Shown: positions 1 through 64,000 of the stretch, in pieces
Position numbering within the stretch: the first letter of the stretch is position 1
How the letters are laid out: the number at the start of each line of letters is the position of its first letter
Assembly: GCA_026003475.1 (NCBI GenBank)
Contig: BPHJ01000001.1
Span: 256,545-320,544, forward strand
Direction: 5' to 3'
Length of the DNA stretch: 64,000 nucleotides
Origin: Candidatus Kapaibacterium sp.
Lineage (GTDB): Bacteria > Bacteroidota > Ignavibacteria > Kapaibacteriales > NICIL-2
Translations under genes and position numbers: made by a program
Notes under the pieces: generated by a model
Told to the model about the DNA's origin: nothing
The model's input: the letters and a program-made list of their open reading frames with translations, nothing else
Database searches by the model: none

Positions 1-1
1 C

Positions 2-2326
2 AATCCCAATTTGGGGGGAATCTTCAAGAGCACCGATGGCGGTCGTTCCTGGCGCGAAATCACGCCCATCATCCCGCTCAATGGTGTTCTCCAGCGTGCA
101 CCGCTGTGGGGTTGCTACTTCCTCGACGAGAATATCGGCATGGTTGTCGGTGGCGGTTGTGAGGGTCTTCCTCAATTGTTTTTCCGCACGACCGATGGAG
201 GCAACTCGTGGGAGCTATTCGTTGCCTACGAGCCGCAAACAGGCATGTCGCATGTGCTCATGTACGACGCAAATGGTTTGTGTTATGCTTCCAGTAGCGG
301 CAGGCTTTGGCGTTCTTTCGATGGGGGGCGCAGTTGGCAAGTGTTTGCGATCACTGGCCCAGCGTATTGGCAAGAAAACCTTGCTAACAAAGGCAGCACA
401 TTTCTGCTTGGAACCGCAGGCAATACGTGCACGGGCGGTACTGGCACGATAGGGGATATTCGCTGGTCGTGGGATGGGGGGGCGACGTGGTCGCGCTATC
501 AAACGGGCGCCTCGATATTTGGCACCTTCTTGGTTGATGATACCAGTGGGTGGGCAGCCGGATGGAATCGCGCCGTCTATCGCATTGCCCGCGATCGGAT
601 AACCGGCCATGAGACCCTGACACCGTACCGCTGTGGGTTGGAACCGGGCAGTAACTTCGACGACATCTGGTTTGTCAACGACACGCTCGGATACCTTGTG
701 GGTGATGGTATCTACCGCACCACGCTGCGTGACTTGTTGGAGCCGCTTATTGTCTCGAACACCGGTCAGCTTGTCGTCTGTGATGGTCAGCCGATCACGC
801 TGAGCGTCGTCAAAGGTGATCGCATTCGCCAGCCCTACACCGAGTATCGCTGGTCAACCGGTGAGCAGACACCGACAATCACCGTCTCGCGGGCGGGGAC
901 GTACTGGGTCGAGGTGCGCGATCCCGATGCATGCTATGGGAAAGCAGTGCCCGTGGTGGTCGAGGGAGCAGCATCGCCGGGGGTGATGGTACGTGCACTT
1001 GCACCAACACCGCTCTGTGAGGGCGACACGATTCGCCTCGAGATGATTCTCGATAGTTCGAGGGTGCAGGTCGCCGAGTACCAGTGGATAGGTGATACCA
1101 CGCGCTCAACTGTCCGCACTGTTATTGCCAGGGCTGGGACGATGGGATTTCGTGCTAGCGTCCGCGGGGTCAATGGATGCGAAGCGCTCTCGAACGAAGT
1201 GCTCTTGAGCGTCGGACAGCGGCCAGTACCAGTGGTCACGCTCGGCAAGGAGCTTATCCGCCGTGCCGATGGGAGCTATGTACTCTGCCCAGGTGATCGC
1301 GTCGAACTTCGAGCATCGGACGGGTTCGCTGCATACCAGTGGAACACGGGTGCAACAACGCAGACGATCGTTGTGGATGCGGCGGGAACCTACACAGTCA
1401 CCGTTCGTGCGCCAGGTCAAGAGTGCGAAGGTCGCTCTGCTCCCATTGTGATTGCTCTTGGGGATACGGTCAAGCCGGAAATTCGTTCTGCCAGTGGATT
1501 TCGCTTTTGTGAGGGTGATGTGATTACGCTCAGCACGGAGCGTCCATACCGCCAATACCGTTGGTCGACCGGCGAACAAACTCCCAGCATTACCGTCTCG
1601 AGCAGTGGGGACTATTGGGTGGAAGTCACCGATGAGTTCAACTGTACGGGTCGCTCTGCGGTCGTCGGGGTAGTCGTTGATCCGAACCCGATCGAAATCG
1701 TTGGTCGTGCGGGGAGTCTGTGGTGGTTCGATACGACTGCGGCGATGGCGATGCGGTGTGATAGTCTGTTGGTGCGAAATAGTTCAGCGGTGCCGATTCA
1801 GATTGGCAGTGCTGTCTTGGCAAGGAACATCGAATTTTCGGTGCCACTGTCGCAACTACCAGTGATTGTACCGCCTGGGGAAGAGCGATGGGTTCGGGTG
1901 TGTTTTTTGCCGACTGTGCTTGGAGAACAGCGAGATACGCTCCGGCTCAGCGATGCAGCCAACTATTGCAAGCGGCAACTTGTGTTAGTGGGTGTATGTG
2001 CTGCCAACGCGTATGCAGCTTCCTCGAGCTGCAACGTTGGCGTGCGCGGAGAAACCGCCACCTTTGCGCATGCAGGGCTTGTTGTGGTATCGCCGTATCC
2101 CAATCCAGCCAGCGACAACGTTGCCCTGGTTGTGCATGGAGCAGAGCCTGCTGCTGAAGTGCTCGCTCTCAATGGCGATCGTGTTCGGGAATGTCGAACG
2201 ATGGAACGCATGGGACAGCGCATTACTCTTGGCTGCGACGTTGCCGATCTGCCAAGCGGCTCCTATATGCTCGTCGTCCGCAACGGATCAAGCGTCGTCA
2301 TCATGCCAATCATCGTTGCACGGTGA
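2..2326 (+). CDS. Secreted cell-surface protein, 5'-truncated by window edge: N-terminal BNR/Asp-box repeats, three SprB-type Ig-like repeats, T9SS C-terminal sorting domain
   Basis: ORF is open to the first base of the window. Four Asp-box motifs: STDGGRSW, TDGGNSW, SFDGGRSW, SWDGGATW. Three ~60-aa repeats with signature 'Y(R/Q)W(S/N)TG..T..I.V...G.Y.V.V.D' (e.g. YRWSTGEQTPTITVSRAGTYWVEVRD), matching the SprB-repeat pattern from memory. C-terminal ~80 aa (…SGSYMLVVRNGSSVVIMPIIVAR) resembles a T9SS type-A CTD. Confidence 0.65.
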   Translation, partial: NPNLGGIFKSTDGGRSWREITPIIPLNGVLQRAPLWGCYFLDENIGMVVGGGCEGLPQLFFRTTDGGNSWELFVAYEPQTGMSHVLMYDANGLCYASSSGRLWRSFDGGRSWQVFAITGPAYWQENLANKGSTFLLGTAGNTCTGGTGTIGDIRWSWDGGATWSRYQTGASIFGTFLVDDTSGWAAGWNRAVYRIARDRITGHETLTPYRCGLEPGSNFDDIWFVNDTLGYLVGDGIYRTTLRDLLEPLIVSNTGQLVVCDGQPITLSVVKGDRIRQPYTEYRWSTGEQTPTITVSRAGTYWVEVRDPDACYGKAVPVVVEGAASPGVMVRALAPTPLCEGDTIRLEMILDSSRVQVAEYQWIGDTTRSTVRTVIARAGTMGFRASVRGVNGCEALSNEVLLSVGQRPVPVVTLGKELIRRADGSYVLCPGDRVELRASDGFAAYQWNTGATTQTIVVDAAGTYTVTVRAPGQECEGRSAPIVIALGDTVKPEIRSASGFRFCEGDVITLSTERPYRQYRWSTGEQTPSITVSSSGDYWVEVTDEFNCTGRSAVVGVVVDPNPIEIVGRAGSLWWFDTTAAMAMRCDSLLVRNSSAVPIQIGSAVLARNIEFSVPLSQLPVIVPPGEERWVRVCFLPTVLGEQRDTLRLSDAANYCKRQLVLVGVCAANAYAASSSCNVGVRGETATFAHAGLVVVSPYPNPASDNVALVVHGAEPAAEVLALNGDRVRECRTMERMGQRITLGCDVADLPSGSYMLVVRNGSSVVIMPIIVAR

Positions 2327-2403
2327 TTTGTATTTTGCATCCCCTTGCGAAGGCAAACGAACGGTACACTTACCAAATGTTCAACTATTTCGGAGTACGT
2401 TTC

Positions 2404-4437
2404 ATGATCCGCATTCTTCCCATGATGATGGTCCTGGCACTTGGCAGCGCGATAGCGCAGCGTGCCATTGAGCGTAGCGTCTGGGACCGCCCACCGCTTT
2501 TGCCTGCTCGGGTGCAGCCCTCGAGCGTGGAACCATCGGTTGCGCTACCGCTGGATCAGTCCCGCAGTGACCGAACCCAAGCAGTGTCGTTTACACGACT
2601 GTTCCGTGCTGGGTTTACGAACCTCACCTATTTCTTCCCCTCGCAGTTGCCGATGGTCTACGAGCCAATCTCGGGGACACTCGGCGTCGTCGAGCACATC
2701 TACCAAGACAATCGGGCAACCGGTGGCAATCTTGGAACCCAACTTGTCTTTCGATACTCGACCAATCGTGGTACGACGTGGCTGCGTCAAACATTGGTCA
2801 ACAATCCTTCCACATTCTTCGGTGTGCCGCAGATTGCGCTGGCAAATCCCAGTAGCAGTTCGTCGGTGACGGACTTGAAAGTGTGCATGACGGGCTACCG
2901 CTATCCAAGTGAAACGGGCTATCGTCGCACCGGCACGGCGGTGTTCGTCCGCACGGAAGGGCAAATCTTCGAGTACAGCGAACAAGGTCCGGTGACGAAT
3001 AATTCGCAGAACTACGCGTTTGGTGCCGGTCGTCTTGTTGGATTCAATGGTGGCGCTGATCGGTCCGGGTTTGCATACTGTGGCATTTTATCCCCTCCCA
3101 CCGAGACGGTGCCCTACGGACAGTACGGTTCGTTGGTCATCAATGCACGATTGGCGGACCTGGAGGATTTTGTTGGCACGATCCCCAGCAGTTGGGACAA
3201 TAGCCAGTTCCGCACTGCACCCCAGCCAACCTCGACCTACAACTCGCCGATGTACGTTGATGCCGATGGAAACAGCACACTCTATGCTGTCATCAATGCA
3301 CTGTTTGCTGATGACCAAGATAATCGCGTCCTTGCGGTCTCGAAATCAACCGACATGGGGCAGTCGTGGTCAACATTCGACCGGATGCCAACCAGCGTTC
3401 TGCAAGCGTACGCCAGCAACCGCGGCGCAGCAATTGCAGTGCCCTATCGCGTCTACGACCAGAGCACACTCGTCGTTACAGGCGAGAACCGCTTCTCCTA
3501 CATTGGCCGCATCGGGCTCTTTGCCGACCAAAACACGTTCGTTGGACTTGATCTTGTCGAAACCGAATACAACAACGGCAATTGGACGATGCGGCTCATT
3601 GCGCCCATCAATGATATTCCGGTTGTCTATAGCTACAACGACTCTGCATCCCAGGCGCGGAATTACCAGCAGCTCGTTTGCGACGAAGTGATTTCTTCGC
3701 TGGGGAACGAAGTGGAAGTTGCGCGGACTGCCGATGGGAGCGACATCATCGTCAAGTGGATTGATCATGTTCCCAGTGCCATACCCATCGTGCTCAATCC
3801 GCCGCAAGTTGCCTTGCGATACGATCAGCAAACCGGCGACTTGATCGGTGAAACGCAAGTGGATACGTTGCCAGTGTTCAACATCTTCATCGCATATCGT
3901 TCCCTCAGCAGTGAAACCTGGAGCGATCCGATCAACCTCACCGGTGATAGCTACTTCAACAAGGGCACGCACATTCCGCTTGTTGTTCCCTCGCGCACGC
4001 AAATCCCCTTGCTAACGATTCGTTCCCTTGCTTCGACCGATTGGAACCAGCAGAGCGACGCAGGCCGGCTTCTGGCACAGTCACCGCAAGACTACGTCAA
4101 TCGCATCTACGACATCCCACACGATGTGAGTTTCGCGATGGTCAGTGCAACGGTGAGCGCCGAGGCAACGCCACGGATAAATCAAACGACGTTGGTTGCA
4201 TCGCCGGTTCCTGCCAGTGATGCGCTCGAGGTTGCCTGGAGCGGTTTGCTGCGCGGTGGTGAATTGGTCATCGTGAATATGCTCGGGCAGACGGTACTCA
4301 GCAAAACCGTTGCTGCCAGCGATGGAGTACAGGGTGCAATGCTCGATGTTCGCATGCTCCCGGTGGGAACATATTCGCTCCAGCTTCGCACCAGCCAAGG
4401 TGTGGTCGCAACAACACCGGTTGTTGTGGTGCGCTGA
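2404..4437 (+). CDS. Secreted BNR-repeat (sialidase-like beta-propeller) protein with T9SS C-terminal sorting domain
   Basis: Signal peptide MIRILPMMMVLALGSAIAQ; an alternative start is at 2377. Asp-box-like motifs YSTNRGTTW and SKSTDMGQSW. C-terminal …VGTYSLQLRTSQGVVATTPVVVVR is T9SS-CTD-like. Confidence 0.6.
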   Translation: MIRILPMMMVLALGSAIAQRAIERSVWDRPPLLPARVQPSSVEPSVALPLDQSRSDRTQAVSFTRLFRAGFTNLTYFFPSQLPMVYEPISGTLGVVEHIYQDNRATGGNLGTQLVFRYSTNRGTTWLRQTLVNNPSTFFGVPQIALANPSSSSSVTDLKVCMTGYRYPSETGYRRTGTAVFVRTEGQIFEYSEQGPVTNNSQNYAFGAGRLVGFNGGADRSGFAYCGILSPPTETVPYGQYGSLVINARLADLEDFVGTIPSSWDNSQFRTAPQPTSTYNSPMYVDADGNSTLYAVINALFADDQDNRVLAVSKSTDMGQSWSTFDRMPTSVLQAYASNRGAAIAVPYRVYDQSTLVVTGENRFSYIGRIGLFADQNTFVGLDLVETEYNNGNWTMRLIAPINDIPVVYSYNDSASQARNYQQLVCDEVISSLGNEVEVARTADGSDIIVKWIDHVPSAIPIVLNPPQVALRYDQQTGDLIGETQVDTLPVFNIFIAYRSLSSETWSDPINLTGDSYFNKGTHIPLVVPSRTQIPLLTIRSLASTDWNQQSDAGRLLAQSPQDYVNRIYDIPHDVSFAMVSATVSAEATPRINQTTLVASPVPASDALEVAWSGLLRGGELVIVNMLGQTVLSKTVAASDGVQGAMLDVRMLPVGTYSLQLRTSQGVVATTPVVVVR

Positions 4438-4459
4438 GACGTTGGTGCCATTAGCGTTG

Positions 4460-4501
4460 CGGGGCAGGCAAGGGAATCGCTTCCTGCCCCGTGCTGTTTT
4501 T
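4460..4501 (+). terminator. Rho-independent terminator candidate after the BNR/T9SS gene
   Basis: 9-bp GC stem CGGGGCAGG…CCTGCCCCG followed by TGCTGTTTTTA. Confidence 0.5.
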
Positions 4502-4533
4502 AGTGTGGTGTTCAATCAAGGATTGAGTGTGCG

Positions 4534-5634
4534 GTGGAAAACCTTGACCTGCTTCGTACTCAGATCGGTGCTGTGATTGACCCCGACGTGGGTAAATCCC
4601 TGCAGGAACTTGGTGCACTTCATCGCATCGAACCAAGTGATGATGGGCATGTTCAGGTGTATGTGGAACTGATACCACCAATCTACCGGACGTTGGCACA
4701 GCACCTTGACCAAGCAATCGCATCCGCAGTGCAGGGCGTGGATGCCTCGATGTCGGTCACAGTGCATGTGCGTCCGTTAGTGGTTGAGCGAGCCGTACCA
4801 AGTGCGGTGCTACCGCAGGTGCAAGACACGATTGCTGTAGCCTCGGGTAAGGGTGGAGTTGGCAAGTCCACCGTCGCTGCAAATCTTGCGGCAACATTTT
4901 TGCTGGAAGGCTTGCACGTTGGGTTGCTCGATGCTGATATCTACGGTCCCAGCGCGCCGACACTGTTTGGTCTCGAGGGCGCAACGCTGCCGGCGGAAAA
5001 GCACGAGGATGGGCGCGTGGTCGGCTACCCGATTGAGCAATATGGCATCAAGGTTGCTTCAATGGGTTTCATCATGCAACGGGATCAGGCAGCGATCTTC
5101 CGCGGTCCGATGCTGGCTGGATACTTCCGCACACTGGTTGAGCAGATCCAGTGGGGGCAGCTCGATGCATTGGTGTTCGACCTGCCACCGGGAACAGGCG
5201 ACGTTCAACTCACGCTTGCACAGCAAGTCCCGCTCAGCGGCGCAGTGATTGTGACGACGCCCCAGCAACTATCGCTGGCCGACGTGCGCCGCAGTATTGC
5301 GATGTTCCGGCGGGTCAACGTCGAAATCATCGGTATCATCGAGAACATGAGCTACTTTGTTCCCCCCGATGCTCCAGACCGGTGCTACTACGTGTTCGGT
5401 CAGGGAGGTGGTGCCGAGCTTGCGCGGGAGGTTGGCGTTCCATTCTTGGGCGAGATTCCGTTGCACGACCACATCCGAACCGCTTGTGAGACCGGGTTAC
5501 CGGCAATGCTCAATCCGGAGCTTGCATCCACAGTCGCCGATGCATATCGGCATATCGCACAGGCTATCCTGGTCCGGTTGCGGCAGCTCAATGCCGAACG
5601 TCGCACGTCGCCGCACGTGGAGATTCGGCTATGA
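4534..5634 (+). CDS. apbC: Mrp/ApbC/NBP35-family Fe-S cluster carrier ATPase with N-terminal DUF59-like domain
   Basis: GTG start. P-loop VASGKGGVGKSTVAANLA. MinD/ParA-like deviant Walker A with conserved CxxC-region architecture. 366 aa. Confidence 0.9.
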   Translation: MENLDLLRTQIGAVIDPDVGKSLQELGALHRIEPSDDGHVQVYVELIPPIYRTLAQHLDQAIASAVQGVDASMSVTVHVRPLVVERAVPSAVLPQVQDTIAVASGKGGVGKSTVAANLAATFLLEGLHVGLLDADIYGPSAPTLFGLEGATLPAEKHEDGRVVGYPIEQYGIKVASMGFIMQRDQAAIFRGPMLAGYFRTLVEQIQWGQLDALVFDLPPGTGDVQLTLAQQVPLSGAVIVTTPQQLSLADVRRSIAMFRRVNVEIIGIIENMSYFVPPDAPDRCYYVFGQGGGAELAREVGVPFLGEIPLHDHIRTACETGLPAMLNPELASTVADAYRHIAQAILVRLRQLNAERRTSPHVEIRL

Positions 5635-5909
5635 CGCAGTCGCGCATGCATCCGGAACAATTGTCGGGACAGGAGCCCGCGATTGAAGGCGCCATTCGTG
5701 CAGCGCTGGATGAATGCCGTCCCTACTTGCAGCGTGACGGCGGCGATGTCGAGCTGGTGCGATTTGAAGTGGAGACCGCAACGGTGGAGGTGCGCTTCGT
5801 GGGGGCGTGTGTGCAATGCCCGCTTGTGCAGATGACCTTGCGTGCCGGTATCGAGCGGTTAGTTCAATTGCGCGTCCCTGCGGTGCGACGTATCGAGCTG
5901 GTCAAATGA
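5631..5909 (+). CDS. NifU-like (Nfu) Fe-S cluster assembly domain protein
   Basis: ATGA start overlaps the apbC stop. CxxC motif GACVQCPLVQMTL, typical of the NifU C-terminal domain. 92 aa. Confidence 0.65.
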   Translation: MTQSRMHPEQLSGQEPAIEGAIRAALDECRPYLQRDGGDVELVRFEVETATVEVRFVGACVQCPLVQMTLRAGIERLVQLRVPAVRRIELVK

Positions 5910-5962
5910 GTGTGATTGGAGCGACAAGTGCGCCGCACCGTATTTTTGCAGCCCGCGTCGGC

Positions 5963-6037
5963 GGGTGGTTAGCTCAGGTGGTTTAGAGCGTCTGCCTTAC
6001 AAGCAGAAGGTCGGGAGTTCGACTCTCTCACCACCCA
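5963..6037 (+). tRNA. tRNA-Val (anticodon TAC)
   Basis: Hand-folded cloverleaf. Acceptor GGGTGGT/ACCACCC, anticodon loop CTTACAA, T-loop GGTC-GGGAGTTCGACTCTCTC-. 75 nt, CCA not encoded. Confidence 0.8.
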
Positions 6038-6069
6038 CACGCTTGTTCCATTACCTGTGTACGCATGCA

Positions 6070-6252
6070 ATGGCAAAGAAACAGCAATCGTTTGCCGATA
6101 AGGTCAAAAAGCTTCACCGCGACGAGGGTAAGCTCAACGTCCGCGTGATCAAAGCCTACCGTTCACCGAGCGGCAGCGTCAAATTTTTCGAGCGCTTTGT
6201 CAAGGTGGACGATCAATCGCAGTTGGATAAAGTGGACATATCACGGTCGTAA
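6070..6252 (+). CDS. Small basic protein (61 aa), possibly DUF4295-like and ribosome-associated
   Basis: MAKKQQSFADKVKKLHRDEGKLNVRVIK… is Lys/Arg-rich and sits immediately upstream of rpmE. The longer ORF from 5965 would overlap the tRNA and is rejected. Confidence 0.4.
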   Translation: MAKKQQSFADKVKKLHRDEGKLNVRVIKAYRSPSGSVKFFERFVKVDDQSQLDKVDISRS

Positions 6253-6254
6253 CG

Positions 6255-6494
6255 ATGAAAAAAGGTATTCACCCGGCATATCGCCCCATTACGGTTGTCA
6301 TGACCGACGGCACGACCTTCCAGACGCGGTCGTGCTATGCAAAATCCGATCGGATGGTGCTGGAAATTGACTCCAAGTCCCACCCATTTTTCACCGGCAA
6401 ACAGACGCTGGTGGATACGACCGGTCGGGTTGATCGCTTCAACAAGCGGTTGCAAAAGTCTGAGCAGTTACGGAAACACCATCACGGAGCATAA
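6255..6494 (+). CDS. rpmE: 50S ribosomal protein L31, Zn-independent (type B / C-) form
   Basis: MKKGIHP…SKSHPFFTGKQTLVDTTGRVDRFNKR. Only one Cys, so it lacks the CxxC pairs of Zn-binding L31. Confidence 0.9.
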   Translation: MKKGIHPAYRPITVVMTDGTTFQTRSCYAKSDRMVLEIDSKSHPFFTGKQTLVDTTGRVDRFNKRLQKSEQLRKHHHGA

Positions 6495-6500
6495 GCAGCT

Positions 6501-6797
6501 ATGCGTCGTCGTCGAGAACAACTGAGCGACCCCGACAGCGACGGGATGTCGGCGATTGTATCGCCGTTTCGTGGGCGGAACCAAACCTTCCGCAAGCGGA
6601 AATCGCCCATTGGAGATTCGAAGGTCATTGACTACCTGGATCCAAAATTTCTCCAGCAATTTGTCAACGACCAAGGGCGAATCCTTCCCCGTCGCGTAAC
6701 CGGCCTAACGGCCTACCAACAGCGACAAGTTGCCCGAGCGATCAAGTATGCGCGGCATCTTGCGCTGATGCCATTTGTGGCACAGGATTTGAAATAA
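6501..6797 (+). CDS. rpsR: 30S ribosomal protein S18 (Cys-free C- form)
   Basis: [32 protein letters not shown] is the S18 signature. No Cys residues. Confidence 0.85.
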
Positions 6798-6816
6798 GCA
6801 ACCGTTGCGTCGGATT

Positions 6817-6848
6817 GATGCTCTTCCCTGATGTCAGGGAAGAGCATC
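6817..6848 (+). terminator. Strong hairpin, terminator candidate, 20 nt after the rpsR stop
   Basis: Perfect inverted repeat GATGCTCTTCCCT-(GATGTC)-AGGGAAGAGCATC. The trailing T-tract is weak (CATCTTTG). Confidence 0.45.
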
Positions 6849-7180
6849 GCCATCTTTGAAACCCGCATCACATCACGCTGTCTGGGCGTTTGTCTCGGGT
6901 GCGCAATTTTTTTTTCGGATGTCCGAACATTTTCCTTGCAATCACAGGGGTTGACAACCGAATTTTGCGCCCGCTCCCTTGTTGGTGTTTGGTGGTAAGA
7001 TCAGCAGGCACCGTTGCTGCATGCGCAGTGCAGGTGTACCCAGGGCGGGTTGTGTCCTCTCCGAAATACGTTCAGCATGGCAGGCATGTCCTGGCAAGCT
7101 GAACATCTTTCGAGGGTCTGCGACGCTACACCACAAGCGAGCCGGGTGGTGAGTCGTTCCATCGTCGTGCGAAAGGTCCT

Positions 7181-8668
7181 GTGCCGAAGAAACAATCCAT
7201 GCTCAGCTTGTTCGGAAGTGCGGAGTTGGAGCGCGTCAAACTCGACCAGCCTCCTGCTCCAGCGACGGAGTCGTCCGGTGATGCTACAACGGTCTGGCAG
7301 CGGTGTCTTGCCATCATTGGCGACAACGTTTCGCCCCAGCACTATCGGACGTGGTTCGAGCCAATCAAGCCGCTCCGGTGTGAGGGCCGTGAATTGGTCC
7401 TCCAAGTTCCCAGTCAGTTTTTCTACGAGTGGCTCGAGGAGCACTACTACGGTTTGCTGCAGAAGACGCTCTACCAGGTGCTCGGCAGTGGCGCACGACT
7501 CCGGTACGAAGTAGTCGTCGAAAACAGTAGTGAAACGCTCGAGCAGCGCACCATTCGCTTGCCGGCATTTCGGCAATCGGGGTCTGCACCTGTCCAAGCG
7601 GCGTTACCATTTACACCGACTGCGCCCGATGTGGCTGATTTTACCGGCTTCCTCAACCGGCGCTACACGTTCGCAAACTTCATCGCTGGCGAAAGCAATC
7701 AGCTTGCGCATTCGGCTGCGCAAGCCGTCGCCGAACAGCCCGGTCGAACACGCTTCAATCCGTTGGTCATCTACGGTGCGACGGGGCTGGGGAAAACGCA
7801 CCTTGTTCAAGCTATCGGCAATCGTATCCTTGAACGAAACCGCACTCTGCGCGTGCTCTATACTACCAGCGAACGCTTCACGATTGAGTACGTCAACGCA
7901 ATTCAGAACAACAAGACTAACGAGTTCACTGCTTTCTACCGCAGTGTTGATGTGCTGATTGTTGACGACATACAATTTTTCGAGGGGAAGGAGAAAACAC
8001 AAGACAACTTTTTTCACACCTTCAACGCGCTCCATCAACTGGGCAAGCAGATCATCTTGACCAGCGACCGCCCACCCAAAGAGCTACGCGACGTTGACGA
8101 GCGGCTCATCTCGCGCTTTCAGTGGGGGCTGACCGCCGACATCCAACCGCCAGACTACGAAATGCGGCTTGCCATTCTGCAGCGCAAAAGCCAAGACGAA
8201 GGCGTTGATGTTCCCCGCGAGGTACTCGAGTACATCGCGCGGCATGTTACGACCAGTGTCCGCGAACTCGAAGGATGCCTCATTAGCTTGATTGCCAAAG
8301 TCTCGCTCGATGGAAGGCTGCCAAGCGTCGAGCTTGCAAAAGAAGTTCTACGGAGCATTCTCGGTCCACTCGATTCGCTGGCCGTAACGATGGACGACAT
8401 CAAGAGCGCTGTTGCTGCATACTTCAACATCAGCACCGAGCTGCTGGAAAGCAAGACACGAAAGCACGAAGTCGTCCTCCCGCGACAAGTGGCGATGTAT
8501 TTGGCAAAGCAACTGACGACTCTTTCGCTCAAGTCCATCGGCCTTCATTTTGGCGGACGGGACCATACGACCGTGCTCCACTCCATTCAAATGGTTGAAG
8601 GTTACCTGGCAACCGATCCAACGGTGGCACAAGCAGTCGAGCAGCTCCAGCGGAAGCTGAAAGCATAA
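7181..8668 (+). CDS. dnaA: Chromosomal replication initiator protein DnaA
   Basis: Walker A GATGLGKTHL, IILTSDRPPKEL, and C-terminal DNA-binding helix region …KSIGLHFGGRDHTTVLHS. 495 aa. Confidence 0.95.
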   Translation: MPKKQSMLSLFGSAELERVKLDQPPAPATESSGDATTVWQRCLAIIGDNVSPQHYRTWFEPIKPLRCEGRELVLQVPSQFFYEWLEEHYYGLLQKTLYQVLGSGARLRYEVVVENSSETLEQRTIRLPAFRQSGSAPVQAALPFTPTAPDVADFTGFLNRRYTFANFIAGESNQLAHSAAQAVAEQPGRTRFNPLVIYGATGLGKTHLVQAIGNRILERNRTLRVLYTTSERFTIEYVNAIQNNKTNEFTAFYRSVDVLIVDDIQFFEGKEKTQDNFFHTFNALHQLGKQIILTSDRPPKELRDVDERLISRFQWGLTADIQPPDYEMRLAILQRKSQDEGVDVPREVLEYIARHVTTSVRELEGCLISLIAKVSLDGRLPSVELAKEVLRSILGPLDSLAVTMDDIKSAVAAYFNISTELLESKTRKHEVVLPRQVAMYLAKQLTTLSLKSIGLHFGGRDHTTVLHSIQMVEGYLATDPTVAQAVEQLQRKLKA

Positions 8669-8860
8669 GCTCTGCCAGCACTGTTTCTGCTGCTCCGAGA
8701 ACATTCTCTCAAAAAATCTATCCTCGGGCTTGGATGGGGCAGGCGGTGGCATTATTTTTGCACCGGCGTGAACATGGTAGTGGGATGGTGACGTTATTCC
8801 CAGGAATACCGCCGCTCTTCCACGTTGCGGTGATAGCAACAACTAATCCTGGAGGTACGA

Positions 8861-9343
8861 ATGAAACGTGTGCTACTTCTGGTTTGGCTGATCGCCTCTG
8901 GCATCGCCATTGCCCAGACCGTTCAGCGGAGCGTGGTTTCCAGCGGTGCAGTGCGTGCATCGAGCGGTTCGGTCGTGATGCAGGGGACCATCGGGCAACC
9001 TATCATCGGTAGTGGGGTCAATACCGAGCATCGCGCTGGTCACGGATTTTGGCACACCCTTGTTTCCAGTGTGAGCAGTGTGGAGCGCACCGATCCATTT
9101 CAGGTGCGGATCACGCCGCAGCCAGCGGTCACGGTTGCCACCATTGAGGTTGGTTGCACGCATGCAGTTAGTGCAGAGGTGCTGACACTGCAGGGGCAAC
9201 AGGTGGGCGCGGTTCGCTTTTCGTCCGATGCTGCCATGCAGCGTGGACAGCTTGATTGCAGCACCCTTGCCAGCGGGCTGTACTTGGTCCGCCTGCGGTG
9301 TGGGGAGCAGCAGCTATTCCTTCCGTTGATGATTGCAAAGTAA
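8861..9343 (+). CDS. Small secreted protein with T9SS C-terminal sorting domain
   Basis: Signal peptide MKRVLLLVWLIASGIAIAQ. C-terminal …LASGLYLVRLRCGEQQLFLPLMIAK is type-A-CTD-like. Confidence 0.5.
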   Translation: MKRVLLLVWLIASGIAIAQTVQRSVVSSGAVRASSGSVVMQGTIGQPIIGSGVNTEHRAGHGFWHTLVSSVSSVERTDPFQVRITPQPAVTVATIEVGCTHAVSAEVLTLQGQQVGAVRFSSDAAMQRGQLDCSTLASGLYLVRLRCGEQQLFLPLMIAK

Positions 9344-9382
9344 CCTACGTTGACATGTTTCACAAAAGCACGGAGTAGTCTC

Positions 9383-12300
9383 ATGAAGCGGTTGGTCCTG
9401 GTTTGTTTGCTGGTCTTGAGTGTGACCAGCGTGTTTGCGCAGATTCCGCGCGTGTTGTCGTACCAAGGGATATTGACTGATCCCGATGGGCGCATTCTGC
9501 CGGACGGGGAGTACACCCTAACGGTTCGACTCTACGATCGAGTGGATGCTACCGAGCCGATCTACGTGGAGGAGCATCGAGCCGTTGCGGTTCGAGGAGT
9601 CGTCAATCTGTTGATCGGGACGGTGGAGCCACTTCCGTGGAAGCTTTCCTTCGATCGGGTGTACTACGTGGGTCTGAGCATCAACGGTGGTGAGGAGCTT
9701 CGCCCGCGGACGATGCTGACAGCAGTGCCGTATGCGTTGCGCTCGGAGAGCGCGGCGGTGGCAGATGTGGCGAAGGGCTTGACGCCTGATGCCCTCAAAG
9801 GGGTCACTGTGCAGGCCACTCCAAGCGGTCCAGCCGGCGGTGACTTGATGGGGACCTATCCGAACCCCTACATTGGCAACAGCAAGGTGACTACACTCAA
9901 GATTGCCAGTTCTGCGGTGACGACCGACAAGTTAGCGCCTGGGGCCGTGACCGCGCCGAAACTCAACCAGATGGGAGCAGCTACTGGCGAATATCTTCGG
10001 TGGAATGGATCGCAGTGGGACCCTTCGCCGGTATCAACCGATGCATGGGCGTTGACGGGGAATACTATTAGCGGTACGCATTTTTTGGGCACCACGAATG
10101 CGCAGCCACTGGTGATACGGACCAGCAACACCGAACGGCTGCGGATTACCAGCAGTGGGAACGTTGGGATTGGCACCACCAGCCCATCGAATCTTCTGCA
10201 CATCGTGGGCTCGAGTGATCCTGTTCGAGTTCAGGGATTGAGTACCGATAACACGATCGATAATATCCTGGTTGTGGATGCCAATGGTGTGATGAAAATC
10301 CGCACCGCAACCAGTTTGTCTGGCTCGCTCGGCTGGAGCTTGACCGGGAATGGAAGCACAAATCCAGCAACTAATTTCCTTGGCACAACCGATGCAGTCG
10401 ACCTAGTCGTTCGCACCAACAACACAGAACGGCTTCGCGTTTCCAGCAGTGGGTTTGTCGGGATTGGAACATCCTCGCCAAGTGCTACCCTTGATGTCAA
10501 TGGCAGTGCACGGATGACCGGAAACCTCAGCGTCAACGGCGATGCAACGCTTGGGACATCGTCGAGCAATCAGCTTACAGTCAATGCACAAGTTGCGTCG
10601 GACCTGATTCCCACTACAACAAATACCTACGATCTTGGCATTACAAGCCTTCGTTGGCGGAATGGGTGGTTCGCAGGTACGGTAACAGCCGGCGGATTGA
10701 CACTCGACGGCTTTACCTCGGGATCTGTCCTGTTCGTTGGCAGTGGTGGTGCCCTGAGCGAAAACAATGCGACCTTTTTCTGGGATGATGTCAACATGCG
10801 GCTTGGGATTGGGACGAACGCACCGACGGCAAGGTTACACGTTGCAGGTACCGGCCGATTCGACGGGCAACTGACAGTAACTACGGGAGGGGCAGCAATC
10901 ACGGGCAATAGCACGGTGACGGGGACACTGGGTGTCAGCAGTGATGTCGGTGTCGGAGGAAATTTGACCGTGCAAGGTAACACTACACTTGGCGATGCCT
11001 CAAGCGACAACGTGACATTTACAGCCCGTGTGAATTCGAACATTCATCCTTCTGCTGATGCGAGCTACGATCTTGGCAGCAGCACTTTGCGGTGGAGGAA
11101 TGGTTGGTTCAGCGGGACGGTGACAGGGCAGAATGCGACGGTGACGAGTTTGACGCCTGGCTCAGTGGTGTTTGCTGGTACTGGAGGAGCATTGAGCCAG
11201 AACAATGCAAACTTTTTCTGGGACAACACCAACACGCGGCTTGGGATTGGGACGAACGCGCCGAGCCATCGGTTGCATGTGCATGCTCCGAGCTACAACG
11301 CAATCAATGTTACTAGTGCCGATAACACAGGTGCTGGTATTCGTTTCGATGCCAGCGGTAGTAGTGGGGGGCAGACATTTACCGTCTTATCAACAGGAAC
11401 AGGTGCTGGCGCAGGTGCTGGTAAACTCGGTTTTTTTGATGAAACAGGTAGCTTGTACAGAATGGTCATCGAGGGTACTACCGGCCACGTCGGCATCGGT
11501 ACAACAGCACCAAGCCAGCGATTGCACGTAGACGGCGGGCAGATTGCTGTAACGGGGAGCAGCGCTCCACCAGGCCCAGGTCCAGGACTCCAGCTTGGAA
11601 GCATCAATGGCAGTTATCGTTGGATCCAAAGCTATGATAACCAGCCACTGGCAATCAATCCACTCGGCAATAACGTCGGCATCGGTACGACCACCCCATC
11701 TACCGCGCTCCATGTTGCCCAAGACAATGCAACACCAGGAGGTGGTCAGCTCACCGTTTCTGGGAAGACTAACCAGAACAAACAAATCATTGTTGGGTTC
11801 AATACGACTGGTGACTACGGTCAAATTCAAGCAGTTGAACAAAGCGTCGCAACACGTCCTCTGGCGCTCAATCCTGTTGGGGGGAATGTTGGCATTGGTT
11901 TGACAGCACCCTCAGAGATGCTCCACGTTGCTGGGAATACCCGCGTGGATGGAAATTTGAGTGTGCTTGGCAATACCCAACTTGGCGATGCCACGAGCGA
12001 CAACGTGACATTTACAGCCCGTGTGAATTCGAACATTGATCCTGCTACCGATGCGAGCTACGATCTTGGCAGCAGCAGTTTGCGGTGGAAGGATGGCTGG
12101 TTCAGCGGGACGGTCACCTCGCAGAATGCCACGGTAACGAGTCTCTCGCCGGGGTCGGTGGTGTTTGCGGGCACCGGCGGGGCGTTGAGCCAGAACAATG
12201 CGAACTTTTTCTGGGACAACACCAACACACGGCTTGGGATTGGGACGAACGCACCGACGGCTGCGCTCGACCTTCGATTGGAGAACAACGAGCGCGGATT

Positions 12301-15300
12301 AGTCATTCGTGGTGGTGCCGCGCCAGCAGATAACTTCTTCCGAATTGAAGAAAACAGTGGGCAGTATCGGTGGCGCATTGATCAGAACTATGATCTCTTT
12401 GTGACTGATGGCACTGGGAATGATCTTGCTGTGTGGCGGAACAATGGCTACATCGGCATTGGAACGACTAGCCCAGCAGTACAACTTCACCTTAACGATG
12501 CGGGGAGTAATCCGGTCTCTTTGCGCTTGACAAATGTTACCGCTGCATCCGGCTTCGATGTTGGTATTACAACGTCGGGTACAGCTGAACTCCGTCACCA
12601 AGACGATTTCCCGGTTGAGGTGTATGTCAACAATACGCGAGCACTGCGTATCGAGCCAACAAGCGGTACTGCAAATCAGGTCCCGAACATTATTGGGGGA
12701 GATGCTGGTAATGCTGTTGGATCTGGCAACGAAGGTTCTGTCATTGGCGGTGGGCGCGGGCATAGTATTGATGCAGACAATTCTGTCATTGCCAGTGGAC
12801 TCAATCACGCTATCTCTGGTCCAAGCTCAGGGATCGTAGCTGGTGTTGCAAATTCGATTGAAAGTGAAAGTGCATTCATTGGTGCCGGAGCAGAAAATAT
12901 GATCGCGAACACCGCTGATTTTTCTGCAGTTGTCGCCGGGTCTCAAAATGGTGTGAGTGGATCGTATGCGTTCATCGGTTCTGGTTCCTTGAATAGTGCA
13001 TCTGGTGCCTATTCCGGTATCCTGGCAGGTGCCGAGAACGGTGTCAGTGGAGATGCTGCAATGGCAATTGGAATGGGCTTGTCTGCGAATTCCTACCGCG
13101 AAGTTGTGGTCGGATCGTACAATACCAACTATTCTGCGTTGAGCGAGACAACATGGAATGCTTCGGACCGACTTTTCGTTGTCGGAAATGGACAGAACAG
13201 CGGAACGCGTTCAGATGCTCTTATCATTTGGAAAAGTGGTAATGCACAGTTCTATTACGATGTCATGCTTGGCGATGCCTCAAGCGACAACGTTACGTTC
13301 GCTGCGCGGGTGAATTCGAACATTGATCCTGCTACCGATGCGAGCTACGATCTTGGCAGCAGCAGTTTGCGGTGGAAGGATGGTTGGTTCAGTGGGACGG
13401 TCACCTCGCAGAATGCAACGGTAACGAGTCTCTCGCCGGGGTCGGTGGTGTTTGCGGGCACCGGCGGAGCATTGAGCCAGAACAATGCAAACTTGTTCTG
13501 GGATGATGTAAACACGCGGCTTGGGATTGGAACGAACACACCCTCAACGACGCTGCATGTCGCTGGTGTGGCAACAATCACAAGCGATGCCTCGGTTGGT
13601 GGGAATTTGAGTGTTACTGGGAGCGCAACTATTGGTACCGGTTTGACTGTCTCCAACGGGGGTGCCACGATTACCGGAAATACCAGCACGACAGGGGATC
13701 TGTCTGCCGGTGGTAACTTGACGATCAATGGTAACGCCACGCTCGGTGATGCAGGAGGCGATCAGGTTACCATTAATGCTGCAACAGTCTCGGTACCCAA
13801 TATCCCAAGCAGTTCGACGGCAACCGACTTGGTCGTGTGGAATGCCAATAACCTTGAGCGTCGTGCGGCCAGTGGTTTGATTTCTACCTACGCGTGGATG
13901 CTTGGCGGTAATGCGATTACCAATCCAGCGACGGAGTGGATCGGCACAAGTTCGGCGCAACCATTCGTAGTCCGTGCAGGTGGTACGCAGACGCTTCAAT
14001 TCAACACCAACGGCAGCATCCAGCGAGACAATGGTGGCAATACACGCGGCACAAATGCGATTGATCTCCAAATCAGCCGGAGTAGTGCAAGTCAAGTTGC
14101 CAGCGGAAGTGCCGCAGTCATCGTTGGCGGGACTAATAACACAGCAAGCGGTGTGCAGAGCTTTGTCGGTGCAGGCGATAACAACACCGCTTCGCAGCAG
14201 TATGCAGCGGTAGTTGCTGGGATAAGCAATAGTGCAAGTGGTGCGCAGAGCTTCGTCGGTGGCGGGCAGAGCAATCAAGCAAACGGCAGCTACAGCACTG
14301 TCGCCGGTGGGCAAGGCAATGTCGCGCAAGGACAGTATTCGGCTATCCCTGGCGGGTTCAACATGAAGGTGGGTGACCGCAGCTTTGGCTTCAGTGGGCA
14401 GACGTCCGGGACAACGACCGATTTGAGCGGCTCCAGTCAGATTGCTGCCTTTGTGGATGTTGACCTGTGGCTCTACAACGTGCGCAACCAGGCATCGCAA
14501 TTGCGGCTCTACGAGCCCTCGGGTTCTGGGATCAACTACACTGCATTCCAAGCGCAGGCGCAAAGCGCTGATATCGTCTATACTCTTCCGGCAAGTATTC
14601 CCGCTGGTGGAGGGCTCTTGCAGACGGATGCTTCGGGGAATTTGAGCTGGATTAGCAGCACAGGCACCTTCTGGTCCTTGACGGGCAACGCTGCAACAAA
14701 TCCGGCAACGCAGTTCCTCGGCACAAGCGATGCGCAGCCGCTTGTAGTTCGCACCAATAACCTTGAGCGCATGCGTGTGACCAGCAGTGGCATTGTGCAA
14801 ATCCAAAATCAGGCCAGCGGCACCCCAACGACTCAGTTCCATGTTCTTGGCGGTAACAATGGTGCGGGGGCTACGGAGGTTGTCGTGCAAGCGGGACAAA
14901 ATCAGCTGAATACGAATCTCATTGAGTGGCGTGACCAGTATGGGACCCCACTCGGTGCAATCGATCCCAGTGGCTTTGTCGGGATAGGCATTAGTACATC
15001 GCTTGGGGCGGCACTGCACGTCATGAGCAATGGAGCACAGCCGGCAGCATTGTTCGAAAACGGTACCGTTCAGGTCGGCACCACTGGAACACCGATGAAT
15101 GCGATAATGCACGGGACGATTACTGTTGATCCTCCCTCGATCGGTGCAAATTCCTCGGCGACTGTGAGTGTTACAATTACTGGAGTCGAACCTGGCGATC
15201 GCATATTTCTGACTCCACCAGATACGTTCGAAGATGATCTGATTTTCCAAGGTGCTGCAGTCACAGCGTCTGATACTGTTACAATTAAGATCCGCAACAT

Positions 15301-15361
15301 ACTTGGCATTTCAGTTGATGGAAATGCACTCGATTGGAACTACCTTGTCATCAAACCATAA
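9383..15361 (+). CDS. Giant (approx. 1990 aa) secreted phage-tail-fibre-like / beta-roll surface fibre protein; no recognisable T9SS CTD and no S74 domain
   Basis: Signal peptide MKRLVLVCLLVLSVTSVFAQ. At least eight occurrences of the motif (N/F/H)VGIGT(T/S)xPSxxLH(V/I). YadA-head/Hep_Hag-like 14-residue Gly/Ser/Asn repeats (e.g. SFVGAGDNNTASQQ / YAAVVAGISNSASGAQ / SFVGGGQSNQANGSY). Three near-identical ~93-aa internal modules. The N-terminal part, …PSGPAGGDLMGTYPNPYIGNSKVTTLKIASSAVTTDKLAPGAVT, is homologous to the repeat unit of the downstream 1247-aa fibre protein. Confidence 0.7.
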   Translation: MKRLVLVCLLVLSVTSVFAQIPRVLSYQGILTDPDGRILPDGEYTLTVRLYDRVDATEPIYVEEHRAVAVRGVVNLLIGTVEPLPWKLSFDRVYYVGLSINGGEELRPRTMLTAVPYALRSESAAVADVAKGLTPDALKGVTVQATPSGPAGGDLMGTYPNPYIGNSKVTTLKIASSAVTTDKLAPGAVTAPKLNQMGAATGEYLRWNGSQWDPSPVSTDAWALTGNTISGTHFLGTTNAQPLVIRTSNTERLRITSSGNVGIGTTSPSNLLHIVGSSDPVRVQGLSTDNTIDNILVVDANGVMKIRTATSLSGSLGWSLTGNGSTNPATNFLGTTDAVDLVVRTNNTERLRVSSSGFVGIGTSSPSATLDVNGSARMTGNLSVNGDATLGTSSSNQLTVNAQVASDLIPTTTNTYDLGITSLRWRNGWFAGTVTAGGLTLDGFTSGSVLFVGSGGALSENNATFFWDDVNMRLGIGTNAPTARLHVAGTGRFDGQLTVTTGGAAITGNSTVTGTLGVSSDVGVGGNLTVQGNTTLGDASSDNVTFTARVNSNIHPSADASYDLGSSTLRWRNGWFSGTVTGQNATVTSLTPGSVVFAGTGGALSQNNANFFWDNTNTRLGIGTNAPSHRLHVHAPSYNAINVTSADNTGAGIRFDASGSSGGQTFTVLSTGTGAGAGAGKLGFFDETGSLYRMVIEGTTGHVGIGTTAPSQRLHVDGGQIAVTGSSAPPGPGPGLQLGSINGSYRWIQSYDNQPLAINPLGNNVGIGTTTPSTALHVAQDNATPGGGQLTVSGKTNQNKQIIVGFNTTGDYGQIQAVEQSVATRPLALNPVGGNVGIGLTAPSEMLHVAGNTRVDGNLSVLGNTQLGDATSDNVTFTARVNSNIDPATDASYDLGSSSLRWKDGWFSGTVTSQNATVTSLSPGSVVFAGTGGALSQNNANFFWDNTNTRLGIGTNAPTAALDLRLENNERGLVIRGGAAPADNFFRIEENSGQYRWRIDQNYDLFVTDGTGNDLAVWRNNGYIGIGTTSPAVQLHLNDAGSNPVSLRLTNVTAASGFDVGITTSGTAELRHQDDFPVEVYVNNTRALRIEPTSGTANQVPNIIGGDAGNAVGSGNEGSVIGGGRGHSIDADNSVIASGLNHAISGPSSGIVAGVANSIESESAFIGAGAENMIANTADFSAVVAGSQNGVSGSYAFIGSGSLNSASGAYSGILAGAENGVSGDAAMAIGMGLSANSYREVVVGSYNTNYSALSETTWNASDRLFVVGNGQNSGTRSDALIIWKSGNAQFYYDVMLGDASSDNVTFAARVNSNIDPATDASYDLGSSSLRWKDGWFSGTVTSQNATVTSLSPGSVVFAGTGGALSQNNANLFWDDVNTRLGIGTNTPSTTLHVAGVATITSDASVGGNLSVTGSATIGTGLTVSNGGATITGNTSTTGDLSAGGNLTINGNATLGDAGGDQVTINAATVSVPNIPSSSTATDLVVWNANNLERRAASGLISTYAWMLGGNAITNPATEWIGTSSAQPFVVRAGGTQTLQFNTNGSIQRDNGGNTRGTNAIDLQISRSSASQVASGSAAVIVGGTNNTASGVQSFVGAGDNNTASQQYAAVVAGISNSASGAQSFVGGGQSNQANGSYSTVAGGQGNVAQGQYSAIPGGFNMKVGDRSFGFSGQTSGTTTDLSGSSQIAAFVDVDLWLYNVRNQASQLRLYEPSGSGINYTAFQAQAQSADIVYTLPASIPAGGGLLQTDASGNLSWISSTGTFWSLTGNAATNPATQFLGTSDAQPLVVRTNNLERMRVTSSGIVQIQNQASGTPTTQFHVLGGNNGAGATEVVVQAGQNQLNTNLIEWRDQYGTPLGAIDPSGFVGIGISTSLGAALHVMSNGAQPAALFENGTVQVGTTGTPMNAIMHGTITVDPPSIGANSSATVSVTITGVEPGDRIFLTPPDTFEDDLIFQGAAVTASDTVTIKIRNILGISVDGNALDWNYLVIKP
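10988..11268 (+). repeat. Intragenic dispersed repeat module, copy 1 (~280 bp; encodes LGDASSDNVTFTARVNSNI…RLGIGTNAPS)
   Basis: Direct nucleotide comparison with copies at 11981 and 13268. Roughly 88–95% identity by eye. Confidence 0.8.
11981..12260 (+). repeat. Intragenic dispersed repeat module, copy 2
   Basis: Encodes LGDATSDNVTFTARVNSNIDPATDASYDLGSSSLRWKDGWFSGTVTSQNATVTSLSPGSVVFAGTGGALSQNNANFFWDNTNTRLGIGTNAPT. The central ~200 nt are nearly identical to copy 3. Confidence 0.8.
13268..13548 (+). repeat. Intragenic dispersed repeat module, copy 3
   Basis: Encodes LGDASSDNVTFAARVNSNIDPATDASYDLGSSSLRWKDGWFSGTVTSQNATVTSLSPGSVVFAGTGGALSQNNANLFWDDVNTRLGIGTNTPS. Confidence 0.8.
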
Positions 15362-15405
15362 GCGATGTCGCTATGGGCAGCGATCGCTCAATGTCATCTG
15401 GTGGG

Positions 15406-16110
15406 ATGAGGCGATGGATACAGATTCTCGGCTTGGCCTTAGTGCTCGTTGCGAGTGCAGTAGGACAGGATCGCGTTCCTAATGGCTGGTGGCAACAAGA
15501 GGACTCCCGTACTCGAACGGGAGTCCAGCCACTTGGCTATGGCCTGGAAACAATCCTCCAGCTTTCTCCCAAGCAGTTCGAGGAACTTCTCTGCGATGGC
15601 AGGCGCATCCCGAACATCGGTCTGATGGCGCAGGAGGTGTTTCCCCTTGTTCCTGAAGCAGTCCGCCCACCATCAAAACAATGCCAACACTGGGCAATAG
15701 ATTACTCACGGCTCGTGCCGATTCTCATCGCTGCAATCCAACAGCAACAGCAGCAAATTGCGCAGCTCCGCCAAACTGTCGAACAGTTGCAGGCGATGGT
15801 ACAAGTGCCCACCGCAGGGACAAGCTCCCAGCATGTCCGCCTTGATGGCAATTGGCTGGGTGATAACATCCCTAATCCACACGATGGAACAACGGTGATT
15901 CCGTACTACGTGCCTGCGGGCGTTGGGCGTGCCCAGCTCGAAGTCAGCGATGCAACGGGACGGACCGTTCGCACCGTCGAGCTGGTGGCGCGCGAGCAAT
16001 GGGCTCAAGTGACACTCGATATGAGCTTGCTCAGTTCGGGCACGTATGAGTACCGCTTGCTCTTCGATGGACGTGTTGTTGCCACCAAACAGATGCAATT
16101 GGTCAAGTGA
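15406..16110 (+). CDS. Stand-alone secreted Peptidase-S74-like (phage-fibre intramolecular chaperone) domain protein with Gln-rich coiled coil and T9SS C-terminal sorting domain
   Basis: Signal peptide MRRWIQILGLALVLVASAVGQ; the ORF is also open from 15334. The S74-like segment RRIPNIGLMAQEVFPLVPEAV…IDYSRLVPILIAAIQQQQQQIAQLRQ is homologous to the C-terminal region of the 16280..20023 protein. C-terminal NIPNPHDGTTVIPYYVPAGVGRAQLEVSDATGRTVRTVELV…SGTYEYRLLFDGRVVATKQMQLVK is a type-A CTD. Confidence 0.6.
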   Translation: MRRWIQILGLALVLVASAVGQDRVPNGWWQQEDSRTRTGVQPLGYGLETILQLSPKQFEELLCDGRRIPNIGLMAQEVFPLVPEAVRPPSKQCQHWAIDYSRLVPILIAAIQQQQQQIAQLRQTVEQLQAMVQVPTAGTSSQHVRLDGNWLGDNIPNPHDGTTVIPYYVPAGVGRAQLEVSDATGRTVRTVELVAREQWAQVTLDMSLLSSGTYEYRLLFDGRVVATKQMQLVK

Positions 16111-16279
16111 TGCGGATGCAGAGTGGTGTGTGTGCCCTACAAAAGAGAAGGTGGCGTTCGACAAGTCTGTAGCAAGGCAATAAGTTACGCAAAGCACGAA
16201 TATTTTGGCACGGTTATTTCTTCTGATGTGAAGCAGCCACACTCGTGGTTAGTATGTTTCACATCTCAACCGTGCAGCG

Positions 16280-19200
16280 ATGAAACATGTGTCGTTTTTC
16301 TGTGCAGCCGTTCTTGGGGTTATCTTCACCGTTACGACCCCATCTTCCGCGCAGGTGGGCAGCCTGATCAACTACGGCGCTATCATCAAAGATTCTCTGC
16401 GCCTGGAAAATGCGGCTTCTTTTGTTCGCCTTCCATCGGACGGGTCACTCCGCTGGGGTGAGGACATGGTTGGAATGCTGGTAAGCGCTGGCTTGACAGT
16501 TTCTCGTACATGGACACTACCCGACGAAAGCGGTATCATCCTAACATCGGCGAGAACGTTCAGCGGCGACGTCAGTGGTGTGTACAACAACTTGCAGCTT
16601 GGCAGTGGCGTGGTCGGTACGGCCGAGCTTGCCGATGGTGCGGTGACGGATGCGAAGGTGAACGACGTTTCGTGGACGAAGATCACGGGAGCGCCGACGA
16701 GTTTTCCGCCGAGTGGGAGTGCTGGTGGTGATTTGACGGGGACGTATCCGAACCCGACGATAGCCAACGATGCGGTGACCAGTGCGAAGATTGCCGACGG
16801 GACGATCACCGATGCTGACATCAGCAGCAGTGCGGCGATAGCGGTTAGCAAGCTGGCACCGGGCAGCAATGGGCAAGTGTTGACGACGGTTGGTGGAGTG
16901 CCGACGTGGTCGAGTGTGAGCATCACGGAGACTGATCCGGTGTGGACGGCAGCGGAGCCCAGCTATGGGAACTTGACGCAGAACGATACGGTTTCGGGAA
17001 CGTGGACGTTTAGCAACGCAATCAACGGCAGCATCACAGGTAATGCGGCGACAGCGACGGCGTTGCAGACAGCGCGCAACTTTTCGCTATCGGGCGATGT
17101 GACGGCGCCGGCGGTGTCGTTTGATGGGACGGGGAACGTGACGTTGACGACGACGCTTGCCGATGGTTCAGTGAGCACGGCCAAGCTTGCCGATGGTGCG
17201 GTGACGGATGCGAAGGTGAACGACGTTTCGTGGACGAAGATCACGGGAGCGCCGACGAGTTTTCCGCCGAGTGGGAGTGCTGGTGGTGATTTGACGGGGA
17301 CGTATCCGAACCCGACGATAGCCAACGATGCGGTGACGAGTGCGAAGATTGCCGACGGGACGATCACCGATGCTGACATCAGCAGCAGTGCAGCGATAGC
17401 GGTCAGCAAGCTGGCGGCGGGCAGTGATGGGCAAGTGTTGACGACAGTGGGAGGAGTGCCGACGTGGTCGAGCGTGAGCATCACGGAGACTGATCCGGTG
17501 TGGACGGCGGCGGAGCCGAGTTATGGTAACTTGACGCAGAACGAGACGGTTTCGGGAACGTGGACGTTTAGCAACGCAATCAACGGCAGCATCACAGGTA
17601 ATGCGGCGACAGCGACGGCGTTGCAGACAGCGCGCAACTTTTCGCTATCGGGCGATGTGACGGCGCCGGCGGTGTCGTTTGATGGGACGGGGAACGTGAC
17701 GTTGACGACGACGCTTGCCGATGGTTCAGTGAGCACGGCCAAGCTTGCCGATGGTGCGGTGACGGATGCGAAGGTGAGCGATGTATCGTGGACGAAGATC
17801 ACGGGAGCGCCGACGAGTTTTCCGCCGAGTGGGAGTGCTGGTGGTGATTTGACGGGGACGTATCCGAACCCGACGATAGCCAACGATGCGGTGACGAGTG
17901 CGAAGATTGCCGACGGGACGATCACCGATGCTGACATCAGCAGCAGTGCAGCGATAGCAGTTAGCAAGCTGGCACCGGGCAGCAATGGGCAAGTGTTGAC
18001 GACAGTGGGAGGAGTGCCGACGTGGTCGAGCGTGAGCATCACGGAGACTGATCCGGTGTGGACGGCAGCGGAGCCCAGCTATGGGAACTTGACGCAGAAC
18101 GATACGGTTTCGGGAACGTGGACGTTTAGCAACGCAATCAACGGCAGCATCACAGGTAATGCGGCGACGGCGACGGCATTGCAGACAGCGCGCAACTTTT
18201 CGCTATCGGGCGATGTGACGTCGCCGGCGGTGTCGTTTGATGGGACGGGGAACGTGACGTTGACGACGACGCTTGCCAATGGTTCAGTGAGCACGGCCAA
18301 GCTTGCCGATGGTGCGGTGACGGATGCGAAGGTGAGCGATGTTTCGTGGACGAAGATCACGGGAGCGCCGACGAGTTTTCCGCCGAGTGGGAGTGCTGGT
18401 GGTGATTTGACGGGGACGTATCCGAACCCGACGATTGCCAACGATGCGGTGACGAGTGCGAAGATTGCCGACGGGACGATCACCGATGCTGACATCAGCA
18501 GCAGTGCAGCGATAGCGGTTAGCAAGCTGGCACCGGGCAGCAATGGGCAAGTGTTGACGACGGTGGGAGGAGTGCCGACGTGGTCGAGCGTGAGCATCAC
18601 GGAGACTGATCCGGTGTGGACGGCGGCGGAGCCGAGTTATGGTAACTTGACGCAGAACGAGACGGTTTCGGGAACGTGGACGTTTAGCAACGCAATCAAC
18701 GGCAGCATCACAGGTAATGCGGCGACAGCGACGGCGTTGCAGACAGCGCGCAACTTTTCGCTATCGGGCGATGTGACGGCGCCGGCGGTGTCGTTTGATG
18801 GGACGGGGAACGTGACGTTGACGACGACGCTTGCCAATGGTTCAGTGAGCACGGCCAAGCTTGCCGACGGTGCGGTGACGGATGCGAAGGTGAGCGATGT
18901 ATCGTGGGGGAAGATCACGGGAGCGCCGACGAGTTTTCCGCCGAGTGGGAGTGCTGGTGGTGATTTGACGGGGACGTATCCGAACCCGACGATAGCCAAC
19001 GATGCGGTGACCAGTGCGAAGATTGCCGATGGGACGATCACCGATGCTGACATCAGCAGCAGTGCGGCGATCGCGGTCAGCAAGCTTGCGGCGGGCAGTG
19101 ATGGGCAAATTCTCGTCACAAGTAGCGGTTCACCGCAATGGGCAAATGCAAGCACGCTCAGCGGTAGTTTCTGGGCACTCGGGGGCAATAGTGCTACTGC

Positions 19201-20023
19201 AGACCTGTCCCTGGGGACCACGAGCGATGACGATGTTGTATTCCTCCGGAACAATACTGAGGCGTTCCGTATCGGCTCTGTCAGTGGTAACCCTGTGCTC
19301 AACCTTGGTTCAGCAACTCCAGCGTATCGGATAGACTTGCCGAACAACTCGAACATTGCGATCGGGCGGATACGCGCGCAGGGGTACGCGACGTACTCAT
19401 CACGAGCGTGGAAGGAGGACATTCGTCCCATCGAGGGTGCCCTTGAGAAAGCACTTCGGCTGACGGGGGTACAATACCAGTGGAAGCCGGAGTATGGCGG
19501 CACGCGCGATATTGGGTTTGTGATGGAGGAGGTAGCGGAGGTAGTACCGGAGGTAGTAGACCGGGATCCGAAGACAGGCGAGTATCTTGGGATGGAGTAC
19601 AGTCGGTTGACGGCGTTGCTTGTGGAAGCGCTCAAGGAGGAACACCGCCGCAACGAGGAACTGCGTGCCGAGCTTGTGCAGTTGCGGCAGATGGTCGAGC
19701 AGCTCGCCACACGGCAGCAGGTAACCGCTGGCACATCACATATCACCGTTCGCGTTGAAGGTGACTGGCTTGGGCAAAACGTTCCCAACCCGCACGACGG
19801 AACGACGACGATACCGTGCTACGTTCCTGCAGGAGTTGGAAGCGCGGAGCTTGCCATCAGCGATGCAGCTGGGCGTCTGGTTCGTCGTGTTGTGCTCAGC
19901 GCACGTGATACGTGGACGAACGTAACGGTAGACATGTCACTCCTTGCGTCGGGGACGTACGAATACCAGCTCGTCTTCGACGGTCGTGTCGTTGCCAGCA
20001 AGCAGATGCAGCTGGTCAAGTAG
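16280..20023 (+). CDS. Phage-tail-fibre-like secreted protein (1247 aa): 4.4 tandem 186-aa repeats, then Peptidase-S74 intramolecular chaperone domain, then T9SS C-terminal sorting domain
   Basis: Signal peptide MKHVSFFCAAVLGVIFTVTTPSSAQ. The repeat unit contains …AKLADGAVTDAKVNDVSWTKITG…TSAKIADGTITDADISSSAAIAVSKL…, reminiscent of tail-fibre motifs. The S74 region is SSRAWKEDIRPIEGALEKALRLTGVQYQWKPEYGGTRDIGFVMEEVAEVVPEVV…YLGMEYSRLTALLVEALKEE. The CTD is NVPNPHDGTTTIPCYVPAGVGSAELAISDAAGRLVRRVVLS…SGTYEYQLVFDGRVVASKQMQLVK. Confidence 0.8.
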   Translation: MKHVSFFCAAVLGVIFTVTTPSSAQVGSLINYGAIIKDSLRLENAASFVRLPSDGSLRWGEDMVGMLVSAGLTVSRTWTLPDESGIILTSARTFSGDVSGVYNNLQLGSGVVGTAELADGAVTDAKVNDVSWTKITGAPTSFPPSGSAGGDLTGTYPNPTIANDAVTSAKIADGTITDADISSSAAIAVSKLAPGSNGQVLTTVGGVPTWSSVSITETDPVWTAAEPSYGNLTQNDTVSGTWTFSNAINGSITGNAATATALQTARNFSLSGDVTAPAVSFDGTGNVTLTTTLADGSVSTAKLADGAVTDAKVNDVSWTKITGAPTSFPPSGSAGGDLTGTYPNPTIANDAVTSAKIADGTITDADISSSAAIAVSKLAAGSDGQVLTTVGGVPTWSSVSITETDPVWTAAEPSYGNLTQNETVSGTWTFSNAINGSITGNAATATALQTARNFSLSGDVTAPAVSFDGTGNVTLTTTLADGSVSTAKLADGAVTDAKVSDVSWTKITGAPTSFPPSGSAGGDLTGTYPNPTIANDAVTSAKIADGTITDADISSSAAIAVSKLAPGSNGQVLTTVGGVPTWSSVSITETDPVWTAAEPSYGNLTQNDTVSGTWTFSNAINGSITGNAATATALQTARNFSLSGDVTSPAVSFDGTGNVTLTTTLANGSVSTAKLADGAVTDAKVSDVSWTKITGAPTSFPPSGSAGGDLTGTYPNPTIANDAVTSAKIADGTITDADISSSAAIAVSKLAPGSNGQVLTTVGGVPTWSSVSITETDPVWTAAEPSYGNLTQNETVSGTWTFSNAINGSITGNAATATALQTARNFSLSGDVTAPAVSFDGTGNVTLTTTLANGSVSTAKLADGAVTDAKVSDVSWGKITGAPTSFPPSGSAGGDLTGTYPNPTIANDAVTSAKIADGTITDADISSSAAIAVSKLAAGSDGQILVTSSGSPQWANASTLSGSFWALGGNSATADLSLGTTSDDDVVFLRNNTEAFRIGSVSGNPVLNLGSATPAYRIDLPNNSNIAIGRIRAQGYATYSSRAWKEDIRPIEGALEKALRLTGVQYQWKPEYGGTRDIGFVMEEVAEVVPEVVDRDPKTGEYLGMEYSRLTALLVEALKEEHRRNEELRAELVQLRQMVEQLATRQQVTAGTSHITVRVEGDWLGQNVPNPHDGTTTIPCYVPAGVGSAELAISDAAGRLVRRVVLSARDTWTNVTVDMSLLASGTYEYQLVFDGRVVASKQMQLVK
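16627..19095 (+). repeat. Tandem in-frame repeat array, period 558 bp (186 aa), ~4.4 copies, ~97% nucleotide identity
   Basis: The anchor 'gcttgccgatggtgcggtgacgg' recurs at 16627, 17185, 17743, 18301 and 18859, each exactly 558 nt apart. A few SNPs are distributed mosaically: N/S in AKV(N/S)DVSW, APGSNGQ/AAGSDGQ, QNDTVSG/QNETVSG, TAPAVSF/TSPAVSF. Confidence 0.95.
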
Positions 20024-20048
20024 CATCCGCTGTTGGCAAACCGATGGT

Positions 20049-20086
20049 GGGGCAGGCCTTGTAGGTCTGCCCCCTGTGTTTTGTGG
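20049..20086 (+). terminator. Rho-independent terminator candidate after the fibre gene cluster
   Basis: GGGGCAGG…(loop)…CTGCCCCC hairpin followed by TGTGTTTTGTGG. Confidence 0.45.
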
Positions 20087-20190
20087 CGATCACAGTAGAG
20101 TTGTCCCCCAGAAGTGGCAATTTCCCGTAGTGCATTCCGTCTTGTGCAGCAACTGCTTCTGTTCCACCGTTCTACCGTAGGAGAGTTCGA

Positions 20191-22449
20191 ATGGCATTCG
20201 ATTTTTCGACGATTCGCCGCGTCTATGAACAATTGCCGGAGCGTCTTGCTGATGCACGTGGCATCCTCGGTCGGCCGATGACGCTTGCGGAAAAAATCCT
20301 CTATGCCCACATGGCGGCGTTGCCATCAGCACCGCCGATACGCGGACAGGATTACGTCGAGTTCTACCCCGACCGCGTTGCGATGCAGGATGCTACGGCA
20401 CAGATGGCGTTGCTGCAGTTCATGAGTGCGGGTATCCCGCGGGTTGCGGTTCCTACGACGGTACACTGCGACCACCTCATCCGAGCCGAGCGCGGAGCCA
20501 AAGAGGATCTTCAAACGGCGCTGATCGAAAACGATGAGGTCTTCAACTTCCTCGCTTCGGTTTCGAAAAAGTATGGCATTGGGTTCTGGAAGCCTGGTGC
20601 AGGTATCATCCATCAAGTGGTGCTCGAAAACTATGCCTTCCCCGGTGGCATGATGATTGGCACCGACTCTCACACACCCAATGCTGGCGGCTTGGGAATG
20701 CTTGCGATTGGTGTTGGGGGAGCCGATGCCGTGGACGTGATGGCGGGCATGCCATGGGAATTGCTCATGCCAAAGCATATCGGCGTACGCTTGACCGGAC
20801 GCATGAGTGGATGGACTGCACCAAAGGATGTGATTCTCAAGCTGGCTGGAATTCTCACGGTCAAAGGTGGGACCGGCGCGATCATCGAGTACTTCGGTGA
20901 TGGATGCGCAACCATCAGCGCGACGGGCAAAGCAACCATTTGCAACATGGGCGCTGAAGTTGGTGCGACAACCTCGATCTTCCCCTACGACGAGGCAATG
21001 GATCGCTACCTGCGCGCGACCGGCCGTTCTGACGTCGCCGATGCAGCACGCCCACTGGCAGAGTACCTCCGCCACGATGACGACGTCGAACGCAATCCGG
21101 AGAAGTACTTCGATCGCATCATCGAGATTGATCTTTCCACACTCGAACCGCACATCAACGGACCCTTCACGCCCGACCGTGCAATGCCAATCAGCGAGTT
21201 TGTCAAGGCTGTCGAGCAGAACGGATGGCCAGCCGATTTGCGAGTAGCGCTGATTGGCTCGTGTACGAACTCCTCGTATGAGGACATGACGCGCGTGGCC
21301 GAGATCGCCGACTATGCTGCTAAACACGGACTCAAAGCTAAGTGTGAGCTTACGATCACGCCGGGCTCTGAACAAATCCGCGCAACGATGGAACGCGATG
21401 GAATCCTGGAAAAACTCGAAGCAATTGGTGCAACCGTCCTCGCGAACGCATGCGGTCCGTGTATCGGGCAGTGGAAACGACACGACGTCAAAAAAGGCGA
21501 CAAAAACTCGATCATCACGTCCTTCAATCGGAACTTCAGCGGTCGTAACGACGGCAATCCCGATACGCATGCTTTCGTTGCATCACCTGAAACGGTCCTC
21601 GGGTTTGCCCTGACCGGTGATTTGCGCGTTGACTTCACCACGCAGCCGATCAACGGTTCGGTGCTCAATCCACCGCGAGGAGAAGAACTTCCAGCCCGTG
21701 GATTCGTGCCGGATCCCGAAGGGTACGTCCCCCCTGCCGAGGATGGCAGCACCATCGAAGTGATCATCAAACCCGATTCTCAGCGCTTGCAACGCCTGGA
21801 GCCATTTCCGCCACCCAGACCAGAAGAATTTATCGACATGGTGCTTTTGCTCAAAGTCAAGGGCAAGTGCACGACCGACCACATCTCCCCGGCGGGTCCG
21901 TGGCTTCGCTTCCGCGGACATTTGGACAACATCTCCAACAACATGTTCACCGGCGCAACCAATGCCTTCAATGGCAAGCTCAACTCAGCAAAGAACGTCT
22001 TTACCGGTGAGTATGCCGAAGTACCGCAGGTTGCGCGGGACTACAAAGCGCGTGGCGTCTCGTGGATCGTCGTTGGTGAGGAAAACTACGGCGAAGGTTC
22101 CTCGCGCGAACATGCCGCGATGGAACCGCGCTATTTGGGCGGGAAGGTGATTTTGGTCAAGTCGTTTGCGCGTATTCACGAGACCAACCTCAAAAAGCAG
22201 GGCATGCTACCGCTGGTATTCGACAATCCTGCCGACTACGACCTCATCGGCGAGGATGACCGTTTCACGCTCGATGTACGGCAGCTCCGTCCAGCAGAGC
22301 CGATGGAGTTGCTCATTCGAAAACCCGATGGAAGCGAGCATCGCATTCTCGTTCGGCATTCGATGAATGAGCACCAAATCGAGTGGTTCTGGGCGGGCAG
22401 CGCACTCAACCTGATGGCACGCCGCCTGCGCCAATCGTCGAATGCATAA
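20191..22449 (+). CDS. acnA: Aconitate hydratase (mitochondrial-type ~750-aa aconitase family)
   Basis: Aconitase signatures [12 protein letters not shown] and [11 protein letters not shown]; 4Fe-4S ligand cysteines. 752 aa. Confidence 0.85.
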
Positions 22450-22491
22450 GCAGTGGTTGTGTGCGTGCTGTAGGGCGTCGGACGGGTGCAG

Positions 22492-23430
22492 TTACCAGAG
22501 GGTAAGAGTGCTCCGCACCTCTGCAAACATTCCCCAGCTTGGTGCCAGTTGGACGCCGTTGGTCCGCTCGTAGATCGGCAGTTGAGCGCCGATGCGGAGC
22601 ACCAAGGGTTCCCATGCTGTCATGGCCAGCGATGGCAAAAGCTCGATGCGGAACGTTCCCGTTGCCGTTAGCGTGCGGTCGTCGATACGGTCGGGACCGG
22701 TCCACCGCCATCGGCTCAGTAAGACGGGGAGAATCGGCAATTCCCACTCTGTCGGGCTGAGGGCTACCAGTGCTTGCAGGTCGGTGCCCATCGTGCGCCC
22801 GTTGATGTTGGCGCCTGGCTGGCGAAATAACACTGAGAGTGTGGTCATCAGTGCGGGAGTTTCAGCACGATAACACCCCAAAAGCCACGCGAGCACATCC
22901 CAGCTACTTGTGCCTGGCTGCACGTCAATGGGCAGTTCGACCCCGTTTTCCTGTACACGATACTGGCCTGTTGGCATTTTGAGTCCACCTCCAACAGCCA
23001 AGCTCCAGGGCGATAGTGGTGAAGGTGGAAGAACGGAGAACTTGACTATTCCAAAGGCATCGCTCAGACCGGTGGCATGATACTGGGTCGAAAGTGTCGT
23101 CGTACCGTTGGAGATGTTGACTGTTCGCATCTTGTCGCTGAACGGTAGCACAGCCAGTACACTCCACCGTTCGGCAGGGGCGAACTCGAATTCCAGATTG
23201 AATGCGTGCGCATAGGCAACGCTCCCGTTGGGATTGGGTACACGCTTGGTGCCATCGAGCGTGCGATCCATGGCAGTGTAATTATAGACTGCTCCTACTG
23301 TTAGCGTGCCAGCTCCCAAACCCGCGCGTTCCATCCCACCAAGGAATGTGCCAGTACCACCACAGCAGCTCTGCGCATGCGCCCATACTCCACTAATCGC
23401 TACCAGCACAAAAAACAGTCGCATCACCAA
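22492..23430 (-). CDS. Outer-membrane beta-barrel protein of unknown function (possibly MetA/phenol-degradation-like transporter family)
   Basis: Signal peptide MVMRLFFVLVAISGVWAHAQ. Alternating amphipathic beta-strand pattern. 4-nt overlap with the upstream lipoprotein gene. Confidence 0.45.
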   Translation of the reverse strand: MVMRLFFVLVAISGVWAHAQSCCGGTGTFLGGMERAGLGAGTLTVGAVYNYTAMDRTLDGTKRVPNPNGSVAYAHAFNLEFEFAPAERWSVLAVLPFSDKMRTVNISNGTTTLSTQYHATGLSDAFGIVKFSVLPPSPLSPWSLAVGGGLKMPTGQYRVQENGVELPIDVQPGTSSWDVLAWLLGCYRAETPALMTTLSVLFRQPGANINGRTMGTDLQALVALSPTEWELPILPVLLSRWRWTGPDRIDDRTLTATGTFRIELLPSLAMTAWEPLVLRIGAQLPIYERTNGVQLAPSWGMFAEVRSTLTLW

Positions 23431-23774
23431 ACGTACACCTGAAACTCACGGGAATCACTTGCTTGGTACTGGTCGCGCACGATGACCTGCATTGTTGTCG
23501 AATTACCCGTGCAGCACGGTGCTGCAACGAGCTGCACACGATGGCCGCTGCCAACGATGCTCCCATCAGCTACTCGCCAGAAGTACTGCAACGTATCCTC
23601 ATCGGGGTCGCGTGCATAGCAAACAACGTCAACCGGTGTGCCGACCGAGACAATACCGCCGATGACAACACTATCAATCACCGGTGCCCGGTTCGTTGGT
23701 GGTGCAATAAGCGATGGAGAGTCTTGGGAGCAGGACAGCAGCACAACAGCTAAAAGGAGCAGCCCAACACGCAT
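23424..23774 (-). CDS. Small lipoprotein with Ig-like fold, co-transcribed with the downstream OMP
   Basis: Lipobox-like MRVGLLLLAVVLLSCSQ (the Cys follows LLS). The ORF extends upstream to 23867 without a convincing earlier start. Confidence 0.4.
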   Translation of the reverse strand: MRVGLLLLAVVLLSCSQDSPSLIAPPTNRAPVIDSVVIGGIVSVGTPVDVVCYARDPDEDTLQYFWRVADGSIVGSGHRVQLVAAPCCTGNSTTMQVIVRDQYQASDSREFQVYVW

Positions 23775-23892
23775 CGGTGATACGCTCCAGGTGTGGAACA
23801 TATGTAATGATACACTCAAAAATATGTAATTTTGTCGGTGAATCCTCCGCAGGGGGATTCTGGGCAAAGTTCAACTCACTTGAAGGTGTCCT

Positions 23893-24288
23893 ATGCGTTA
23901 CTTTCCGTTGTTGGGGCGAGTGTTGTTGTGCCTACTCTTTCTTGTTAGCGGGATAACCTTCCACTTTACCAGCGATGCGATCCAGTATGCCGAGGCGCAG
24001 GGTGTGCCGGCAGCATCGTTGCTGGTGCCGCTCAGCGGTGTGCTTGCAATTGTTGGAGCGCTCAGCGTGATGCTGGGGTACCGTGCAAAACTTGGTGCAT
24101 GGTTGCTGGTGATCTTTCTCGTGCCAGTAACGCTGATGATGCACAACTTCTGGGCAATCGCTGATCCGATGCAGCGGCAAGTCCAGATGATCATGTTCAT
24201 GAAAAATCTTGGGCTCCTTGGTGGAGTGCTGCTGATTGCTTACTGGGGAGCAGGGCCTATCAGCATGGACAACCGCCAGAGTCAGTAG
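23893..24288 (+). CDS. DoxX-family membrane protein
   Basis: Four predicted TM helices; LLGRVLLCLLFLVSGI…LGLLGGVLLIAYWG is typical of DoxX. 131 aa. Confidence 0.65.
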   Translation: MRYFPLLGRVLLCLLFLVSGITFHFTSDAIQYAEAQGVPAASLLVPLSGVLAIVGALSVMLGYRAKLGAWLLVIFLVPVTLMMHNFWAIADPMQRQVQMIMFMKNLGLLGGVLLIAYWGAGPISMDNRQSQ

Positions 24289-24422
24289 CGGCTCTCGGCG
24301 GTGATCATCACTGGCTTGAGTGCCCCACATCGTGATTCAAGAGTGTGGGGGAGAACCTTCTTTGCTTGTTGTCAGCCTATGTGCAAACAGGGTTTGGTGC
24401 GTAGGTTCGCAATTGGCCGTCG

Positions 24423-26126
24423 GTGACTGCCGATGGATGTTGGACGATAGTGTATGCCTCCGGTATGTCCGGCGTGGAGAAAATCGAGCGTATTCTTGCC
24501 GAACTTCGGCAGCAGGTGCAGCAGCATCCGTTGCTACGAAGTATGGTCGAACTGGTCGTTGCCGTTGGGGAAGAGCTCCTCCGGTCGAGTGAGGATGCAT
24601 CGGCTGCTGCTGAGTCGAATCACAAGCAGGATGCTGGTGGTCACTCCACAGCTCCGGCTACTGACAGCAGGAATGAGACGGGGGGAGCATCTCCGGAACA
24701 CAATCCACCCGCCGATGCAATTCGTGAGGAGGACCTTCGACGCCTCATCGAGCATTTTCAGGGTGGCAGTGTACCTGAACGGAACAACAAAAAGCAGACG
24801 CCAGCGACTGTCTCCGAACAGAGTCCTCCCATGTCGGAATATCCAAAGGAGCCTGCCTTTGATGTTGAGCTGGTCACCACACGTGCGCGGCTCAAAGCGG
24901 AAGTTGCGCGGTGGCGGGCCGATTGTCTCCGCGGTGAGGTGTCTGCCGAGGCAGAAACGCGGTACTACGAACGTGCGGTCCAACGCGCGCAAGCGCTACC
25001 CCAATGCTACCTGTGGATGCTGAACTTTACGGATCCGCCAACGCTCCTCGATTTTGTCGCCGACTGCTACGATGCGCTGGCTGAGGTCGCCGAGGTTATC
25101 CCCTTGATCCCGTGGGACCAATACCGCCCAGCGTGGGCAGAGCAGGTACTCGAGCTGACAGCCGCCGCACAGTCCGCACTGCATCGCGTTCTGCTGGATG
25201 CTGGGCTGGACCTTCAACGCTATCCAGACCCCGACCAGTACGCTGTTTACAACTGGCTTCAGTGGTACACCAAAACCTACCACAAGTACATCGCGCGGCA
25301 CATGACGCTCCGCGATCCAGCAGACTACACCCACATCACGGAGATCGTCGAGAAACTCGACGCACTCCGCGAACAGATGCCATCGAGTGCCTCGGCGCAG
25401 GGTGAGCAGCCATCGGCCCAACTCTCGGCAGAACGACCCACGGAACATCTGCCGACCGTCGAAGCGAAAAAGCATCTTCGCACGTTGCGGTACCATGTTG
25501 GCCAGATTCTGCGCCAACGGATCGATCCAGAGCACCACTGGTTACGCATCCGTCAAGAGATCGAAGCGCTCGTTACGCTGGGTGTTCCGCCGAGCAACGT
25601 TGAGTTGCGAGCTGTTCTCCTTCCGATCGTCGAAGATTTTCCCATCGATACCCATTACCGAACCACAGCAGTACAGCTTGTCCTCCGGGAGATTGCTCGC
25701 TACCGGATGCAACAATCTGGAACGGTTCCCGTTGTGGAAGAACCATCGCAACCAAGCGAGGAAGTTCTTGCTGTTCGGGCAGCACTCGAGGGGAAGTGCA
25801 TGGTGCTCGTCGGTGGGGATGAACGCCCTGCTATGCGAGAGGCAATTGAAGGAGCGTTCGGTTGTCGCCTTGAGTGGGTTCCCACTCGTCCGCATGAATC
25901 ACTGGAGCTGTTTGAGCCGTACATCAAACGCAGCGATGTTGCTGTTGTTCTGTTGGCGATACGCTGGGCCAGCCACAGTTACGCTGATGTTGCTGACCTC
26001 TGCAAACGGTATGGCCGGCCATTTGTGCGCCTCCCCGGTGGCTACAACCCCAATCAAATCGCCGCCCAAATACTCCAACAAGCGGGAGACACCCTCGGAT
26101 TGAATGGCTCCGGCGGCAGGACTTGA
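24423..26126 (+). CDS. Hypothetical protein with C-terminal DUF2325-like domain
   Basis: 567-aa ORF with protein-like composition. The C-terminal ~100 aa, KCMVLVGGDERPAMREAIEGAFGCRLEWVP…SDVAVVLLAIRWASHSYADVADLCKRYGRPFVRLPGG, matches my recollection of DUF2325. The N-terminal 450 aa are unrecognised. The 3' end overlaps tRNA-Asn on the opposite strand by 22 nt. Confidence 0.45.
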   Translation: MTADGCWTIVYASGMSGVEKIERILAELRQQVQQHPLLRSMVELVVAVGEELLRSSEDASAAAESNHKQDAGGHSTAPATDSRNETGGASPEHNPPADAIREEDLRRLIEHFQGGSVPERNNKKQTPATVSEQSPPMSEYPKEPAFDVELVTTRARLKAEVARWRADCLRGEVSAEAETRYYERAVQRAQALPQCYLWMLNFTDPPTLLDFVADCYDALAEVAEVIPLIPWDQYRPAWAEQVLELTAAAQSALHRVLLDAGLDLQRYPDPDQYAVYNWLQWYTKTYHKYIARHMTLRDPADYTHITEIVEKLDALREQMPSSASAQGEQPSAQLSAERPTEHLPTVEAKKHLRTLRYHVGQILRQRIDPEHHWLRIRQEIEALVTLGVPPSNVELRAVLLPIVEDFPIDTHYRTTAVQLVLREIARYRMQQSGTVPVVEEPSQPSEEVLAVRAALEGKCMVLVGGDERPAMREAIEGAFGCRLEWVPTRPHESLELFEPYIKRSDVAVVLLAIRWASHSYADVADLCKRYGRPFVRLPGGYNPNQIAAQILQQAGDTLGLNGSGGRT

Positions 26127-26181
26127 ACCTGCGACCCTCTGATTAACAGTCAGATGCTCTAACCAACTGAGCTACGCCGGA
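26105..26181 (-). tRNA. tRNA-Asn (anticodon GTT), CCA encoded
   Basis: Reverse complement folds as TCCGGCG-TA-GCTCAGTTGGTTAGAGC-A-TCTGA-CTGTTAA-TCAGA-GGGTC-GCAGGTTCAAGTCCTGC-CGCCGGA-G-CCA. Confidence 0.85.
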
Positions 26182-26241
26182 AGACGGGTTGCAAAAATAC
26201 AGCAGTATTGCCCCACTGTGCAAGAGCTGCGTGGAGTAGCC

Positions 26242-26937
26242 CTACTGTTCACGAAAGGGGGAGGTCTGCAGATGCTGCTTGATAGCGCGAATGCTCAACC
26301 ACGTGGCAATGCCTAATACCACCAGTGCGCCCAGCGTGATGAGTCCCGGATTTTCGTAGAACAAAAACACATCGTACAGGCCATGCGCAGTGACTGCGGA
26401 TGCCAGAGCTGCCAGGTGATACCCCCAGCGGCGCGAGGCAAATTTTGCATTGCCGAGAAAATAACCCATCAGCACGCCGTTGGCTGCGTGTGCCGGAACG
26501 GCGGTCACCATTCGCACCAAAGCCAGACCCACTGGTTCGGACTCTGCGCCGAACACATACAGGAGGTTCTCCAGCGTAGCAAAGCCCATTCCGACCATCA
26601 CGCAGTAGGTGATGCCGTCGTAGGGTTCATCGAAATCTGAGCGAGGGTACACATAGAGTCGGGCAACTAGATACTTTGCCGCCTCTTCGGTGAAAGCGAC
26701 GATGCCAAACGCACTCAGTACTGCCGAACCGAACACACTGCGATTGAGCGGTGCTATCGCACCCAATCCGATTTCGATCACGGCAACAGGCACAATAATC
26801 ACCGCACCCCAGAGAAAACACCCAATCACAAGGTCATGTGGCTCGCGGTCGAAGCGATCAAGCCACCAGACGACCCCAGCGATGACGATGCCCGGAGCAA
26901 CAGCTAACACAACAAGCCACGCCGCATCAACGTTCAT
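26242..26937 (-). CDS. PrsW-family intramembrane glutamic protease
   Basis: Motifs FTEEAAKY and GMGFATLEN (EExxK … FxxxE), multiple TM segments. Start chosen at MNVDAAW to avoid overlapping the divergent M16 gene; the ORF is open to 27177. Confidence 0.6.
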   Translation of the reverse strand: MNVDAAWLVVLAVAPGIVIAGVVWWLDRFDREPHDLVIGCFLWGAVIIVPVAVIEIGLGAIAPLNRSVFGSAVLSAFGIVAFTEEAAKYLVARLYVYPRSDFDEPYDGITYCVMVGMGFATLENLLYVFGAESEPVGLALVRMVTAVPAHAANGVLMGYFLGNAKFASRRWGYHLAALASAVTAHGLYDVFLFYENPGLITLGALVVLGIATWLSIRAIKQHLQTSPFREQ

Positions 26938-26958
26938 TGCCAATGTTCGGTAATTTCG

Positions 26959-28263
26959 ATGGTGTGCAAAAATGAACGTTCGCCGATGAACCGCCGCTCC
27001 TCCGAGCGCCAGCAAACCACTCAGGTGCTTGCCATGCCCTCGTGCACAGTGTTGCCATCGGGCGTGACAGTGGTCAGCGATTGTGTCGAGCATGTTCGCA
27101 CGGTGGCCGTTGGCATCTGGGTTGACTGTGGAAGCCGCAACGATACCATCCCTGGCATTGCTCACATGCTCGAGCATGTTCTCTTTCGCCGCTCAGCGCG
27201 GTATGCGGGAACCGAGCGGTCACGCGTAGCAGAAATGCTTGGGGCGTACCTGAATGCTTCGACGTCGAAGGAAGTCACAAGCTACTACGCTCGTGGACTT
27301 GCCGAGCACACCGAGCGCTTGATGGATTTGCTGGCCGAGCTGGTTTTCGCGCCAGCCTTTACACCGCAGGACGTGGAGAAAGAACGCAGCGTGATCATCG
27401 AGGAATTGCACAGCTACGACGACGACCCCGAAGAAGTCGTCTGCGACGAGCTTGATCGAGTACTCTTTGGCAATCATCCGTTGGGGCATCCCATCGCTGG
27501 CAGTCGCGAGAGTGTCAGCAGCATCACCGCAGACGATTTGATGGAGTTCTACCGCCGATGGTACACCGCTGCCAACTGCGCTATCATCATCAGCGGACCG
27601 ATTCAGCACAGCGACGCAGTTGCCATGGTTGAGCGGGTCCTTTCCCGCTGGAGGCCGCTGCGAGGGTCCGTGCCCATCGCTCCCGAACGGTCACCACGGC
27701 GGCTGGCTGCACGTCGAGGTATGCGCAAAACGATTGCTCGCTCGTTCCAACAGGCGCACTGTGCAGTGGGAATTCAAACTCCAGGTGCACGAAGTCCGCA
27801 GCGCTATGGACTTGCGCTGCTGAATATTCTCTTTGGTGACAGCGCAAGCTCCCGGTTGTACCGTCGCTTACGCGAGCATCGTGCCCTTGCGTATACGGTG
27901 TATTCGTCGTTGCAGTTACTGAGCGATTGTGGGCAACTGGTGATTTATGCCGGATTGCGTCCGGATCGTGTTGACAGTGCGCTGGCTGCCCTCGAAGCAG
28001 AGATCGAGCGACTGGGAACGCACCCTCCGACGCCAACGGAATTTCGGCGTGCACGGCAGCAGCTACGGACATCGCTCCTGATGAGCACCGAGAGCTTGTC
28101 GGCGCGGATGCATGCAATCGCGCGCATGCTCTTCGAGGAAGGGAAGCTCGAGCCGCTTGACGCAATTGCAACGGCGATCGAGCAAACAACGCTGGAAGAG
28201 GTCTGCTCCTTAGCTGTACAGCTTGCTAATTGGCGCACGTGGTCGCTGGTGCTCTGCCGATAG
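26959..28263 (+). CDS. M16-family (pitrilysin/insulinase-like) zinc peptidase
   Basis: Inverted zinc motif HMLEHVLF (HxxEH), and N-terminal …TTQVLAMPSCTVLPSGVTVVS, typical of M16. Start may be at 26986 or 27034. Confidence 0.8.
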   Translation: MVCKNERSPMNRRSSERQQTTQVLAMPSCTVLPSGVTVVSDCVEHVRTVAVGIWVDCGSRNDTIPGIAHMLEHVLFRRSARYAGTERSRVAEMLGAYLNASTSKEVTSYYARGLAEHTERLMDLLAELVFAPAFTPQDVEKERSVIIEELHSYDDDPEEVVCDELDRVLFGNHPLGHPIAGSRESVSSITADDLMEFYRRWYTAANCAIIISGPIQHSDAVAMVERVLSRWRPLRGSVPIAPERSPRRLAARRGMRKTIARSFQQAHCAVGIQTPGARSPQRYGLALLNILFGDSASSRLYRRLREHRALAYTVYSSLQLLSDCGQLVIYAGLRPDRVDSALAALEAEIERLGTHPPTPTEFRRARQQLRTSLLMSTESLSARMHAIARMLFEEGKLEPLDAIATAIEQTTLEEVCSLAVQLANWRTWSLVLCR

Positions 28264-28266
28264 CGC

Positions 28267-29154
28267 TTAGTGCGCGCGGGGAATCGCTGCATCAGCGCTC
28301 CAGAGCAGCTTCTGCCGAAGCACGTCGAAGTAGGTTGTGTCGGCACGCTTGATCAAGCGTGCAGTGCACTGCGATCGGCGAATCGTGCAGCGCATATTGG
28401 GTTCGAAGGGTGCGAGCTGCTGCCCATCGGCAACGAGCGATGCAGCATGGCTTTCAGGATCGAGCAGGAGAGTAATCTCCGATGTATCGCTCACAACTAA
28501 GGGGCGGAGCGTCAGCATATGCGGGCAAATCGGGACCACCGCGAGAACCTGCGCTGAGGGTGCAATGATTGGTCCGCCACACGAAAGCGAATACGCCGTC
28601 GAACCGGTCGGTGTTGTAACAATCAGTCCATCGGCGCGGTAGCGGGCGATGTAGTGTTCGTCCACCCAAGCGTGGATGGTGATCATGCGGGACGAATCGC
28701 GCTTTTCAATGGCAAATTCGTTGAGAGCGTAGAGCATTGTTGGCTTGTCGTCGAGCTCGATGGTGGTTTCAACCAGCGCTCGATCCACGATGCGATACCG
28801 TCCGCCGAGGATGTCGGCGATGGTAGAGCGGAGATTGTCGGCGGGGAACTCAGCTAAGAAACCCAGCTTGCCAAGGTTGACGCCCAGCAATGGCAGATCG
28901 CTATCGGCAAGGCGACGCGCGCATGCGAGCATGGTGCCATCACCCCCAAAGCACATGACCACATCAGCAAAGCGGCCGAATTCTTCCAGCGGCAGCGCTT
29001 CGACGCGCTCTGCGATCGCCGGGACCATCCGCGCTTTGACTTCTGGCTCGACACACACCTCGGCACCCTGTTCGAGCAATACTTCCACTGCTTCAACAAC
29101 GCGGCGAAGGGCATCAGTCTTGCCTAAGTTCACGTAGAGTCCGATGCGGTTCAT
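28267..29154 (-). CDS. nadK: NAD(+) kinase
   Basis: GGDGTML motif (CFGGDGTMLACARRL) and NLGKLGFL. 295 aa. Confidence 0.9.
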   Translation of the reverse strand: MNRIGLYVNLGKTDALRRVVEAVEVLLEQGAEVCVEPEVKARMVPAIAERVEALPLEEFGRFADVVMCFGGDGTMLACARRLADSDLPLLGVNLGKLGFLAEFPADNLRSTIADILGGRYRIVDRALVETTIELDDKPTMLYALNEFAIEKRDSSRMITIHAWVDEHYIARYRADGLIVTTPTGSTAYSLSCGGPIIAPSAQVLAVVPICPHMLTLRPLVVSDTSEITLLLDPESHAASLVADGQQLAPFEPNMRCTIRRSQCTARLIKRADTTYFDVLRQKLLWSADAAIPRAH

Positions 29155-29444
29155 GTCAGGCGCTCCTCCGATGGCGGGGCAGATTGGGTAGTGGCAGCAT
29201 CCCGCACCCGAACATAGGCAAGCCGAAGCTGGGTCAGCGACTGGAGGAGGAACTGTTCTTCGTCCTGGTTGCGGGCAGCACGCGTGCGCTCTTCGATCAC
29301 CTCCAATAGTTCAATGGCAGCCCGTGCAGCATCGAGTTCCACCGTGGGTTGGTTGGTCAAGGGATTGGGAAGCTCGCCCAAGGCAATCAACGCTTGATGC
29401 ACAAACAGCGCTCCAACATCGCGTAGGTCCGGACGCCGGCTCAT
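29151..29444 (-). CDS. DUF1844-like small protein
   Basis: FVHQALIALGELPNPLTNQPTVELDAARAAIELLEVIEERTRAARNQDEEQFLLQSLTQLRLAYV fits my recollection of the DUF1844 pattern. Translationally coupled on both sides: ATGA overlap with nadK and TAATG with pntA-II. Confidence 0.4.
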   Translation of the reverse strand: MSRRPDLRDVGALFVHQALIALGELPNPLTNQPTVELDAARAAIELLEVIEERTRAARNQDEEQFLLQSLTQLRLAYVRVRDAATTQSAPPSEERLT

Positions 29445-29761
29445 TATTTGGTCGTTGGACGATGACGAAACATTTCCAGCATGCGATCAGTGACGACAAA
29501 TCCACCGACGACGTTGAGCGTGCCCAAAACGACTGCGATAAAACCCAATGCTTGAGCAAACAGGTTTTCTGGCGATGCATGCCCGAGCACGATAATCGCG
29601 CCGATGAGTACGACTCCATGAATGGCATTGGCTCCCGACATCAACGGCGTATGGAGTACCGATGGCACTTTCGCAATTACCTCGACACCCACGAAGATCG
29701 AAAGAATCAGCACGTACACCATCTCGATGTTCGCGCCGATGAAGGTCACAAGTGATTCCAT
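29444..29761 (-). CDS. pntAB: Proton-translocating NAD(P) transhydrogenase subunit alpha part 2 (PntA-II, membrane segment) — orphan
   Basis: …LHTPLMSGANAIHGVVLIGAIIVLG…ALGFIAVVLGTLNVVGGFVVTDRMLEMFRHR aligns convincingly with the E. coli PntA C-terminal TM domain ([25 protein letters not shown]…GGFTVTQRMLKMF). No pntAA or pntB is adjacent. Confidence 0.75.
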   Translation of the reverse strand: MESLVTFIGANIEMVYVLILSIFVGVEVIAKVPSVLHTPLMSGANAIHGVVLIGAIIVLGHASPENLFAQALGFIAVVLGTLNVVGGFVVTDRMLEMFRHRPTTK

Positions 29762-29821
29762 CCTCATCATCAACGGGTCGTTCGACGGCAGCGAAACTAC
29801 GAAGGCTGCTCCCATCGCGAG

Positions 29822-30406
29822 TTGGAACTCTATCAGCGGCTGGCATGGTTAGAGCCTGTGGTATTTTCGATGTGCATGTTGGACGTTTCCGATACTGTCA
29901 TGATCGTGTTTCCTGCGGTGATTGCCACCGCGATGGTCCTCAGTGGTGGTGGAAGTGCACCGAACGTTGGATCGAAAGCGCCTGATTTCCGCGCTGCATC
30001 TACTGCTGGGACGCTGCAACTGAGCAGCTTGCGTGGCAAGTGGGTCGTGTTGTACTTCTATCCCAAGTCATTCACCCCAGGCTGCACGGCTGAGTCGTGT
30101 TCGTTGCGGGATGGATTCGATTCGCTGCGCACGCTCAATGCTACCATTCTGGGGGTGAGCACCGATGACCTGGAGACGCAGCAACGGTTCAAGAAAGAGT
30201 ATGCCTTGCCCTTCGAGCTGGTTGCCGATACCGATAAGCGCGTCGTCGAAGCCTTCGGCACCAGCGGAATGCTGGGTTTTGCCAAGCGGCGAACCTTTAT
30301 CATTGATCCGGAAGGCACCATTCGCGCTATTATCGAGGATGTGGACACCCGCCACCACGCCGAGCAAGTGCACGCGATGCTTGCACAGTTGCAGCAAGCC
30401 AAATAG
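29822..30406 (+). CDS. bcp: Peroxiredoxin, Bcp-type (AhpC/TSA family thiol peroxidase)
   Basis: GSKAPDFRAAS…GKWVVLYFYPKSFTPGCTAESCSLRD contains the peroxidatic Cys motif. Exact start uncertain (29822, 29873 or 29897). Confidence 0.8.
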   Translation: MELYQRLAWLEPVVFSMCMLDVSDTVMIVFPAVIATAMVLSGGGSAPNVGSKAPDFRAASTAGTLQLSSLRGKWVVLYFYPKSFTPGCTAESCSLRDGFDSLRTLNATILGVSTDDLETQQRFKKEYALPFELVADTDKRVVEAFGTSGMLGFAKRRTFIIDPEGTIRAIIEDVDTRHHAEQVHAMLAQLQQAK

Positions 30407-30410
30407 CCGA

Positions 30411-31139
30411 CTACAACAGCCGACCGAGCGATGCAATACCGAGCGGTTCAAGGCAGAGAAGCCCTTCGGCATACTGTGTACCGATCAAGCTTCCCCAGTA
30501 GCGAGCACGGGCTTGAACCGCATTGAGAAAATCCGGACGTGAGAGCACTGTTTCTGGTTCGTCGCTCTGGTAGCGGTCGGGGACGTACACTTGCGATGCA
30601 TAGGCTCGGATAGCAGCCATTTTTTTGTCAAACGTGGGGGTAATATCCACCAGCAAGTCGGGCTCGTGGTGGTAGGCTTGGATGTAGCAGAAAAGCCGTT
30701 CGGGACGGAATGGTGCCTGTTCTGAGCCATCGGGTGCGAACGTCCGCACCTTAGCCATGCCACTTTTGAAGTACGCAGTGCGAACGATGCGGTGCACAGC
30801 CTCGTGATCGGGATGCCGCTCAAATGCAGGAGGGAAGAGGACAATGCGTGGTTGGTATGCACGAAAGCGCTGCACAATGTGGAGAACCGCATCCTCCGTC
30901 GGCGTGATCATGCTATCGGGGAATTCCAGCCACTCGCGAACGTGGACACCGAGAATTTTCTGCGCAGCCTGTGCTTCTTGGATGCGACGCTCGGCACTGC
31001 CGCGGGTGCCTTGCTCGCCACGCGTGCAGTCCACGATGCCGACGCGGAAACCTTCCTCGACCAATGCTGCTACGATGCCACCAACACAGAGTTCGACATC
31101 GTCGGGGTGAGCGCCAATAGCCAGAACATCGAGTTTCAT
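30411..31139 (-). CDS. PIG-L/LmbE-family N-acetylglucosaminyl deacetylase, BshB1-like (bacillithiol biosynthesis)
   Basis: MKLDVLAIGAHPDDVELCVGGIVAALVEEG is the AHPDDxE zinc-binding signature. Confidence 0.65.
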   Translation of the reverse strand: MKLDVLAIGAHPDDVELCVGGIVAALVEEGFRVGIVDCTRGEQGTRGSAERRIQEAQAAQKILGVHVREWLEFPDSMITPTEDAVLHIVQRFRAYQPRIVLFPPAFERHPDHEAVHRIVRTAYFKSGMAKVRTFAPDGSEQAPFRPERLFCYIQAYHHEPDLLVDITPTFDKKMAAIRAYASQVYVPDRYQSDEPETVLSRPDFLNAVQARARYWGSLIGTQYAEGLLCLEPLGIASLGRLL

Positions 31140-31198
31140 TGTGCCAGAATCATCCATTCGTGATACATCGTGGGAAGTGTCCACTGCAGCGCCCGAGC

Positions 31199-33616
31199 TT
31201 AGAAGCTGTAGCGCAGTCCGAGTGCAAGCTGGAGCCGCTCGACGGTCCAGGTCGCATCACGGAGAACACTCCCGAGCGGGAGGACGTACTGAACTGCCAG
31301 CGTTGCTGTCCACTGTTGGGTGTGAGGTATCGGTGCCGCAAAACCGAATCCGCCGTAGAGTTCGGGAATGAATGCGGCTGTTGCTGCGTCGCGTTGTGCG
31401 GTCATGGTGCCAGGTACGATGGCATCGGCAAGTGGTGAAGGGAGAACAAACCGTCGCTCCAGGTCAAATGCCGAGGATAGCGGGATTGCTCCTTGCAGGC
31501 CACCGCTCAGGTACAGCTCGTAGATACGCGAGCCACTTTGCTTGGTCAAAAGCACCCACTCTGCACCAATTCCGATTGCCAGCATCGGTGCGCGGGGGAT
31601 CAGTCGCGTTTCTGCTTGAACAACAACTAGGGAATCGTTTGCAAGCCGAATGTGTGTGGTGCTGGTATCCGGTGCCGCCAGATACTGTGCAAAAGGTTGC
31701 AAGCTCAGTCGGGCGGTCAAGCGGAGAGCATCGCTTATCGAGTACCCGCCGCTCACACTAATGCCGATCGCTCCACCGTAAGCGTTCGATGTCGGACGGG
31801 GCAGGCGGATTTCGCCGGTTGCACTCAACGAGCTGGTGTGGTAGACAGCATTGGCGGTCCCCCATAGGCCAAGATGCCAAGGTGTCCGTGGTGGGCAAGA
31901 AAATCCGCTGGTGAATTCGAAGCTGCGGCGCTGGTGGTTGTAGCAGTACGTGTAGGTAACCACCGAACGATTCCCCGCGGCATCAATAAGTGCCAGTACA
32001 AGCTGGCCATCCTGTTCCAGATCGAGGGGATGAACGTTGAATTCTGCTTGTGGCTGTCCGCGCTCGATACGGGGGAGATATGCACGCAAGTTCCGCGCCT
32101 GGAGTGGTGTGATGCTATCGAGACCGCTATCGGTGGGGCGATCGTCGCGAACGATCACACGGAGCGCCTTCCCCTGGGATGTGATTTGAAATGCACTCTG
32201 CGGTGGCAGTCGGTCGCGGAGAGTGTCGAGAACAAAAAATGTCTGCCCACCCATCGTGCCATAGGCATCGTAGGCATCGCTACGGTAGCCGAAGCCATAG
32301 GAATACAGTCCGAACGGCTCATCACCGGTGATGGTGTGTGTACCGTAGCTGAGCCGAACATGTGCCACAAAATAGCTGCTGATACCGATGCGCTCAAAGC
32401 TGGTTGCGGGAATGGGGCGGCCGTCCAAGCGGATTGTGCCAATAGCTTCCTCACGCGCGACGATGTTGACGTAATGATCCCATGAACCCTGTACGGGTGT
32501 TGCAATGCGGTAGCGGTCAACGAACTGCTGTGTTGGGGAAATCAGAATCATCATCGGATCACCGACTTCGTCACCATTGCCGAAGCCTTGGGAGTACTGC
32601 GCAACCAGGATTGGCTTATCTGCCGATAGTTGGACGTGGTCTGTGGCATTGGGTTCTTCGTAGTACTCCCCAGCGTTGAGGATAGCAATGAGTGTTTGGT
32701 CTTTGAATACGCGTGTCCGGTCCTGGCTGGCAAGGATGCGATACGTGTAGCGTGAACGTCCGCGGAGCTTGCCGATGTAGTACTGCTTGCCCCAGGCGCT
32801 GATGGGCGGGAGCTGCTCGACAAGGTGGTTGCAGGCTTTGGTGCCCGGCGGGACGTAGGCACAGGTATGCCCGCTGAAGACGGCGATGGGTTTGGTGGCT
32901 TTGATGAGCGTGCCGGTCAGATCGCCCGTGCCTGTGGCGAAGTATTGCGCACGGACTTGATAGACTTGTCCCCGATCGAGGGTGATGGTGTAGCGCTCGT
33001 AGGCGCCGTGCCTATCGGTGGTCGGAGTCGTTGGGGTGATCTCCACTTGCGTATCATCCTCCGTGGCAATGATCGCAAACAGTGGTGCCAAGACTGCCGA
33101 CAACTTGCTGTAACAGAACGCGCGGTATTCAGTGCCAAGCACACTGACGGGAAGGGCAAGGTAGGTGTCGGTTGTCTGGATGCGATGATTGAGTGCATAG
33201 ACGGAGATGGGTGCAGTGCTTTGGATGTGGAGCGCTCGGTTCTTGATGCGGGGGAAGGTATCGAGCTCGGCTTCAGGCGTGATCGGGACGCTACCGATGG
33301 TGCCTCCCTTGATCCGCAACGAATGGCGGAAACCGAGCGCTGGAATTTCGAGCAGCACATCAGCATCGTCTTCGGCCGTGATGAACACCTCCAGCGAGGC
33401 GGGCTCGTAGCTGCCAGGTTTGTTGGGGTCTTCTTCGCGGAAGTTCTTCATGAAGCAGAGCCAAAACTCCGTGCCTTCGGAGTTCAGAATACGATACCGC
33501 GCTGCTGTGTCGGCTCCCTGGGCCCAAAGTCGAGCGCTTACCCCGGAGACAACAACAAGAGTGCAGCCAATCCACGCCAGGATACGGAGTGCGTTTTTCA
33601 CTTCCCAACCACGCAT
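31199..33616 (-). CDS. Secreted protein: IgGFc-binding-protein-N-terminal-like domain (~480 aa) fused to a C-terminal outer-membrane beta-barrel (~300 aa, ends …LGLRYSF)
   Basis: Signal peptide-like N-terminus. Motif GTEFWLCFMKN and ~450-aa homology to the N-terminal half of the 41453..44416 protein. The C-terminal region has alternating hydrophobic beta-strands (AIGISVSGGYSIS, LAIGIGAEWVLL, WTATLAVQYVLPL) and a terminal Phe. Confidence 0.55.
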   Translation of the reverse strand: MRGWEVKNALRILAWIGCTLVVVSGVSARLWAQGADTAARYRILNSEGTEFWLCFMKNFREEDPNKPGSYEPASLEVFITAEDDADVLLEIPALGFRHSLRIKGGTIGSVPITPEAELDTFPRIKNRALHIQSTAPISVYALNHRIQTTDTYLALPVSVLGTEYRAFCYSKLSAVLAPLFAIIATEDDTQVEITPTTPTTDRHGAYERYTITLDRGQVYQVRAQYFATGTGDLTGTLIKATKPIAVFSGHTCAYVPPGTKACNHLVEQLPPISAWGKQYYIGKLRGRSRYTYRILASQDRTRVFKDQTLIAILNAGEYYEEPNATDHVQLSADKPILVAQYSQGFGNGDEVGDPMMILISPTQQFVDRYRIATPVQGSWDHYVNIVAREEAIGTIRLDGRPIPATSFERIGISSYFVAHVRLSYGTHTITGDEPFGLYSYGFGYRSDAYDAYGTMGGQTFFVLDTLRDRLPPQSAFQITSQGKALRVIVRDDRPTDSGLDSITPLQARNLRAYLPRIERGQPQAEFNVHPLDLEQDGQLVLALIDAAGNRSVVTYTYCYNHQRRSFEFTSGFSCPPRTPWHLGLWGTANAVYHTSSLSATGEIRLPRPTSNAYGGAIGISVSGGYSISDALRLTARLSLQPFAQYLAAPDTSTTHIRLANDSLVVVQAETRLIPRAPMLAIGIGAEWVLLTKQSGSRIYELYLSGGLQGAIPLSSAFDLERRFVLPSPLADAIVPGTMTAQRDAATAAFIPELYGGFGFAAPIPHTQQWTATLAVQYVLPLGSVLRDATWTVERLQLALGLRYSF

Positions 33617-34374
33617 GGTGCGATGAAAACGCGGCTATCGGTGCGGAACCAGAGGTGATACACTCCCGCTCCTGTTGCTGTGCGTTCAATCGGCAGTGCG
33701 ATCGTGTGCGAACCTACCGGTGTCGGGGGAAGTTGCCAGCGCCCAACTTCTCGGCCGAGGGGATCGAACAACGCTACTTCTGGTGCTGCTTCGCGATCGA
33801 GCCAGAACGTCGCATTGATGCGGTCTCCGTCAACGGGGTTTGGGAAGACTGGACCAAATGCCTGCTCCTGGCTCAGTTTCAGGGGTGTTGCTGGTTCCAA
33901 AACGAGCGTTCCGCCCTGCGATTGGACTGCGCGCTGGAGACCATTGGCCGTAAGGTCCACGACGGCAAGCACCGCAGGCGAAGTGCCACTCCAAAGGGCA
34001 GTACAGTGTAGGAGCAGTTCGGCTGAATCAAGAGCACCAGTGACAAGAACACGAATGCGAAGTACACCATCGGAGCCGCTGGTGTCGTCGGCGATGATCG
34101 TTGTAACCATGCGTTGCGGAAACCTTGCCGCAACCGAATCTATACTAAGCGCTGCGCGAGTATAGCGCAACTGGACTTGCAGGACGTCGCCCCGCTGCAG
34201 TGGCAGAGCGAGCACGACCGGCGCAACGGCAAGCGTACCGCGAGCAAGTGTGGTGTCGGGTAACCGAACATGCACTTGTGCCTGCAGCAGCAGCGGTGCA
34301 GTGCACAATCCGAAGAGCAGGTAACGCAGCACTATCGGTTGCAAATGGTGAGTGCAAGCAAAAATACGCCCCAC
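33598..34374 (-). CDS. Secreted protein with T9SS C-terminal sorting domain, co-transcribed upstream of the IgGFc/beta-barrel gene
   Basis: C-terminal FPNPVDGDRINATFWLDREAAPEVALFDPLGREVGRWQLP…GAGVYHLWFRTDSRVFI is a type-A CTD. 19-nt overlap with the downstream gene. Confidence 0.5.
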   Translation of the reverse strand: MGRIFACTHHLQPIVLRYLLFGLCTAPLLLQAQVHVRLPDTTLARGTLAVAPVVLALPLQRGDVLQVQLRYTRAALSIDSVAARFPQRMVTTIIADDTSGSDGVLRIRVLVTGALDSAELLLHCTALWSGTSPAVLAVVDLTANGLQRAVQSQGGTLVLEPATPLKLSQEQAFGPVFPNPVDGDRINATFWLDREAAPEVALFDPLGREVGRWQLPPTPVGSHTIALPIERTATGAGVYHLWFRTDSRVFIAPCVVGK

Positions 34375-34527
34375 ACTCGAGGCAGACGCGACACCAATGC
34401 CTCCTGGTGCAAGAATCGTTCCTGGTACTCTATCCCCGCTGCGGCACGGCGTGTCACAACCAAAAACATGACCGCTGGTTTAGGTGTCTCGATCACGATT
34501 TTTGTTTCACCATGGCATTCAGCGACG

Positions 34528-36153
34528 ATGAGAGTGATGGTGGTTGGTCTTCTGCTTGTGGTTGTCCTGGCTGCACCGGTGGGTGCGCAGTGGATACGTG
34601 CGACTGGATCTCTGGGTACGTCGGCGGAGGTGTATCGCGCGTTTGGCTCACCGGCCCGACTACCGTCGGAAACCTACCGTGCTGTTGGGCGACTCAGCAT
34701 CATTCTTGCTGACCAGGTCGAGCTTCCCTGCGAGCTGTACCTCAACAGCGGGCAGATTGGTTTTCAGCAGCCATTCAACCAGTTCGGCGTTACACCGCGT
34801 ATCGGAAGCTGGCTTCAACTGTTCGGTGGATGGTATTCGACCAGGGTTTCCGATTACACGTTCGGCGATTTGCGTATTCTCGGTGGCGGTATCGAGCTGA
34901 GCCCCGGTGCATTTCGGCTGGCGATCCATTACGGCTACACCAGACAGGGTCGCGATCCGGATACGATGCAAGCACTCGTTGGTGAATATCGCCGCCGTGT
35001 CATTGTTGGCAAATTTGGCTACGAAGGGCAAGACGGCAACTTTATTACAGTCCAAGCGATGGCTTCCCAAGACGAGCCTGGCAGTATTGGCCGTGATAGC
35101 CTGACGCCGCAACCGCAGGCTAATGCGGTTTTTTCGATTGCCGCTGGTCTTGGGGCGCTCGATGGTGCAATCGGCTTTCGTGGCGAAGCTGCGGCAGGAC
35201 TGTTTACCAACAACACGCGAGCAGGGCTCGATAGCGCTCTTGCCGAGAATATTCCTTCTTGGTTCCAGCAGCTTATACCGACCAACGCAACCTCTAACCT
35301 CGATGCTGCAGCACGGCTCAATCTCAGCATTACCCCTTCGGCAACATGGGGACTTGTCCTCGATGGACAGTGGGTCGGACCGGGATTTGTCACGCTGGGG
35401 TATGCCCAGCTTCTCAACGATGTGTTCGATCTCAATGCTTCTCCCTACGTGCGATTGTTCGATGGCAAGCTTTCGCTCCGTGCAACTGTTGGGCGACGGA
35501 CGAACAACCTCCGCCGTACCCGAATTGCGACGCTCGAACGCTGGATGACCAATGCTGGCGCCAATTGGCAACTGAGCAATGCTGTCGGGCTTGATGTGCA
35601 GTTCGGTCAGTACACGATGCGTTCGGACCACACCAATGATAGCCTCCGTGCAGACAACACGACTCAGACAGTGACAGTCTCGCCCACCTGGCGACTGGGA
35701 ACCGGCAGTGGGGAGCATTTTTTCACAGCATCGTTGACCTACCAGCGCACCCAGGACAATAACCGTGTCTCCGGTCAGTACGGGAACAACTCCATGGCCA
35801 GTGCAACAGTATCTCATAGCGTGCAATTGCCCTCAAAGCTTGGGCTCAGCACTGCCCTCAACTATAGTCGTGTGCAAACATACCTGCAGAACATCAGCAT
35901 GGGCACATTGAGCGAATCGGTAACCTATCCCTTCGCGCAGCAATGGAATGCCAGAGCTACTCTGGGGTTGAACGTTACCAACTCGACGGTAACTACACTG
36001 CAACTCCTGTTCCGCGCTGCATTGACCTATACCTTCGAGCAATGGGGCAGCCTCACACTTCAGCTCATGAACAACACCTTCGACCTGACCGGACAGCAGG
36101 GCAACCGATACACTGAGCTTTTCGGCAGCCTGCAGTATGCTCTAAATTTCTAA
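34528..36153 (+). CDS. Outer-membrane beta-barrel protein (porin-like), unknown family
   Basis: Signal peptide MRVMVVGLLLVVVLAAPVGAQ. Ends …SLQYALNF, the C-terminal Phe OMP signature. Alternating beta-strand pattern throughout. Divergent from the 34374 gene. Confidence 0.5.
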   Translation: MRVMVVGLLLVVVLAAPVGAQWIRATGSLGTSAEVYRAFGSPARLPSETYRAVGRLSIILADQVELPCELYLNSGQIGFQQPFNQFGVTPRIGSWLQLFGGWYSTRVSDYTFGDLRILGGGIELSPGAFRLAIHYGYTRQGRDPDTMQALVGEYRRRVIVGKFGYEGQDGNFITVQAMASQDEPGSIGRDSLTPQPQANAVFSIAAGLGALDGAIGFRGEAAAGLFTNNTRAGLDSALAENIPSWFQQLIPTNATSNLDAAARLNLSITPSATWGLVLDGQWVGPGFVTLGYAQLLNDVFDLNASPYVRLFDGKLSLRATVGRRTNNLRRTRIATLERWMTNAGANWQLSNAVGLDVQFGQYTMRSDHTNDSLRADNTTQTVTVSPTWRLGTGSGEHFFTASLTYQRTQDNNRVSGQYGNNSMASATVSHSVQLPSKLGLSTALNYSRVQTYLQNISMGTLSESVTYPFAQQWNARATLGLNVTNSTVTTLQLLFRAALTYTFEQWGSLTLQLMNNTFDLTGQQGNRYTELFGSLQYALNF

Positions 36154-36379
36154 CGGTTGCTTAATTCGAGCTGGACTAAGGGCAGAGCATTCCTGGTGAC
36201 CGTGGATTTGCAGTCGTGTCGGCAGTTATGCATACCCCGATGTTCCCTCCATAAAGGATGTTGCGTGTTGGTAATCCTTCCGTAACTGTTCGATAACTGC
36301 CCAGCAATGCCCGCCTAACGTTGGAGGGGGAGTTTCGCACCTGGTTCGTGTGTGGTTGTTTCATCTCAATCAGGTTGCG

Positions 36380-39232
36380 ATGACGCTCAGAATACTTATG
36401 TGTGTGGTTGCTGCATGGAGTGTTGCGATTGGTGCTACTAACGACGGCATCATTACCGGATCGGTCCGCGAGACGGCCTCGGGGGAGCCGTTGCGAGGTG
36501 CAACGATCTTGGTTGATGGGACAAAGCGTGGTGCGATCAGCGATCCCAAAGGCAATTTTACGATCAAGAACATTGCTGCAGGGACCTACGCACTGACAGT
36601 TCGCTACATCGGCTACGAAACCAAGCGTATCGCTGGTGTGGTGGTCGAGCCTGGGAAGACGACGCGCGTGTCGGTGGTTCTCGATCGGGATCGGCAGCTC
36701 GTTGCGCGCGATGTCGTCGTGGAAGCGCGGCGGACCAACGAAACACAAGCGGCACTGCTTGCCCAACGGAAAAACAGTGCACAGGTCACCGATGGAATCA
36801 GCACGGAGGAGATTACCAAACTGCCCGACAACGATGCTGGTCAAGCGCTCCGACGCGTGTCGGGGGTGACGCTGGCAAGTGACAAATTCTTAGTCGTCCG
36901 CGGCACGGGTGACCGCTACAACAATGCGATGCTCAATGGAATTCCGTTGACCTCAACCGAACCGGATAAAAAAGCCTTCAGCTACGATCTGTTCCCCTCC
37001 AGCCTCCTTGAAAGCGCAACGATTACCAAGACGTTCACGCCAGACCTACCGGGCAACTTCACCGGCGGGCTGGTGCAACTGAGCACGATCGAGTTTCCCT
37101 CCCAGTCGTCGCTAAAGGTAAGCTTTTCCTCCTCGATCAACGATAACGCATTTCTGCAGCCGAACCGCTACATCAGTGCTCCAGGAGGGCGATGGGATTG
37201 GCTTGGCTTCGACGACGGAACGCGATCGTCCCTTCCCGCAGGTATGCCCACCGATCGGCGCCAGATGAGCGCATTGCTCAGTGCTGTTCGGAATCCATAC
37301 GACACAACAGGCGCACGCCAGCGTTGGACGCAGCTGAGCAAATCCTTCAATAACCAAAATTGGCAGCAGCGCCAACGAACGCTTGCAATGCCGAATAGCT
37401 CGATTTCACTGGCCTATACCGACGTTGCCAGTATTGCCGGAACCGAGCTCGGAATCGTTGCCAGTTTGGTTTATTCCAATTCCTGGAGTATCTCCACGCT
37501 GGAGCGCAACGGTATTCTCGCCGATCGTTCGACCTGGTTTCGTACCAGTGGCTACAATCCATCCCGCACGACGACACTCGGCGGAATGCTCAGTCTTTCG
37601 CTGCGGGCCAGCCAGTACTCAACGCTGAGCGTGCAAACAGTCTTCAACCACAGTGCCGACGAGGATGTTGTCGTTCTCAACGGGCAGGATTACGTGCGGA
37701 TCTTCGATACCAAGCAGCTTTCGATGCAGTATGTCGAAAAGCGGTTGCTGTCGGTAATGGTGTCGGGAGACCACACATTGCCCATGCTCAGTAATGCAGC
37801 GCTCGATTGGAAGGTTGGATACACCTCGACCGGGCGAGAAGAGCCCGACTTTCGTCGCTTCCGTTTTGCACGTCAGACCCCAAATGACGAGTCCTACGTG
37901 GAGCCCTACGCGTCCGACATCATCAGCTTTACTCCTCTTGGTCAAGGAGACGGCGTTCGAGCAGGACGGTTTTTCTCCCAGCTCGATGAACGTGCCTACA
38001 CTGGAGCATTCAATCTCCAGCTTCCGTTGGGTAGCGTCAAACTCAAAACCGGAATGCTCACCGAGCATCGGCAGCGGCAGTTTACGGCACGGTCGTTTAC
38101 GTACGTCCCCGGTCCAGAATTTTCGCTCGACTACGCAGTCTTTACTCTTCCCGATTCGGTGCAGTGGGCTGATCCATCGGGAATCTTTCGCCCTGAGAAC
38201 TTTGGACCGCAGGGGATCGGCATATCGGAGGATTCACGGCTTGCTGATGCGTACTCAGCGCGTGAACGGCTCTATGCCGGGTACATTATGGCTGACTACT
38301 CGTTCGACCAGCTTGGCCTGCCGCTGCGCATTATCGGCGGTGTGCGCTACGAGGACAACCGTCAGCAGCTAAACAGCTACGACTTGAGCGATCGGCCCGT
38401 TACCGTGGATGTCTATACGCGCGACTGGTTGCCAGCATTGTCGGTCGTGGTGGGCCTGACGCCAACAATGAACCTGCGCTTGGCGGCATCACAGACAGTT
38501 GCGCGCCCATCCCTCCGAGAGTTTGCACCATTCGCGTTCTACGATTTTTCGACGCAATCGCAGGTAATGGGCAATCCGAATTTGACACGCGCACTCATTG
38601 CCAATGGGGATGTGCGGTGGGAGTGGTTCCCATCTCCAGGCGAGGTGCTCTCGGCAGGGGTGTTCGTCAAGCGCTTCCTGCATGCGATTGAAGAGACCAT
38701 CTACCTGGAACAGCAGGAAATTGCCCGAACTTTCCGTAACGCCGAAGGTCCGGCGCTCAACTATGGCGCAGAAATCGAGCTCCGCAAGCGATTGGATGTT
38801 CTGGGATCGTGGGGACAGCATCTGACGCTCTCGCTCAACTATGCACGTATCATTTCGCAAGTGGAGGTGACGCAAGGTGGGCAGCTCGATCGCCGCCCAA
38901 TGTGGGGGCAGTCCCCGTACACATTCAACGCACTACTGACAGCAGCTATTCCAGAGTTGGATGCAACCGTGAGCATTGGCTATAACGTGTTCGGTCGGCG
39001 AATTGTGCTCGTCGGGCTGCGCAATGCCTACCAGTTCGACGATCCACACACGTATGAACTGCCGCGGGATGTGGTGGACCTCACGGTGACCAAAGCTTTC
39101 GGCGCATTCCAAGTGCGACTTTCCATTCGCGACCTGCTCAACCAACCCCTGCGGTGGGAGCAGGGTGGAACGATTGTGCAATCAACTATTCGTGGACGTT
39201 CCCTCGGAATTGGTCTGAGCTATCGGCTCTGA
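36380..39232 (+). CDS. TonB-dependent receptor with N-terminal carboxypeptidase-regulatory-like (CarbopepD_reg) domain
   Basis: GIITGSVRE…GNFTIKNIAAGTYALTVRYIGYET is the CarbopepD_reg domain. Plug domain …LVVRGTGDRYNNAMLNGIPL…. C-terminal beta-barrel ending GIGLSYRL. Confidence 0.85.
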   Translation: MTLRILMCVVAAWSVAIGATNDGIITGSVRETASGEPLRGATILVDGTKRGAISDPKGNFTIKNIAAGTYALTVRYIGYETKRIAGVVVEPGKTTRVSVVLDRDRQLVARDVVVEARRTNETQAALLAQRKNSAQVTDGISTEEITKLPDNDAGQALRRVSGVTLASDKFLVVRGTGDRYNNAMLNGIPLTSTEPDKKAFSYDLFPSSLLESATITKTFTPDLPGNFTGGLVQLSTIEFPSQSSLKVSFSSSINDNAFLQPNRYISAPGGRWDWLGFDDGTRSSLPAGMPTDRRQMSALLSAVRNPYDTTGARQRWTQLSKSFNNQNWQQRQRTLAMPNSSISLAYTDVASIAGTELGIVASLVYSNSWSISTLERNGILADRSTWFRTSGYNPSRTTTLGGMLSLSLRASQYSTLSVQTVFNHSADEDVVVLNGQDYVRIFDTKQLSMQYVEKRLLSVMVSGDHTLPMLSNAALDWKVGYTSTGREEPDFRRFRFARQTPNDESYVEPYASDIISFTPLGQGDGVRAGRFFSQLDERAYTGAFNLQLPLGSVKLKTGMLTEHRQRQFTARSFTYVPGPEFSLDYAVFTLPDSVQWADPSGIFRPENFGPQGIGISEDSRLADAYSARERLYAGYIMADYSFDQLGLPLRIIGGVRYEDNRQQLNSYDLSDRPVTVDVYTRDWLPALSVVVGLTPTMNLRLAASQTVARPSLREFAPFAFYDFSTQSQVMGNPNLTRALIANGDVRWEWFPSPGEVLSAGVFVKRFLHAIEETIYLEQQEIARTFRNAEGPALNYGAEIELRKRLDVLGSWGQHLTLSLNYARIISQVEVTQGGQLDRRPMWGQSPYTFNALLTAAIPELDATVSIGYNVFGRRIVLVGLRNAYQFDDPHTYELPRDVVDLTVTKAFGAFQVRLSIRDLLNQPLRWEQGGTIVQSTIRGRSLGIGLSYRL

Positions 39233-39259
39233 GCTTGTTCAACTATCTTGGTGCGAGTT

Positions 39260-41278
39260 ATGCATCGTTTGCTTGTGTTTGCATGTATTGTCTCGGTGAT
39301 TGCCTCGGCGCAGCAGATCAGCGTCGTCCTGACAAAGCCTGCTGGCGGCGAAACCTTTCGTCCGGGACGCTCTGAAGACTTTGTCTGGGATACCAGTGCC
39401 TACCCTGGCGTGTATCCAACTTGGCGCTTCCAGTTTGCAACCTCACCGACGGGACCGTGGACGGACCTGCCGGGTGCAACAGCCGTCAAAGATTCCGCTT
39501 CGCGTCGTGGCCGTTTTACCGGTGGCTTTCGCGTGCCAGCGGTTGCAACAACCAACGGTTATGTGCGCATGGTGCTCGTCAAGCCCGATGGTACGCTCGA
39601 CGAGACTGTCACCAGCCGGAACCAACAACCCTTTACCATTGTGCAGCCGCAAGCAATACAGCCCGATTCAGTTCTGCGCACGCCAATCACAGGGCGCGTG
39701 CAGCTTTCGGCACGCAAAATCTATGGCCTCGATGGATATGTGTTTGTTGATGATGGTGGTGTGTTGGTCATCGAGCCAGGCACGCGAATCGTTGGCGATA
39801 CGGTAGGCCAAAATTCTGCGTTATGTGTCAATCGCGGGGGCAAAATCATCGCCGAGGGCACGCGCCAGCGTCCCATCGTGATGACCTCGTCGGCACCGCC
39901 AGGGCAGCGTGCACCGGGAGATTGGGGTGGCTTGCTCATTTGCGGCCGAGCACGCACCAATCACCCGGGCGGTCAGGCAGCACTCGAAGGTGGCATCGCC
40001 GATGCAAACCAAGTGCGTGGATGGTTCGGTGGCACCGATGACGATGATTCCAGCGGCGTTGTTCGGTACGTGCGGATTGAATTTGCTGGCATTGCGGCAG
40101 CACCAAACAGCGAACTCAATTCGCTCACGCTCGCGGGAGTTGGGCGCCGAACGGTCATTGAATATGTTCAGTGCAGCTATGGCAACGATGATTCCTTCGA
40201 ATGGTTCGGCGGGAGTGTTGGCGGTCGGTATTTGATTTCGACTGGCGGCCTCGACGATGACTTCGACACGGACAACGGTTGGAGTGGGCGTGTGCAATTT
40301 GGTCTTGCCCACCGATTCCGAGCGCGCGCGGATCAATCCATCTCCCAAGCCTTCGAATCCGACAACGACGCCAGTGGATCGTTCAATCAGCCCCTCACCA
40401 GCGGGGTCTTCAGCAACATGACCTTGATCGGTCCGGTGCAGGATACTGCCTGGACGCCAGGCACCGGTACATCACCGAACTCATACAACACCCGATTTGG
40501 TGCTGCTGCCCAGATTCGACGGAATTCGCGTTTGAGCATCATCAACAGTGTCTTCATCGGATGGCCGCGCGGAGTTGAAATTGCTGGCAGCAACACCATG
40601 CTTGCTGCTGCTGGTGATTCGCTGCTGGTTCGGAACAACTCGTTCTATGGCATCAAGGGAACACTGCTCAACTTTGCTGGAGGAAATCCTCCCCAGGGCA
40701 TGACAACCTCGTGGATCGAGCAACCGCAGTTTGCGAACATCTTCGACAAACGCTCACCGGATTTAGCACTGCTGACCAATCCGTTCGCGACCGATCCGAG
40801 CTTCAATCCACAGCCGATGGCAAACTCACCACTGGCATCGCAGCAAACAAGCTACACAAGCACGGCACTGGTTGACTTGAGTGGATTTGTTCAAGTCAAC
40901 TATCGAGGCGCGTTTGCACCATATCCAACCGAGCGATGGGATTTGCCCTGGGCGGAATATGATCCGGTCAACGCCGACTACACCCTCTCGGTTCGCAATG
41001 CCGATGCAGAGCCACAACTGTTGCTGCAGGTGCTCCCCAATCCAGTGAGTGCGTCTGCAGTGCTTCGGTACACGCTACCTACAGACGACGTGGTCACACT
41101 GCGAGTGACCGATCTTGCTGGCCGTGAAGTTGTGCGCTACCTGGTTTCGCTTCCGCAGCACGCCAGTGTGTACGAAGTTCCGTTCACCTCCGAATGGCTT
41201 CCCAGTGGGACGTACCTGGTGCAGCTTATCACGCAGCGCAGTGGGAGTGTTGGCGCGCCGGTCATAGTTGTGCATTGA
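39260..41278 (+). CDS. Secreted beta-helix-like protein with T9SS C-terminal sorting domain, downstream of the TonB-dependent receptor
   Basis: Signal peptide MHRLLVFACIVSVIASAQQ. Asp-rich segments GTDDDDSSGV and GGLDDDFDTDNGWSG. C-terminal LPNPVSASAVLRYTLPTDDVVTLRVTDLAGREVV…SGTYLVQLITQRSG is a CTD. Confidence 0.5.
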   Translation: MHRLLVFACIVSVIASAQQISVVLTKPAGGETFRPGRSEDFVWDTSAYPGVYPTWRFQFATSPTGPWTDLPGATAVKDSASRRGRFTGGFRVPAVATTNGYVRMVLVKPDGTLDETVTSRNQQPFTIVQPQAIQPDSVLRTPITGRVQLSARKIYGLDGYVFVDDGGVLVIEPGTRIVGDTVGQNSALCVNRGGKIIAEGTRQRPIVMTSSAPPGQRAPGDWGGLLICGRARTNHPGGQAALEGGIADANQVRGWFGGTDDDDSSGVVRYVRIEFAGIAAAPNSELNSLTLAGVGRRTVIEYVQCSYGNDDSFEWFGGSVGGRYLISTGGLDDDFDTDNGWSGRVQFGLAHRFRARADQSISQAFESDNDASGSFNQPLTSGVFSNMTLIGPVQDTAWTPGTGTSPNSYNTRFGAAAQIRRNSRLSIINSVFIGWPRGVEIAGSNTMLAAAGDSLLVRNNSFYGIKGTLLNFAGGNPPQGMTTSWIEQPQFANIFDKRSPDLALLTNPFATDPSFNPQPMANSPLASQQTSYTSTALVDLSGFVQVNYRGAFAPYPTERWDLPWAEYDPVNADYTLSVRNADAEPQLLLQVLPNPVSASAVLRYTLPTDDVVTLRVTDLAGREVVRYLVSLPQHASVYEVPFTSEWLPSGTYLVQLITQRSGSVGAPVIVVH

Positions 41279-41336
41279 TCAGGCATCACGGTTTGAGACA
41301 ATCTCCGCCGTGCGGAGAACCACACACACGCAGCAG

Positions 41337-41370
41337 GGCGCTTCCGGTGGGGAGCGCCTTGTTGGCTTTG
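41337..41370 (+). terminator. Possible terminator hairpin
   Basis: GGCGC(T)TCC-GGTGG-GGAGCGCC followed by TTGTTGGCTTTG. Confidence 0.3.
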
Positions 41371-41452
41371 ATGCGAAACCATCGGTACTGGTACTGTGTT
41401 ACTGTCGTGAGCTGGTATTTTTACATCCGTCTGCTCCATGATGGAGGCTGTA

Positions 41453-44416
41453 ATGAAAAGAGTGCTTCTTCTCATAGTTCTTGCGGTGGCGCTGGCAGCG
41501 CAAGAAGTCCCCGACAGCAAAGGGAGAGATTTTTGGTTCTGCTTCATGCCGAATTACCACAACGACGGGATGAACAGTAGCAATGCACGTCAGAGAGACT
41601 CACTCTACATTTACATCGCTGCTGACGAGCCAACAAATGTTCGGCTGGAGTTTACTCCCTACGATGGCCGGCCGCCGCAGGTTATCAATGCACGGATTGA
41701 CAATCCAGCCCAGATGCTTACCATCCCCCTGTCGTATGCTGGAGTCGAGCTCATCGGGGTAAACATGGGTGCCGGAGATGTTTCGATGCCATGGGAGCGT
41801 CACACGCAGCGCCCTGTTCGGTACACCTTCCACCTCGTCAGTGATCACGATGTGACGGTGTACGCGCTCAACCGAGCCGAAACGACCAGTGATGCATTCT
41901 TGGTGTTGCCAACCGATGCGCTCGGGAGAGACTACTATGTTATGAGCTACAACACCGATGCCTATCCTAACGGAGACAACACACCCTCTCAGTTTGCAGT
42001 TGTTGCGACGGAGGATTCGACCGTTGTCGAATTTGTGCGCGTTACCTCGCCGACCACCGATGGACCCATCAGTCGCATTCTGCTCAATCGTGGTGAAGCA
42101 TACCTTGTTCAATCAAGGACGACCAGTGAGCAGTACGACCTGACGGGAACGCGGATCAAGTCGAACCGTCCGATTGCAGTCTTCGGCGGGCATCAGCGAG
42201 CACGGGTACCGCTGTCAACACGAGAATACATGGCTTCCCGCGATTGCTTGATTGAACAAATTCCTCCGTCTGCAACATGGGGACGCTCAGCTTTTCTGGT
42301 GCCATACATGAATCCAGATGATGGGAGCGATCCAGAGGGCGGCCAAGGTGATCGGTACCGCATCCTCGCAGCACGCGACAGCACGGTGATCTACATTGAT
42401 AGCATACCGATTGTGACGCTCAATGCTGGTCAGTACTACGAAGGACCGCTTTCATCGGCGCATACTGTCCATGCAAATCGCCCCATTCTGGTTGCGCAGT
42501 TTCGGGAGACCTCAACGCCTCTACCGGGCAGTATTCTGCTCGTTGGCGATCCTTTCATGATGATCATGCCACCGGCAGAGCAGTTCATGTCGGGATACCG
42601 CTTCATCTGTCCGCTATCCTACCAGCGCTCGGTCAACGAGCCCCGCGGCAGGATTGAAGAAGTGTACCTGTACCACTACGTCACTATTGTCGTGCACGAT
42701 ACCGCCAAGGCATCGCTCGTGCTCGATGGCAGACCGGTGACGACAACATTTTGGCCAATACCCAAAAGCAAGTACGTCTATACGCAAGTCCGCCTCGAAG
42801 CTGGTGTGCACACAGTCTCGGCCAATGCTCCCATCGGCATTTCGGTGTACGGGTACGGCTATGCTGATTCCTACGGCTACGTTGGTGGCATGAGTTTCCG
42901 GCGATACGATTTCGAGCCGCCGAAAATTTCGTCGCTGCCACAATGTCCACCTTACCGCTTGGTTGTCTACGACACGTTGCCCAGCGATAGCCGTGTGGAC
43001 GTCGTGCGCATCATCGAGGATTCGACCGAGAACGTTGTCTGGGAAATTGTCCGACAAACGATGCTCCCACAAGATTCGGTTGAAGTACGGATTGCACTCC
43101 GCGATCCCTATTCTGATGGGGTGATTACGATTGTTGCCCAGGATGCCGAACAGTTTATCACCCGCGCCAGAGTGCCCATTCCTGGCATGACACTCCGCGT
43201 GGTTGACAGCGATGGCACCACCAACCGATTCCCGCGTGTGTATTCGTTCGTGAGCGCAACCCAGCGCAACTCTTGCTTTCGAGTGCCGATCACGAATGTG
43301 GGGAACTATCCGCAGACTATTCTTCGGGCTTGGTGCCGCATTGGCGACGTTGTTGCCCAGATACAGCCCCCGTTGACGGTTGTGCCAAGGGATACAGCCG
43401 AATTCCAGGTCTGCTACCGTACCACACGTCCAGCCACCATTGCCGATACCCTCTGGCTGGAAACTCCCTGCGGACAATATGCCGCTGCGATCTTCCACGT
43501 TGAGTTTATCTACGACACACTCCCACCGCGAATCCTCCGGAATCGTCAGCCCTGCCCATCAGTGGACATCATCACCGCCCAAGAGCACGGCTATTCGCAG
43601 ACGGGCATTGCTGGGGTTACGGTGCTCGATTCGTTCAATATTGTGTTGACGGTCGCTTCGTCGCCGGAAAACATTGCCCTTGCAGAAGAGCAGACCATTC
43701 GTGTTGCGCAGCGTGACTGGCGGCTCGATGGTTGGTACACGATCGAAGTCGCTGACTCGGTGGGGAATCGCTCGCTCGTGGAGGGCGTTTTCCTGGGGCA
43801 TACGGTCATGATTGCCAATCGCGATTCGCTCGAGGCGCGCCAATCCTTTGTCGGCAGAAGCAACCAGTTTCTGTGCGACACCATCGAGCTCTACAACTTC
43901 GGACGGTTTCCGAAGACCTTTGAGCGGTTAGTCAGTCGAGGCGTTGAGATGGCTGTTCCGCCAGCGTTTGTGCCGCTGATGCTTGGTCCGGGTGAGCGGG
44001 TACGTGTACCGGTTTGCGCGTTGATGCCGTTTTATAGCGCAGGTACTGCCAACATCTATCGCGATACGCTGGAACTGCTGGTTGGTTGCTACCGCCGTGC
44101 TCTGCCGGTTGAGGTGCACGTGCTTGCTACCGCGTACGCTGCGGAAAGCTCCTGCGGCGTCCTGGTCAGCAGCGGTGGCGATACGACGACGGTTCGCCTG
44201 GAGCAGCAGGGAAGCAGTGTTCGCGCCGATCTTGGTGTTGCTGCCGATTGGCAGGGTGCACTCTATTCGATGGCCGGGCAATGCATGATGAACTTTCGCC
44301 AGCAAGGGACGGTGCTCTCCTTCGATCTTGGCGCAGTCCCAGCAGGAGCATATTGGCTGGTGGTGCACAGCACTGTTGGGCTTGTGCGTGTGCCAATCCT
44401 TTGGACTGGTCAGTAA
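41453..44416 (+). CDS. Large secreted protein with IgGFc-binding-protein-N-terminal-like domain and T9SS C-terminal sorting domain
   Basis: Signal peptide MKRVLLLIVLAVALAAQ. Motif GRDFWFCFMPN. Paralogous over ~450 aa to the 31199..33616 protein. C-terminal …LYSMAGQCMMNFRQQGTVLSFDLGAVPAGAYWLVVHSTVGLVRVPI is CTD-like. Confidence 0.55.
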   Translation: MKRVLLLIVLAVALAAQEVPDSKGRDFWFCFMPNYHNDGMNSSNARQRDSLYIYIAADEPTNVRLEFTPYDGRPPQVINARIDNPAQMLTIPLSYAGVELIGVNMGAGDVSMPWERHTQRPVRYTFHLVSDHDVTVYALNRAETTSDAFLVLPTDALGRDYYVMSYNTDAYPNGDNTPSQFAVVATEDSTVVEFVRVTSPTTDGPISRILLNRGEAYLVQSRTTSEQYDLTGTRIKSNRPIAVFGGHQRARVPLSTREYMASRDCLIEQIPPSATWGRSAFLVPYMNPDDGSDPEGGQGDRYRILAARDSTVIYIDSIPIVTLNAGQYYEGPLSSAHTVHANRPILVAQFRETSTPLPGSILLVGDPFMMIMPPAEQFMSGYRFICPLSYQRSVNEPRGRIEEVYLYHYVTIVVHDTAKASLVLDGRPVTTTFWPIPKSKYVYTQVRLEAGVHTVSANAPIGISVYGYGYADSYGYVGGMSFRRYDFEPPKISSLPQCPPYRLVVYDTLPSDSRVDVVRIIEDSTENVVWEIVRQTMLPQDSVEVRIALRDPYSDGVITIVAQDAEQFITRARVPIPGMTLRVVDSDGTTNRFPRVYSFVSATQRNSCFRVPITNVGNYPQTILRAWCRIGDVVAQIQPPLTVVPRDTAEFQVCYRTTRPATIADTLWLETPCGQYAAAIFHVEFIYDTLPPRILRNRQPCPSVDIITAQEHGYSQTGIAGVTVLDSFNIVLTVASSPENIALAEEQTIRVAQRDWRLDGWYTIEVADSVGNRSLVEGVFLGHTVMIANRDSLEARQSFVGRSNQFLCDTIELYNFGRFPKTFERLVSRGVEMAVPPAFVPLMLGPGERVRVPVCALMPFYSAGTANIYRDTLELLVGCYRRALPVEVHVLATAYAAESSCGVLVSSGGDTTTVRLEQQGSSVRADLGVAADWQGALYSMAGQCMMNFRQQGTVLSFDLGAVPAGAYWLVVHSTVGLVRVPILWTGQ

Positions 44417-44452
44417 TTTTGCTTCCAGGTTGAACGATTTCTGGCTACTGCC

Positions 44453-45118
44453 ATGCAACTGTTCGTTGATTCTGCCAACATCGCTGAAATCCGGCATGCT
44501 GCCGAGCTGGGTATCATCACGGGAGTGACGACAAATCCCAGCCTTCTTGCCAAAGAAGACCCAACGCAGCCAGTGGAGAAAATCATTGCAACGATTTACG
44601 ACATCGTCGGCGGGCATCTATCGGTCGAGGTTGTTTCGACAGATACCGATGGAATGATCCGCGAAGCTGAAGAAATTCTCTCCTGGCTCCCGGAGGCAAC
44701 AATCAAAATCCCGATGATCCCAACCGGGCTTGCTGCTGTCCGTGAATTGAGTCGCCGGGAAATTCCGACCAACGTTACGCTGGTGTTTTCTCCGACGCAA
44801 GCACTGGCAGCGGCAAATGCGGGTGCAACCTACGTGAGCATCTTTCTTGGACGGCTCGATGACGTCGGGCACGATGGGATTGGTGTCCTCCGCCAGGTCA
44901 TGGAAATTTGGGACGTCCAGGGTATCGAAAGCGAGATCATTGCTGCATCGGTGCGCCATCCAATGCACATTGTCGAGGCAGCACGGGCTGGGGCACACAT
45001 TGCGACGGTGCCATACAAAGTGCTCATGCAATCGCTCAAGCATCCGCTCACGGATGCAGGGCTGGAGGCATTCCTCCGCGACGCTGCAAAACGCCGCCAG
45101 CAAACGCTGAGTGTCTGA
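44453..45118 (+). CDS. tal: Transaldolase, short (~220 aa) TalC/MipB/FSA-type
   Basis: Near-collinear match to B. subtilis Tal: MQLFVDSANIAEIR…GVTTNPSL…IKIPM…TNVTLVFS…GATYVSIFLGRLDD…IIAASVRHP. Confidence 0.85.
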   Translation: MQLFVDSANIAEIRHAAELGIITGVTTNPSLLAKEDPTQPVEKIIATIYDIVGGHLSVEVVSTDTDGMIREAEEILSWLPEATIKIPMIPTGLAAVRELSRREIPTNVTLVFSPTQALAAANAGATYVSIFLGRLDDVGHDGIGVLRQVMEIWDVQGIESEIIAASVRHPMHIVEAARAGAHIATVPYKVLMQSLKHPLTDAGLEAFLRDAAKRRQQTLSV

Positions 45119-45594
45119 TGGTTGTTCTCGTTGCGCTGCTGGTACATGCTGCCATTGCTGCAGCGGAGCAGTCCACGCTTGTATTCGCGCTCGAGGATCA
45201 GTGGGGGAAGACATGGTCTTCATCCTCGCTGCGCGGCAAACCGTACGTGCTCGTGCTTGCCGATCGCGATGGTGCCGAGGCAGCAGTAACATGGGGCGAA
45301 CAACTCGGTAAGCGATTGAAGGACACCGTGCGAGTACTCGGCTGTGCGCATCTGGATGGGGTGCCATCATTTGTTCGATGGCTTGTGCGGAGCAGCATAC
45401 GCAGTCGTGTGCAAGACGCACCGCTACTGCTGGATTGGGATGGGGAGCTTTGCCGGACCGTCCGATGCGTCGCCCGCGTGCCAACAGTTCTGGTGGTGGG
45501 ACCAGACGGGCAAATCCGCTTCCGGTACGAGGGACTGCCCCACGGAAATGCAATCGAACAAGTGATCGCCGCTGTTTATCCATTCATGCGTTGA
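45118..45594 (+). CDS. Hypothetical secreted protein, thioredoxin-fold-like without CxxC
   Basis: ATG overlaps the tal stop. Hydrophobic N-terminus MVVLVALLVHAAIAAA. Weak TlpA/redoxin-like layout (…KPYVLVLADRDG…). Confidence 0.35.
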   Translation: MVVLVALLVHAAIAAAEQSTLVFALEDQWGKTWSSSSLRGKPYVLVLADRDGAEAAVTWGEQLGKRLKDTVRVLGCAHLDGVPSFVRWLVRSSIRSRVQDAPLLLDWDGELCRTVRCVARVPTVLVVGPDGQIRFRYEGLPHGNAIEQVIAAVYPFMR

Positions 45595-45598
45595 TGGT

Positions 45599-46249
45599 AT
45601 GAAGCAAGCCCAGTACCTCATCTACAGTGACGGTGCATGCATTGGCAACCCCGGACCGGGAGGCTGGGCTGCAATTATTCGTGAGCCGGATGGTACCGAG
45701 CGGGTGCTTACCGGCAGCGCCACGCAGACAACCAATAGCCGCATGGAATTACGTGCAGCCTTGGAAGCGTTGCGCAGCGTGCCCGAAGGCAAGCATGTGC
45801 ATGTTCTCCTGCGCACCGATTCTCGGTACTTGGCCGACGCGATCGGCAAGGGATGGGCGCTCCGATGGCGCCAGCAAGGATGGCGACGCAATCGCTATGA
45901 ACGTGCCGAGAACGTGGACCTCTGGGAGCAACTTCTGGCCGAACTCGACCGCCGCACCGTCCAAACCGAATGGGTGAAAGCACACAATGGGGACCCACTC
46001 AACGAGCGCTGCGACGCACTTGCGCGCAAGAGTGCTGAGCATGCAACGGGAACAGATGAAGGCTACCTCCAACGCACAACGCTCCCTCGGCAGGAGCAAA
46101 GCGTGTCCTCCATAGGCGCGGCGGTGCAGTGCACCCAGCTCCTCGATGGACGCATTGCGATTAGCGATGGAACTGCGACCGTGACAGTTGACCGAGCCGA
46201 TATCCCGACGCTAGTTAGTCAACTTGTACGCATGCTCGAAAACCGATGA
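45599..46249 (+). CDS. rnhA: Ribonuclease HI with ~70-aa C-terminal extension
   Basis: YSDGACIGNPGPGGWAAII, TTNSRMELRAALEAL, RTDSRYLADAI…WVKAHNGDPLNERCDALA carry the catalytic DEDD residues. 216 aa versus ~150 typical. Confidence 0.85.
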   Translation: MKQAQYLIYSDGACIGNPGPGGWAAIIREPDGTERVLTGSATQTTNSRMELRAALEALRSVPEGKHVHVLLRTDSRYLADAIGKGWALRWRQQGWRRNRYERAENVDLWEQLLAELDRRTVQTEWVKAHNGDPLNERCDALARKSAEHATGTDEGYLQRTTLPRQEQSVSSIGAAVQCTQLLDGRIAISDGTATVTVDRADIPTLVSQLVRMLENR

Positions 46250-46986
46250 GGTGGACAATTATCGCACTGCCCGTATTGACATCAGCGCAGACGCTCTCCA
46301 TCTTCATTGCCGATACGTTGCCTTCGGCATTGCAGCGCTGGCAAGATAGCTCCTGGCGTATCACCATTGCATCACCTGTTCCGATTGCAGTGCGGATGCT
46401 TCCCTGCATCGAGGGGGAGCAGTTTCGGCTCTGTGCTCGGTTCGCCCAACAACCGGTTATTGTTGTCGAGGGATCGGTGAGTTTTCCGTTATCGGCTGTG
46501 CTTGCCGAGCTGCTGCTAACAGCCGAGCCGCTCTATCGGCGCAACCTGCTTCCTGCTGGTCGGTATCGTTTCTGTGTCGAGGTGGTTGAGCCTACCGATT
46601 CGCTGCACCGGTTAGAACGGCAGTGCAGAGAATTCACCGTTGTTGGCATACCACCGATTGAGCTGCTCAGCATCCCAACAACGATCCATCACAACAGCTC
46701 GGAATTGGTTCGCTTTGCATGGCAAGCATCGGCGCCTGTGGGGAATGATGTTCGCTTCGAGTTACGTGTTGTCGAACAAGCCGAGGGACAGAGCGCCTGG
46801 CATGCTCTCATGACTGCTCGCCCCGTCACACAGTGCCAGCGTGCTGGTGGCGGCAGCACCATGTGGGAGTGCTCACTGGCGCCGACAGTATTCCGTCCCG
46901 GCAATCGTTACCTCTGGGGTATCACGGTCCAGCACGAGGGGCAGCTCGAGCTCATTTCACCGATCGCGGAGTTTAGCGTTGAATAG
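46246..46986 (+). CDS. Hypothetical secreted protein (two Ig/FN3-like halves)
   Basis: ATGA overlap with rnhA. N-terminal MRWTIIALPVLTSAQT. No recognisable motif. Confidence 0.4.
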   Translation: MRWTIIALPVLTSAQTLSIFIADTLPSALQRWQDSSWRITIASPVPIAVRMLPCIEGEQFRLCARFAQQPVIVVEGSVSFPLSAVLAELLLTAEPLYRRNLLPAGRYRFCVEVVEPTDSLHRLERQCREFTVVGIPPIELLSIPTTIHHNSSELVRFAWQASAPVGNDVRFELRVVEQAEGQSAWHALMTARPVTQCQRAGGGSTMWECSLAPTVFRPGNRYLWGITVQHEGQLELISPIAEFSVE

Positions 46987-47119
46987 CACCAGGCAGAAAA
47001 TAGTGACGGCGTATTTTCGTGGCGTGCATACCTGATGCCGCTCCACGGTTGCAACAGGCAGCCTGACACTGCGGCAGCGTGGACTTCTGGACAACTGCTT
47101 CACCCTTTCTCGGACTCCT

Positions 47120-47788
47120 TTGGTGAACCAACAGCGCAGCGCTGTGGCAGCGATCCTTCGCAAGGAAATCCTCCTGCTTTTACGCAGCCGTGAAGCAGTC
47201 GCGGCTGAGCTGTACTTTCTTGTTGGTGCTGCACTGGTACTGACGTTTGCATTTCCGCAGCAGTTCGACGCTACGATTCAAGCAGGGGCGATCTGGGTTG
47301 TGTTCTATTTTGCTGCAATGCTAACGGTCGCGCGGTCGTACGTGATCGAACAGGAGCGGGGAACGCTTCGCTACCTGATGCACGTTGCACCGGGGGATGC
47401 AGTGTACTGGGGAAAATTACTTGCTGGTGTACTGTGGCTGGTCATTGTCGGGCTCATCGAGTATGCAGTATTGATGCTGGTTGGGTTGGTACCGTTTCGG
47501 TTGGGTGTTGCCGTTGTGCTTGTCGCTGGGTGTATCGCGATTGGCGGGGCGACGTCGTTGCTTGCTGCAATTGTTGCAGCGGCACAGCTCCGTGGATGGG
47601 TGTTCGCAGCAATTGCATTCCCCGTTGTGATGCCCGTGTTTTTTGTCGGGGTTGATGCAACTGCAACGGTCCTTGCTGGGAGCACCGCCACTGCAGCAGC
47701 GTCGGAAGTTGCTGTGATGCTGCTCTACGTTACAATTGTTGCGATTGTTGCCTGGTGGCTCTTCCCGTTCATTTGGAGTGAGGCGTAG
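47120..47788 (+). CDS. Polytopic membrane protein, possibly CcmB/heme-exporter-B-like ABC-2 permease
   Basis: Six predicted TM segments. FPQQFDATIQAGAIWVVFYFAAMLTVARSYVIEQERGTLRYLM loosely resembles the CcmB FxxDxxxGSLE region. No ccmA or ccmC is adjacent. Confidence 0.3.
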   Translation: MVNQQRSAVAAILRKEILLLLRSREAVAAELYFLVGAALVLTFAFPQQFDATIQAGAIWVVFYFAAMLTVARSYVIEQERGTLRYLMHVAPGDAVYWGKLLAGVLWLVIVGLIEYAVLMLVGLVPFRLGVAVVLVAGCIAIGGATSLLAAIVAAAQLRGWVFAAIAFPVVMPVFFVGVDATATVLAGSTATAAASEVAVMLLYVTIVAIVAWWLFPFIWSEA

Positions 47789-49137
47789 TGGAACTGCAAC
47801 GGCGGCTCGGATTGCTCCAGGCGACAGCACTCAACACCATTGATATGGTCGGCATTGGTCCGTTCATCGTTATGTCGTCGGTAATGGCAGCGATGCAGGG
47901 GCCGCACTGTGTGTTAGCGTGGGTGGTGGGAGCGATTCTGGCGGCAACCGATGCGATGGTTTGGGCAGAACTCGGCACCGCATTCCCCGAAGCCGGCGGA
48001 AGCTATGCGTTCTTGCGGCACCTGTATGGCGAGCCACGGTGGGGACGCGTGATGGCGTTCTTGTTCATCTGGCAGACGGTGTTCCAATCTTCGTTCGTCG
48101 TTGCATCGGGGGCGATTGGTTTCACGAACTACGTGCAGTATCTGGTTCCCCTTGCCTCGGGCTGGGAACGAAAAGCTGTAGCTGTTGGAGTTATTGTGCT
48201 CATCGTTGCTGCCCTCTATCGGCGTATCGAGACAATTGGTCGCATCTCGGTTGTGCTTGGGGGCATCGTTATCGGTACGTTGCTCTGGATTATCGCTGCA
48301 GGCGTTGTTGGTGGTGATTGGTTGCTCATCACCAACGCTCCGAGTTCCCTGTGGCGATTTGATGGTCTCCACGAAGCGATCCAAAGCAGCGTGTATGCAA
48401 TTCTGGGGTATTACAACGTGTGCCATCTGGGTGCCGAAGTCCGCCAGCCGGAGCGTGTGATCCCGCGCAGTATGTTCTACTCGATTGCCATAGTCGCTAC
48501 GCTGTATGTGTGCATGCAACTGTCGGTACTGAGCGTTGTTCCCTGGCAGGAAGCGCGTCCCGATCAATTCATTGCGAGCACTGTGGTCGAGCGAGTCTTC
48601 GGCAGTGGTGCTGCAGTGGTTGCTACCGTCCTGGTGTTGGTTGTAGCGCTTAGCTCGCTCTACTCGGTTGTGCTCGGATACTCGAGGATTCCCTATGCCG
48701 CAGCACGCGATGGTAATTTCTTTCGCATTTTCGCTCGGCTGCATCCGACAAAGAATTTTCCCCACTTGTCGTTGCTGGCTATCGGTGGCATTTCGATTGT
48801 GATCGCAGTTGTGTTCGACGGGCTGCGCCTTGTTGTTGCCAGTATTCTCACTCTGCGGATTTTGGTGCAGTTTGTCGGGCAAGCGGTGGGGTTGCTTTAC
48901 TACCATCGGAAGCACCCAAGGGCGGCGTTTCCCTTTCGCATGTGGTTCTATCCACTACCAGCGTTGATCGCGATCGCCCTGTGGCTATGGCTGTTTGTGT
49001 CGCGACCGGCGGCTGCAGTTGTCAATGGGTTGGGTGTACTGGCAATTGGGTGCATCGTGTACCTGCTGCTTGCGCGGCGAAACCAGTGGTTCCCTTTTGC
49101 TCAAATGTCCCACATCGCCCCCCGGAACCAGCAGTGA
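47788..49137 (+). CDS. APC-family amino acid/polyamine permease
   Basis: 12-TM layout. N-terminal LLQATALNTIDMVGIGPFIVMSS is typical of APC permeases. Confidence 0.75.
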   Translation: MELQRRLGLLQATALNTIDMVGIGPFIVMSSVMAAMQGPHCVLAWVVGAILAATDAMVWAELGTAFPEAGGSYAFLRHLYGEPRWGRVMAFLFIWQTVFQSSFVVASGAIGFTNYVQYLVPLASGWERKAVAVGVIVLIVAALYRRIETIGRISVVLGGIVIGTLLWIIAAGVVGGDWLLITNAPSSLWRFDGLHEAIQSSVYAILGYYNVCHLGAEVRQPERVIPRSMFYSIAIVATLYVCMQLSVLSVVPWQEARPDQFIASTVVERVFGSGAAVVATVLVLVVALSSLYSVVLGYSRIPYAAARDGNFFRIFARLHPTKNFPHLSLLAIGGISIVIAVVFDGLRLVVASILTLRILVQFVGQAVGLLYYHRKHPRAAFPFRMWFYPLPALIAIALWLWLFVSRPAAAVVNGLGVLAIGCIVYLLLARRNQWFPFAQMSHIAPRNQQ

Positions 49138-50459
49138 CGGTCATCAAAGTTGGCGGCTCGACACTCCGCACACCGATTGACTTCGAGCGATTAGCACAGC
49201 GAATTGGCACCGACCATGCATCACCGATGGTGGTCGTTGTGTCAGCGCTGCCCCAAGTGACGCGCCAGCTTGAGCAGGCTGCACTGCTCGCCGAGAATGG
49301 GCAACAAGAGCAAGCGCAGTCGCTCATTGCAACAGTTGTCACGCACCACCGCAACGTTGCCCGCCAAGTGCTCCACGATCGCCACGTCATCGAAGCCCTC
49401 GAGATGCTCTTCGATGAACTCTACCAGCAGCTTCTTCGCTTGGTGCGGGGCACTGCGTTGACCAGAGAGCTCACACCACGTACACGCGACCGCATCACAA
49501 GCTGTGGTGAGCGCATGGCACTGCACCTTATCCATCACGTCTTAGTCGAAGAGGGAGTAGAGGTCACCAGTGTTCCCGCAACGGGGGTGATCGTAACCGA
49601 TGCCACCTACGGTAATGCCGAACCGCTCTATGAGCAAACCGCTGAGCGTGTGCAACAGCGTATTCTGCCGATTCTCCAGCGTGGGTGTTCAGTGCTTACC
49701 GAAGGTTTTGTTGGCACTACCCGCGATGGGGATGTGACCACCATGGGGAAAGAAAGCTCCAACCTTACTGCTGCGCTGCTTGCGCGGGTTATCGGTGCGG
49801 AAAACTTGGTGCTCTACACTCCGGTTGCTGGAATCTACACTGCTGACCCACTCCTGGTCCCGACCGCACGACCGATCGCATGCCTTTCGTACCAGCACGC
49901 CGAACACCTTGCCCATGCTGGGTTGAAGCTGCTCTATCCCACGATGATTGCGCCGTTACGCGAGCAGAGCATCCAGCTTCGGATTGCGGCTCTCGATCCA
50001 TCGGAATCCCATGCCACCTGCATCGGAAACGATGGTGAAGAAGTGGAGATGTTTGTTCTGCTTGCAGAGCGGTTGTGCGGTGTCGAGCTGACGCGGAGCA
50101 GCTATCGAAGCGCCCTCGAACGGGGGTGGCATGCAAGTGGCATCATTGCCGAGCATGGGATGCGCGTCATTGCAGCAGCGACGGCAGTCGAGCTTGCTGC
50201 GTTGGAACATCTCGGTATTGCGGCTTACCAGCGTGGTGAATGCTGGCAAATCCGCGTCTGGGCCTATGCGTCGCGCCCAGCGGTGCATCGCCGCATTGCC
50301 GCGACACTATCGCAGCTACCCTCGCTGGCAGCGTTGACGGCAGCACACAGCGATGACATCAGTACAACGACCGCGCTTACTTGGTCGGCTGCGCTGCCGC
50401 CGCTGGTTGCATTGCACGAACAGATCGCAGAGGATTTTCCCCATTTGCAAGGCGGTTAG
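49134..50459 (+). CDS. Aspartate kinase (amino-acid kinase family with C-terminal ACT-like region)
   Basis: GTG start overlaps the permease stop (GTGA). VTVIKVGGSTLRTP (KxGG motif), …SALPQVT…, …LTEGFVGTTRDGDVTTMGKESSNLTAALLA…. Confidence 0.65.
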   Translation: MTVIKVGGSTLRTPIDFERLAQRIGTDHASPMVVVVSALPQVTRQLEQAALLAENGQQEQAQSLIATVVTHHRNVARQVLHDRHVIEALEMLFDELYQQLLRLVRGTALTRELTPRTRDRITSCGERMALHLIHHVLVEEGVEVTSVPATGVIVTDATYGNAEPLYEQTAERVQQRILPILQRGCSVLTEGFVGTTRDGDVTTMGKESSNLTAALLARVIGAENLVLYTPVAGIYTADPLLVPTARPIACLSYQHAEHLAHAGLKLLYPTMIAPLREQSIQLRIAALDPSESHATCIGNDGEEVEMFVLLAERLCGVELTRSSYRSALERGWHASGIIAEHGMRVIAAATAVELAALEHLGIAAYQRGECWQIRVWAYASRPAVHRRIAATLSQLPSLAALTAAHSDDISTTTALTWSAALPPLVALHEQIAEDFPHLQGG

Positions 50460-51918
50460 CTTCCAGCCAGTGCGCAAGCGATAAGTATCCGATGCCGCCA
50501 AACCCAACAAAGAACATGAACTGGAAGGGAATTGCTGCCAGCTCGCCGAAGTAGAGCGACACAGCCATCCCGATCAAAAAGTACGCGCCGAGCGCAAGCT
50601 CAATAATGGCGGACATCCCCAAGCGTGTGCGAGCATATTTGCGCGTTCGCCAGTCGTCCTGCTGCGACAGGATGCGGTACTTCGGCGTCCGTGTGAACTC
50701 CGACCGTTTTCCCAGAAGCGCTTCGAGAACGGCTTTAGTGTTGTTGATGGCAAGCCCCATACTTCCTGCCATGAACAGCGGGAAGAGCAAGATCCGCTGC
50801 TGCCAGTCTTCGTGGATGCTTCGCTGGGAATAGAGGTAGAACAAAAACGTGCTCACCGATGCCAGCACGAAAATGGACATGAGTGTAAAGAGCTCCTGGT
50901 AGTCGCCCGTCAGATTTTTAATGAGCACCATCGGCAGGTTCAGCAGCGCAACAAGCACGATGAAGGGAAAGACAATGTTGCTGGTCAGATGCACCGTGCA
51001 TTCGAGTTTTGTAGCAAGCGGAAGCTTAGCACGCCACACCGCCGGAAGCAATTTCTTGGCAACTTCGATCGCACCTTTGGTCCAGCGAAATTGCTGCGAC
51101 TTGAGCGCATTGATGTCAGCGGGGAGTTCTGCTGGCGAGGTGACGTCGTTGACAAACACGAACCGCCATCCGCGAAGTTGGGCGCGGTAGCTTAGGTCCA
51201 AATCTTCGGCAAGGGTGTCCGAGTGCCAGTTGCCTGCGTCCTCGATGCACGTCCGACGCCAGATGCCGGCAGTACCATTGAAGTTGATGAAGAAGCCGGC
51301 TCGATTGCGCACCTGCTGCTCGACGACGAAGTGGCCATCGAGCGCCAATGCTTGGGCTCGGGTAAGGAAGGAATATTCTTCGTTGAGGTGCTCCCATCGC
51401 GACTGGACCATCCCGACGCGCGGATCGGCAAAGTATGGCAGCAATGCCCGTAAGAACTCTGGCCTGGGGATGAAGTCCGCATCGAAGATGGCGATGAATT
51501 CGCCCCGTGCATGGGCCAGACCGTGCCGCAATGCTCCCGCCTTATAGCCCTGGCGGTCGGTGCGGTGAATGTAGTGAATGTCGTAGCCCAAGGTGCGGTA
51601 GTACTCGACGCGCTCGCGGGCGACGGTCTGAGTCTCGTCGGTTGAATCATCGAGCACTTGAATCTCGAGTTTATCCTTCGGGTAGTCCATCCGCACGACA
51701 GCGTCAATAAGCCGCTCGACGACGTACACCTCGTTGTAGATGGGGAGCTGGACGGTGACCACCGGCAGCGGATCGAGTGTTGCTGTCGGTGGTTGATGGG
51801 AGGTATTCTGGGTGCGATGGTATAGGTACACCATCACCAGACTATGCACGCCAAAGGCAAACAGAACCACCAGCGCTCCAACATAGAGCGCAACGATTAC
51901 ATCGGGAAAGGATAACAT
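50377..51918 (-). CDS. Family-2 processive beta-glycosyltransferase (cellulose/hyaluronan-synthase-like) with C-terminal TM domain
   Basis: DDSTDET, FDADF, and Q(Q)xRW as QQFRWTKGAIE. N- and C-terminal TM helices. Confidence 0.8.
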   Translation of the reverse strand: MLSFPDVIVALYVGALVVLFAFGVHSLVMVYLYHRTQNTSHQPPTATLDPLPVVTVQLPIYNEVYVVERLIDAVVRMDYPKDKLEIQVLDDSTDETQTVARERVEYYRTLGYDIHYIHRTDRQGYKAGALRHGLAHARGEFIAIFDADFIPRPEFLRALLPYFADPRVGMVQSRWEHLNEEYSFLTRAQALALDGHFVVEQQVRNRAGFFINFNGTAGIWRRTCIEDAGNWHSDTLAEDLDLSYRAQLRGWRFVFVNDVTSPAELPADINALKSQQFRWTKGAIEVAKKLLPAVWRAKLPLATKLECTVHLTSNIVFPFIVLVALLNLPMVLIKNLTGDYQELFTLMSIFVLASVSTFLFYLYSQRSIHEDWQQRILLFPLFMAGSMGLAINNTKAVLEALLGKRSEFTRTPKYRILSQQDDWRTRKYARTRLGMSAIIELALGAYFLIGMAVSLYFGELAAIPFQFMFFVGFGGIGYLSLAHWLEANRLANGENPLRSVRAMQPAAAAQPTK

Positions 51919-51936
51919 TGCACATGGCTCAAGAGG

Positions 51937-52464
51937 TTACCAATCGCTGATGACCGCCAGCAGAACATCGCCGGCGATCTGTTCGAGTGCAGTGCGGATT
52001 GCCTGGTCCCGTGCGGTTGCTGCTTGGGCGATGGGGAAAAATTGCTCGCTGGTGAATGTCCGTCGGAAAATGGTTCGCTGCTTGACCGCATCGAAGTATT
52101 CCACGTCGAGAGCAACGCGGATTTTGCGTTCTCGCTCAACTTCGCCGGCACGCAGGGTGACTGGCTCTTCGGTGATCGTTGTGATTGCCGCGCGCAGTTC
52201 TGCATCGCCGTTGCGATCAACCAACTGCAGCGTATTGTCGTTCCGGAACCGTTCCACCAGGAACTGCGTGGCAACTTCTCGCCACACGGGCTGCCCAAAG
52301 CTGCTCCGATCCGCAACCGTGGCAATGGCGATCGTTTTCAGGTGCGGGGGAACGCTTCCCCCAGTGAATGAATAGCACCCAACAAAAACGGCCACCACAC
52401 TCAGCAGCAAACTTAGGGCGATAATCCTAAGCGGGCAGTGACCAAAAAATGACAGTTTATTCAT
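51937..52464 (-). CDS. Lipoprotein, possibly LptE-like
   Basis: Lipobox …AVFVGCYSFTG. 175 aa. Weak resemblance to LptE (LPS-assembly lipoprotein). Confidence 0.35.
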   Translation of the reverse strand: MNKLSFFGHCPLRIIALSLLLSVVAVFVGCYSFTGGSVPPHLKTIAIATVADRSSFGQPVWREVATQFLVERFRNDNTLQLVDRNGDAELRAAITTITEEPVTLRAGEVERERKIRVALDVEYFDAVKQRTIFRRTFTSEQFFPIAQAATARDQAIRTALEQIAGDVLLAVISDW

Positions 52465-53129
52465 TGTCTTTCCCAGCGGTTGCCGTACAGATCACTTGGC
52501 TGTAGAAATGGATTGGTCCGGCGTTCCTGTCCGATGGTTGTCGGCTCCATGTGCCCCGGATAGCAGATGTAATCATCCGGTAGGGAGAGCAATTCGCGGT
52601 GGATGGATGCCAGCAGTTGCTCATAGTCGCCGCCGGGAAGATCGGTCCGTCCGATGCTGCCAGCAAAGAGCGTATCACCGCAGAAGACAACACGTGCGGC
52701 ATGCTCGACGAAGACGACGCTGCCTTCGGTGTGCCCGGGGACGTGTCGCACTTGGAACGAGAGCGATCCAACGGTGAGCTGCTGGCCATGGTGCAAGTAG
52801 CCGCCGATTTCGACTGCTTCGAGTGGCAGTGGCAGCGGAATAACTGTTTGGGCGTTGGGATCCCGAAGGCGATAGGCATCGAGCGGGTGAACAAGTACCG
52901 GTATGGCGTATTGCTCGGCGATTGCAGCGGCGTCGGCCGTGTGGTCCCAGTGAGAATGCGTCAGCCATAGCGCCAGCGGTGTCAGACCCAATGCAGCAAT
53001 GCGCTCAGCGTACCACCAGTGCGACTCCATCGGTGCATCTATCAGCACAGCCATGCGTGTTGCTTGGTCGGCGACAAGGTAGGCATTCGTTGCAACAGGT
53101 CCAGCGGCAATTGCTTCAAGCACAAGCAT
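52461..53129 (-). CDS. MBL-fold metallo-hydrolase (glyoxalase-II-like)
   Basis: THSHWDHT (HxHxDH) plus downstream His/Asp ligands. 222 aa. Confidence 0.8.
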   Translation of the reverse strand: MLVLEAIAAGPVATNAYLVADQATRMAVLIDAPMESHWWYAERIAALGLTPLALWLTHSHWDHTADAAAIAEQYAIPVLVHPLDAYRLRDPNAQTVIPLPLPLEAVEIGGYLHHGQQLTVGSLSFQVRHVPGHTEGSVVFVEHAARVVFCGDTLFAGSIGRTDLPGGDYEQLLASIHRELLSLPDDYICYPGHMEPTTIGQERRTNPFLQPSDLYGNRWERQ

Positions 53130-53132
53130 CGG

Positions 53133-55397
53133 TTAGGCAATGGCATAATGAGTGAGACTGTCTTTGCGGTCGAGAACGTAGCGGCGGAGCAGCGAATGTT
53201 CGGAGGCGCGCAAGTGCGGATCGCGATTGATGAGCGAAAATGCCTCCGCACGCGCGGTAGCAATTGTTGTCGTATCATGCACCAAATCCAAGTAGCGGAA
53301 ATCGGGCATGCCCGATTGGCGGGTGCCGAGCATATCGCCTGGTCCGCGCAGACGCATATCAACCTCTGCGATGAGAAAGCCATCGGTCGTTTCTGCCATT
53401 GTGCGGAGCCTGGTGACTGCTGGTGGTTCGTCCTCTTGCGCTGGCATTCGGGCGCGGTGTGCCAGGAATGGCTCGGTGATCAGCAGGCAGGTGGCCGGAG
53501 CAGTGCCGCGCCCAACCCGTCCCCGGAGCTGGTGTAATTGTGCCAGTCCGAACCGTTCGGCGTGGTTGATAAGCATCACGGTTGCGTTCGGCACGTCAAT
53601 GCCTACCTCGATGACGGTTGTTGCAACCAGGATGTCGAAGTCCCCAGCAGCAAAACGCTGCATGATCTCTTCCTTGGTGCTCCAACTCATCTGACCGTGC
53701 AGAAGTCCCACGCGAACATCGGGGAAATGCTCGTTGGCGATGGACTCGAACTCGGTGGTTGCTGCTTTGAGCTGCATGCTTTCGGACTCTTCGACCAGCG
53801 GATAGACGATGAATGCCTGGTGTCCAGCCCGAATCTGCGAACGGATTACCTGGTATGCTGCTGGCAGTTGGTCGGTGCTAAGAACCTTGGTTGTTACGGG
53901 CTGGCGTCCTGGCGGCATTTGATCCAACAGGGAAACATCCAGATCGCCGTAGAGCGTCATGGTCAAGGTGCGTGGAATAGGGGTGGCGCTCATGACCAGC
54001 AGGTGTGGCGCCAGTCGCTCCGGGTGCGATGCCATCGCAAGGTCGCGCAGGGCTGCACGCTGCAGGACACCGAAGCGGTGCTGCTCGTCAATAACCACTA
54101 ACCCGACGCGGTGGTACGTATGCGATGGGCGTGCTGATGACTCTGCAAACAGTGCATGCGTGCCGACGACAATCTGAGCATGTCCGGTGGCAATGTCTGT
54201 TGCCATGGTCTCGCGCTGGCGTGCGCTCTGGCTACCGACCAGCTTGGCCACGCGAACATCGAGCGGTGCACAGAGCCGGCAAATGGTGCGGTAGTGCTGT
54301 TCAGCAAGAACCTCGGTCGGTGCTGCAAGCAGCGCTTGATAGCCAGCATCCACGGCCGTCAGCATTGCTGCCAGTGCGACCAGTGTTTTACCGGCGCCAA
54401 CATCACCTTGCAGCAGACGGTGCATGGGTTCACTACGAGCCAGATCCTGCTGGATTTCGGCGATGACAAATTCTTGCGCGCTGGTCAGAGCAAAGGGCAA
54501 GGATTGGCGGAGCTGCTCCCATCGCGGGCTCGGCGAGGGCAGACGTGGTGCGGCGCCGCGAAGCTGGTCCTGACGCTGGAGTGCCAACAGGAGCTCGAAC
54601 AGAAAGATTTCCTCGAACTTCATCCGCTCGAGTGCTCGTTCGATGGCGTGGTGGTCCGGTGGGAAGTGCAAGTGCTCGAGTGCATCCCCTTTCGAGAGCA
54701 AGCGATGCCGCTCCAAGAGTGCTGGTGGTAGCAGATCGGGGATATTCCCTTTGACTTGATCGAGAGCGGTGCGTACCAAGCGGCGGATCAGTGCAGCAGT
54801 AATTCCCCGCGAACGCATGGCTTCGGTCAGGGGGTACACCGGCAATATCCCGTGTTCAAGCATGGCCTGCTCTTCTTCCTCGATGCGTTCGAGCTGCGGA
54901 TGGGTAAACGTGATGCGACCGTACCGATCCAGCGCGGGAACGCCTGTGACGATGTACTGCGCACCTTCGACCAGCACGCGCGTGTAGTACTGGTGGGCAT
55001 TCCAGAACAGCAGCGCGCCCTTCATCTGGTCAGCATCGGCGATAATTGCCTCCAGCAGGACGCGATTGTTGCGGAACTGCCGCAGACGAATCTGTTCGAC
55101 GGTAGCAAGGATGCTCACCTCCTGCCGCAGGACGCTGACCGATTCCCGGTCGGAAGAAAAAATGTCGGGCATCTGCAGTCGGCGAGCAATGCCGCGCAGC
55201 GAGCGGTGCGCTGACCGTTCGATATAGGCACGCGGGGTGTAGCCGAGTAAATCTTCCACAGTCTGTATGCCCACCGAAGCAAAAGCTTCTGCACGCCGAG
55301 GACCGACGCCCTTGAGATACTGCACTGGCGTCGAAAGTACCGAACCAGACTCAGCCATGGTGCTTGCTCGACTGTTCGCACTCAGATGGCACAACAA
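53133..55397 (-). CDS. recG: ATP-dependent DNA helicase RecG
   Basis: N-terminal wedge domain. [16 protein letters not shown] (Walker A), [11 protein letters not shown] (DEQH box), helicase C motifs. 754 aa. Confidence 0.9.
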
Positions 55398-55435
55398 TCG
55401 TCATAGCGCCTTCGTTCGACGTTCTCCATACCCGT

Positions 55436-57277
55436 ATGCAGCAACGCATAGACATCCGCAACATTGCCATCATTGCCCATGTTGACCACGGCAAGACCAC
55501 GCTCGTGGACCAAATTCTGCGGCAAGCCGGAATCTTCCGCGACGGGCAAGTGCTTGCCGACCGCATGCTCGATTCCAACGCGATCGAGCGTGAAAAAGGG
55601 ATTACCATCATGGCGAAAAATACCGCAGTGCGCTGGAAAGGCGTCACGATCAACATCGTGGACACACCCGGACACGCCGACTTTGGCGGCGAGGTCGAAC
55701 GCGCACTTTCGATGGCTGATGGGGTCTTGGTGCTCGTTGATGCTGCCGAGGGACCACTACCCCAAACAAAATTTGTCGTGCGGAAAGCCATTGAGCGCGC
55801 GCTGCCAGCCATTGTGGTCATCAACAAAATTGACCGCAGCGATGCCCGCCCGCAACAGGTGCTCGACGAAGTCTATGAGCTGTTTTTAGCGCTCGGCGCA
55901 GGACTGGAAGCGCTCGATATGCCGGTGCTCTATGCCGTCGGTCGGGATGGTATCGCATCGCGTTCGCTCGATGAACCGGGCACGAACCTTGTGCCACTTT
56001 TCGATGCAATTATTGAACATATCCCAGCACCAGCCTATGAGCCCGATGCACCGTTCCAAATGATTGTTGCAGCGCTCGACTGGAACGACTACGTCGGCCG
56101 TCTTGCAATCGGTCGCATCCATCGTGGACGCGTGCGGCTTGGCGATGAAGCAGTGCTTCTTGCTACCGACGGTAGTAGCCAATCGCTCCGCATTACGAAA
56201 CTATTTGCCTTCCAGGGTCTCGACCGCGTCGAGATCGAGTATGCTGAATCGGGCGACATTATCTGCCTTGCTGGTATCGAGCAGGTTCGCATCGGCGATA
56301 CGATTGCCTCGCCACTCCAACCGGAGCGTCTGCCTCCAGTGGTGGTCGAAGAACCCACCGTTGCTATGCAATTCATGGTCAATACCTCGCCGCTGGCAGG
56401 CAAGGAAGGAAAGTTCGTGACTACTCCCAAACTGCGCGATCGTCTCTGGCGTGAGCTCCGGACAAACGTCTCGCTCCGCATCGAAGAAACCGATCAACCC
56501 GATGTGTTCCGCGTGCTCGGGCGTGGCGAGCTCCAAATGGCGGTGTTGATCGAGACGATGCGCCGCGAGGGCTACGAGCTTGCGGTTTCCCAGCCCGAAA
56601 TTCTGTTCCATCGCGATGCCGAGGGGCGGCTGCTGGAGCCCATCGAGCATGTCGTCATTGATGTCCCCGCCGAGTTCAGTGGCAATGTCATCGAGTCGCT
56701 TGGTCGCCGCCGTGGGGAGATGCTTTCTATGCTTCCAGTTGGAACGACAGTACGAATCGAATTCAGTGTGCCTGCGCGTGGCTTGCTCGGTTTTCGGACA
56801 GAGTTCATGACACTCACGCGTGGAGAAGGAATTCTGCACCACACCTTTGCTGGCTACGAACCGTACCGTGGCGATGTTGCTCGACGCACACGTGGCAGCT
56901 TGGTCGCGCTCGAAGATGGCATTGCTACTGCGTATGCGCTCGAAAGCATTCAGGAACGCGGCGTGCTCTTCATTGCTCCCGGCGAGCGGGTCTATGAAGG
57001 AATGGTTATCGGGGAGCATGCACGCGAAAACGACCTGGTGGTCAATCCTTGCAAGACAAAGCATCTAACGAACATGCGCTCGAGCGGTTCGGATGGATTG
57101 GTGCGGCTTGCGCCTCCACGCGTGATGACACTCGAACAGTACCTGGAGTTCTTGAACGACGATGAATTGCTCGAGGTTACTCCCTTGTCGCTGCGCATTC
57201 GCAAACGAATCCTGAACACCAATGAACGCCAACGTCACGAGAAGCGGTCGCGCGCTGTTGCTGAGAACGTGGCGTAA
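55436..57277 (+). CDS. typA: Translational GTPase TypA/BipA
   Basis: [38 protein letters not shown]. Confidence 0.9.
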
Positions 57278-57311
57278 ATTGCCGGTGAATGTACACATCC
57301 TGGATTGACCT

Positions 57312-58214
57312 ATGCGGATAGTTCTTGCTGCTGCTGTTGCGGTGGTTGCGCTCGCAGCCCAGCCAAAAGGAAGAACGCAATCACCGGTTGTCGCCAAGCA
57401 GACTTTTCACTACCGTCTGCAGCCGCGTGCTCATGCCCTCTACACCTACAGCAATGCGGTCAACCTTGCACAGACCATCCACGTAATGGGCATGGAGCAA
57501 GCGATTACCTCCAGCGTTACCTTCGAACAGGATATTCGCACCGAACGCCTTGATACGCTGGTTGAGCTTGCCATTGGTCAGCGGAATGTGCGCATCGAGC
57601 TCAAAGGGCTGGAGCAGCTTGGGCGCAGCGATTCGGTCATTACTTTTCCAGAGCTGGAAGACTATCAATTGCGCATGCGTTGTGCACGCAGTGGGAAGCT
57701 GATCAGTCAAGAGTTTGTCCCACTCGATAGCGGCGCTGGATCGGCGGCCCAGTCCATTCGGCGACAAGTTATCGAACAGTTCACCAGTGGTGGTGTTCGC
57801 ATGCGGTTTATTGTGGAGTTCCCCGATAAGCCGCTCACACCAGGGACGCAGTGGACACAAACACTGACCGATACTGTACAAATGCCATTGGGCTCGCAGC
57901 AGGTGGTCACGACGATGGACTTGAGCTACACCTTCGAAGGAATGCTTGACACGCTCGGCAAACGTTGTGCAGTGGTGCGCGTCGAATCCACGCGGTATCT
58001 GATCAGCGGTACGGCAGAACAAATGGGAACAAGCGTCAGCATCAGCGGTGATGGTGCGCTCACTGCGCGGTACCTTATCGAGGTGGAAAGCGGAATGCCG
58101 CTCCTGATCGAAACATCTGCGCAACTGGATCAACGCATGACGCTCTTCGACCAGGGCAACACGGTCATTCCCATCAGCATTGATGTTCGCGGACGAATGC
58201 AGCGACGGCTCTGA
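57312..58214 (+). CDS. Hypothetical secreted protein
   Basis: Signal peptide MRIVLAAAVAVVALAAQP. No recognisable motifs. Stop overlaps the start of the next gene. Confidence 0.4.
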   Translation: MRIVLAAAVAVVALAAQPKGRTQSPVVAKQTFHYRLQPRAHALYTYSNAVNLAQTIHVMGMEQAITSSVTFEQDIRTERLDTLVELAIGQRNVRIELKGLEQLGRSDSVITFPELEDYQLRMRCARSGKLISQEFVPLDSGAGSAAQSIRRQVIEQFTSGGVRMRFIVEFPDKPLTPGTQWTQTLTDTVQMPLGSQQVVTTMDLSYTFEGMLDTLGKRCAVVRVESTRYLISGTAEQMGTSVSISGDGALTARYLIEVESGMPLLIETSAQLDQRMTLFDQGNTVIPISIDVRGRMQRRL

Positions 58215-59044
58215 TGGCGCTGCGGGGTTTGCTGCTGCTTGGGTGCTGCTGCCTGCTTGTGGCGGGAGAACCTGATTGCTTCGAGTGGGGACTGCGTGCC
58301 GGCATGCGCTTGGTCTATCACGTGGATGCCGACGATACGCTCGCTATGGCTGGTGACCCAGTACTTATTCGCCACCGGCAAGAACAGTGGGAGATCGTCT
58401 GCGATCGTGTCGATGGTGATACGATTTTCCTTCGGCAGACGCTCCTCCATTACCGAGCCAATGAAGCAACCAGCACGGGCGATAGCAGTATTCGCCGGAC
58501 AATTCCCTGGGTTGGGCACTCTACCCGAATCGTTATGACGCGACGCGGTTGGCGCATACACACACAACTTCCTCAAACCGACACATTCAGCGTTGTGCCC
58601 GGGGGTGTGTTTGGTCCGGTGTTGTTTGTGCCCCTTGATTCGGTGTGTGTGCGCTGCGGCGGAACACAATGGCTCATCGAAAGTCGGGATACCCTCGTTG
58701 AGTATGCTTGTCCACCAGCGATGCTCGAACGCATGTTTCTGGCATCGGTAGATTCCTGTCCATCGGGCAAAGTACCGCACCGTATTTCCATTGCAGAGAC
58801 CTCCCGAGGAGTTCACCGTGTGCGAACGCCTGACCTGATGCTTGAAACAACCGCGTGGATACTTGCACACAGCATCGTTGAACTCGACACGCAATACCAC
58901 GTGCCTGCCAGGGTACTGACGACACAACAAATCCGGCTCGCTATCGAAAGCGCTGGGGGCAAACCACGTCGAGGCGAACAGCGGACAGGCTTTCGAGCAC
59001 AGCTGAAGACTATCACCACGCCCAAGCGGCGTCCCCAACGCTGA
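58214..59044 (+). CDS. Hypothetical secreted protein
   Basis: N-terminal MALRGLLLLGCCCLLVAG. The competing antisense ORF 58130..59365 is Arg/Cys/His-rich, so the plus strand is preferred. Confidence 0.35.
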   Translation: MALRGLLLLGCCCLLVAGEPDCFEWGLRAGMRLVYHVDADDTLAMAGDPVLIRHRQEQWEIVCDRVDGDTIFLRQTLLHYRANEATSTGDSSIRRTIPWVGHSTRIVMTRRGWRIHTQLPQTDTFSVVPGGVFGPVLFVPLDSVCVRCGGTQWLIESRDTLVEYACPPAMLERMFLASVDSCPSGKVPHRISIAETSRGVHRVRTPDLMLETTAWILAHSIVELDTQYHVPARVLTTQQIRLAIESAGGKPRRGEQRTGFRAQLKTITTPKRRPQR

Positions 59045-59162
59045 GGGGTGTCTGGTTGTAGGTTCGATCGGTAGCAACACGTTTCCACCACGTGCAGTGC
59101 AACTTTTTCGGAAGGCATGCGTTTTTTGCCGTTGCCGCTGTTGAACTAACTTTCTCTCTGTT

Positions 59163-60500
59163 ATGCACCGTTTGTTCCTTGCTGCGATCGCTGCAGCGGT
59201 CAGCATCGCGCAGACGCCGGGCGATCCGGTTCGGACCTTTACGCTCGAGGATTGCATTGCCATTGCACTGCGCCAAAATCCAACCCTCCAGCGGGAGCAG
59301 AAAAATGTCGAGATCGGCCAAGCATCACTGACGCGGGCATTTGGTGCATACTTGCCGAGCATCAACGCATCGGCAGGGTATTCGCGTCAACTGAATGTGG
59401 AAGGTGGACGCGCTGTCAACATTGGTGGGCAGGTATTCGTGCTTGGTCCACCAGAGCCGAATTCCTACTCGATGAATGCTGTTGCCTCGTACACACTGTT
59501 CAATGGCTTTGCCCGTGAAGCGACCTACAGCCAAGCACGGAACGAACTCGATGCAGCAGGTCTTGCCTATGAGCGCACCCGCCAACAAATCATCCTGAAC
59601 GTTCGGACACAGTACCTCGATGTGCTTCGTGCCCTGCAGACTGTTCGCGTGCGTCGCGATAACTTGGAGCTTGGCAGGCAGGAATTAGCACGCGTGCGTG
59701 CGCTCTACGATGCCGGTAGAGTCCCCGTCACGACCGTGTACACCCAGGAAGCCGATCTCGGCACGCGTGAGTTGGATTTGCTGACGGCCGAAAATGCCCT
59801 CCTGCAAGCAAAGGCAGTGCTCCTTGCAACGATGGGCCTACCACCAGACCAGGAAGCCGACTTCTCCGAAGCCTCGGTGGCAACAACCATCAGCGACGAC
59901 GAGATTGCTGCATTCCGCAAAGAAATTGGGTCTCCTGCTGCTGTCGTTGCCACAGCACTTGCGCGCCGGGGCGATGTTCGTGCACTCGATGCCCGTGTCC
60001 GTGCTGCCGACAATGCCATTACCGTCGCGCAGGCAGCATTTATGCCCCAGCTCAGTCTTGCCGGTGGGTGGTCGTGGTCGAATACGCGCTTTGATCAGTT
60101 CAGCGAGTTTGGCCGGTACTTTGTCAGCATGAATGTGCAGGTGCCAATCTTCGACAATTTTAGCGCCGCAACCCAACGCCAGCAAGCAGTCCTGCAGATG
60201 GAGCAACGACAGTTTGAGCAACGCCAGCTCGAACAGCAAGTGCGTACCGAGGTTCGGCAAGCGCTGCTCGAACTCGATGCAGCCGAAAAACAGTTGGATA
60301 TTACCGCTCGTGCGCTCAAGGCTGCCGAGCAGAGCTATGCTGCATCGAATGAACGGTTCCGGCTTGGTGCTGGAACGCAGCTTGAGTATCTGACTGCATC
60401 CAATCAGCTCGTTGCCGCGCGCATCAATCGCATTGCAGCGATCTATGGCTACCGTGCTGCCCAAGCGCGCGTTCGTTTTGCCATGGGCATTCTTCAGTAA
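59163..60500 (+). CDS. TolC-family outer-membrane efflux channel
   Basis: Signal peptide. Two internally repeated halves with long coiled-coil segments (…LDAAEKQLDITARALKAAEQSYAASNERFRLGAGTQLEYL…). 445 aa. Confidence 0.8.
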   Translation: MHRLFLAAIAAAVSIAQTPGDPVRTFTLEDCIAIALRQNPTLQREQKNVEIGQASLTRAFGAYLPSINASAGYSRQLNVEGGRAVNIGGQVFVLGPPEPNSYSMNAVASYTLFNGFAREATYSQARNELDAAGLAYERTRQQIILNVRTQYLDVLRALQTVRVRRDNLELGRQELARVRALYDAGRVPVTTVYTQEADLGTRELDLLTAENALLQAKAVLLATMGLPPDQEADFSEASVATTISDDEIAAFRKEIGSPAAVVATALARRGDVRALDARVRAADNAITVAQAAFMPQLSLAGGWSWSNTRFDQFSEFGRYFVSMNVQVPIFDNFSAATQRQQAVLQMEQRQFEQRQLEQQVRTEVRQALLELDAAEKQLDITARALKAAEQSYAASNERFRLGAGTQLEYLTASNQLVAARINRIAAIYGYRAAQARVRFAMGILQ

Positions 60501-60512
60501 CACTCTCCAATC

Positions 60513-61772
60513 GTGCATATGCAACAGAAATCAAAACGTCGGTTGGCTATTATTGTCGGTGGAACGGCTCTTGTCGTTGTCCTGGCGGTTGTGCTCTCGC
60601 AGAGTGGTAATCGGAATGCTATCGAGGTACGCGTTGATACAGCTTCGTACCGCACGATTGTCCAGGAGGTCTCTGCAACTGGAAAAATTCAGCCGGAATC
60701 AGAAGTCAAAATTTCCTCCGAAGTCAGCGGGGAAATCATTGCGCTGACGGTCAAGGAAGGCGATCGTGTGCAACGCGGACAACTTCTGCTGCGCATACGT
60801 CCGGACTTGCTCGAAACGCAGATGGAGCAGTACCGTGCAGCAGTGCGCGCTGCCGATGTTGGCATCGAGATAGCCAAGGTTGAACTCGACCGCACCGAAC
60901 GGGAGCTGCGTCGTGCCGCTGAGTTGTACGACAAAGGCTACCTCTCCAAGCAAGAGTTTGAAACAGCCAAAGCCGCCTACGACCGCGCTGCTGGTCAATA
61001 CCAATCGGCACTTGCAGAAAAATCCCGTGCGCAAGCAACGCTCCGGCAAGCAGAACTGTCCATCAGTCGAACGGCGATCTATGCGCCTATGAGTGGCGTT
61101 GTCACCAAACTCAACGTCGAGGTTGGCGAGAAGGTTGTTGGTACTGCACAAATGCAAGGGACCGAACTGCTCCGCATCGCCGATCTCGATACGATGAATG
61201 CTATCGTCGAAGTCAATGAAAACGACGTTGTCCAACTACACTTGGGCGATTCTGCGTTCGTGCGCGTGGACGCCTTCCGGGATAGTGTTCTCCTTGGGCG
61301 CGTGGTGGAAATATCCCATTCGCCACTGGAGAAAGCCGTTGGCACACAAGACGAGGTGGTGAACTTCCAGGTCAAGGTTCGCTTGCATTCACGCGATGAT
61401 CGGTTGCGACCGGGCATGACGTGCGTTGCCGACATCCGCACTGCTCGCCGTGATCGTGCATTGGCGGTACCGATTCAGTCGGTCACTGTCCGCTACGACG
61501 ATGAACGACCCAACGGGGAGAATGCCACTGCACAACAGCAATCAAAGACGCCTCCGCAGATCGTGTTCACCATCAAAGGGGATCGTGTTCATCGGCGGCA
61601 GGTGCGAACAGGTATCAGCGATCGCGGCTACATTGAGATTGCCGAAGGACTCTCGGCGGGAGAAGTGGTTGTATCTGGTCCCTACAGCGCTATTAGCCGA
61701 ACTCTCCGCGATGGAATGCGGGTAACTATCAAGACGCCTGCCCGTACCACGACGGCATCGTCGAGCAAATGA
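60513..61772 (+). CDS. Efflux periplasmic adaptor (HlyD/MacA-type membrane fusion protein)
   Basis: N-terminal TM anchor, lipoyl/biotinyl-like hairpin flanking a long coiled coil, C-terminal beta-barrel domain. 419 aa. Confidence 0.8.
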
Positions 61773-62497
61773 CCACCCAACCATTGATCGTGCTGGAAGG
61801 AATTACCAAGCACTACCGCATGGGCGACGAGATCGTCCAAGCGCTGCGCGGCATTGACCTGCAGATCAACCCGAATGAATACGTTGCTATCATGGGACCA
61901 TCGGGTTCAGGCAAGTCAACGCTCATGAACATTCTCGGCTGCTTGGATTGGCCAACCAGCGGACGCTATGTGCTCGACGGTGTGGATGTATCCCAACTCG
62001 ATGATGCTGCACTGGCAGCGATTCGCAATCGGAAGATTGGATTTGTCTTTCAAACCTTCAACCTGCTTCCGCGTGCAACGGCGCTAAAGAATGTCGAATT
62101 GCCGCTGATCTATGCGGGCGTTCCCCCGCAGCAGCGGCGCCAGCGTGCGATCGCCGCACTCGAGAGCGTTGGCTTGGGGGATCGGCTCCGCCATAAGCCA
62201 CCGGAACTATCAGGAGGCCAGCGGCAGCGTGTGGCGATTGCGCGTGCACTGGTCACCGAACCTTCGTTGATTCTTGCTGACGAGCCAACGGGCAATCTCG
62301 ATTCAAAGACGGGGGAAGAGATCATGCAACTGTTCGAACGCATCTGGCGCGAGGGCAATACGGTGCTCCTGGTTACCCACGAAGACGATATCGCACGGCA
62401 TGCTCGGCGGATTATCCGTATTCGAGATGGGCGCGTCGAGTCGGACCACATCAACCCGACGCCGCACGTCGTTGAACCGATCGAGCAGCAACAATGA
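61769..62497 (+). CDS. ABC transporter ATP-binding protein (MacB/LolD-type)
   Basis: GPSGSGKST (Walker A), [15 protein letters not shown] (signature), [11 protein letters not shown] (Walker B). Confidence 0.9.
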
Positions 62498-63747
62498 AGC
62501 GCTGGGCAACCGAGTACGTAGAAGTGCTCCAAAGTGCGGTGGAATCACTCCGTGCCAATCCGCTTCGGTCGTTGCTGACTAGTTTGGGTGTGATGATTGG
62601 TGTTGCTTTTGTCTCGCTGATGGGCTGGGCGTTGCGCAGTCTGGATGCAGCGTGGGAAGCAACGCTCTCGTCACTCGGATCAGATATGCTCTACGTGGAC
62701 AAATGGAACTGGGCAGGCGGTGGAAACTGGCGCTTGCTGATGAATCGAAAGAATATCACCATTGATCAAGCAGAAGAAGTTGCCCGTCGGCTTCAATCAG
62801 CCGACATGGTCTATATCAGCGCGGATTCGTGGGGACGGACCATCGTCCATGCCGATCAACGTGCCAGCGGTGTCGTTATCGAGGGAACGATGGCAATCTT
62901 CGGAATGCTCCCGAGCACCAATGTTGCCGAGGGGCGTTTTTTTACCGAGATGGAGGAGCGTAACGCGACTGCTGTTGCGGTTATCGGTGACGGTATTCGC
63001 TCGACCCTGTTCGGGAACCGCTCACCAATTGGCCAGGTGATTCGGATTGAAGGGCGACCCTTCCGCATCGTGGGTGTGATGGAAAAACGCGGCACGCTCT
63101 TTACCGATTTTCTCGATCGGATGGTGTACATTCCCTTGCCGGCATTCTTCGGACTCTATGGGCGATACTCCCGGAGCATGACAATCGCTGCAAAAGCACA
63201 GTCGCCCGATCAACTCGATGCGCTCCGCGATGAGCTCACGGGCATCATGCGCGCAGTCCGCAAGCTCGCCCCTAATGCGGAGAATGACTTCTCCATCAAC
63301 GAAGCGCAAGTCTTCCGCGATCAGGTGGCAAATATTCGTGCGGTTATCTGGGGAGTCGGTATTGGCCTGACAGCGCTGTCGTTTTTGGTCGGGGTTATTG
63401 GCATTACGAACGTGATGTTCGTTGCGGTCGTCGAGCGCACCAAGGAAATTGGTATCCGCCGTGCCGTTGGTGCGCGGCGCAGTTCGATTTTGGTGCAGTT
63501 TCTCTGCGAAGCCATGATGCTGTGTGTGGCAGGTGCTGTCGTCGGAGTGATTGTCTGCAGCGCACTCGTCGCGGTGTTGGCATTGGCCTTGCGCGAATCG
63601 GCAGCGTTTCTGCTTCCACTCTTGCCTGCCGAAATCGTCCTTGTTGCTGTGGTGATTTCCATTGCCGTCGGCATCATCGCTGGGTTTGTGCCTGCATTGC
63701 GGGCGGCAAGACTCGATCCAGTCGAAGCCTTACGCTACGAAGCATGA
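62494..63747 (+). CDS. ABC transporter permease, FtsX/MacB family (MacB_PCD + FtsX domains)
   Basis: N-terminal TM, large periplasmic domain, and three C-terminal TM helices with [15 protein letters not shown]…. 417 aa. Confidence 0.8.
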
Positions 63748-64000
63748 GAGCAGCCGAGTACATTGTCTCCGCCTTCGATACGTTCCGCTCTCAGCCTGTG
63801 CGGACAGCGCTGACATTGATTAGCATTGCCATTGGGATTGTCGCCATTGTCGGGGCTGGCGGCGCAGCCTCGGCGCTGGAACGCTCGCTGAGCGATGAGC
63901 TGACTGCCTCGGGTGCGTACACGTTCATGATCCAACGCCAACCGAGCATCATCACCAGCGGGGAGCAATGGCGCCGCTACATGCGCCGCCGACCGATTTC
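63744..64000 (+). CDS. Second FtsX/MacB-family ABC permease, 3'-truncated by the window end
   Basis: ATGA overlap with the previous stop. [36 protein letters not shown] is the typical MacB permease N-terminus. Confidence 0.5.
   Translation, partial: MRAAEYIVSAFDTFRSQPVRTALTLISIAIGIVAIVGAGGAASALERSLSDELTASGAYTFMIQRQPSIITSGEQWRRYMRRRPI

Follow-up and report, generated by a model that had tools for sequence, protein, structure and literature searches.

A Four-Gene Cassette of Phage Tail-Fiber-Like Proteins with S74 and T9SS Sorting Domains in Candidatus Kapaibacterium: Candidate Trimeric Surface Fibers

Four ORFs on the plus strand of Candidatus Kapaibacterium sp. KatS3mg039, at 8,861–20,023 of the window (the whole 64-kb stretch of DNA analyzed here), appear, with a probability that we put at roughly 0.55, to form a cassette for two trimeric surface fibers which would be routed through the T9SS by a disposable C-terminal module, made of an S74 domain and a C-terminal sorting domain (CTD), carried in cis by ORF4 and supplied in trans to ORF2. 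Both fibers would resemble the MAT (mosaic adhesive trimer) fibers of Bdellovibrio bacteriovorus, a characterized host-encoded family with S74 and non-S74 members (Caulton et al., 2024; PMC10769870). A preliminary description of this DNA had proposed a host-domesticated trimeric fiber exported by the T9SS, in a combination of elements not known to be described. The fiber proposal is still the most economical reading. As MAT fibers already bear a name and have been characterized (PMC10769870), the novelty is narrower and lies in the CTD fusion and the accessory genes. In our literature search no paper connected the T9SS with S74 or with an intramolecular chaperone; the matches were irrelevant and concerned subtilisin propeptides, a strain labeled “S74” and a table of OMV proteins.

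Genomic Context

The four genes are consecutive and occupy 11 kb of the same strand, as had been described. They are flanked by dnaA (7,181–8,668) upstream and aconitase (20,191–22,449) downstream, and the other flanking genes comprise a ParA-like gene, a tRNA and housekeeping genes. Directly 3' of ORF4, an intrinsic-terminator-like hairpin at 20,049–20,073 (+), with an 11-bp stem, eight GC pairs and a T-run, probably marks where the transcription unit ends. ORF2, ORF3 and ORF4 match PHROG tail-fiber families strongly, a PHROG search of the neighbors gave no matches, and no capsid, sheath, tube, baseplate, integrase or terminase gene adjoins the cassette here or in syntenic genomes. The earlier statement that this is neither a prophage nor a tailocin thus holds. 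The same cassette was found in at least nine Kapabacteria/Chlorobiota genomes with no phage genes among the called neighbors, and it is intact at two chromosomal sites, namely between dnaA and aconitase and in a YgjP/OmpA-like neighborhood.

All four proteins bear a signal peptide, recognized by inspection (hydrophobic h-region, A/G-Q site and Gln at +1; for the Q-rule see PMC5837995). At least six proteins encoded in the 64-kb window carry a CTD, and none of the T9SS machinery (SprA/Sov, PorV, PorU, GldKLMN) is encoded within it. Concerning Chlorobi-group lineages, published reports give the “possible occurrence” of a T9SS only.

The S74-CTD Fiber ORF4

ORF4 (KatS3mg039_0244) is located at 16,280–20,023 (+) and encodes a 1,247 aa protein with a fiber, an S74 domain, a coiled coil and a T9SS CTD. 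Its shaft (16,597–19,128, +) consists of five tandem 558-nt (186-aa) repeats with DUF5907, which are 88–94% identical to each other; relatives at >90% identity have two repeat markers versus five here. Tandem Repeats Finder returned nothing for ORF4 because the 558-nt period is beyond its limit, and a separate repeat search recovered the repeats. A regular expression for the capping-loop motif found none in ORF4, and there was no match to NF053851, so that its N-domain differs from that of ORF2.

The S74 intramolecular chaperone/protease domain with its coiled coil lies at 19,367–19,744 (+) and matches PF13884 with 49.0 bits (GA 22). Its catalytic dyad Ser1040/Lys1045 is intact (YSSRAWKEDI, aligned to the canonical SDARLKENI), and the predicted nucleophile Ser1040 is encoded at 19,397–19,399. 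By analogy with the S74 MAT protein Bd3182, which self-cleaves at S782 (PMC10769870), ORF4 is predicted to be cut between Tyr1039 and Ser1040; the upstream side would end with RAQGYATY (residue 1039) and the downstream side would begin with SRAWKEDIRPIEG. The domain is followed by a T9SS type A C-terminal sorting domain (19,745–20,020, +), with 27.1 bits against PF18962 (cut-off 27) and 27.9 bits against TIGR04183 (cut-off 23). The S74 and CTD calls made for ORF4 in the preliminary description are therefore confirmed at curated thresholds.

The Chimeric Fiber ORF2

ORF2 (KatS3mg039_0242) at 9,383–15,361 (+) encodes a chimeric fiber of 1,992 aa from the deposited start, the longest frame being 9,350–15,361 (2,003 aa). 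The protein had been listed as a fiber-like one of ~2,000 aa; profile searches found both S74 and CTD absent from it. The phage-fiber-like body, its VGIGTxxPxxxLHV motifs and the YadA-like head, all noted before, were recovered as follows. Immediately after the signal peptide, an N-terminal domain of ~130 aa (9,443–9,832, +) matches NF053851, the MAT N-domain, with 24.6 bits (E-value = 1.8e-5; cut-off 60 bits). Eight of nine ORF2 homologs match the same profile (best E-value = 4.3e-10), all of them below the 60-bit cut-off. Judged by sequence, the domain is probably related, at a distance, to the N-terminal domain of the Bdellovibrio MAT fibers, its score falling far short of the family cut-off.

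The shaft (10,160–13,560, +) contains 10 motifs of the form [VLI]GIGTxxPxxxLH[VIL], the same as the MAT capping-loop consensus, and internal 300-nt repeats that start at 10,520, 10,958, 11,951 and 13,238. Compared with PDB sequences, ORF2 matched 8OND (Bd2133; E-value = 1e-8) and 8OJN (E-value = 5e-7). A segment resembling the YadA/UspA1 head (14,084–14,362, +) matched 3PR7 (UspA1; E-value = 1.7e-12) over aa 1579–1671 in the numbering of the 2,003-aa ORF. Finally, the C-terminal tip domain (14,954–15,358, +) has ~135 aa, ends with NYLVIKP and is highly conserved, with 53 invariant columns. It had no significant match in Pfam or PDB, even by profile, and is probably Ig-like. ORF2 as a whole appears to be distantly related to the MAT chimeric fibers of Bdellovibrio and to resemble a member of that family.

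The Orphan S74-CTD Protein ORF3

ORF3 occupies 15,406–16,110 (+) within an open frame of 15,334–16,110, the Met at 15,406 being the most likely start. In the 234 aa protein, a signal peptide is followed by a GWWQQED motif and an S74/ICA fold; a long helix and a linker then lead to the CTD. It matches PF13884 with 24.1 bits, above the GA of 22, and its CTD scores 20.4–20.5 bits against TIGR04183/PF18962, below both cut-offs; the CTD assignment is backed by 74% identity with the CTD of ORF4. In fold, the protein corresponds to the MyRF ICA domain and to the CTDs of T9SS proteins (mirolase, PorU, PorZ). The catalytic columns hold Glu for Ser and Arg for Lys. Among eight orthologs six have Glu and Arg, two have Ala and Lys, and none has the nucleophile Ser. 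From these columns ORF3 is a non-catalytic, conserved S74-CTD paralog; its domains had been called correctly, and the protein is not simply a third cargo.

The ORF3 family is under purifying selection (dN/dS 0.09–0.33), and a GWWQQxD motif near the N-terminus is conserved in its eight orthologs. The orphan S74 is only 27–35% identical to the fiber S74 of the same genome, which marks it as an old lineage. Concerning synteny, the orphan lies directly downstream of a fiber gene without S74 and without CTD in 10 of 10 cases. Kapabacterial fibers with an ORF2-type N-domain have either a CTD in cis (loci L016, L022 and L023) or a non-CTD tip followed by the orphan; at locus L024, only a CTD remnant is left downstream of such a fiber and the orphan has decayed. 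The CTDs of the orphan and of the downstream fiber are 96% identical in L001 versus 66–79% in other genomes, and gene conversion is suggested for the former.

Two other explanations of this gene were rejected. Expression of ORF2 and ORF3 as one gene through frameshift or readthrough is contradicted by the signal peptide of ORF3 and by its varying frame relative to the ORF2-type gene (+2 here, 0 in L001, +1 in L003). Concerning a decaying remnant, the dN/dS values and the conservation of the family argue against it, the L024 copy being the one that has decayed.

The Small CTD Protein ORF1

ORF1 (KatS3mg039_0241; 8,861–9,343, +) encodes a 160 aa protein (100% identity to GIV53723.1) with a signal peptide, a conserved N-terminal peptide, a linker and a T9SS-type CTD. 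The CTD scores slightly below both cut-offs, with 25.0 bits against PF18962 (E-value = 2.4e-5; GA 27) and 21.4 bits against TIGR04183 (cut-off 23). Residues 77–160 give a confident beta-sandwich model (pLDDT >90) and homologs of ORF1 carry PF18962. On the model and these homologs we regard the domain as a CTD; the earlier CTD calls for ORF1 and ORF3 stand on support of this kind and not on profile scores. The N-terminal peptide of ~45 aa (aa 19–66) is strongly conserved, with an invariant GTIGQP..G..GFW and a pLDDT of ~40. Members of the family are always found directly upstream of a fiber with an ORF2-type N-domain, and every such fiber is adjoined by one.

Distribution of S74-CTD Fusions

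S74-CTD fusions proved to be widespread: they account for 74 of the 150 best cluster representatives and are spread over several Bacteroidota orders. None of the best 80 viral matches showed an S74 on a viral contig running on into a CTD. In public data, the fusions carry no annotation other than “hypothetical” or “tail fiber domain-containing protein”. The fusion is common in databases, yet we found no description of it. The homolog search yielded only proteins of <500 aa, mostly fragments, and full-length relatives of the fibers were taken from the loci and the representatives.

The S74 dyad, as the motif SxxxxKxx[IVLM], is kept in all 69 evaluable fused S74-CTD representatives and is absent in orphans only, which suggests selection for cleavage in all cases in which a fiber is attached. 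For the same reason the two C-terminal processing events implied by the preliminary description are plausible for ORF4. In a five-gene array of Aquimarina, the S74-like modules are without the Ser nucleophile and keep the CTD. We do not count it as S74-CTD and consider it a degenerate variant, as Pfam barely detects the S74 and the Ser is missing. Shaft modules are common to S74-CTD fibers and ORF2, as seen in P0003 and P0035, and recombination between these genes is accordingly common.

Proposed Mechanism

The observed domain composition, the presence or absence of the dyad, the conservation, the synteny and the non-phage context are consistent with the following sequence of events. After Sec export of ORF4, S74 and the coiled coil would nucleate trimerization of the fiber, and three CTDs would then direct the trimer to the T9SS. 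S74 would cut itself at Ser1040 during or after export and shed chaperone and CTD together as a 208-aa stub, by which the fiber tip would become exposed, and the conserved N-terminal domain would hold the fiber on the cell. ORF2, a non-S74 fiber with a MAT-like N-domain and a putative Ig-like tip, would receive its S74-CTD module in trans. ORF3 could be, in effect, a pre-cut and non-catalytic S74-CTD stub (213 aa when mature) with a signal peptide of its own, which would associate with the ORF2 trimer and provide the secretion signal. ORF1 could serve the MAT-like N-domain as a surface anchor or as a partner. In favor of the cassette reading, MAT offers by analogy a precedent of a self-cleaving, surface-located host S74 fiber.

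Some points weigh against it, among them the absence of T9SS core genes from the window and the mere “possible occurrence” published for Chlorobi-group lineages. If S74 cut in the periplasm at folding, the CTD would be stripped before export, and we know of no established oligomeric T9SS cargo. Locus L024 keeps a CTD remnant only, and the CTDs of ORF1 and ORF3 are below the curated cut-offs. Furthermore, non-S74 MAT fibers of Bdellovibrio fold without any S74 (PMC10769870), so that ORF2 may not need ORF3.

A bolder version combines three roles, and as a whole it is doubtful. ORF3-type proteins would be trans-acting T9SS escorts with a dead S74, that is, free-standing trimerization chaperones fused to a T9SS sorting domain, which would dock on the CTD-less trimeric fiber and piggyback it through the T9SS; cleavage of ORF4 would be a sortase-independent release; and ORF1 would be the receptor of the MAT-like N-terminal domain, a long-sought kind of cell-surface receptor.

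Comparison with Known Systems

Like the MAT fibers, the cassette fibers are chromosomal, non-phage and signal-peptide-bearing, are predicted to be trimeric and are built of phage-like beta-helix modules. ORF2 also shares the V-G-G/N-pi-x-x-P-x-x-x-L capping loop and may share, as a remote match, the conserved ~130-aa N-domain that follows the signal peptide. In both systems there are two kinds of fiber, with an S74 (SDxxxK) end, which here is predicted to be autoproteolytic as in MAT, or with another tip, e.g., a beta-sandwich, and both have paralog families and module swapping. Here the two ends are the S74 plus an extra CTD of ORF4 and the non-S74 tip of ORF2, whereas the Bdellovibrio proteins have no T9SS CTD after S74. 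Moreover, MAT has no described counterpart of ORF1 or ORF3, and the host here, a hot-spring bacterium, is a thermophilic member of the Kapabacteria with no known predatory habit.

Compared with phage S74 chaperones (endosialidase K1F/endoNF, 3GW6; T5 pb1 L-shaped tail fiber, 4UW8) and the MyRF ICA (7DC3), the S74 of the cassette is not C-terminal, as a linker and a secretion CTD come after it; additionally, the proteins would be Sec-exported, judging from the signal peptides seen by inspection, and ORF3 is a protein on its own, devoid of the nucleophile. With T9SS type A cargo (P. gingivalis gingipains, T. forsythia mirolase, 8QB1, PorU and PorZ) the cassette has in common the signal peptide, the Gln at +1 and the C-terminal Ig-like sorting domain (TIGR04183/PF18962) with a flexible linker ahead of it. 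Unlike such cargo, the cassette fiber is predicted to be an obligate trimer, which would mean three CTDs per cargo, and has a predicted autoproteolytic site upstream of the CTD that could release it without a sortase.

The trimeric autotransporter adhesins (YadA, UspA1) resemble the cassette in the head-like segment of ORF2 and in their logic, as a C-terminal module serves both for trimerization and for passage of the protein through the outer membrane. They differ in that no YadA-anchor beta-barrel was found here (the Pfam YadA_anchor is absent from all four proteins) and in that T9SS export is proposed, with a C-terminal module that would be discarded and not kept as an anchor. Finally, T4 gp38/gp57A and Mu/P2 Tfa are separately encoded tail-fiber assembly chaperones of phages. 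ORF3 is similar in being a small gene directly 3' of a fiber gene whose product, as proposed here, may assist the C-terminal end of the fiber; there is no sequence relationship, however, and ORF3 is of the intramolecular S74 type and bears a secretion signal.

Alternative Explanations

Whether ORF3 serves ORF2 at all is the point at which the cassette reading is most readily replaced in part. ORF3 could instead be an independent T9SS surface protein (a trimeric stub, a dock or a shuttle-competing regulator) or a leftover of tip swapping, retained because it can donate sequence to neighboring fiber genes by recombination. The near-identical orphan and fiber CTDs of L001, with the gene conversion that they point to, the decay of the orphan in L024, the shaft modules that S74-CTD fibers have in common with ORF2, as in P0003 and P0035, and the non-S74 MAT fibers that need no S74 (PMC10769870) would all agree with such a role. 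On the other hand, purifying selection, a signal peptide, which would be superfluous in a pure donor cassette, and the N-terminal motif conserved in eight orthologs speak for a function, and the strict place after CTD-less fibers (10/10), complementary to fibers bearing a CTD in cis, speaks for an escort; we regard the alternative as possible, if on the unlikely side. A different fate of ORF4 has a smaller chance. Its S74 might trimerize the fiber without cutting, PorU would remove the CTD, and the fiber would be attached to the outer membrane by its C-terminus with the N-terminus outward. In P. gingivalis, type A CTD cargo usually ends up attached by its C-terminus, and the Aquimarina modules, with CTD and without Ser, suggest that non-cleaving versions exist. 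Retention of SxxxxKxx[IVLM] in ORF4 and in the 69 fused homologs, its loss precisely in orphans, where there is nothing to cleave, and the resemblance of the conserved N-domains after the signal peptide to the cell-proximal MAT N-domain make this arrangement rather improbable.

The spontaneous cutting of S74 upon folding in phage and MAT proteins (PMC10769870) raises a further scenario, in which cleavage would take place in the periplasm, the fiber would stay there or at the inner leaflet, and the S74-CTD stub alone would be exported as waste. A CTD on a thrown-away module would then have no reason to persist, and UspA1-like heads and tail-fiber tips are extracellular binding devices, so that we give this scenario very little weight. 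The least probable explanation is a remnant of a prophage, tailocin or contractile injection system with the fibers as part of a particle and not of the cell surface. The PHROG tail-fiber matches of ORF2, ORF3 and ORF4 are what suggests it; they are outweighed by the dnaA, aconitase, tRNA and housekeeping flanks without PHROG matches, by the recurrence of the cassette without called phage genes, by the CTD-less S74 of the best viral matches, and by four Sec signal peptides and three CTDs, which are not expected in particles assembled in the cytoplasm.

Biological Significance

T9SS cargo is usually viewed as monomeric, with a CTD that is removed by the PorU sortase. If the cassette reading is true, there would be a widespread, obligately trimeric T9SS cargo with a self-cleaving site upstream of the CTD, and this would raise the questions of how an oligomer passes through the T9SS translocon and whether autoproteolysis replaces or precedes sortase processing. 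The small ORF1 partner protein and the orphan S74-CTD protein are concrete candidates for, respectively, the anchor that holds the MAT-like N-domain at the surface and a trans chaperone or export adaptor. These ideas are testable, since culturable Chitinophagales and other Bacteroidota have homologs. The reuse of phage tail-fiber parts as adhesins would extend from Bdellovibrio to Bacteroidota/Chlorobiota, and the cassette would supply an export route, something that has been lacking so far for MAT fibers.

Genomic Organization of the Locus

The four ORFs on the + strand fill positions 8861-20023 with gaps of ~40, 44 and 169 nt between them, confirming the four-gene fibre cluster of the preliminary description. 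The dnaA gene (7181-8668) is located directly upstream, with a ParA-like gene and a tRNA-Val beyond it, and aconitase (20191-22449) is located downstream; a strong terminator-like hairpin lies 3′ of ORF4 at 20049-20073. ORF1 (8861-9343) is 100% identical to GIV53723.1 (KatS3mg039_0241) of a Candidatus Kapaibacterium sp. hot-spring MAG, while ORF2 (9383-15361) and ORF4 (16280-20023) are KatS3mg039_0242 and KatS3mg039_0244; all have been deposited as hypothetical proteins. No PHROG matches were found among the neighbouring genes, and the locus therefore belongs to no prophage, tailocin or injection system, the first two having already been dismissed in the preliminary description.

All four signal peptides, assigned by eye, carry Gln at +1, a "Q-rule" that has been described for Bacteroidetes and some relatives (PMC5837995). 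None of the T9SS core machinery genes occurs within the 64-kb window, which encodes at least six proteins with a T9SS C-terminal sorting domain (CTD). Outside Bacteroidetes proper, the literature gives only a "possible occurrence" of T9SS. Three further type A CTD proteins are located at 11-2326, 2191-4437 and 39248-41278, one of them with weak, sub-threshold Ig_7, ASH and Sortilin-like matches. Strong IgGFc_binding matches were obtained for two large proteins at 31199-33616 (-) and 41438-44416 (+) (E-values 8e-81 and 1e-68), whose genes lie on either side of a TonB-dependent-receptor-like gene (36350-39232) and the gene for a CTD protein.

Two Types of Predicted Trimeric Fibre

ORF4 (1247 aa) consists of a signal peptide, a conserved ~86-aa N-domain, five 186-aa repeats, a short tail-fibre tip, a Peptidase_S74 domain (S74; 49 bits), a helical coiled coil followed by a linker, and a type A CTD exceeding both curated cut-offs. 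The start of its S74 (YSSRAWKEDI) aligns with the canonical SDARLKENI, and hence Ser1040 and Lys1045 are the predicted catalytic dyad. The shaft (16597-19128) is made of five tandem 558-nt repeats, 88-94% identical and with DUF5907. Full-length relatives with more than 90% identity, P0159 (753 aa) and P0299 (689 aa), have two repeat markers vs. five in ORF4; either shaft length varies by copy number or short-read assemblies have collapsed the repeats.

Neither S74 nor CTD was found in ORF2 (1992 aa), where a signal peptide is followed by a ~130-aa N-domain, a shaft in which the [VLI]GIGTxxPxxxLH motif occurs ten times, a segment resembling the UspA1 head (3PR7, E-value = 1.7e-12) and a strongly conserved C-terminal domain of 135 aa for which no family could be detected. 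Comparable fibres are known from Bdellovibrio bacteriovorus, which encodes 21 chromosomal mosaic adhesive trimer (MAT) fibres with a signal peptide, a conserved ~130-aa N-domain and a trimeric beta-helix shaft bearing a V-G-G/N-pi-x-x-P-x-x-x-L capping loop (PMC10769870). Thirteen of them terminate in an autoproteolytic S74 (SDxxxK), as shown for Bd3182 at S782, and the eight "NS74" fibres in other tips, e.g., a beta-sandwich (PMC10769870). The VGIGTxxPxxxLHV motif of the preliminary description is the MAT capping loop. ORF2 matched the solved MAT fragments 8OND (Bd2133, E-value = 1e-8) and 8OJN (E-value = 5e-7), and its N-domain, together with 7/8 homologs, matched NCBIfam NF053851 "Bdello_MAT_N" (best E-value = 4.3e-10, all below the 60-bit family cut-off). 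ORF2 thus has the appearance of a MAT-like fibre of the NS74 type, and ORF4 that of one of the S74 type, in a phylum other than that of Bdellovibrio. Host domestication of S74 fibres is thus already known from the MATs; what is new is the T9SS CTD behind S74. A shaft module of ORF2 (AAFVDVDLWLYNVRNQASQLRLYEPSG..., aa ~1700-1770, window 14450-14650) recurs in the proteins P0003 and P0035, showing mosaic exchange between CTD-less and S74-CTD fibres; in both proteins it sits directly upstream of an S74-CTD end.

Distribution of the S74-CTD Fusion

The 231-aa ORF4 module was used as a phmmer query against 1.84 billion cluster representatives, and 74 of the best 150 matches carried S74 together with a terminal CTD. 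The S-x4-K-x2-[IVLM] motif was present in 69 of these 74, the other five being three N-terminally truncated fragments and two stand-alone S74-CTD proteins (orphans) of the ORF3 family. The fusion, with a canonical SDxxxK, was confirmed by Pfam for both domains, or by Pfam for S74 plus a custom CTD HMM, in the MAGs L025 (labelled Chitinophaga pinensis), L029 (Saprospiraceae), L030 (Sphingobacteriales) and L020 (Bacteroidetes) and in the proteins P0064 and P0260. In the best 80 matches to IMG/VR viral contigs, a search in which one pattern was a CTD motif, only the S74 part (query residues to ~136) and never the CTD was covered. The fusion therefore seems to be an adaptation of cellular genomes in the Bacteroidota/Chlorobiota group rather than a feature of phages. 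Sequence databases hold many proteins of this architecture, and our literature searches for S74, intramolecular chaperone or tail-fiber proteins with T9SS returned no relevant description.

Another free-standing S74-CTD form is P0183 (483 aa), which lacks a fibre body: its signal peptide leads directly into three S74 domains in tandem (together 114 bits), SDxxxK is intact, and a CTD follows. In an uncultured Aquimarina sp. (L031, 5975-19996), five fibre genes with clear CTDs stand in a row interrupted by one opposite-strand LRR gene. All five carry an S74-like module that stays under the Pfam S74 threshold and has N, G or M in place of the Ser nucleophile; the array is possibly a derivative of this architecture that does not cleave.

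A Conserved Cassette with Two Accessory Proteins

Part-specific HMMs, run on loci taken from species-representative genomes and from exact-protein look-ups, revealed a conserved order: ORF1 family, fibre with ORF2-type N-domain and C-terminal tip, orphan S74-CTD, and fibre with ORF4-type N-domain, S74 and CTD. It was found in the window, GCA_900175145.1, bacterium HR20, KatS3mg038 and Chlorobi bacterium NICIL-2 and, as far as the contigs extend, in Chlorobiota PFF170222_bin_45, Chlorobiota SKW43 and Kapaibacterium SKYG14; in HR21 and one further MAG the orphan stands behind other CTD-less fibres. The cassette occupies the dnaA-aconitase interval in two genomes and lies beside YgjP/OmpA-like genes in three others, its integrity being independent of its neighbours. 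Shafts vary widely (ORF2 type 725-2003 aa, ORF4 type 801-1247 aa), in genomes that are mostly MAGs with possible frameshifts and collapsed repeats. In bacterium HR21 (L014) and Kapaibacterium SKYG35 (L013), two or three S74-CTD fibre genes follow one another in tandem, an expansion of paralogs that recalls the 21 MAT genes in Bdellovibrio.

ORF3 (15406-16110) represents a distinct, selected and non-catalytic lineage. A signal peptide and the conserved motif GWWQQxD are present in all eight orthologs. At the nucleophile position, 8/8 have Glu or Ala; at the Lys position, six have Arg and two have Lys. Pairwise dN/dS is 0.09-0.33, to be read qualitatively as dS is mostly saturated. The S74 part of the orphan shares 27-35% identity with that of the fibre in the same genome. 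Mature ORF3 (213 aa) nearly equals the 208-aa stub predicted from ORF4 cleavage. Across genomes, orphan CTDs cluster with orphan CTDs, except in GCA_900175145.1 (L001), where the last 85 aa (CTD) of the orphan (10001-10747) and of the downstream S74 fibre (11168-14158) are 96% identical, vs. 66-79% in other genomes; this suggests gene conversion between the 3′ ends of the two genes.

ORF1 (160 aa) consists of a signal peptide, a peptide with the invariant motif GTIGQP..G..GFW and a CTD sandwich with three invariant Cys in the family alignment (C99, C133, C147); as in ORF3, the CTD scores below the curated cut-offs. AlphaFold modelled the sandwich confidently and left the peptide of the monomer unfolded (pLDDT ~40). 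The family seems confined to Kapabacteria. A distant pair was observed in L037, where an ORF1-like gene accompanies one that encodes a MAT-N-like domain.

Proposed Export and Cleavage

ORF4 would be exported by Sec into the periplasm, its trimer would be nucleated by S74 and the coiled coil, as in phage fibres and MATs, and the CTDs would then engage T9SS. Self-cleavage at Tyr1039/Ser1040 would discard S74 and CTD together and expose the tip, the conserved N-domain keeping the fibre on the cell. S74 modules attached to a fibre retain the dyad, and only the free-standing form has lost it, which is the best indirect evidence for functional cleavage. With immediate cleavage and dissociation of the stub in the periplasm, the fibre would be left without its export signal; consequently, the stub would stay bound until export, cleavage would be delayed, or folding would finish outside the cell.

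Concerning ORF2, a fibre gene without S74 and CTD precedes the orphan in 10/10 cases having upstream sequence, and Kapabacterial fibres with an ORF2-type N-domain and no orphan downstream carry the CTD in cis (L016, L022, L023). The exception is KatS3mg040 (L024, 9421-10252), where a fibre that combines this N-domain with a non-CTD tip has only a 95-codon ORF behind it, with a CTD and no S74, either a decayed orphan or an assembly defect. This strict pairing, with the CTD either in cis or in an orphan downstream, suggests the hypothesis that ORF3 gives ORF2 its CTD in trans. Fusion of the two by frameshift or readthrough is unlikely, as their relative reading frames vary among genomes. As for folding, the ORF2 fibre might manage without S74, as the NS74 fibres of Bdellovibrio do. 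Likewise, ORF1 is strictly paired with the MAT-like N-domain and has a conserved, intrinsically unfolded peptide, which suggests, again as a hypothesis, a binding partner or anchor for that domain.

The view of the preliminary description, that these are host-domesticated phage-like S74-CTD surface fibres exported by T9SS, is supported in part. The locus comprises MAT-like, phage-derived fibres joined to a T9SS sorting domain, accompanied by a small partner protein and by the conserved pseudo-S74-CTD of the orphan; S74 cleavage could also serve as a sortase-independent release step.

Follow-up and report, generated by a model that had tools for sequence, protein, structure and literature searches.

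A stand-alone S74-like protein with a T9SS CTD, encoded behind a giant fibre gene in Kapabacteria: a possible partner acting in trans

S74 (or ICA) domains are the textbook example of a chaperone that acts only within its own polypeptide and then cleaves itself, and export through the T9SS is thought to require a CTD on the cargo itself. In a hot-spring bacterium of the Kapabacteria (FCB group), an S74-like domain and a CTD are encoded together in a small gene of their own, directly behind a giant fibre gene with neither. Is the small gene a gene in its own right, and, if so, does its product serve the fibre? The window is the whole stretch of DNA that was analysed (64 kb). Within it, the small gene lies between two fibre genes, as described in an earlier note on this DNA, and belongs to a fibre cluster with the following features:

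8861..9343, + strand: opening gene of the cluster, for a 160-aa protein made up of a signal peptide, a short region and a tail resembling a T9SS CTD
9383..15361, + strand: giant fibre-like protein, 2003 aa; the ORF opens at 9350 and the probable start is ATG 9383 (MKRLVLVCLLVLSVTSVFAQ)
15406..16110, + strand: small gene, 234 aa from ATG 15406 (MRRWIQILGLALVLVASAVGQ...)
16280..20023, + strand: canonical fibre, 1247 aa, with signal peptide, repeats, S74, coiled coil and CTD
20049..20073, + strand: terminator-like hairpin of 11 bp, with 8 GC pairs and a T-rich tail (consensus scan)

One transcription unit could span the four genes from 8861 to 20023, since the only strong terminator-like hairpin is the one at 20049, with none before it in the cluster by the consensus scan. 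The Rfam scan of 8600-20400 gives no family. The cluster is chromosomal, in non-phage surroundings, and adjoins dnaA and aconitase. No T9SS component occurs within the 64-kb window, and the other CTD proteins there are encoded at 11-2326, 8861-9343 and 16280-20023.

The small gene and its boundary with the giant fibre gene

The mechanical ORF list gives an ORF at 15334-16110 that opens with TTG (258 aa). Two starts inside it are plausible: ATG 15406, with a product of 234 aa (not the 235 aa first given), and ATG 15373, with a product of 245 aa, which is the choice made in GenBank (GIV53725.1). The exact look-up of the 234-aa product is without a match; the record starts at the upstream ATG. 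Both ATGs are 3′ of the stop codon of the giant gene (15359-15361). The 28-nt overlap between the two genes that had been described does exist in the open frame from 15334; with both starts behind the giant stop, it is a mere upstream extension of that frame.

In 12 Kapabacteria assemblies (9 sequence lineages), the small gene begins 1-44 nt past the stop of a large fibre gene and, in every locus, that upstream fibre has a signal peptide, no S74 and no CTD. The position of the small gene behind the fibre is invariant (12/12 assemblies), with divergence down to ~45% identity, while the rest of the cluster varies. The position of the giant stop codon (...NYLVIKP, then stop) is conserved across every orthologous locus. 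The intergenic spacers vary in both sequence and length, and the frame of the small gene with respect to the giant one is 0, +1 or +2, depending on the genome.

Such a pattern bears on the idea, raised with the overlap, of a single ancestral gene, a programmed frameshift or a sequencing indel. The open frame reaching 28 nt into the giant gene agrees with a fibre-S74-CTD gene split by an indel in sequencing or assembly, or by recoding, and in two loci (L001 and L006) the gene pair does share one frame. Against this stand a stop kept across independent assemblies, three relative frames, variable spacers, purifying selection and, in every copy, what looks like a functional signal peptide between the two coding parts. 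At every orthologous locus where a fused ORF of giant fibre, S74 and CTD might have appeared, there are two genes separated by a stop, and the source record of GIV53725.1 likewise annotates two genes in this region.

The stand-alone homologues (n = 13, 236-285 aa) all keep their intact length and a signal peptide, and the orthologues are 51-91% identical. Strong purifying selection acts on the small gene (dN/dS of 0.05-0.2, the S74 part included, with synonymous sites saturated). On these sequence comparisons, it is a real, conserved and separately translated gene of Kapabacteria, and its products form a small, conserved protein family, at present annotated as 'hypothetical'.

Domains and motifs of the small protein

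The small protein can be divided as follows:

15406..15468, + strand: signal peptide MRRWIQILGLALVLVASAVG, followed by Gln at +1 (direct reading of the sequence)
15499..15516, + strand: degenerate catalytic motif E32-D-S-R-T-R37, in place of S-D-x-R-x-K (alignment with the Pfam model and canonical fibres)
15501..15526, + strand: perfect hairpin with a 10-bp stem (RNA or DNA) over the EDSRTRTGV codons, z = -4.2
15502..15714, + strand: S74/ICA-like domain (Pfam match at residues 33-87; fold to about residue 103)
15715..15804, + strand: long Gln-rich helix, residues 104-133 (AF2 secondary structure)
15847..16107, + strand: T9SS type-A CTD-like beta-sandwich, residues 148-234 (fold and likeness to fibre CTDs)

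The existence of a signal peptide of its own, claimed in the earlier note, holds for the window copy and for every orthologue. By eye, the window protein and all its homologues show an n-region and a hydrophobic core, together with a small-x-small site that Q follows, and the orthologous signal peptides differ in sequence from one another despite this common pattern. The pattern resembles the Q-rule of Bacteroidetes (PMC5837995).

Profile matches and the AF2 model (pLDDT 81) confirm the make-up first read from the letters, a stand-alone ORF with an S74-like segment, a Gln-rich helix and a CTD-like tail. Pfam Peptidase_S74 (PF13884) matches residues 33-87 with 24.3 bits (cut-off 22, E=3.8e-5). 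PHROG tail-fibre families match down to E=2.8e-12 and, among PDB profiles, the ICA of MyRF (7dc3, E=0.0024) and gp37 of phage S16 (6f45, E=0.029). In the model, the S74 part has the fold of the solved domains. The counterpart of the trimerisation motif (GVIAQ-type) is retained as IGLMAQE; its G72 does not vary in the 18-sequence alignment and hardly varies in the 29-sequence one. The Gln-rich AAIQQQQQQIAQLRQ falls inside the predicted helix 104-133, presumed by analogy with the family to form a trimeric coiled coil. The N-terminal motif RAPQGWWQQEDAR is strongly conserved, with low model confidence in the monomer.

The autocleavage consensus is indeed degenerate, as had been suspected. The stretch E32-D-S-R-T-R37 aligns with Y-S-S-R-A-W-K of the neighbouring fibre, and the Pfam match begins at D33, which is position 2 of the model. 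At the Ser position, all 13 stand-alone homologues have Glu or Ala; at the Lys position, 11 of the 13 have Arg or Thr, with Lys retained only in P0013 and P0014. The motif replacing the dyad is the best-conserved stretch of the small protein. In MYRF, a eukaryotic transcription factor, the equivalent substitutions S587A and K592R each block cleavage (PMC3742440). With a dyad replaced by Glu...Arg, self-cleavage of the small protein is not expected: in MYRF, the dyad cuts the protein in cis after trimerisation of the ICA (PDB 7dc3), whereas the small protein has neither the dyad nor anything to cut. The hairpin over these codons is kept in L001 and L007, with paired changes, and is absent from L002, L005 and L003.

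At the extreme C-terminus, an Ig-like beta-sandwich of ~85 aa matches solved CTDs. The score for Por_Secre_tail (20.7 bits) is under the cut-offs of Pfam PF18962 (27) and TIGR04183 (23); the next fibre, however, has a CTD that scores 27.1 bits and shares 74% identity with the segment. With an N-terminal Sec signal and a terminal beta-sandwich of ~85 aa, the small protein resembles type-A T9SS cargo (TIGR04183 / PF18962), the difference being that its cargo part consists of only an S74-like head and a helix.

The giant fibre, its neighbours and more distant kin

The giant fibre bears a signal peptide. The earlier statement that this 2003-aa protein is without S74 and CTD is borne out, with no match to either in Pfam, NCBIfam or custom HMMs. 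Its length ranges from 1619 to 2003 aa among near-identical strains, and the repeat number of fibre genes differs between strains. The protein ends in a tailspike-like tip domain, which also closes the upstream fibre in seven lineages:

15068..15358, + strand: conserved 97-aa C-terminal tip domain of the giant fibre, ...DPPSIGANSSATV...DWNYLVIKP, then stop

We considered the tip domain as a cryptic T9SS CTD of type A or B, and this was rejected: there is no match in NCBIfam or Pfam, and the structural neighbours are tailspike ends. The fibre P0019, with S74 and CTD in cis, has a stem 63% identical to residues 1681-1808 of the giant fibre. Past this common stem, P0019 continues into S74, coiled coil and CTD, and the giant fibre into the tip domain. 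Judged by such alignments, fibre genes of Kapabacteria exchange one C-terminal end module for another on a shared stem. The canonical fibre downstream of the small gene has DUF5907 repeats (5 x 186 aa, or 558 nt each) and an S74 domain that scores 49 bits, with its Ser...Lys dyad intact (YSSRAWK).

The two parts of the small protein have different relationships. Its S74 part shares 23-36% identity with the canonical S74 domains of the same genomes, as against 60-94% among orthologues; from these identities, it is an old, dedicated lineage. The CTDs are 74-95% identical to those of the neighbouring fibres. In L001, the CTD is 95% identical to that of the neighbouring fibre and 85% identical to that of the window orthologue, which shows sequence exchange with the neighbouring fibre.

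The 160-aa gene at the head of the cluster encodes a member of a family of 26 (P0245-P0270), with 25 bits for Por_Secre_tail (cut-off 27) and 21.4 for TIGR04183. It precedes the giant fibre gene in the window and in L001, L002 and L005. A role as a second adaptor specific to CTD-less fibres is ruled out by L093, where the 160-aa gene precedes a 2210-aa fibre with S74 and CTD in cis.

Outside Kapabacteria, stand-alone proteins of ~145 aa, in which an S74-like domain and a coiled coil come straight after a signal peptide, occur in Sphingobacterium, Pedobacter, Adhaeribacter and Chitinophagaceae (for example WP_093099658.1, WP_146896163.1 and WP_133577105.1). RefSeq names them 'tail fiber domain-containing protein' or 'Peptidase S74 domain-containing protein', so the premise that S74 domains are strictly intramolecular was too strong. 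Unlike the small protein, these have no CTD and are encoded far from fibre genes; the Ser is mostly replaced. They are only distant kin, with 35-53 bits on the S74-like profile of the family, compared with 145-182 bits within it. A role independent of any linked fibre is therefore possible for such a module. On other metagenomic contigs, there are fibres of 500-700 aa that end in the same tip domain (...WSYMVIRP, then stop), and no S74-like gene follows them. This second group rules out that the tip domain is always accompanied by the small protein, and the tip domain thus does not strictly need such a partner.

A partner of the giant fibre and the alternatives

The reading that we prefer, at a probability of roughly 0.5, is that the small protein is a split, non-cleaving partner of the giant fibre in assembly and T9SS export. 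A module normally present in cis would have been split off as a non-covalent partner. In the periplasm, the trimer formed by the S74-like domain and its coiled coil would attach to the giant fibre at its C-terminal end, with RAPQGWWQQEDAR as a candidate contact surface, and would help to register or hold the fibre trimer. The CTDs of the small protein would let the folded complex through the T9SS translocon. Lacking a covalent link, the complex would need no autocleavage, and the loss of the dyad would thus be explained. The T9SS translocates folded proteins and requires a folded CTD (PMC9251779). The earlier suggestion of a chaperone or secretion partner acting in trans agrees with all of the comparative evidence, namely the invariant adjacency, the loss of the nucleophile and the occurrence of the same stem elsewhere with S74, coiled coil and CTD in cis; the tip-bearing fibres with no partner and the unlinked S74-like proteins weigh against it. 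In its most specific form, a catalytically dead S74 would be at once an intermolecular chaperone and a secretion adaptor that carries the CTD-less giant fibre from the periplasm through the T9SS, and to this we give a tentative standing, on the doubtful side.

The proposed partner can be compared with several known systems. In phage endosialidases, tailspikes and tail fibres, the C-terminal chaperone (PF13884; MEROPS S74) is homologous to the small protein in sequence and fold and resembles it in the trimerisation motif, in the helix after the domain and in its association with a fibre-type protein. On the other hand, the small protein is encoded apart from the fibre polypeptide, behind a stop conserved in all loci, and has its own signal peptide; its Ser-Lys dyad is replaced (Glu...Arg), a T9SS CTD follows the domain, and the gene is chromosomal in a non-phage context. 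Tfa of lambda, U of Mu and gp38 of T4 are separately encoded tail-fibre assembly chaperones with genes just after the fibre gene. The arrangement here is similar, with a small helper gene on the same strand after the fibre gene (gap of 1-44 nt), as is the proposed logic of a helper acting in trans on the C-terminal end of the fibre. None of the Pfam or PHROG matches of the small protein is to families of the Tfa/gp38 type, however, and the small protein traces back to the intramolecular S74 type and, unlike them, is predicted to be secreted. Compared with type-A T9SS cargo, the CTD is proposed to serve a second, CTD-less polypeptide, and a literature search gave no precedent for such hitch-hiking through the T9SS. 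Literature searches also gave nothing usable on S74 with T9SS, on stand-alone S74 or on expression in NICIL-2.

Somewhat unlikely, as we see it, is an independent existence of the small protein at the surface or in the periplasm, as a short trimeric stub with an S74-like head and a coiled coil, exported by the T9SS for its own purpose. Its place in the cluster would then reflect its origin there, with internal deletion of the stem from a fibre gene as one example. The small protein does align with the canonical fibre from ~13 residues before the old cleavage site onwards, as would follow a stem deletion, and both the unlinked ~145-aa proteins of several Bacteroidota and the tip-domain fibres with no partner fit such independence. 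A purpose of its own, however, does not sit well with the invariant place behind a fibre devoid of S74 and CTD in 12/12 assemblies, down to ~45% identity, and it leaves the exit of the CTD-less giant fibre from the periplasm unexplained.

The evidence of linkage and conservation that favours a partner would equally suit an anchor rather than a chaperone. In many T9SS cargoes of Porphyromonas, the CTD is removed and the protein is then attached to anionic LPS. By this known route, the exported small protein would lose its CTD and remain fixed by its C-terminus to the outer-membrane surface; its N-terminal head would be the docking site for the giant fibre, which would be exported on its own. 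No data distinguish docking before export from docking after it; the giant fibre, though, has no recognisable export signal of its own, and we regard an anchor as improbable.

A decaying pseudogene left by duplication of a fibre 3′ end, or a silent cassette that donates CTD and S74 in recombination, is already strongly disfavoured. The lost catalytic residues, the CTD homogenised with that of the neighbouring fibre in L001 and the variable repeat numbers would suit it, but the low dN/dS at saturated synonymous sites, the intact length and signal peptide in 13/13 homologues and the conservation of the very motif that replaces the dyad do not. A single gene split by artefact or recoding is already contradicted by the boundary described above and is scarcely credible.

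If the secretion-adaptor form of the partner reading is correct, no split S74 chaperone would precede the small protein, and the giant fibre would be the first T9SS cargo exported by a CTD in trans. A naturally split, non-cleaving S74 with a CTD would bear on current ideas of both S74 and the T9SS: a folding nucleus and an export tag would be deliverable in trans, a natural system would be available in which to separate the chaperone function of S74 from its protease function, and a route to the export of CTD-less proteins via the T9SS would be suggested. Whatever the mechanism, the comparison also draws attention to a wider, unstudied set of stand-alone S74-like proteins with signal peptides in Bacteroidota.

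The fibre cluster and the small gene

In Candidatus Kapaibacterium sp. KatS3mg039, positions 8861–20073 of the window hold four genes, all on one strand:

8861–9343, +, 160-aa protein with a signal peptide and a CTD-like tail
9350/9383–15361, +, repeat-rich 2003-aa protein with a signal peptide (the giant fibre)
15334–16110, +, small open reading frame considered here
16280–20023, +, 1247-aa fibre (the downstream fibre)

The sole strong terminator-like hairpin of the cluster (20049–20073) follows the last fibre. The flanks are ordinary chromosome, with dnaA (7181–8668), aconitase (20191–22449) and, further on, recG, a TonB-dependent receptor and efflux genes. Since dnaA is directly upstream of the cluster here and in L001 (a compared locus from another assembly), the cluster probably adjoins the replication origin region. 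Two large proteins of the window, at 31199–33616 (-) and 41438–44416 (+), have strong IgGFc_binding matches (E=8e-81 and 1e-68), and a further CTD-bearing protein occupies 11–2326.

The family of ~160-aa proteins (26 database members) that opens fibre clusters has a signal peptide, the motif ...QGTIGQPIIG... and a CTD-like tail; besides the window copy, members occur in the compared loci L001 (3460–3945), L002 (5598–6077 and 18178–18657) and L005 (7305–7784). The gene precedes the CTD-less giant fibre and also a 2210-aa fibre with S74 and CTD in cis (KatS3mg038 genome), which rules out a role specific to CTD-less fibres.

The small gene is recorded as a 245-aa 'hypothetical protein' (GIV53725.1) starting at ATG 15373. 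A second ATG, at 15406, gives a more typical signal peptide, MRRWIQILGLALVLVASAVG followed by Q. Both starts are downstream of the giant gene's stop (15359–15361), so that the 28-nt overlap pointed out in the earlier note exists in the open frame and not in the coding parts; it is merely the upstream run of that frame.

Homologues with the same layout (236–285 aa) are found in Kapabacteria and 'Chlorobiota' MAGs, HR20, HR21 and NICIL-2. At the junction, compared in nine sequence lineages from twelve assemblies, the upstream stop is conserved (...NYLVIKP-stop, or ...WRLMSVVE-stop in the HR21 group). The spacer varies in length and sequence, and the small gene is in frame 0, 1 or 2 relative to the upstream gene, depending on the lineage. 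The signal peptide differs from copy to copy, is functional-looking each time, and is then followed by Gln, resembling the Bacteroidetes Q-rule (PMC5837995, whose coverage lies outside the Kapabacteria lineage). Against six orthologues, dN/dS is 0.05–0.2 with synonymous sites saturated, for the S74 part and the CTD alike. The frame open from 15334 had been read as a possible frameshift, recoding or artefact. Because of the conserved stop, the varying spacer and frame, the separate signal peptides and the dN/dS values, these readings, and that of a pseudogene, are excluded for practical purposes. A single gene joining giant fibre, S74 and CTD is likewise not what the orthologous loci contain: in the nine lineages there are two genes with a stop between them. 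The small gene is a real, old gene.

Domains and origin of the small protein

Residues 33–87 match Pfam Peptidase_S74 (24.3 vs. a gathering score of 22), and residues 156–221 give a sub-threshold Por_Secre_tail match, with NCBIfam in agreement. PHROG tail-fibre families match the S74 part (best E=2.8e-12), and the matches of the family profile to solved structures include the MyRF ICA domain and the chaperone part of phage S16 gp37.

The Pfam alignment starts with D33 at model position 2, so that E32 falls at the position of the nucleophile Ser and R37 at that of the general-base Lys; the degenerate autocleavage site suspected earlier is thus borne out, and the neighbouring fibre has the intact dyad (Y-S-S-R-A-W-K). 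Among the stand-alone homologues, Glu or Ala replaces the Ser in 13/13, and Arg or Thr the Lys in all except two distant members. In MYRF, cleavage is abolished by S587A and also by the conservative K592R, and the trimerisation element is a GVIAQ motif (PMC3742440), of which the small protein retains a counterpart, IGLMAQE. The divergent domain (S74*) should therefore, by homology, still fold and oligomerise but not cut. The most conserved stretch of the small protein, RAPQGWWQQEDAR, is of low confidence in the monomer model.

Exactly over the codons of the degenerate motif lies a perfect 10-bp-stem hairpin (15501–15526, GGACTCCCGT...ACGGGAGTCC), for which no Rfam match was found. The 60-nt fold around it (15484–15543) has -30.2 kcal/mol (z = -4.2 against shuffles). 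The stem is kept in L001 and L007 via paired changes (TCC to GCC with GGA to GGC) and is absent from L002, L005 and L003.

The 48% overall identity between the small protein and the C-terminus of the downstream fibre hides two histories, and by sequence comparison the protein is a mosaic. Its S74 part has 23–36% identity to the canonical fibre S74 of the same genomes, vs. 60–94% among its own orthologues. Its CTD (15847–16107) is 74% identical to that of the neighbouring fibre (19760–20020); in L001 it is 95% identical to the L001 fibre CTD, above the 85% to the orthologue in the window. CTDs closer within a genome than between orthologues point to gene conversion or co-adaptation within the genome. 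On these comparisons, S74* is an old dedicated lineage with a CTD kept matched to the resident fibres through exchange. The lineage is small, since only four representatives fall below E=1e-30 in a whole-library profile search, vs. 71,114 S74-type proteins overall.

The upstream fibre and related proteins

The giant fibre has a signal peptide and, as the earlier note held, neither S74 nor CTD (Pfam, NCBIfam and custom HMMs). Its stem is homologous to fibres carrying S74, coiled coil and CTD in cis: the homologue P0019 is 63% identical to giant residues 1681–1808 and continues with YSSRAWK, S74, coiled coil and CTD, where the giant has a different end. All loci found to contain the small gene have its start 1–44 nt past the end of an S74-less, CTD-less fibre gene. 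Strains that differ little from the window carry an invariant small gene, whereas the length of the giant is anywhere between 1619 and 2003 aa and that of the downstream fibre between 708 and 1389 aa.

Five tandem 558-nt (186-aa) units with 88–94% identity make up 16597–19386 of the downstream fibre gene; the lengths of its product in these strains (708, 895 or 1389 aa) imply differing unit copy numbers. The giant has dispersed 300-nt repeats at 10520, 10958, 11951 and 13238. A 568-aa open frame antisense to it (13544–15250, -) and similar long ones opposite the downstream-fibre repeats are probably by-products of Gly/Ser/Thr/Ala-rich repeat composition.

The giant's C-terminal 97 aa (tip domain, 15068–15358) have stand-alone homologues of ~110–118 aa, without signal peptide, in many metagenomes; one (L092, 8001–8342), on a phage-like contig of 58 kb, directly follows the gene for a lambda-E-type major capsid protein. 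Neither Pfam nor PHROG has a model for this family. A second group of fibres (metagenome contigs L079–L088, 500–700 aa) ends in the same tip domain (...WSYMVIRP-stop) and lacks a downstream S74-like gene. What follows the fibre in L082 and L090 is, instead, a signal-peptide protein of ~135 aa and a protein of ~760 aa ending ...IEVG(L/Q)P, a pair also present in L095.

Stand-alone S74-like coiled-coil proteins of ~145 aa, named 'tail fiber domain-containing protein' in RefSeq, occur in Adhaeribacter (L046, L056, L032), Sphingobacterium (L065, L066, L069), Pedobacter (L074) and Chitinophagaceae (L049, L061, L070). The signal peptide directly precedes the S74-like domain and the coiled coil follows; unlike the small protein, they have no CTD and are away from fibre genes. 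Those of Adhaeribacter keep S-D-R-E-L-K, two residues past the predicted signal cleavage site; in the others the Ser position is Ala, Thr or Glu. The premise that S74 domains are strictly intramolecular is hence too strong, and a free S74-like trimer may function in its own right.

A proposed split, non-covalent partner

Gene order, conservation and homology make one mechanism plausible and the best supported: the cis module, which folds, trimerises, serves as export tag and is then cut off, would have been split into a non-covalent partner. The S74*–coiled coil–CTD protein would dock on the end of the giant fibre in the periplasm, with RAPQGWWQQEDAR as candidate contact surface, help or stabilise the fibre trimer, and supply the CTDs for its passage through the T9SS, a system that transports proteins in the folded state and requires the CTD to be folded (PMC9251779). 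A non-covalent partner would require no cleavage, hence the dead dyad. Against such a partner stand the 500–700-aa fibres that share the tip domain without a partner gene, and the CTD-less ~145-aa proteins away from fibres in other Bacteroidota.

A literature search found no description of this feature, which is real and conserved. It is best filed, from its sequence, in the S74 domain family, as a stand-alone, non-catalytic, fibre-linked form bearing a signal peptide and a CTD.

Follow-up and report, generated by a model that had tools for sequence, protein, structure and literature searches.

Near-identical tandem repeats of considerable length within a single reading frame raise two questions at this locus: what kind of protein the array belongs to, and whether its copies exchange sequence and change in number. 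The window analysed here, a stretch of 64,000 nucleotides, comes from a hot-spring bacterium, Candidatus Kapaibacterium sp. KatS3mg039. Both a repeat search and a scan of identity at lag 558 gave a spacing of exactly 558 nt with zero indels. Four full units and a partial fifth copy (~0.45 of a unit) lie in frame between 16628 and 19108, with 16628 as the in-frame register. Identity at lag 558 sets in at ~16626, and the fifth copy fades past offset ~249-265 (~19108-19124). An earlier note on this DNA had placed anchors at 16627, 17185, 17743, 18301 and 18859 and had counted 4.4 copies that were ~97% identical in nucleotide sequence. The anchors are correct, the lag-558 identity corresponds to ~4.45 copies, and the pairwise nucleotide identity among the four full copies is 96.8-98.2%. 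Tandem Repeats Finder gave no output on the array because its period limit (500) is smaller than the 558-nt unit. The features of the locus are collected in Table 1.

Table 1. Features of the repeat-containing fibre gene and of the gene cluster to which it belongs, in window coordinates
Feature	Position	Strand	Evidence or remark
Cluster gene 1: 160-aa protein with T9SS sorting domain	8861..9343	+	Pfam, NCBIfam
Cluster gene 2: 2003-aa tail-fibre-like protein with its own diverged internal repeats	9350..15361	+	
Cluster gene 3: ~234 aa; signal peptide, S74-like domain, coiled coil, T9SS sorting domain	15406..16110	+	
Fibre gene, 1247 aa; NCBI GIV53726.1 (KatS3mg039_0244, Candidatus Kapaibacterium sp.)	16280..20023	+	ORF, exact look-up, Pfam
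Sec-type signal peptide (MKHVSFFCAAVLGVIFTVTTPSSA, followed by Q)	16280..16351	+	By eye from translation
N-terminal domain, conserved among orthologues	16352..16627	+	98% nt identity in L002, L008, L009, L012
Repeat unit 1, 186 aa	16628..17185	+	Repeat alignment
Repeat unit 2; block at offsets 218-240 is the terminal-copy allele (AAGSDGQ)	17186..17743	+	
Repeat unit 3	17744..18301	+	Repeat alignment
Repeat unit 4, nearest to unit 2 (98.2%)	18302..18859	+	
Terminal partial unit, ~249 nt, fading to ~19124	18860..19108	+	
Antisense shadow ORFs: three of 173 aa, one in each unit, and nested ones of 88 aa	16963..18600	-	Not genes
Tip region before predicted cleavage site, conserved among orthologues	19109..19393	+	Alignment A2; AF2 pLDDT <50
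Peptidase_S74 chaperone/autoprocessing domain, S1040 and K1045 (S-x4-K)	19397..19558	+	Pfam, AF2, Foldseek
Long helix between S74 and sorting domain	19598..19723	+	AF2 helix, residues 167-208 of 307-aa segment
T9SS type A C-terminal sorting domain	19784..20020	+	TIGR04183, PF18962, AF2, Foldseek
Terminator-like hairpin (11-bp stem, 8 G-C pairs, T-rich tail), end of gene cluster	20049..20073	+	

Any reading of the array depends on its assembly. The exact fibre protein was found on a 2.16-Mb contig of KatS3mg039, a metagenome-assembled genome (MAG). MAGs from the Katase hot spring were assembled from PacBio HiFi reads with an N50 of 10.5 kb and a quality above Q20 (PMC9671151), and we infer that KatS3mg039 is one of this series; the MAGs in that paper are named in the form 'mgNNN', and mg039 is absent from its main text. 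Because the series is HiFi-based and the N50 is longer than the 2.5-kb array, the copy number and SNP phasing of the window array are probably reliable. The mosaic SNPs or the copy number might instead reflect a chimeric consensus of co-existing strains, or the misplacement of reads in the array. The source genome is after all metagenome-assembled, several close populations occur in hot springs (the flanks of the gene are 98-99% identical in the related loci L002, L008, L009 and L012), and repeats break or distort the assemblies of loci L004 and L010. Such an artefact is nevertheless unlikely, since single HiFi reads of this length and quality span the array and are anchored in unique flanks. 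The frame is also intact in every copy, with 19 of the variable sites synonymous (76%), 6 non-synonymous and 0 stops; blocks of like pattern are coherent rather than scattered; and L003, a second HiFi MAG of the same sample, likewise has a shaft that is long and structured.

The four residue variants that the earlier note had named are all present in the translation. APGSNGQ occurs in copies 1, 3 and 4 and AAGSDGQ in copies 2 and 5; QND is found in copies 1 and 3, and QNE in copies 2 and 4; TSPAVSF is confined to copy 3; and the variable residue of AKVxDVSW is N in copies 1 and 2 and S in copies 3, 4 and 5. The proposed likeness of copies 1 and 3, and of copies 2 and 5, holds in local blocks but not across the whole unit, over which copies 2 and 4 are the closest full-copy pair (98.2%). 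Twenty-five sites vary among the four full copies, and all three 2:2 partitions are present. Copies 1 and 2 are set against copies 3 and 4 at offsets 34, 38 and 534, copies 1 and 4 against copies 2 and 3 at offset 260, and copies 1 and 3 against copies 2 and 4 at five consecutive sites from offset 323 to 359. Sites of the same pattern are clustered (permutation p<1e-5), and 23 pairs of sites are four-gamete-incompatible. In copy 2, a block of five sites at offsets 218-240 is that of the terminal partial copy of the window array and of other strains. In the block that sets copies 1 and 3 against copies 2 and 4, the alleles on both sides of the partition are unique to the window array, as would be expected if a two-unit block had been duplicated. 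With every 2:2 partition represented, and in clustered blocks, the SNP pattern demands recombination between copies. The gene conversion or unequal crossing-over suggested in the earlier note is thus borne out by the clustered partitions, by the four-gamete conflicts and by alleles common to the units of other strains.

Concerted evolution of the units was seen directly when genomes were compared. Units are 97-98% identical to one another in the window and 97.7% identical in L001, but only 86-92% identical between genomes, even though the flanks of the gene match those of L002, L008 and L009 at 98-99%. The window unit is 7.5-8% diverged from the L002/L012 unit, with 43-45 nucleotide differences against 9-13 amino acid differences, mostly synonymous. 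The edge copy is 97.2-97.6% identical to the edge copies of other strains, compared with 94.0-95.6% nucleotide identity to the four full copies of its own array. We considered whether the array could be static, that is, a product of old duplications in which purifying selection on the protein has kept the copies alike and recurrent mutation has given rise to the shared variants. The protein is indeed strongly conserved, as the units of the window differ by only 2-6 amino acids. However, selection on the protein cannot hold synonymous sites 97-98% alike while the L002/L012 unit has diverged as far as it has, nor can recurrent mutation yield five consecutive sites of one partition and five others of another. 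Strains also differ in unit number, and a static array would group units position by position across strains (unit 1 with unit 1, and so on), the opposite of what was observed. A static array is, in our judgement, highly improbable.

Receptor-binding-type fibres are frequent targets of dedicated diversification systems, and a diversity-generating retroelement or a system of the invertible or shufflon type could in principle take the place of general homologous recombination here. We give this almost no credence. The substitutions show no adenine specificity (C/T, C/G and G/T are common), a spectrum on which a diversity-generating retroelement was rejected. The variable sites are for the most part synonymous, the variants are gains or losses of whole units, and no reverse transcriptase or recombinase was found among the window ORFs scanned. 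General recombination between units would operate as follows. Because they are near-identical (97-98% in DNA) and are bounded by a recurring motif, LADGxVTxAK, the units would misalign in replication or recombination; whole units would be gained or lost through unequal crossing-over, and blocks of SNPs would be moved between units through short-tract gene conversion. The result is homogeneity of the array within each genome, with the edge copy left out of the homogenisation, and differences in shaft length and in cassettes from strain to strain.

Seven orthologues (those of the window, L001, L002, L003, L008, L009 and L012) have common termini and differing shafts, and range from 689 to 1389 aa. 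L012 has one unit and is 689 aa long, which equals 1247 minus 3 x 186. The shaft of L002 consists of 64 aa and one unit, that of L001 of 64 aa and two units, and that of the window orthologue of four units, and L003, L008 and L009 carry different cassettes in the shaft. Copy-number variation, which the earlier note had anticipated, is thus found among orthologues with the same termini, with the caveat that the copy-number spread is uncertain: most of the shorter orthologues are short-read contigs (one at 2.8x coverage) and could be collapsed, and among the orthologues the HiFi data set covers only the window and L003. Its warning about short-read assemblies was also justified, as the short-read contigs of L004 (HR20 contig) and L010 both terminate inside the array. 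Tandem copies (at least two, with at least 90% amino acid identity) occur in 38 of 120 homologues, with periods of 44-328 aa. Judged from these sequences, tandem repeat arrays are general in the family. Gene lengths taken from short-read MAGs are not to be trusted in these fibres.

The antisense strand of the array had been described as carrying four identical shadow ORFs of 173 aa and four of 88 aa. Shadow ORFs are present, and there are four of 88 aa; those of 173 aa, however, number three, with edge versions of 184 aa and 383 aa, and the copies are not identical, differing by 4-5 residues (173 aa) or 3-12 residues (88 aa). The antisense frame has its wobble position in common with the sense frame and contains one stop per unit. 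On these grounds, and given the constraint on the sense frame, the antisense ORFs were rejected as genes. Similar shadow ORFs, of 414 aa and 568 aa, lie within aconitase and the upstream gene, respectively.

The protein that contains the array is laid out as a signal peptide, an N-terminal domain, the 186-aa units, a tip, an S74 domain, a coiled coil and a T9SS sorting domain. Its description as a fibre protein in the earlier note agrees with our searches, in which the units matched tail-fibre PHROGs (E down to 6e-15) as well as annotated phage long tail fibres. DUF5907 (PF19264) was matched at 55.6 bits against a gathering score of 27, in five stretches, one per unit; a literature search found no paper on this domain. 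When one unit and the head of the next were modelled as a monomer with AF2, confidence was low (pLDDT 58, pTM 0.21), and the rod-like shape that we propose for the shaft is suggested by homology to the shafts of phage fibres. Searches of Pfam and PHROG gave no match to the N-terminal domain, which presumably forms the base or anchor of the fibre.

Beyond the tip, PF13884 (Peptidase_S74) matches residues 1040-1093 with an E value of 7e-13 and 49 bits against a cutoff of 22. The predicted catalytic pair, S1040-S-R-A-W-K1045, begins at position 1 of the profile and is of the SDxxxK type, five residues apart; both residues are conserved in at least 90% of alignment A2. The AF2 model of this domain has a pLDDT of 80-91, and its top Foldseek match in the PDB is the ICA domain of MyRF (7dc3_B, E 1.6e-4, TM 0.60 on target), with 3gw6 also among the matches. 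At the sequence level, the PDB yielded no more than a marginal match to MyRF. The S74 domain is not the C-terminal end of the fibre, as ~150 residues more follow it, made up of the coiled coil and the sorting domain. The modelled long helix is a probable trimeric coiled coil. The sorting domain scores 27.9 bits with TIGR04183 (cutoff 23) and, marginally, 27.1 bits with PF18962 (Por_Secre_tail; cutoff 27). Its model is a beta-sandwich (pLDDT 76-86) with a weak Foldseek match to the CTD of mirolase (8qb1, E 0.015).

The locus is chromosomal, between dnaA and aconitase, and the fibre gene is the last of a conserved cluster of four genes. Cluster gene 1 is found at the same position in L001, L003, L004 and L013. 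Domain searches of the 2003-aa product of cluster gene 2 detected no S74 and no sorting domain, and its gene is always followed by one for a free-standing S74-like/sorting-domain protein of ~240 aa. In the window this third protein has an S74-like domain without the Ser/Lys pair and shares 50% identity with the last 200 aa of the fibre. The 2003-aa ORF and an overlapping 258-aa ORF were considered as one frameshifted gene, which was rejected, as relatives have two genes (733-1619 aa and 237-261 aa). Among the window ORFs scanned, five bear a sorting domain.

Given that both the units and the C-terminus have matches among phage tail-fibre families, and that S74 is typical of phage fibres, the repeats might belong to a true phage tail fibre, encoded by a prophage or by a phage-derived particle such as a tailocin. 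The setting makes this very unlikely. The protein carries a Sec signal peptide as well as a T9SS sorting domain, neither of which phage virion proteins need; dnaA, aconitase and genes for other T9SS cargo lie nearby; and genes for capsid, tail tube, sheath, baseplate and terminase were not found among the ORFs scanned. Relatives on viral contigs are only 36-38% identical, which gives no hint of a recent exchange with known phages. A prophage origin was rejected on the basis of the neighbouring genes and the secretion signals.

We consider it likely that the array encodes the modular shaft of a fibre on the cell surface of a Kapaibacterium (Bacteroidota, class Kapabacteria), and that recombination between units alters the length of this shaft. 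From the domain content we infer that the fibre is located at the surface, is shaped as a trimeric rod and cleaves itself. Export would proceed via Sec, trimerisation would probably be assisted by the C-terminal S74 chaperone domain, and the outer membrane would be crossed by the type IX secretion system by way of the C-terminal sorting domain, with probable cleavage at Ser1040 exposing the tip. A more speculative proposal, to which we attach a rather low probability, is that in the Kapabacteria cluster the S74 chaperone module also carries the signal for type IX secretion. The sorting domain of the fibre stands behind the predicted cleavage site, and processing at Ser1040 once the protein has been exported would release a mature fibre that lacks the signal, with no need for the usual sortase step; the fibre would then be self-releasing and its reach tunable by the repeat array. 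Under the same proposal, the free-standing S74-like/sorting-domain protein could serve the 2003-aa protein in trans, both as chaperone and as secretion escort. Among the papers listed by a literature search, none linked T9SS with a tail fibre or an intramolecular chaperone.

Several known systems resemble parts of this arrangement. Periscope Proteins are bacterial surface proteins of variable length, for example SasG/Aap, Rib and Sgo_0707 (PMC8201768). They likewise have long tandem repeats that are highly identical in DNA, intragenic recombination alters their repeat number between close homologues, and the repeats are thought to be a stalk that sets the projection of the terminal domain from the cell. 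However, they are mostly monomeric strings of globular domains, LPXTG-anchored in Gram-positives, whereas the Kapaibacterium protein consists of phage-tail-fibre modules in a probably trimeric, intertwined fibre with predicted T9SS export and an S74 domain, and undergoes cassette swaps besides changes in copy number. Like it, the S74 subgroup of the Bdellovibrio mosaic adhesive trimer (MAT) fibres (PMC10769870) comprises chromosomally encoded, phage-tail-fibre-like proteins that have a signal peptide, a shaft that is long and repetitive, and a C-terminal S74 domain with its Ser...Lys motif; modules are exchanged between paralogues in mosaic fashion, and several of the genes lie in clusters. 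The MAT protein ends in S74, whereas the Kapaibacterium fibre adds a coiled coil and a T9SS domain, and its host is not a known predator. The N-terminal domain of MATs (~130 aa, beta-rich, NCBIfam Bdello_MAT_N) had no match in the fibre, and the upstream 2003-aa protein scored only 21.5 bits, where the cutoff is 60.

Phage long tail fibres and tailspikes that end in an intramolecular chaperone (endosialidase K1F, 3GW6; T5 pb1, 4UW8) have the same S74 fold and catalytic pair. The shaft modules are homologous to those of phage long tail fibres (34-60% over parts of the unit), and the modular, recombination-prone architecture is similar. In contrast to these, the Kapaibacterium fibre is outside a virion, has secretion signals at both ends, and carries S74 internally rather than terminally. 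With T9SS type A cargo such as gingipains and SprB-type adhesins it has in common a Sec signal, a beta-sandwich sorting domain above the TIGR04183 cutoff, and clustering with other CTD proteins. Known cargo, however, loses its sorting domain to the PorU sortase, whereas in the Kapaibacterium fibre a predicted self-cleaving domain precedes the sorting domain, and the fibre could detach itself from the signal.

Variation in repeats is a well-known bacterial route to length variation in surface proteins, and the finding is of a known kind, exemplified by the variable-length proteins of the Periscope type and by S74 fibres such as the Bdellovibrio MATs; the repeat itself is a good illustration more than a surprise. 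Shaft length may have consequences for adhesion, or for the evasion of phages or predators. Less ordinary is the position of a T9SS signal behind a chaperone that is predicted to cleave itself. The pairing of such a phage chaperone domain with a T9SS sorting signal is unstudied, and raises the question of how cleavage is timed relative to export. The array provides a long-read-backed example that the 'periscope' principle of Gram-positive pathogens is also found in tail-fibre-like proteins of uncultured thermophilic Bacteroidota.

Comparison of the window with itself at a lag of 558 nt gave near-perfect identity from ~16626 to ~19108-19124 with zero indels, and a repeat search found five copies at intervals of exactly 558 nt, in agreement with the period claimed in the earlier note. 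TRF reported no array in the window, since its longest period is 500. The full copies are 96.8-98.2% identical to one another, and the partial fifth copy is 94.0-95.6% identical to them. The array lies within a single open + strand ORF, 16280-20023, encoding a 1247-aa protein referred to here as the fibre; its translation contains every amino-acid variant listed earlier, and 19 of the 25 sites variable among full copies are synonymous in this frame.

Features of the fibre locus and shafts of fibre orthologues (L, loci of related strains; S74, Peptidase_S74 domain; CTD, T9SS C-terminal sorting domain; units in reading-frame register)
Feature	Position	Strand	Description
dnaA	7181-8668
Cluster gene 1			160-aa CTD protein
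Cluster gene 2	9350-15361	+	2003 aa, tail-fibre-like, without S74 or CTD
Cluster gene 3	15406-16110	+	~234 aa: signal peptide, S74-like domain, coiled coil, CTD
Cluster gene 4			fibre, then strong terminator-like hairpin
Unit 1	16628-17185	+
Unit 2	17186-17743	+
Unit 3	17744-18301	+
Unit 4	18302-18859	+
Partial fifth copy	18860-19108	+
Aconitase	20191-22449
L012			689 aa (exactly 1247 - 3x186); 1 unit
L009			708 aa; one 205-aa unit
L002			753 aa; 64-aa head + 1 unit
L001			895 aa; 64-aa head + 2 units
L003			1183 aa; other cassettes
Window			1247 aa; 4 units
L008			1389 aa; 205 + 476 + 205 aa

The antisense strand had been said to carry four identical ORFs each of 173 and 88 aa. Shadow ORFs are present, including four of 88 aa, but those of 173 aa number three and none are identical to one another. 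The 173-aa frame is interrupted by a stop once in every unit and matches no family; it looks fairly synonymous (16 of the 25 variable sites) because its wobble position is common to the sense frame. Aconitase and the upstream gene likewise contain long antisense ORFs; those of the array were rejected as genes.

Pfam searches placed DUF5907 in five stretches of the fibre, one per unit, with Peptidase_S74 at residues 1040-1093 and a T9SS sorting domain at 1169-1237; TIGR04183 (NCBIfam) also scored above cutoff, and the translation begins with a typical Sec signal peptide. The units match many phage tail-fibre PHROGs and, at 34-60% across portions of their length, long tail fibres annotated in phages of Acinetobacter, Vibrio and Synechococcus. 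The whole 186-aa unit is confined to close relatives and distant homologues match sub-modules, so it is a repeat of higher order, composed of smaller fibre modules. The S74 alignment begins at profile position 1 with S1040, followed five residues later by K1045; each is at least 90% conserved among homologous C-termini. When the last 307 aa were modelled with AF2, the S74 region (pLDDT 80-91) was followed by a 40-residue helix and a beta-sandwich sorting domain (pLDDT 76-86), with no resolved structure for the tip region. Foldseek against PDB gave the MyRF ICA (S74) domain as top match (E 1.6e-4) and also returned 3gw6 and the mirolase T9SS CTD. The best-supported reading is that the array forms the shaft, variable in length, of a trimeric surface fibre exported by T9SS and assembled through S74.

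The window is bacterial chromosome, with recG and typA further along, and the fibre gene ends a series of four co-oriented genes whose order recurs in L001, L002, L003, L004 and L012. A prophage origin is contradicted by these neighbours and by the secretion signals. Upstream are two additional ORFs (771 and 748 aa, 11-4437) that carry T9SS sorting domains, and downstream are two large IgGFc_binding-domain proteins (805 aa, 31199-33616, - strand; 992 aa, 41438-44416, + strand), making the region rich in secreted or surface proteins.

The fibre matches exactly NCBI GIV53726.1 (KatS3mg039_0244, Candidatus Kapaibacterium sp.), whose contig is 2.16 Mb long. The Katase hot-spring MAGs, a set to which we infer this locus tag belongs, were assembled with metaFlye from PacBio HiFi reads of N50 10.5 kb (PMC9671151), so single reads should span the 2.5-kb array. 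These reads, and the coherent, mostly synonymous pattern of variation, make an assembly artefact unlikely.

The seven orthologues have in common a 116-aa N-terminus and a 388-aa C-terminus and differ in the middle (see table). At the DNA level, L002, L008 and L009 have flanks that share 98-99% identity with those of the window gene. Cassette junctions fall at a recurring LADGxVTxAK motif. The proposed comparison of copy number thus yielded shafts of one, 64 aa plus one, 64 aa plus two, and four units; the shorter variants call for caution because two short-read contigs, L004 (bacterium HR20) and L010, break off inside the array, in line with the earlier warning about short-read assemblies. The family often has near-identical tandem copies: they occur in 38 of 120 homologues, with periods of 44-328 aa. 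Near offset 225, units of L009 and L008 have 19 inserted residues (VAQNNLIVGNASGQGSLLA), flanked by two 'LA' dipeptides, relative to window units, of which the APGSNGQ units resemble this type minus the insertion; this suggests intra-unit, microhomology-mediated deletion.

Units are alike within a genome (97-98% in the window, 97.7% in L001) and just 86-92% identical between genomes, which indicates concerted evolution. The terminal partial copy resembles other strains' terminal copies (97.2-97.6%) more than the internal units of its own array, the edge effect classically produced by unequal crossing-over. All three possible 2:2 partitions occur among the four full copies: 12/34 at offsets 34, 38 and 534, 14/23 at 260, and 13/24 at five consecutive sites, 323-359. 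With copy 5 included, copies 2 and 5 group at 218-240 and copies 1 and 5 at 152 and 206. The reported likeness of copies 1 and 3 and of 2 and 5 holds only in local blocks; across the full unit, copies 2 and 4 are the most similar. Comparison with other strains' units shows most array alleles to be old polymorphisms re-sorted among units. In copy 2, block 218-240 has the terminal-copy allele of every strain, and both alleles of the 13/24 block are confined to the window array, as duplication of a two-unit block would produce. Both whole-unit misalignment and short-tract conversion are therefore needed. Twenty-three site pairs fail the four-gamete test and like-pattern sites adjoin much more often than when permuted (100,000 permutations, p<1e-5), which, with the concerted evolution, supports the earlier proposal that the shaft evolves by gene conversion and unequal crossing-over among near-identical units. 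Purifying selection with no exchange between copies cannot explain the homogenised synonymous sites, and the substitution spectrum is at odds with a diversity-generating retroelement.

The upstream fibre-like gene, whose ends are conserved, is likewise highly variable in length among relatives, encoding 733 (HR20), 1291, 1619 or 2003 aa (window), ~4.3 kb of its middle being missing from HR20; its own diverged ~300-nt repeats lie at 10520, 10958, 11951 and 13238 (62-87% identity). In L013, a 733-aa gene (P0004, 3216-5417) combines the N-terminus of this large gene with a single repeat unit and the fibre C-terminus, the intervening genes being missing; it is either a real deletion/fusion variant or a short-read chimera formed through shared modules. 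L001, L002, L003 and L012 have a large minus-strand gene before the cluster (1178-1252 aa where complete) and a second S74 protein (~1030 aa) after the fibre gene. Their homology to the window ends exactly at the fibre stop codon, ahead of 20024-20190, the window cluster sits between dnaA and aconitase, and L003 has a second cluster in tandem, so the cluster moves or duplicates. The ~234-aa protein, whose S74-like domain is without the catalytic Ser/Lys, is 50% identical to the last 200 aa of the fibre, and its gene always comes after a large fibre-like gene without S74 or sorting domain. It is matched by ~35 protein clusters, the named ones from Kapabacteria or related hot-spring bins, and may act in trans as a chaperone or secretion escort.

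The array is of a known kind, its shaft being closest in concept to Periscope Proteins (PMC8201768) and Bdellovibrio MAT fibres (PMC10769870). An NCBIfam profile search found no MAT N-terminal domain, so the fibre is not a MAT member, and unlike in classical S74 proteins its S74 is not terminal. A search of the open literature found no description of such arrays in this lineage and secretion context. The repeat itself is of moderate-to-low interest; the coupling of S74 to T9SS, with a free-standing S74-like/CTD partner gene, is somewhat more interesting. Candidate roles for length variation are that it may set how far an adhesive tip extends, or may allow escape from fibre-using phages or predators.

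Follow-up and report, generated by a model that had tools for sequence, protein, structure and literature searches.

In one Kapaibacterium-like lineage, the gene pntAB for the alpha2 subunit of a three-polypeptide, proton-translocating NAD(P) transhydrogenase has most probably been relocated, in functional form, into an operon with a DUF1844 gene and the NAD kinase gene nadK, and its product most probably assembles with PntB and PntAA subunits encoded elsewhere. In sequence, PntAB is a typical PntAB/alpha2 protein; the oddity is the gene order.

The analyzed window is a 64-kb stretch of uniform base composition from the contig of Candidatus Kapaibacterium sp. KatS3mg039 (2,159,245 bp). The source organism is placed in Kapabacteria (formerly OPB56), a lineage of the Bacteroidota/Chlorobi group. 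The open reading frames of the window include three minus-strand genes arranged head to tail: pntAB (29444-29761; alpha2 subunit, 105 aa), which opens the block, the DUF1844 gene (29151-29444; 97 aa, PF08899), and nadK (28267-29154; NAD kinase, 295 aa, PF01513 and PF20143). The stop codon of pntAB and the start codon of the DUF1844 gene have one base in common (TAATG), and the first four bases of nadK are the last four of the DUF1844 gene (ATGA). GenBank carries the first two genes as KatS3mg039_0254 (pntAB) and KatS3mg039_0253 (DUF1844). The block is flanked by two plus-strand genes: an M16-family peptidase gene (26959-28263; PF00675 and PF05193), convergent with nadK, the two stop codons lying 3 bp apart, and a gene for a BCP/PrxQ-type peroxiredoxin (29822-30406; AhpC-TSA, E=5.6e-36; true start probably near 29900), divergent from pntAB. 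The sequence-only reading of this locus had named the genes pntA-II, DUF1844, nadK, and a divergent bcp, and had described the TAATG and ATGA overlaps. Since the reading frames and both overlaps are present as described and all four genes have the corresponding Pfam matches, this observation is confirmed in every detail.

The pntAB product matches the PF12769 (PNTB_4TM) profile with E=7.2e-33 and a score of 113.3 bits (cut-off 26.2), and the match spans positions 2-84 of the 85 in the profile; the initial alignment of the 105-aa frame with PntA thus survives a profile search. Of the NCBIfam PntA models, only the C-terminal part (positions 425-510) is matched, which is what an alpha2 subunit encoded as a separate protein should show. 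The protein contains three hydrophobic segments at approximately residues 12-32, 44-62, and 67-91. With the alpha2 subunit of Thermus thermophilus (4o9p_C and 4o93_A, E=5e-27), it shares 53% identity over 86 aligned residues within PntAB residues 15-102, and with PntAB from the canonical pntAA-pntAB-pntB operon of Dinghuibacter, 74% identity over the full length. In an alignment of homologues, the family motifs HTPLMSGANAIHGVV and LGTLNVVGGFVVTDRMLEMF are intact.

The start codon of pntAB deserves a correction. The open frame continues upstream to an ATG at 29815, and the GenBank model KatS3mg039_0254 accordingly has 123 aa, with an 18-codon N-terminal extension (29762-29815, minus strand). 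Homologues of PntAB align only from MES... onward, corresponding to position 29761, and the tblastn alignment with Dinghuibacter PntAB begins exactly there. Given the alignment of homologues and the presence of a promoter-like motif inside the extension (see below), the real start of pntAB is 29761, and the extension is probably not coding. Gene models of pntAB in related genomes bear equally unconserved extensions of 144-184 aa. Start-codon errors are thereby flagged in several deposited pntAB annotations.

The two other members of the block are assigned to their families by profile searches. The nadK product matches the N-terminal (E=1e-19, 71 bits) and C-terminal (E=3e-33, 115 bits) NAD_kinase domains of Pfam, and its NCBIfam NAD kinase matches reach E=8e-80, yet stay under the equivalog cut-offs. 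Its translation bears CFGGDGTML, NEFAIEK, and TPTGSTAYSLS, which contain the GGDG, NE, and TPTGSTAY motifs, respectively. The DUF1844 product matches PF08899 with E=2.5e-15 (56.8 bits, cut-off 27). AlphaFold2 models it as a three-helix bundle (mean pLDDT 88), simple and, by prediction, soluble. A comparison of the model with PDB gave no fold match at E<=0.001, so the fold yields no functional hint. A word-indexed protein search with the DUF1844 protein retrieved only eight close orthologues; with a profile built from eight orthologues, the family comprised about 4150 clusters at 50% identity (E<=1e-3), all of small proteins. Within the clade, pairwise identity of DUF1844 orthologues is 45-89%. 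The sole distant metagenome locus among the matches listed (L098) has no nadK or pnt gene near its DUF1844 gene, and hence the DUF1844-nadK link may be lineage-specific.

The sequence-only reading had pointed to the conservation of this gene order in relatives as a check, and the order is indeed kept in six further independent assemblies. The pntAB-DUF1844-nadK block with its overlapping stops and starts is thus found in seven independent assemblies and four upstream contexts: in addition to the window, it is present in KatS3mg040 (BPHK01000001.1, a 2.19-Mb contig), GCA_900175145.1, GCA_033578815.1, GCA_053494195.1, an ENA metagenome contig, and a Logan assembly. The first gene of the block is pntAB in 7/7 loci, and the M16 peptidase gene occupies the same position in all seven. 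The genes upstream of pntAB are bcp in two loci (the window and L005), pheS together with a gene encoding a 536-aa protein in three, a Pyr_redox_2 gene in one, and a glycosyltransferase gene in one. Because these neighbours vary between loci, the three-gene block itself is the conserved unit; the peroxiredoxin gene is a neighbour and no conserved part of it. A peroxiredoxin gene next to pntAB in two of the seven contexts does fit a redox theme, though it is not conserved.

When the 150-nt regions preceding pntAB were aligned across the seven loci, one conserved element emerged, the remainder being unalignable. In the window, this element is CCTTCGTAGTTTCGCTGCCG (29786-29805, minus strand), with the core GTAGTTTCGC at 29791-29800. 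The core is invariant in 7/7 loci, approximately 30 nt ahead of the pntAB ATG, although the upstream genes differ. It is similar to the Bacteroidota -7 promoter box TAnnTTTG, and CCTTCGTAGTTTCGCTGCCG is a putative promoter element of pntAB-DUF1844-nadK. Three copies of the motif with one mismatch occur in the window, at 24401, 33708, and 36329, each shortly ahead of a gene that has the same orientation; the number of copies is not above chance, and so the promoter reading drawn from these copies is suggestive only. Inside the three-gene unit, matches to sigma-70-type promoters and to terminators did not exceed chance, and an Rfam search of the locus gave no family match.

The partner genes are absent from the vicinity of the block. 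The best hit in a tblastn search of the whole window with Dinghuibacter PntAA and PntB had E=1.3, and Pfam analysis of 37 ORFs of the window (nearly all of those of at least 200 aa) detected no AlaDh_PNT or PNTB domain; the 2003-aa ORF at 9350-15361, outside the Pfam scan, was covered by tblastn. The initially noted absence of pntAA and pntB therefore holds within the 64-kb window. The same is observed for the six related loci, where no PntAA or PntB was detected within 6-10 kb of the block by tblastn at E<=1.

On a broader scale, a scan of the genome collection for PntAB yielded at least 80 loci, mostly from Bacteroidia. The canonical pntAA-pntAB-pntB order is observed in 72 of the 80 Bacteroidota loci listed. 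In four loci, one on the complete Hanamia chromosome and three on Flavobacteriales contigs, pntAB and pntB occur with no pntAA nearby (tblastn, E<=1), which demonstrates that the pnt genes can be dispersed in Bacteroidota. The metagenome-assembled genome P_KAPA1 (L087), labelled Candidatus Kapaibacterium and having a GC content of 58.5%, contains a full canonical pnt operon; hence, the transhydrogenase appears to exist in the group. When the PntB protein of P_KAPA1 was used as a query, five close relatives were followed by a flat series of Bacteroidia proteins at 64-68% identity (ranks 6-120). No protein of KatS3mg039, KatS3mg040, HR20, or 'Chlorobi bacterium' was among these best 120 matches, outside which a match at about 62% would fall. 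The same 120 matches were screened for an arginine-rich composition, and the two top candidates proved to come from ordinary canonical operons. Another metagenome-assembled Kapaibacterium genome, STL-BAC57 (JAXLVN010000001.1), has a solitary pntAB on a 1.58-Mb contig in yet another context; either dispersed pnt genes are the rule in this class, or an orphan alpha2 is common there. Most probably, pntAA and pntB reside elsewhere in the 2.16-Mb genome.

Additional evidence comes from the pattern of constraint along the protein. We compared 24 distinct PntAB sequences of the Kapaibacterium-like (KatS3-type) clade, that is, those clustering with five loci verified to carry pntAB-DUF1844-nadK, with 160 distinct canonical PntAB sequences, 76 of them verified beside pntB and the others classed by similarity. 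Per-site entropies in the two sets are strongly correlated (Spearman 0.73, p=2e-17), and 35 positions are invariant with the same residue in both. The motifs HTPLMSxxNAIxG in the second helix and GGFxVTxRMLxMF at the end of the third are invariant in 24/24 distinct clade sequences and identical to those of the 160 canonical sequences. Only two canonically conserved positions are relaxed in the clade, F23 (I/F) and M59 (L/M), and both changes are conservative. In the canonical enzyme, the alpha2 helices pack against the membrane domain of PntB, as seen in the Thermus structures. With the helices packing on PntB, the simplest reading of the retained constraint pattern is that PntB is still present; as the constrained sites are the same as in the subunits encoded beside PntB, nothing suggests a new function of PntAB.

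These data bear directly on the main alternative, in which pntAB is a true orphan: pntAA and pntB were lost, and alpha2 was retained in a new role, such as tethering the DUF1844 protein and/or NadK to the membrane or acting as their proton-sensing partner. We regard this scenario as unlikely. A new job should shift the constrained sites, and the 35 canonical invariant positions are unchanged at a correlation of 0.73. The clade PntAB is also still 72-79% identical to those Bacteroidia PntAB proteins that are encoded beside PntB, and neither NadK nor the DUF1844 protein, a predicted soluble three-helix bundle, has a membrane-docking feature. What speaks for an orphan is the lack of a partner gene in the window or near the block in seven genomes, together with the lack of a clade PntB among the best 120 matches to the P_KAPA1 protein; however, the inspected DNA makes up only about 3% of the genome. 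The strictly conserved translational coupling to the DUF1844 gene and nadK and the solitary pntAB of STL-BAC57 likewise fit such a scenario. In its functional form, with the catalytic subunits lost and alpha2 serving as the membrane part of a DUF1844/NAD-kinase module that, for instance, links NADP+ synthesis to the membrane or the proton gradient, it appears improbable. The related earlier proposal of a regulatory membrane anchor for NadK and DUF1844 is without support, the site constraints being those of PntB-adjacent subunits.

It had also been proposed that pntAB is a decaying remnant, which would make it a pseudogene surviving the loss of the transhydrogenase; the signature of selection refutes this. 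Pairwise dN/dS of pntAB among five orthologues is 0.04-0.19, with synonymous sites mostly saturated, and equals 0.07 for the sole pair with unsaturated dS (L001 and L006). The corresponding pairwise values are 0.12-0.24 for the DUF1844 gene and 0.03-0.09 for nadK. Decay is favoured by one observation only, that no partner gene is nearby; the pntAB frame is open in every genome, purifying selection is seen despite the saturation of synonymous sites, every motif invariant in canonical PntAB is kept, and both the promoter-like motif and the stop/start overlaps are conserved. The pseudogene reading, which retains a negligible probability, was rejected because of purifying selection and the invariant canonical motifs.

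An assembly or binning artefact that parted pntAB from pntAA and pntB, conceivable for a metagenome-assembled genome, is almost certainly not the explanation and was rejected, since the identical arrangement recurs on the 2.16-Mb contig, the 2.19-Mb contig, and in five more independent assemblies from NCBI, ENA, and Logan, the junctions being overlapping codons and not contig ends, and base composition being uniform over the window.

Among the three possibilities raised by the sequence-only reading, partners encoded elsewhere is therefore the best-supported, though indirectly, and comparison with known systems places the relocated gene in context. Like the window PntAB, alpha2 of Thermus (4o9p, 4o9u, 4o93) and of the Rhodospirillum rubrum type is a separate polypeptide some 100 aa long that contains three hydrophobic helices, and all of them share the motifs HTPLMSxxNxIxG and GG(F/Y)xVTxRMLEMF. 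In Thermus and R. rubrum, the alpha2 gene is located between pntAA and pntB. Unlike these, pntAB of the window is beside neither partner and is the first gene of an operon shared with DUF1844 and nadK. The proteins from canonical Bacteroidota operons, such as those of Dinghuibacter silviterrae and Runella defluvii, are 72-79% identical to the window PntAB and have the same invariant sites. Differences from them are confined to a few conservative lineage-specific substitutions, for example VLIGAIIVLG in place of VIIGAIIVMG, and to the C-terminal tail, which is arginine-rich in the window protein and lysine-rich in canonical Bacteroidota. The pnt genes are likewise not all contiguous in Hanamia (OZ255711.1) and the Flavobacteriales loci L068, L081, and L094. 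There, however, the gene for the soluble dI component is displaced and pntAB stays with pntB, whereas in the window it is the small membrane subunit that is displaced, and it resides in an unrelated operon. We found no description of a Kapabacteria/OPB56 transhydrogenase or of such a pntAB-nadK gene order in the literature, the papers found on the Katase hot spring, Thermonerobacter, and deep aquifers are silent on pnt genes, and DUF1844 came up in one paper.

The most likely evolutionary and functional scenario for the relocated gene is as follows. In one Kapaibacterium-like lineage, pntAB would have moved out of a pntAA-pntAB-pntB operon to head a coupled pntAB-DUF1844-nadK transcription unit with its own promoter-like element. 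Judging from gene order, the three genes may be co-transcribed from the upstream motif. The alpha2 subunit would assemble in the membrane with PntB (dII/dIII) and dock PntAA (dI), and the resulting complex, driven by the proton gradient, would reduce NADP+ at the expense of NADH. Made together with NadK, a limiting subunit of the transhydrogenase would be supplied in step with NADP+ synthesis, so that NADP+ production and the capacity for its reduction would be coordinated. A link of pntAB to NADP(H) homeostasis is a reasonable suggestion from the strictly conserved synteny.

In summary, what is new here is a lineage-specific gene order, a modest but real quirk. If relocation with partners encoded elsewhere is the true explanation, we observe a transhydrogenase subunit that is ordinary in itself but unusually located, and an example of how the gene for one subunit of a membrane complex can join the operon of an enzyme with a neighbouring function: NAD kinase supplies the NADP+ reduced by the transhydrogenase. 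If the partner genes are truly absent, the locus would matter much more, as a highly conserved orphan alpha2 would mean that this classic bioenergetic subunit has a function not yet known. The widespread and uncharacterised DUF1844 family, in turn, is for the first time reproducibly connected to NADP metabolism by its genomic context, in a single lineage.

NadK is unusually conserved in the clade. The NadK encoded in the window (28267-29154, minus strand) and its orthologues in the related loci L001 and L005-L007 share 85-98% amino-acid identity, and dN/dS for these genes is 0.03-0.09 despite saturated synonymous sites. The adjoining DUF1844 protein is less conserved, at 45-89% identity. The neighbourhood at 20191-28263 of the window also recurs beside the operon, in L001, L005, L007, L101, and L102, its gene set being incomplete in some of these loci. 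It includes genes for an aconitase, a DoxX protein, a PrsW-family protease, and the M16 peptidase, as well as two genes of about 310 and 567 aa that lack Pfam domains.

The deposited pntAB models of the clade start too far upstream, as observed in the window (extra segment 29762-29815, minus strand), in L001 and L101, and in the proteins P0010-P0021. The models are 123, 144, 151, and 184 aa long, compared with a conserved length of 105-106 aa, and in the window the extra codons span the conserved promoter-like motif. This motif, GTAG(G/T)TTCGC, or a variant with one mismatch, is found directly upstream of four genes of the window, each time in the orientation of the gene: at 24401-24410 and 36329-36338 on the plus strand and at 29791-29800 and 33708-33717 on the minus strand. 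Four occurrences, against 3.25 expected, do not exceed what chance would give in the window. The motif may be a promoter element of this lineage.

The window also contains a cluster of five ORFs for very large putative surface proteins. Two are paralogues with the IgGFc_binding domain (31199-33616, minus strand; 41438-44416, plus strand), and the other three are on the plus strand. The 1247-aa protein (16280-20023) combines DUF5907 repeats and a Peptidase_S74 chaperone domain with a type-IX secretion tail; a second protein with such a tail is encoded at 11-2326, and the 2003-aa ORF (9350-15361) is a further candidate. The GC skew is strong (+0.19) in the 16-20 kb stretch. The dnaA gene lies at 7181-8668 (plus strand). 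Cumulative GC skew climbs steadily over the entire 64 kb without turning, so that skew gives no sign of a replication origin in the window.

Elsewhere, pntAB-pntB pairs without a nearby pntAA are observed in the Hanamia sp. chromosome OZ255711.1 (L031) and in Flavobacteriales MAGs (L068, L081, and L094). No pntAA was found within 10 kb upstream in three of these four loci; for L081 the available upstream sequence is 1.7 kb long, and it lacks pntAA too. The dI gene is necessarily either located elsewhere or absent. In Ca. Kapaibacterium sp. STL-BAC57 (JAXLVN010000001.1, locus L023), a solitary pntAB (10001-10309, 102 aa) retains every motif, and pntAA, pntB, DUF1844, and nadK are all absent within 10 kb. 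Upstream on the same strand is a gene for a large membrane protein with a putative thioredoxin-like C-terminal part. This pntAB gives the class a second example of a displaced alpha2 gene, independent of the first.
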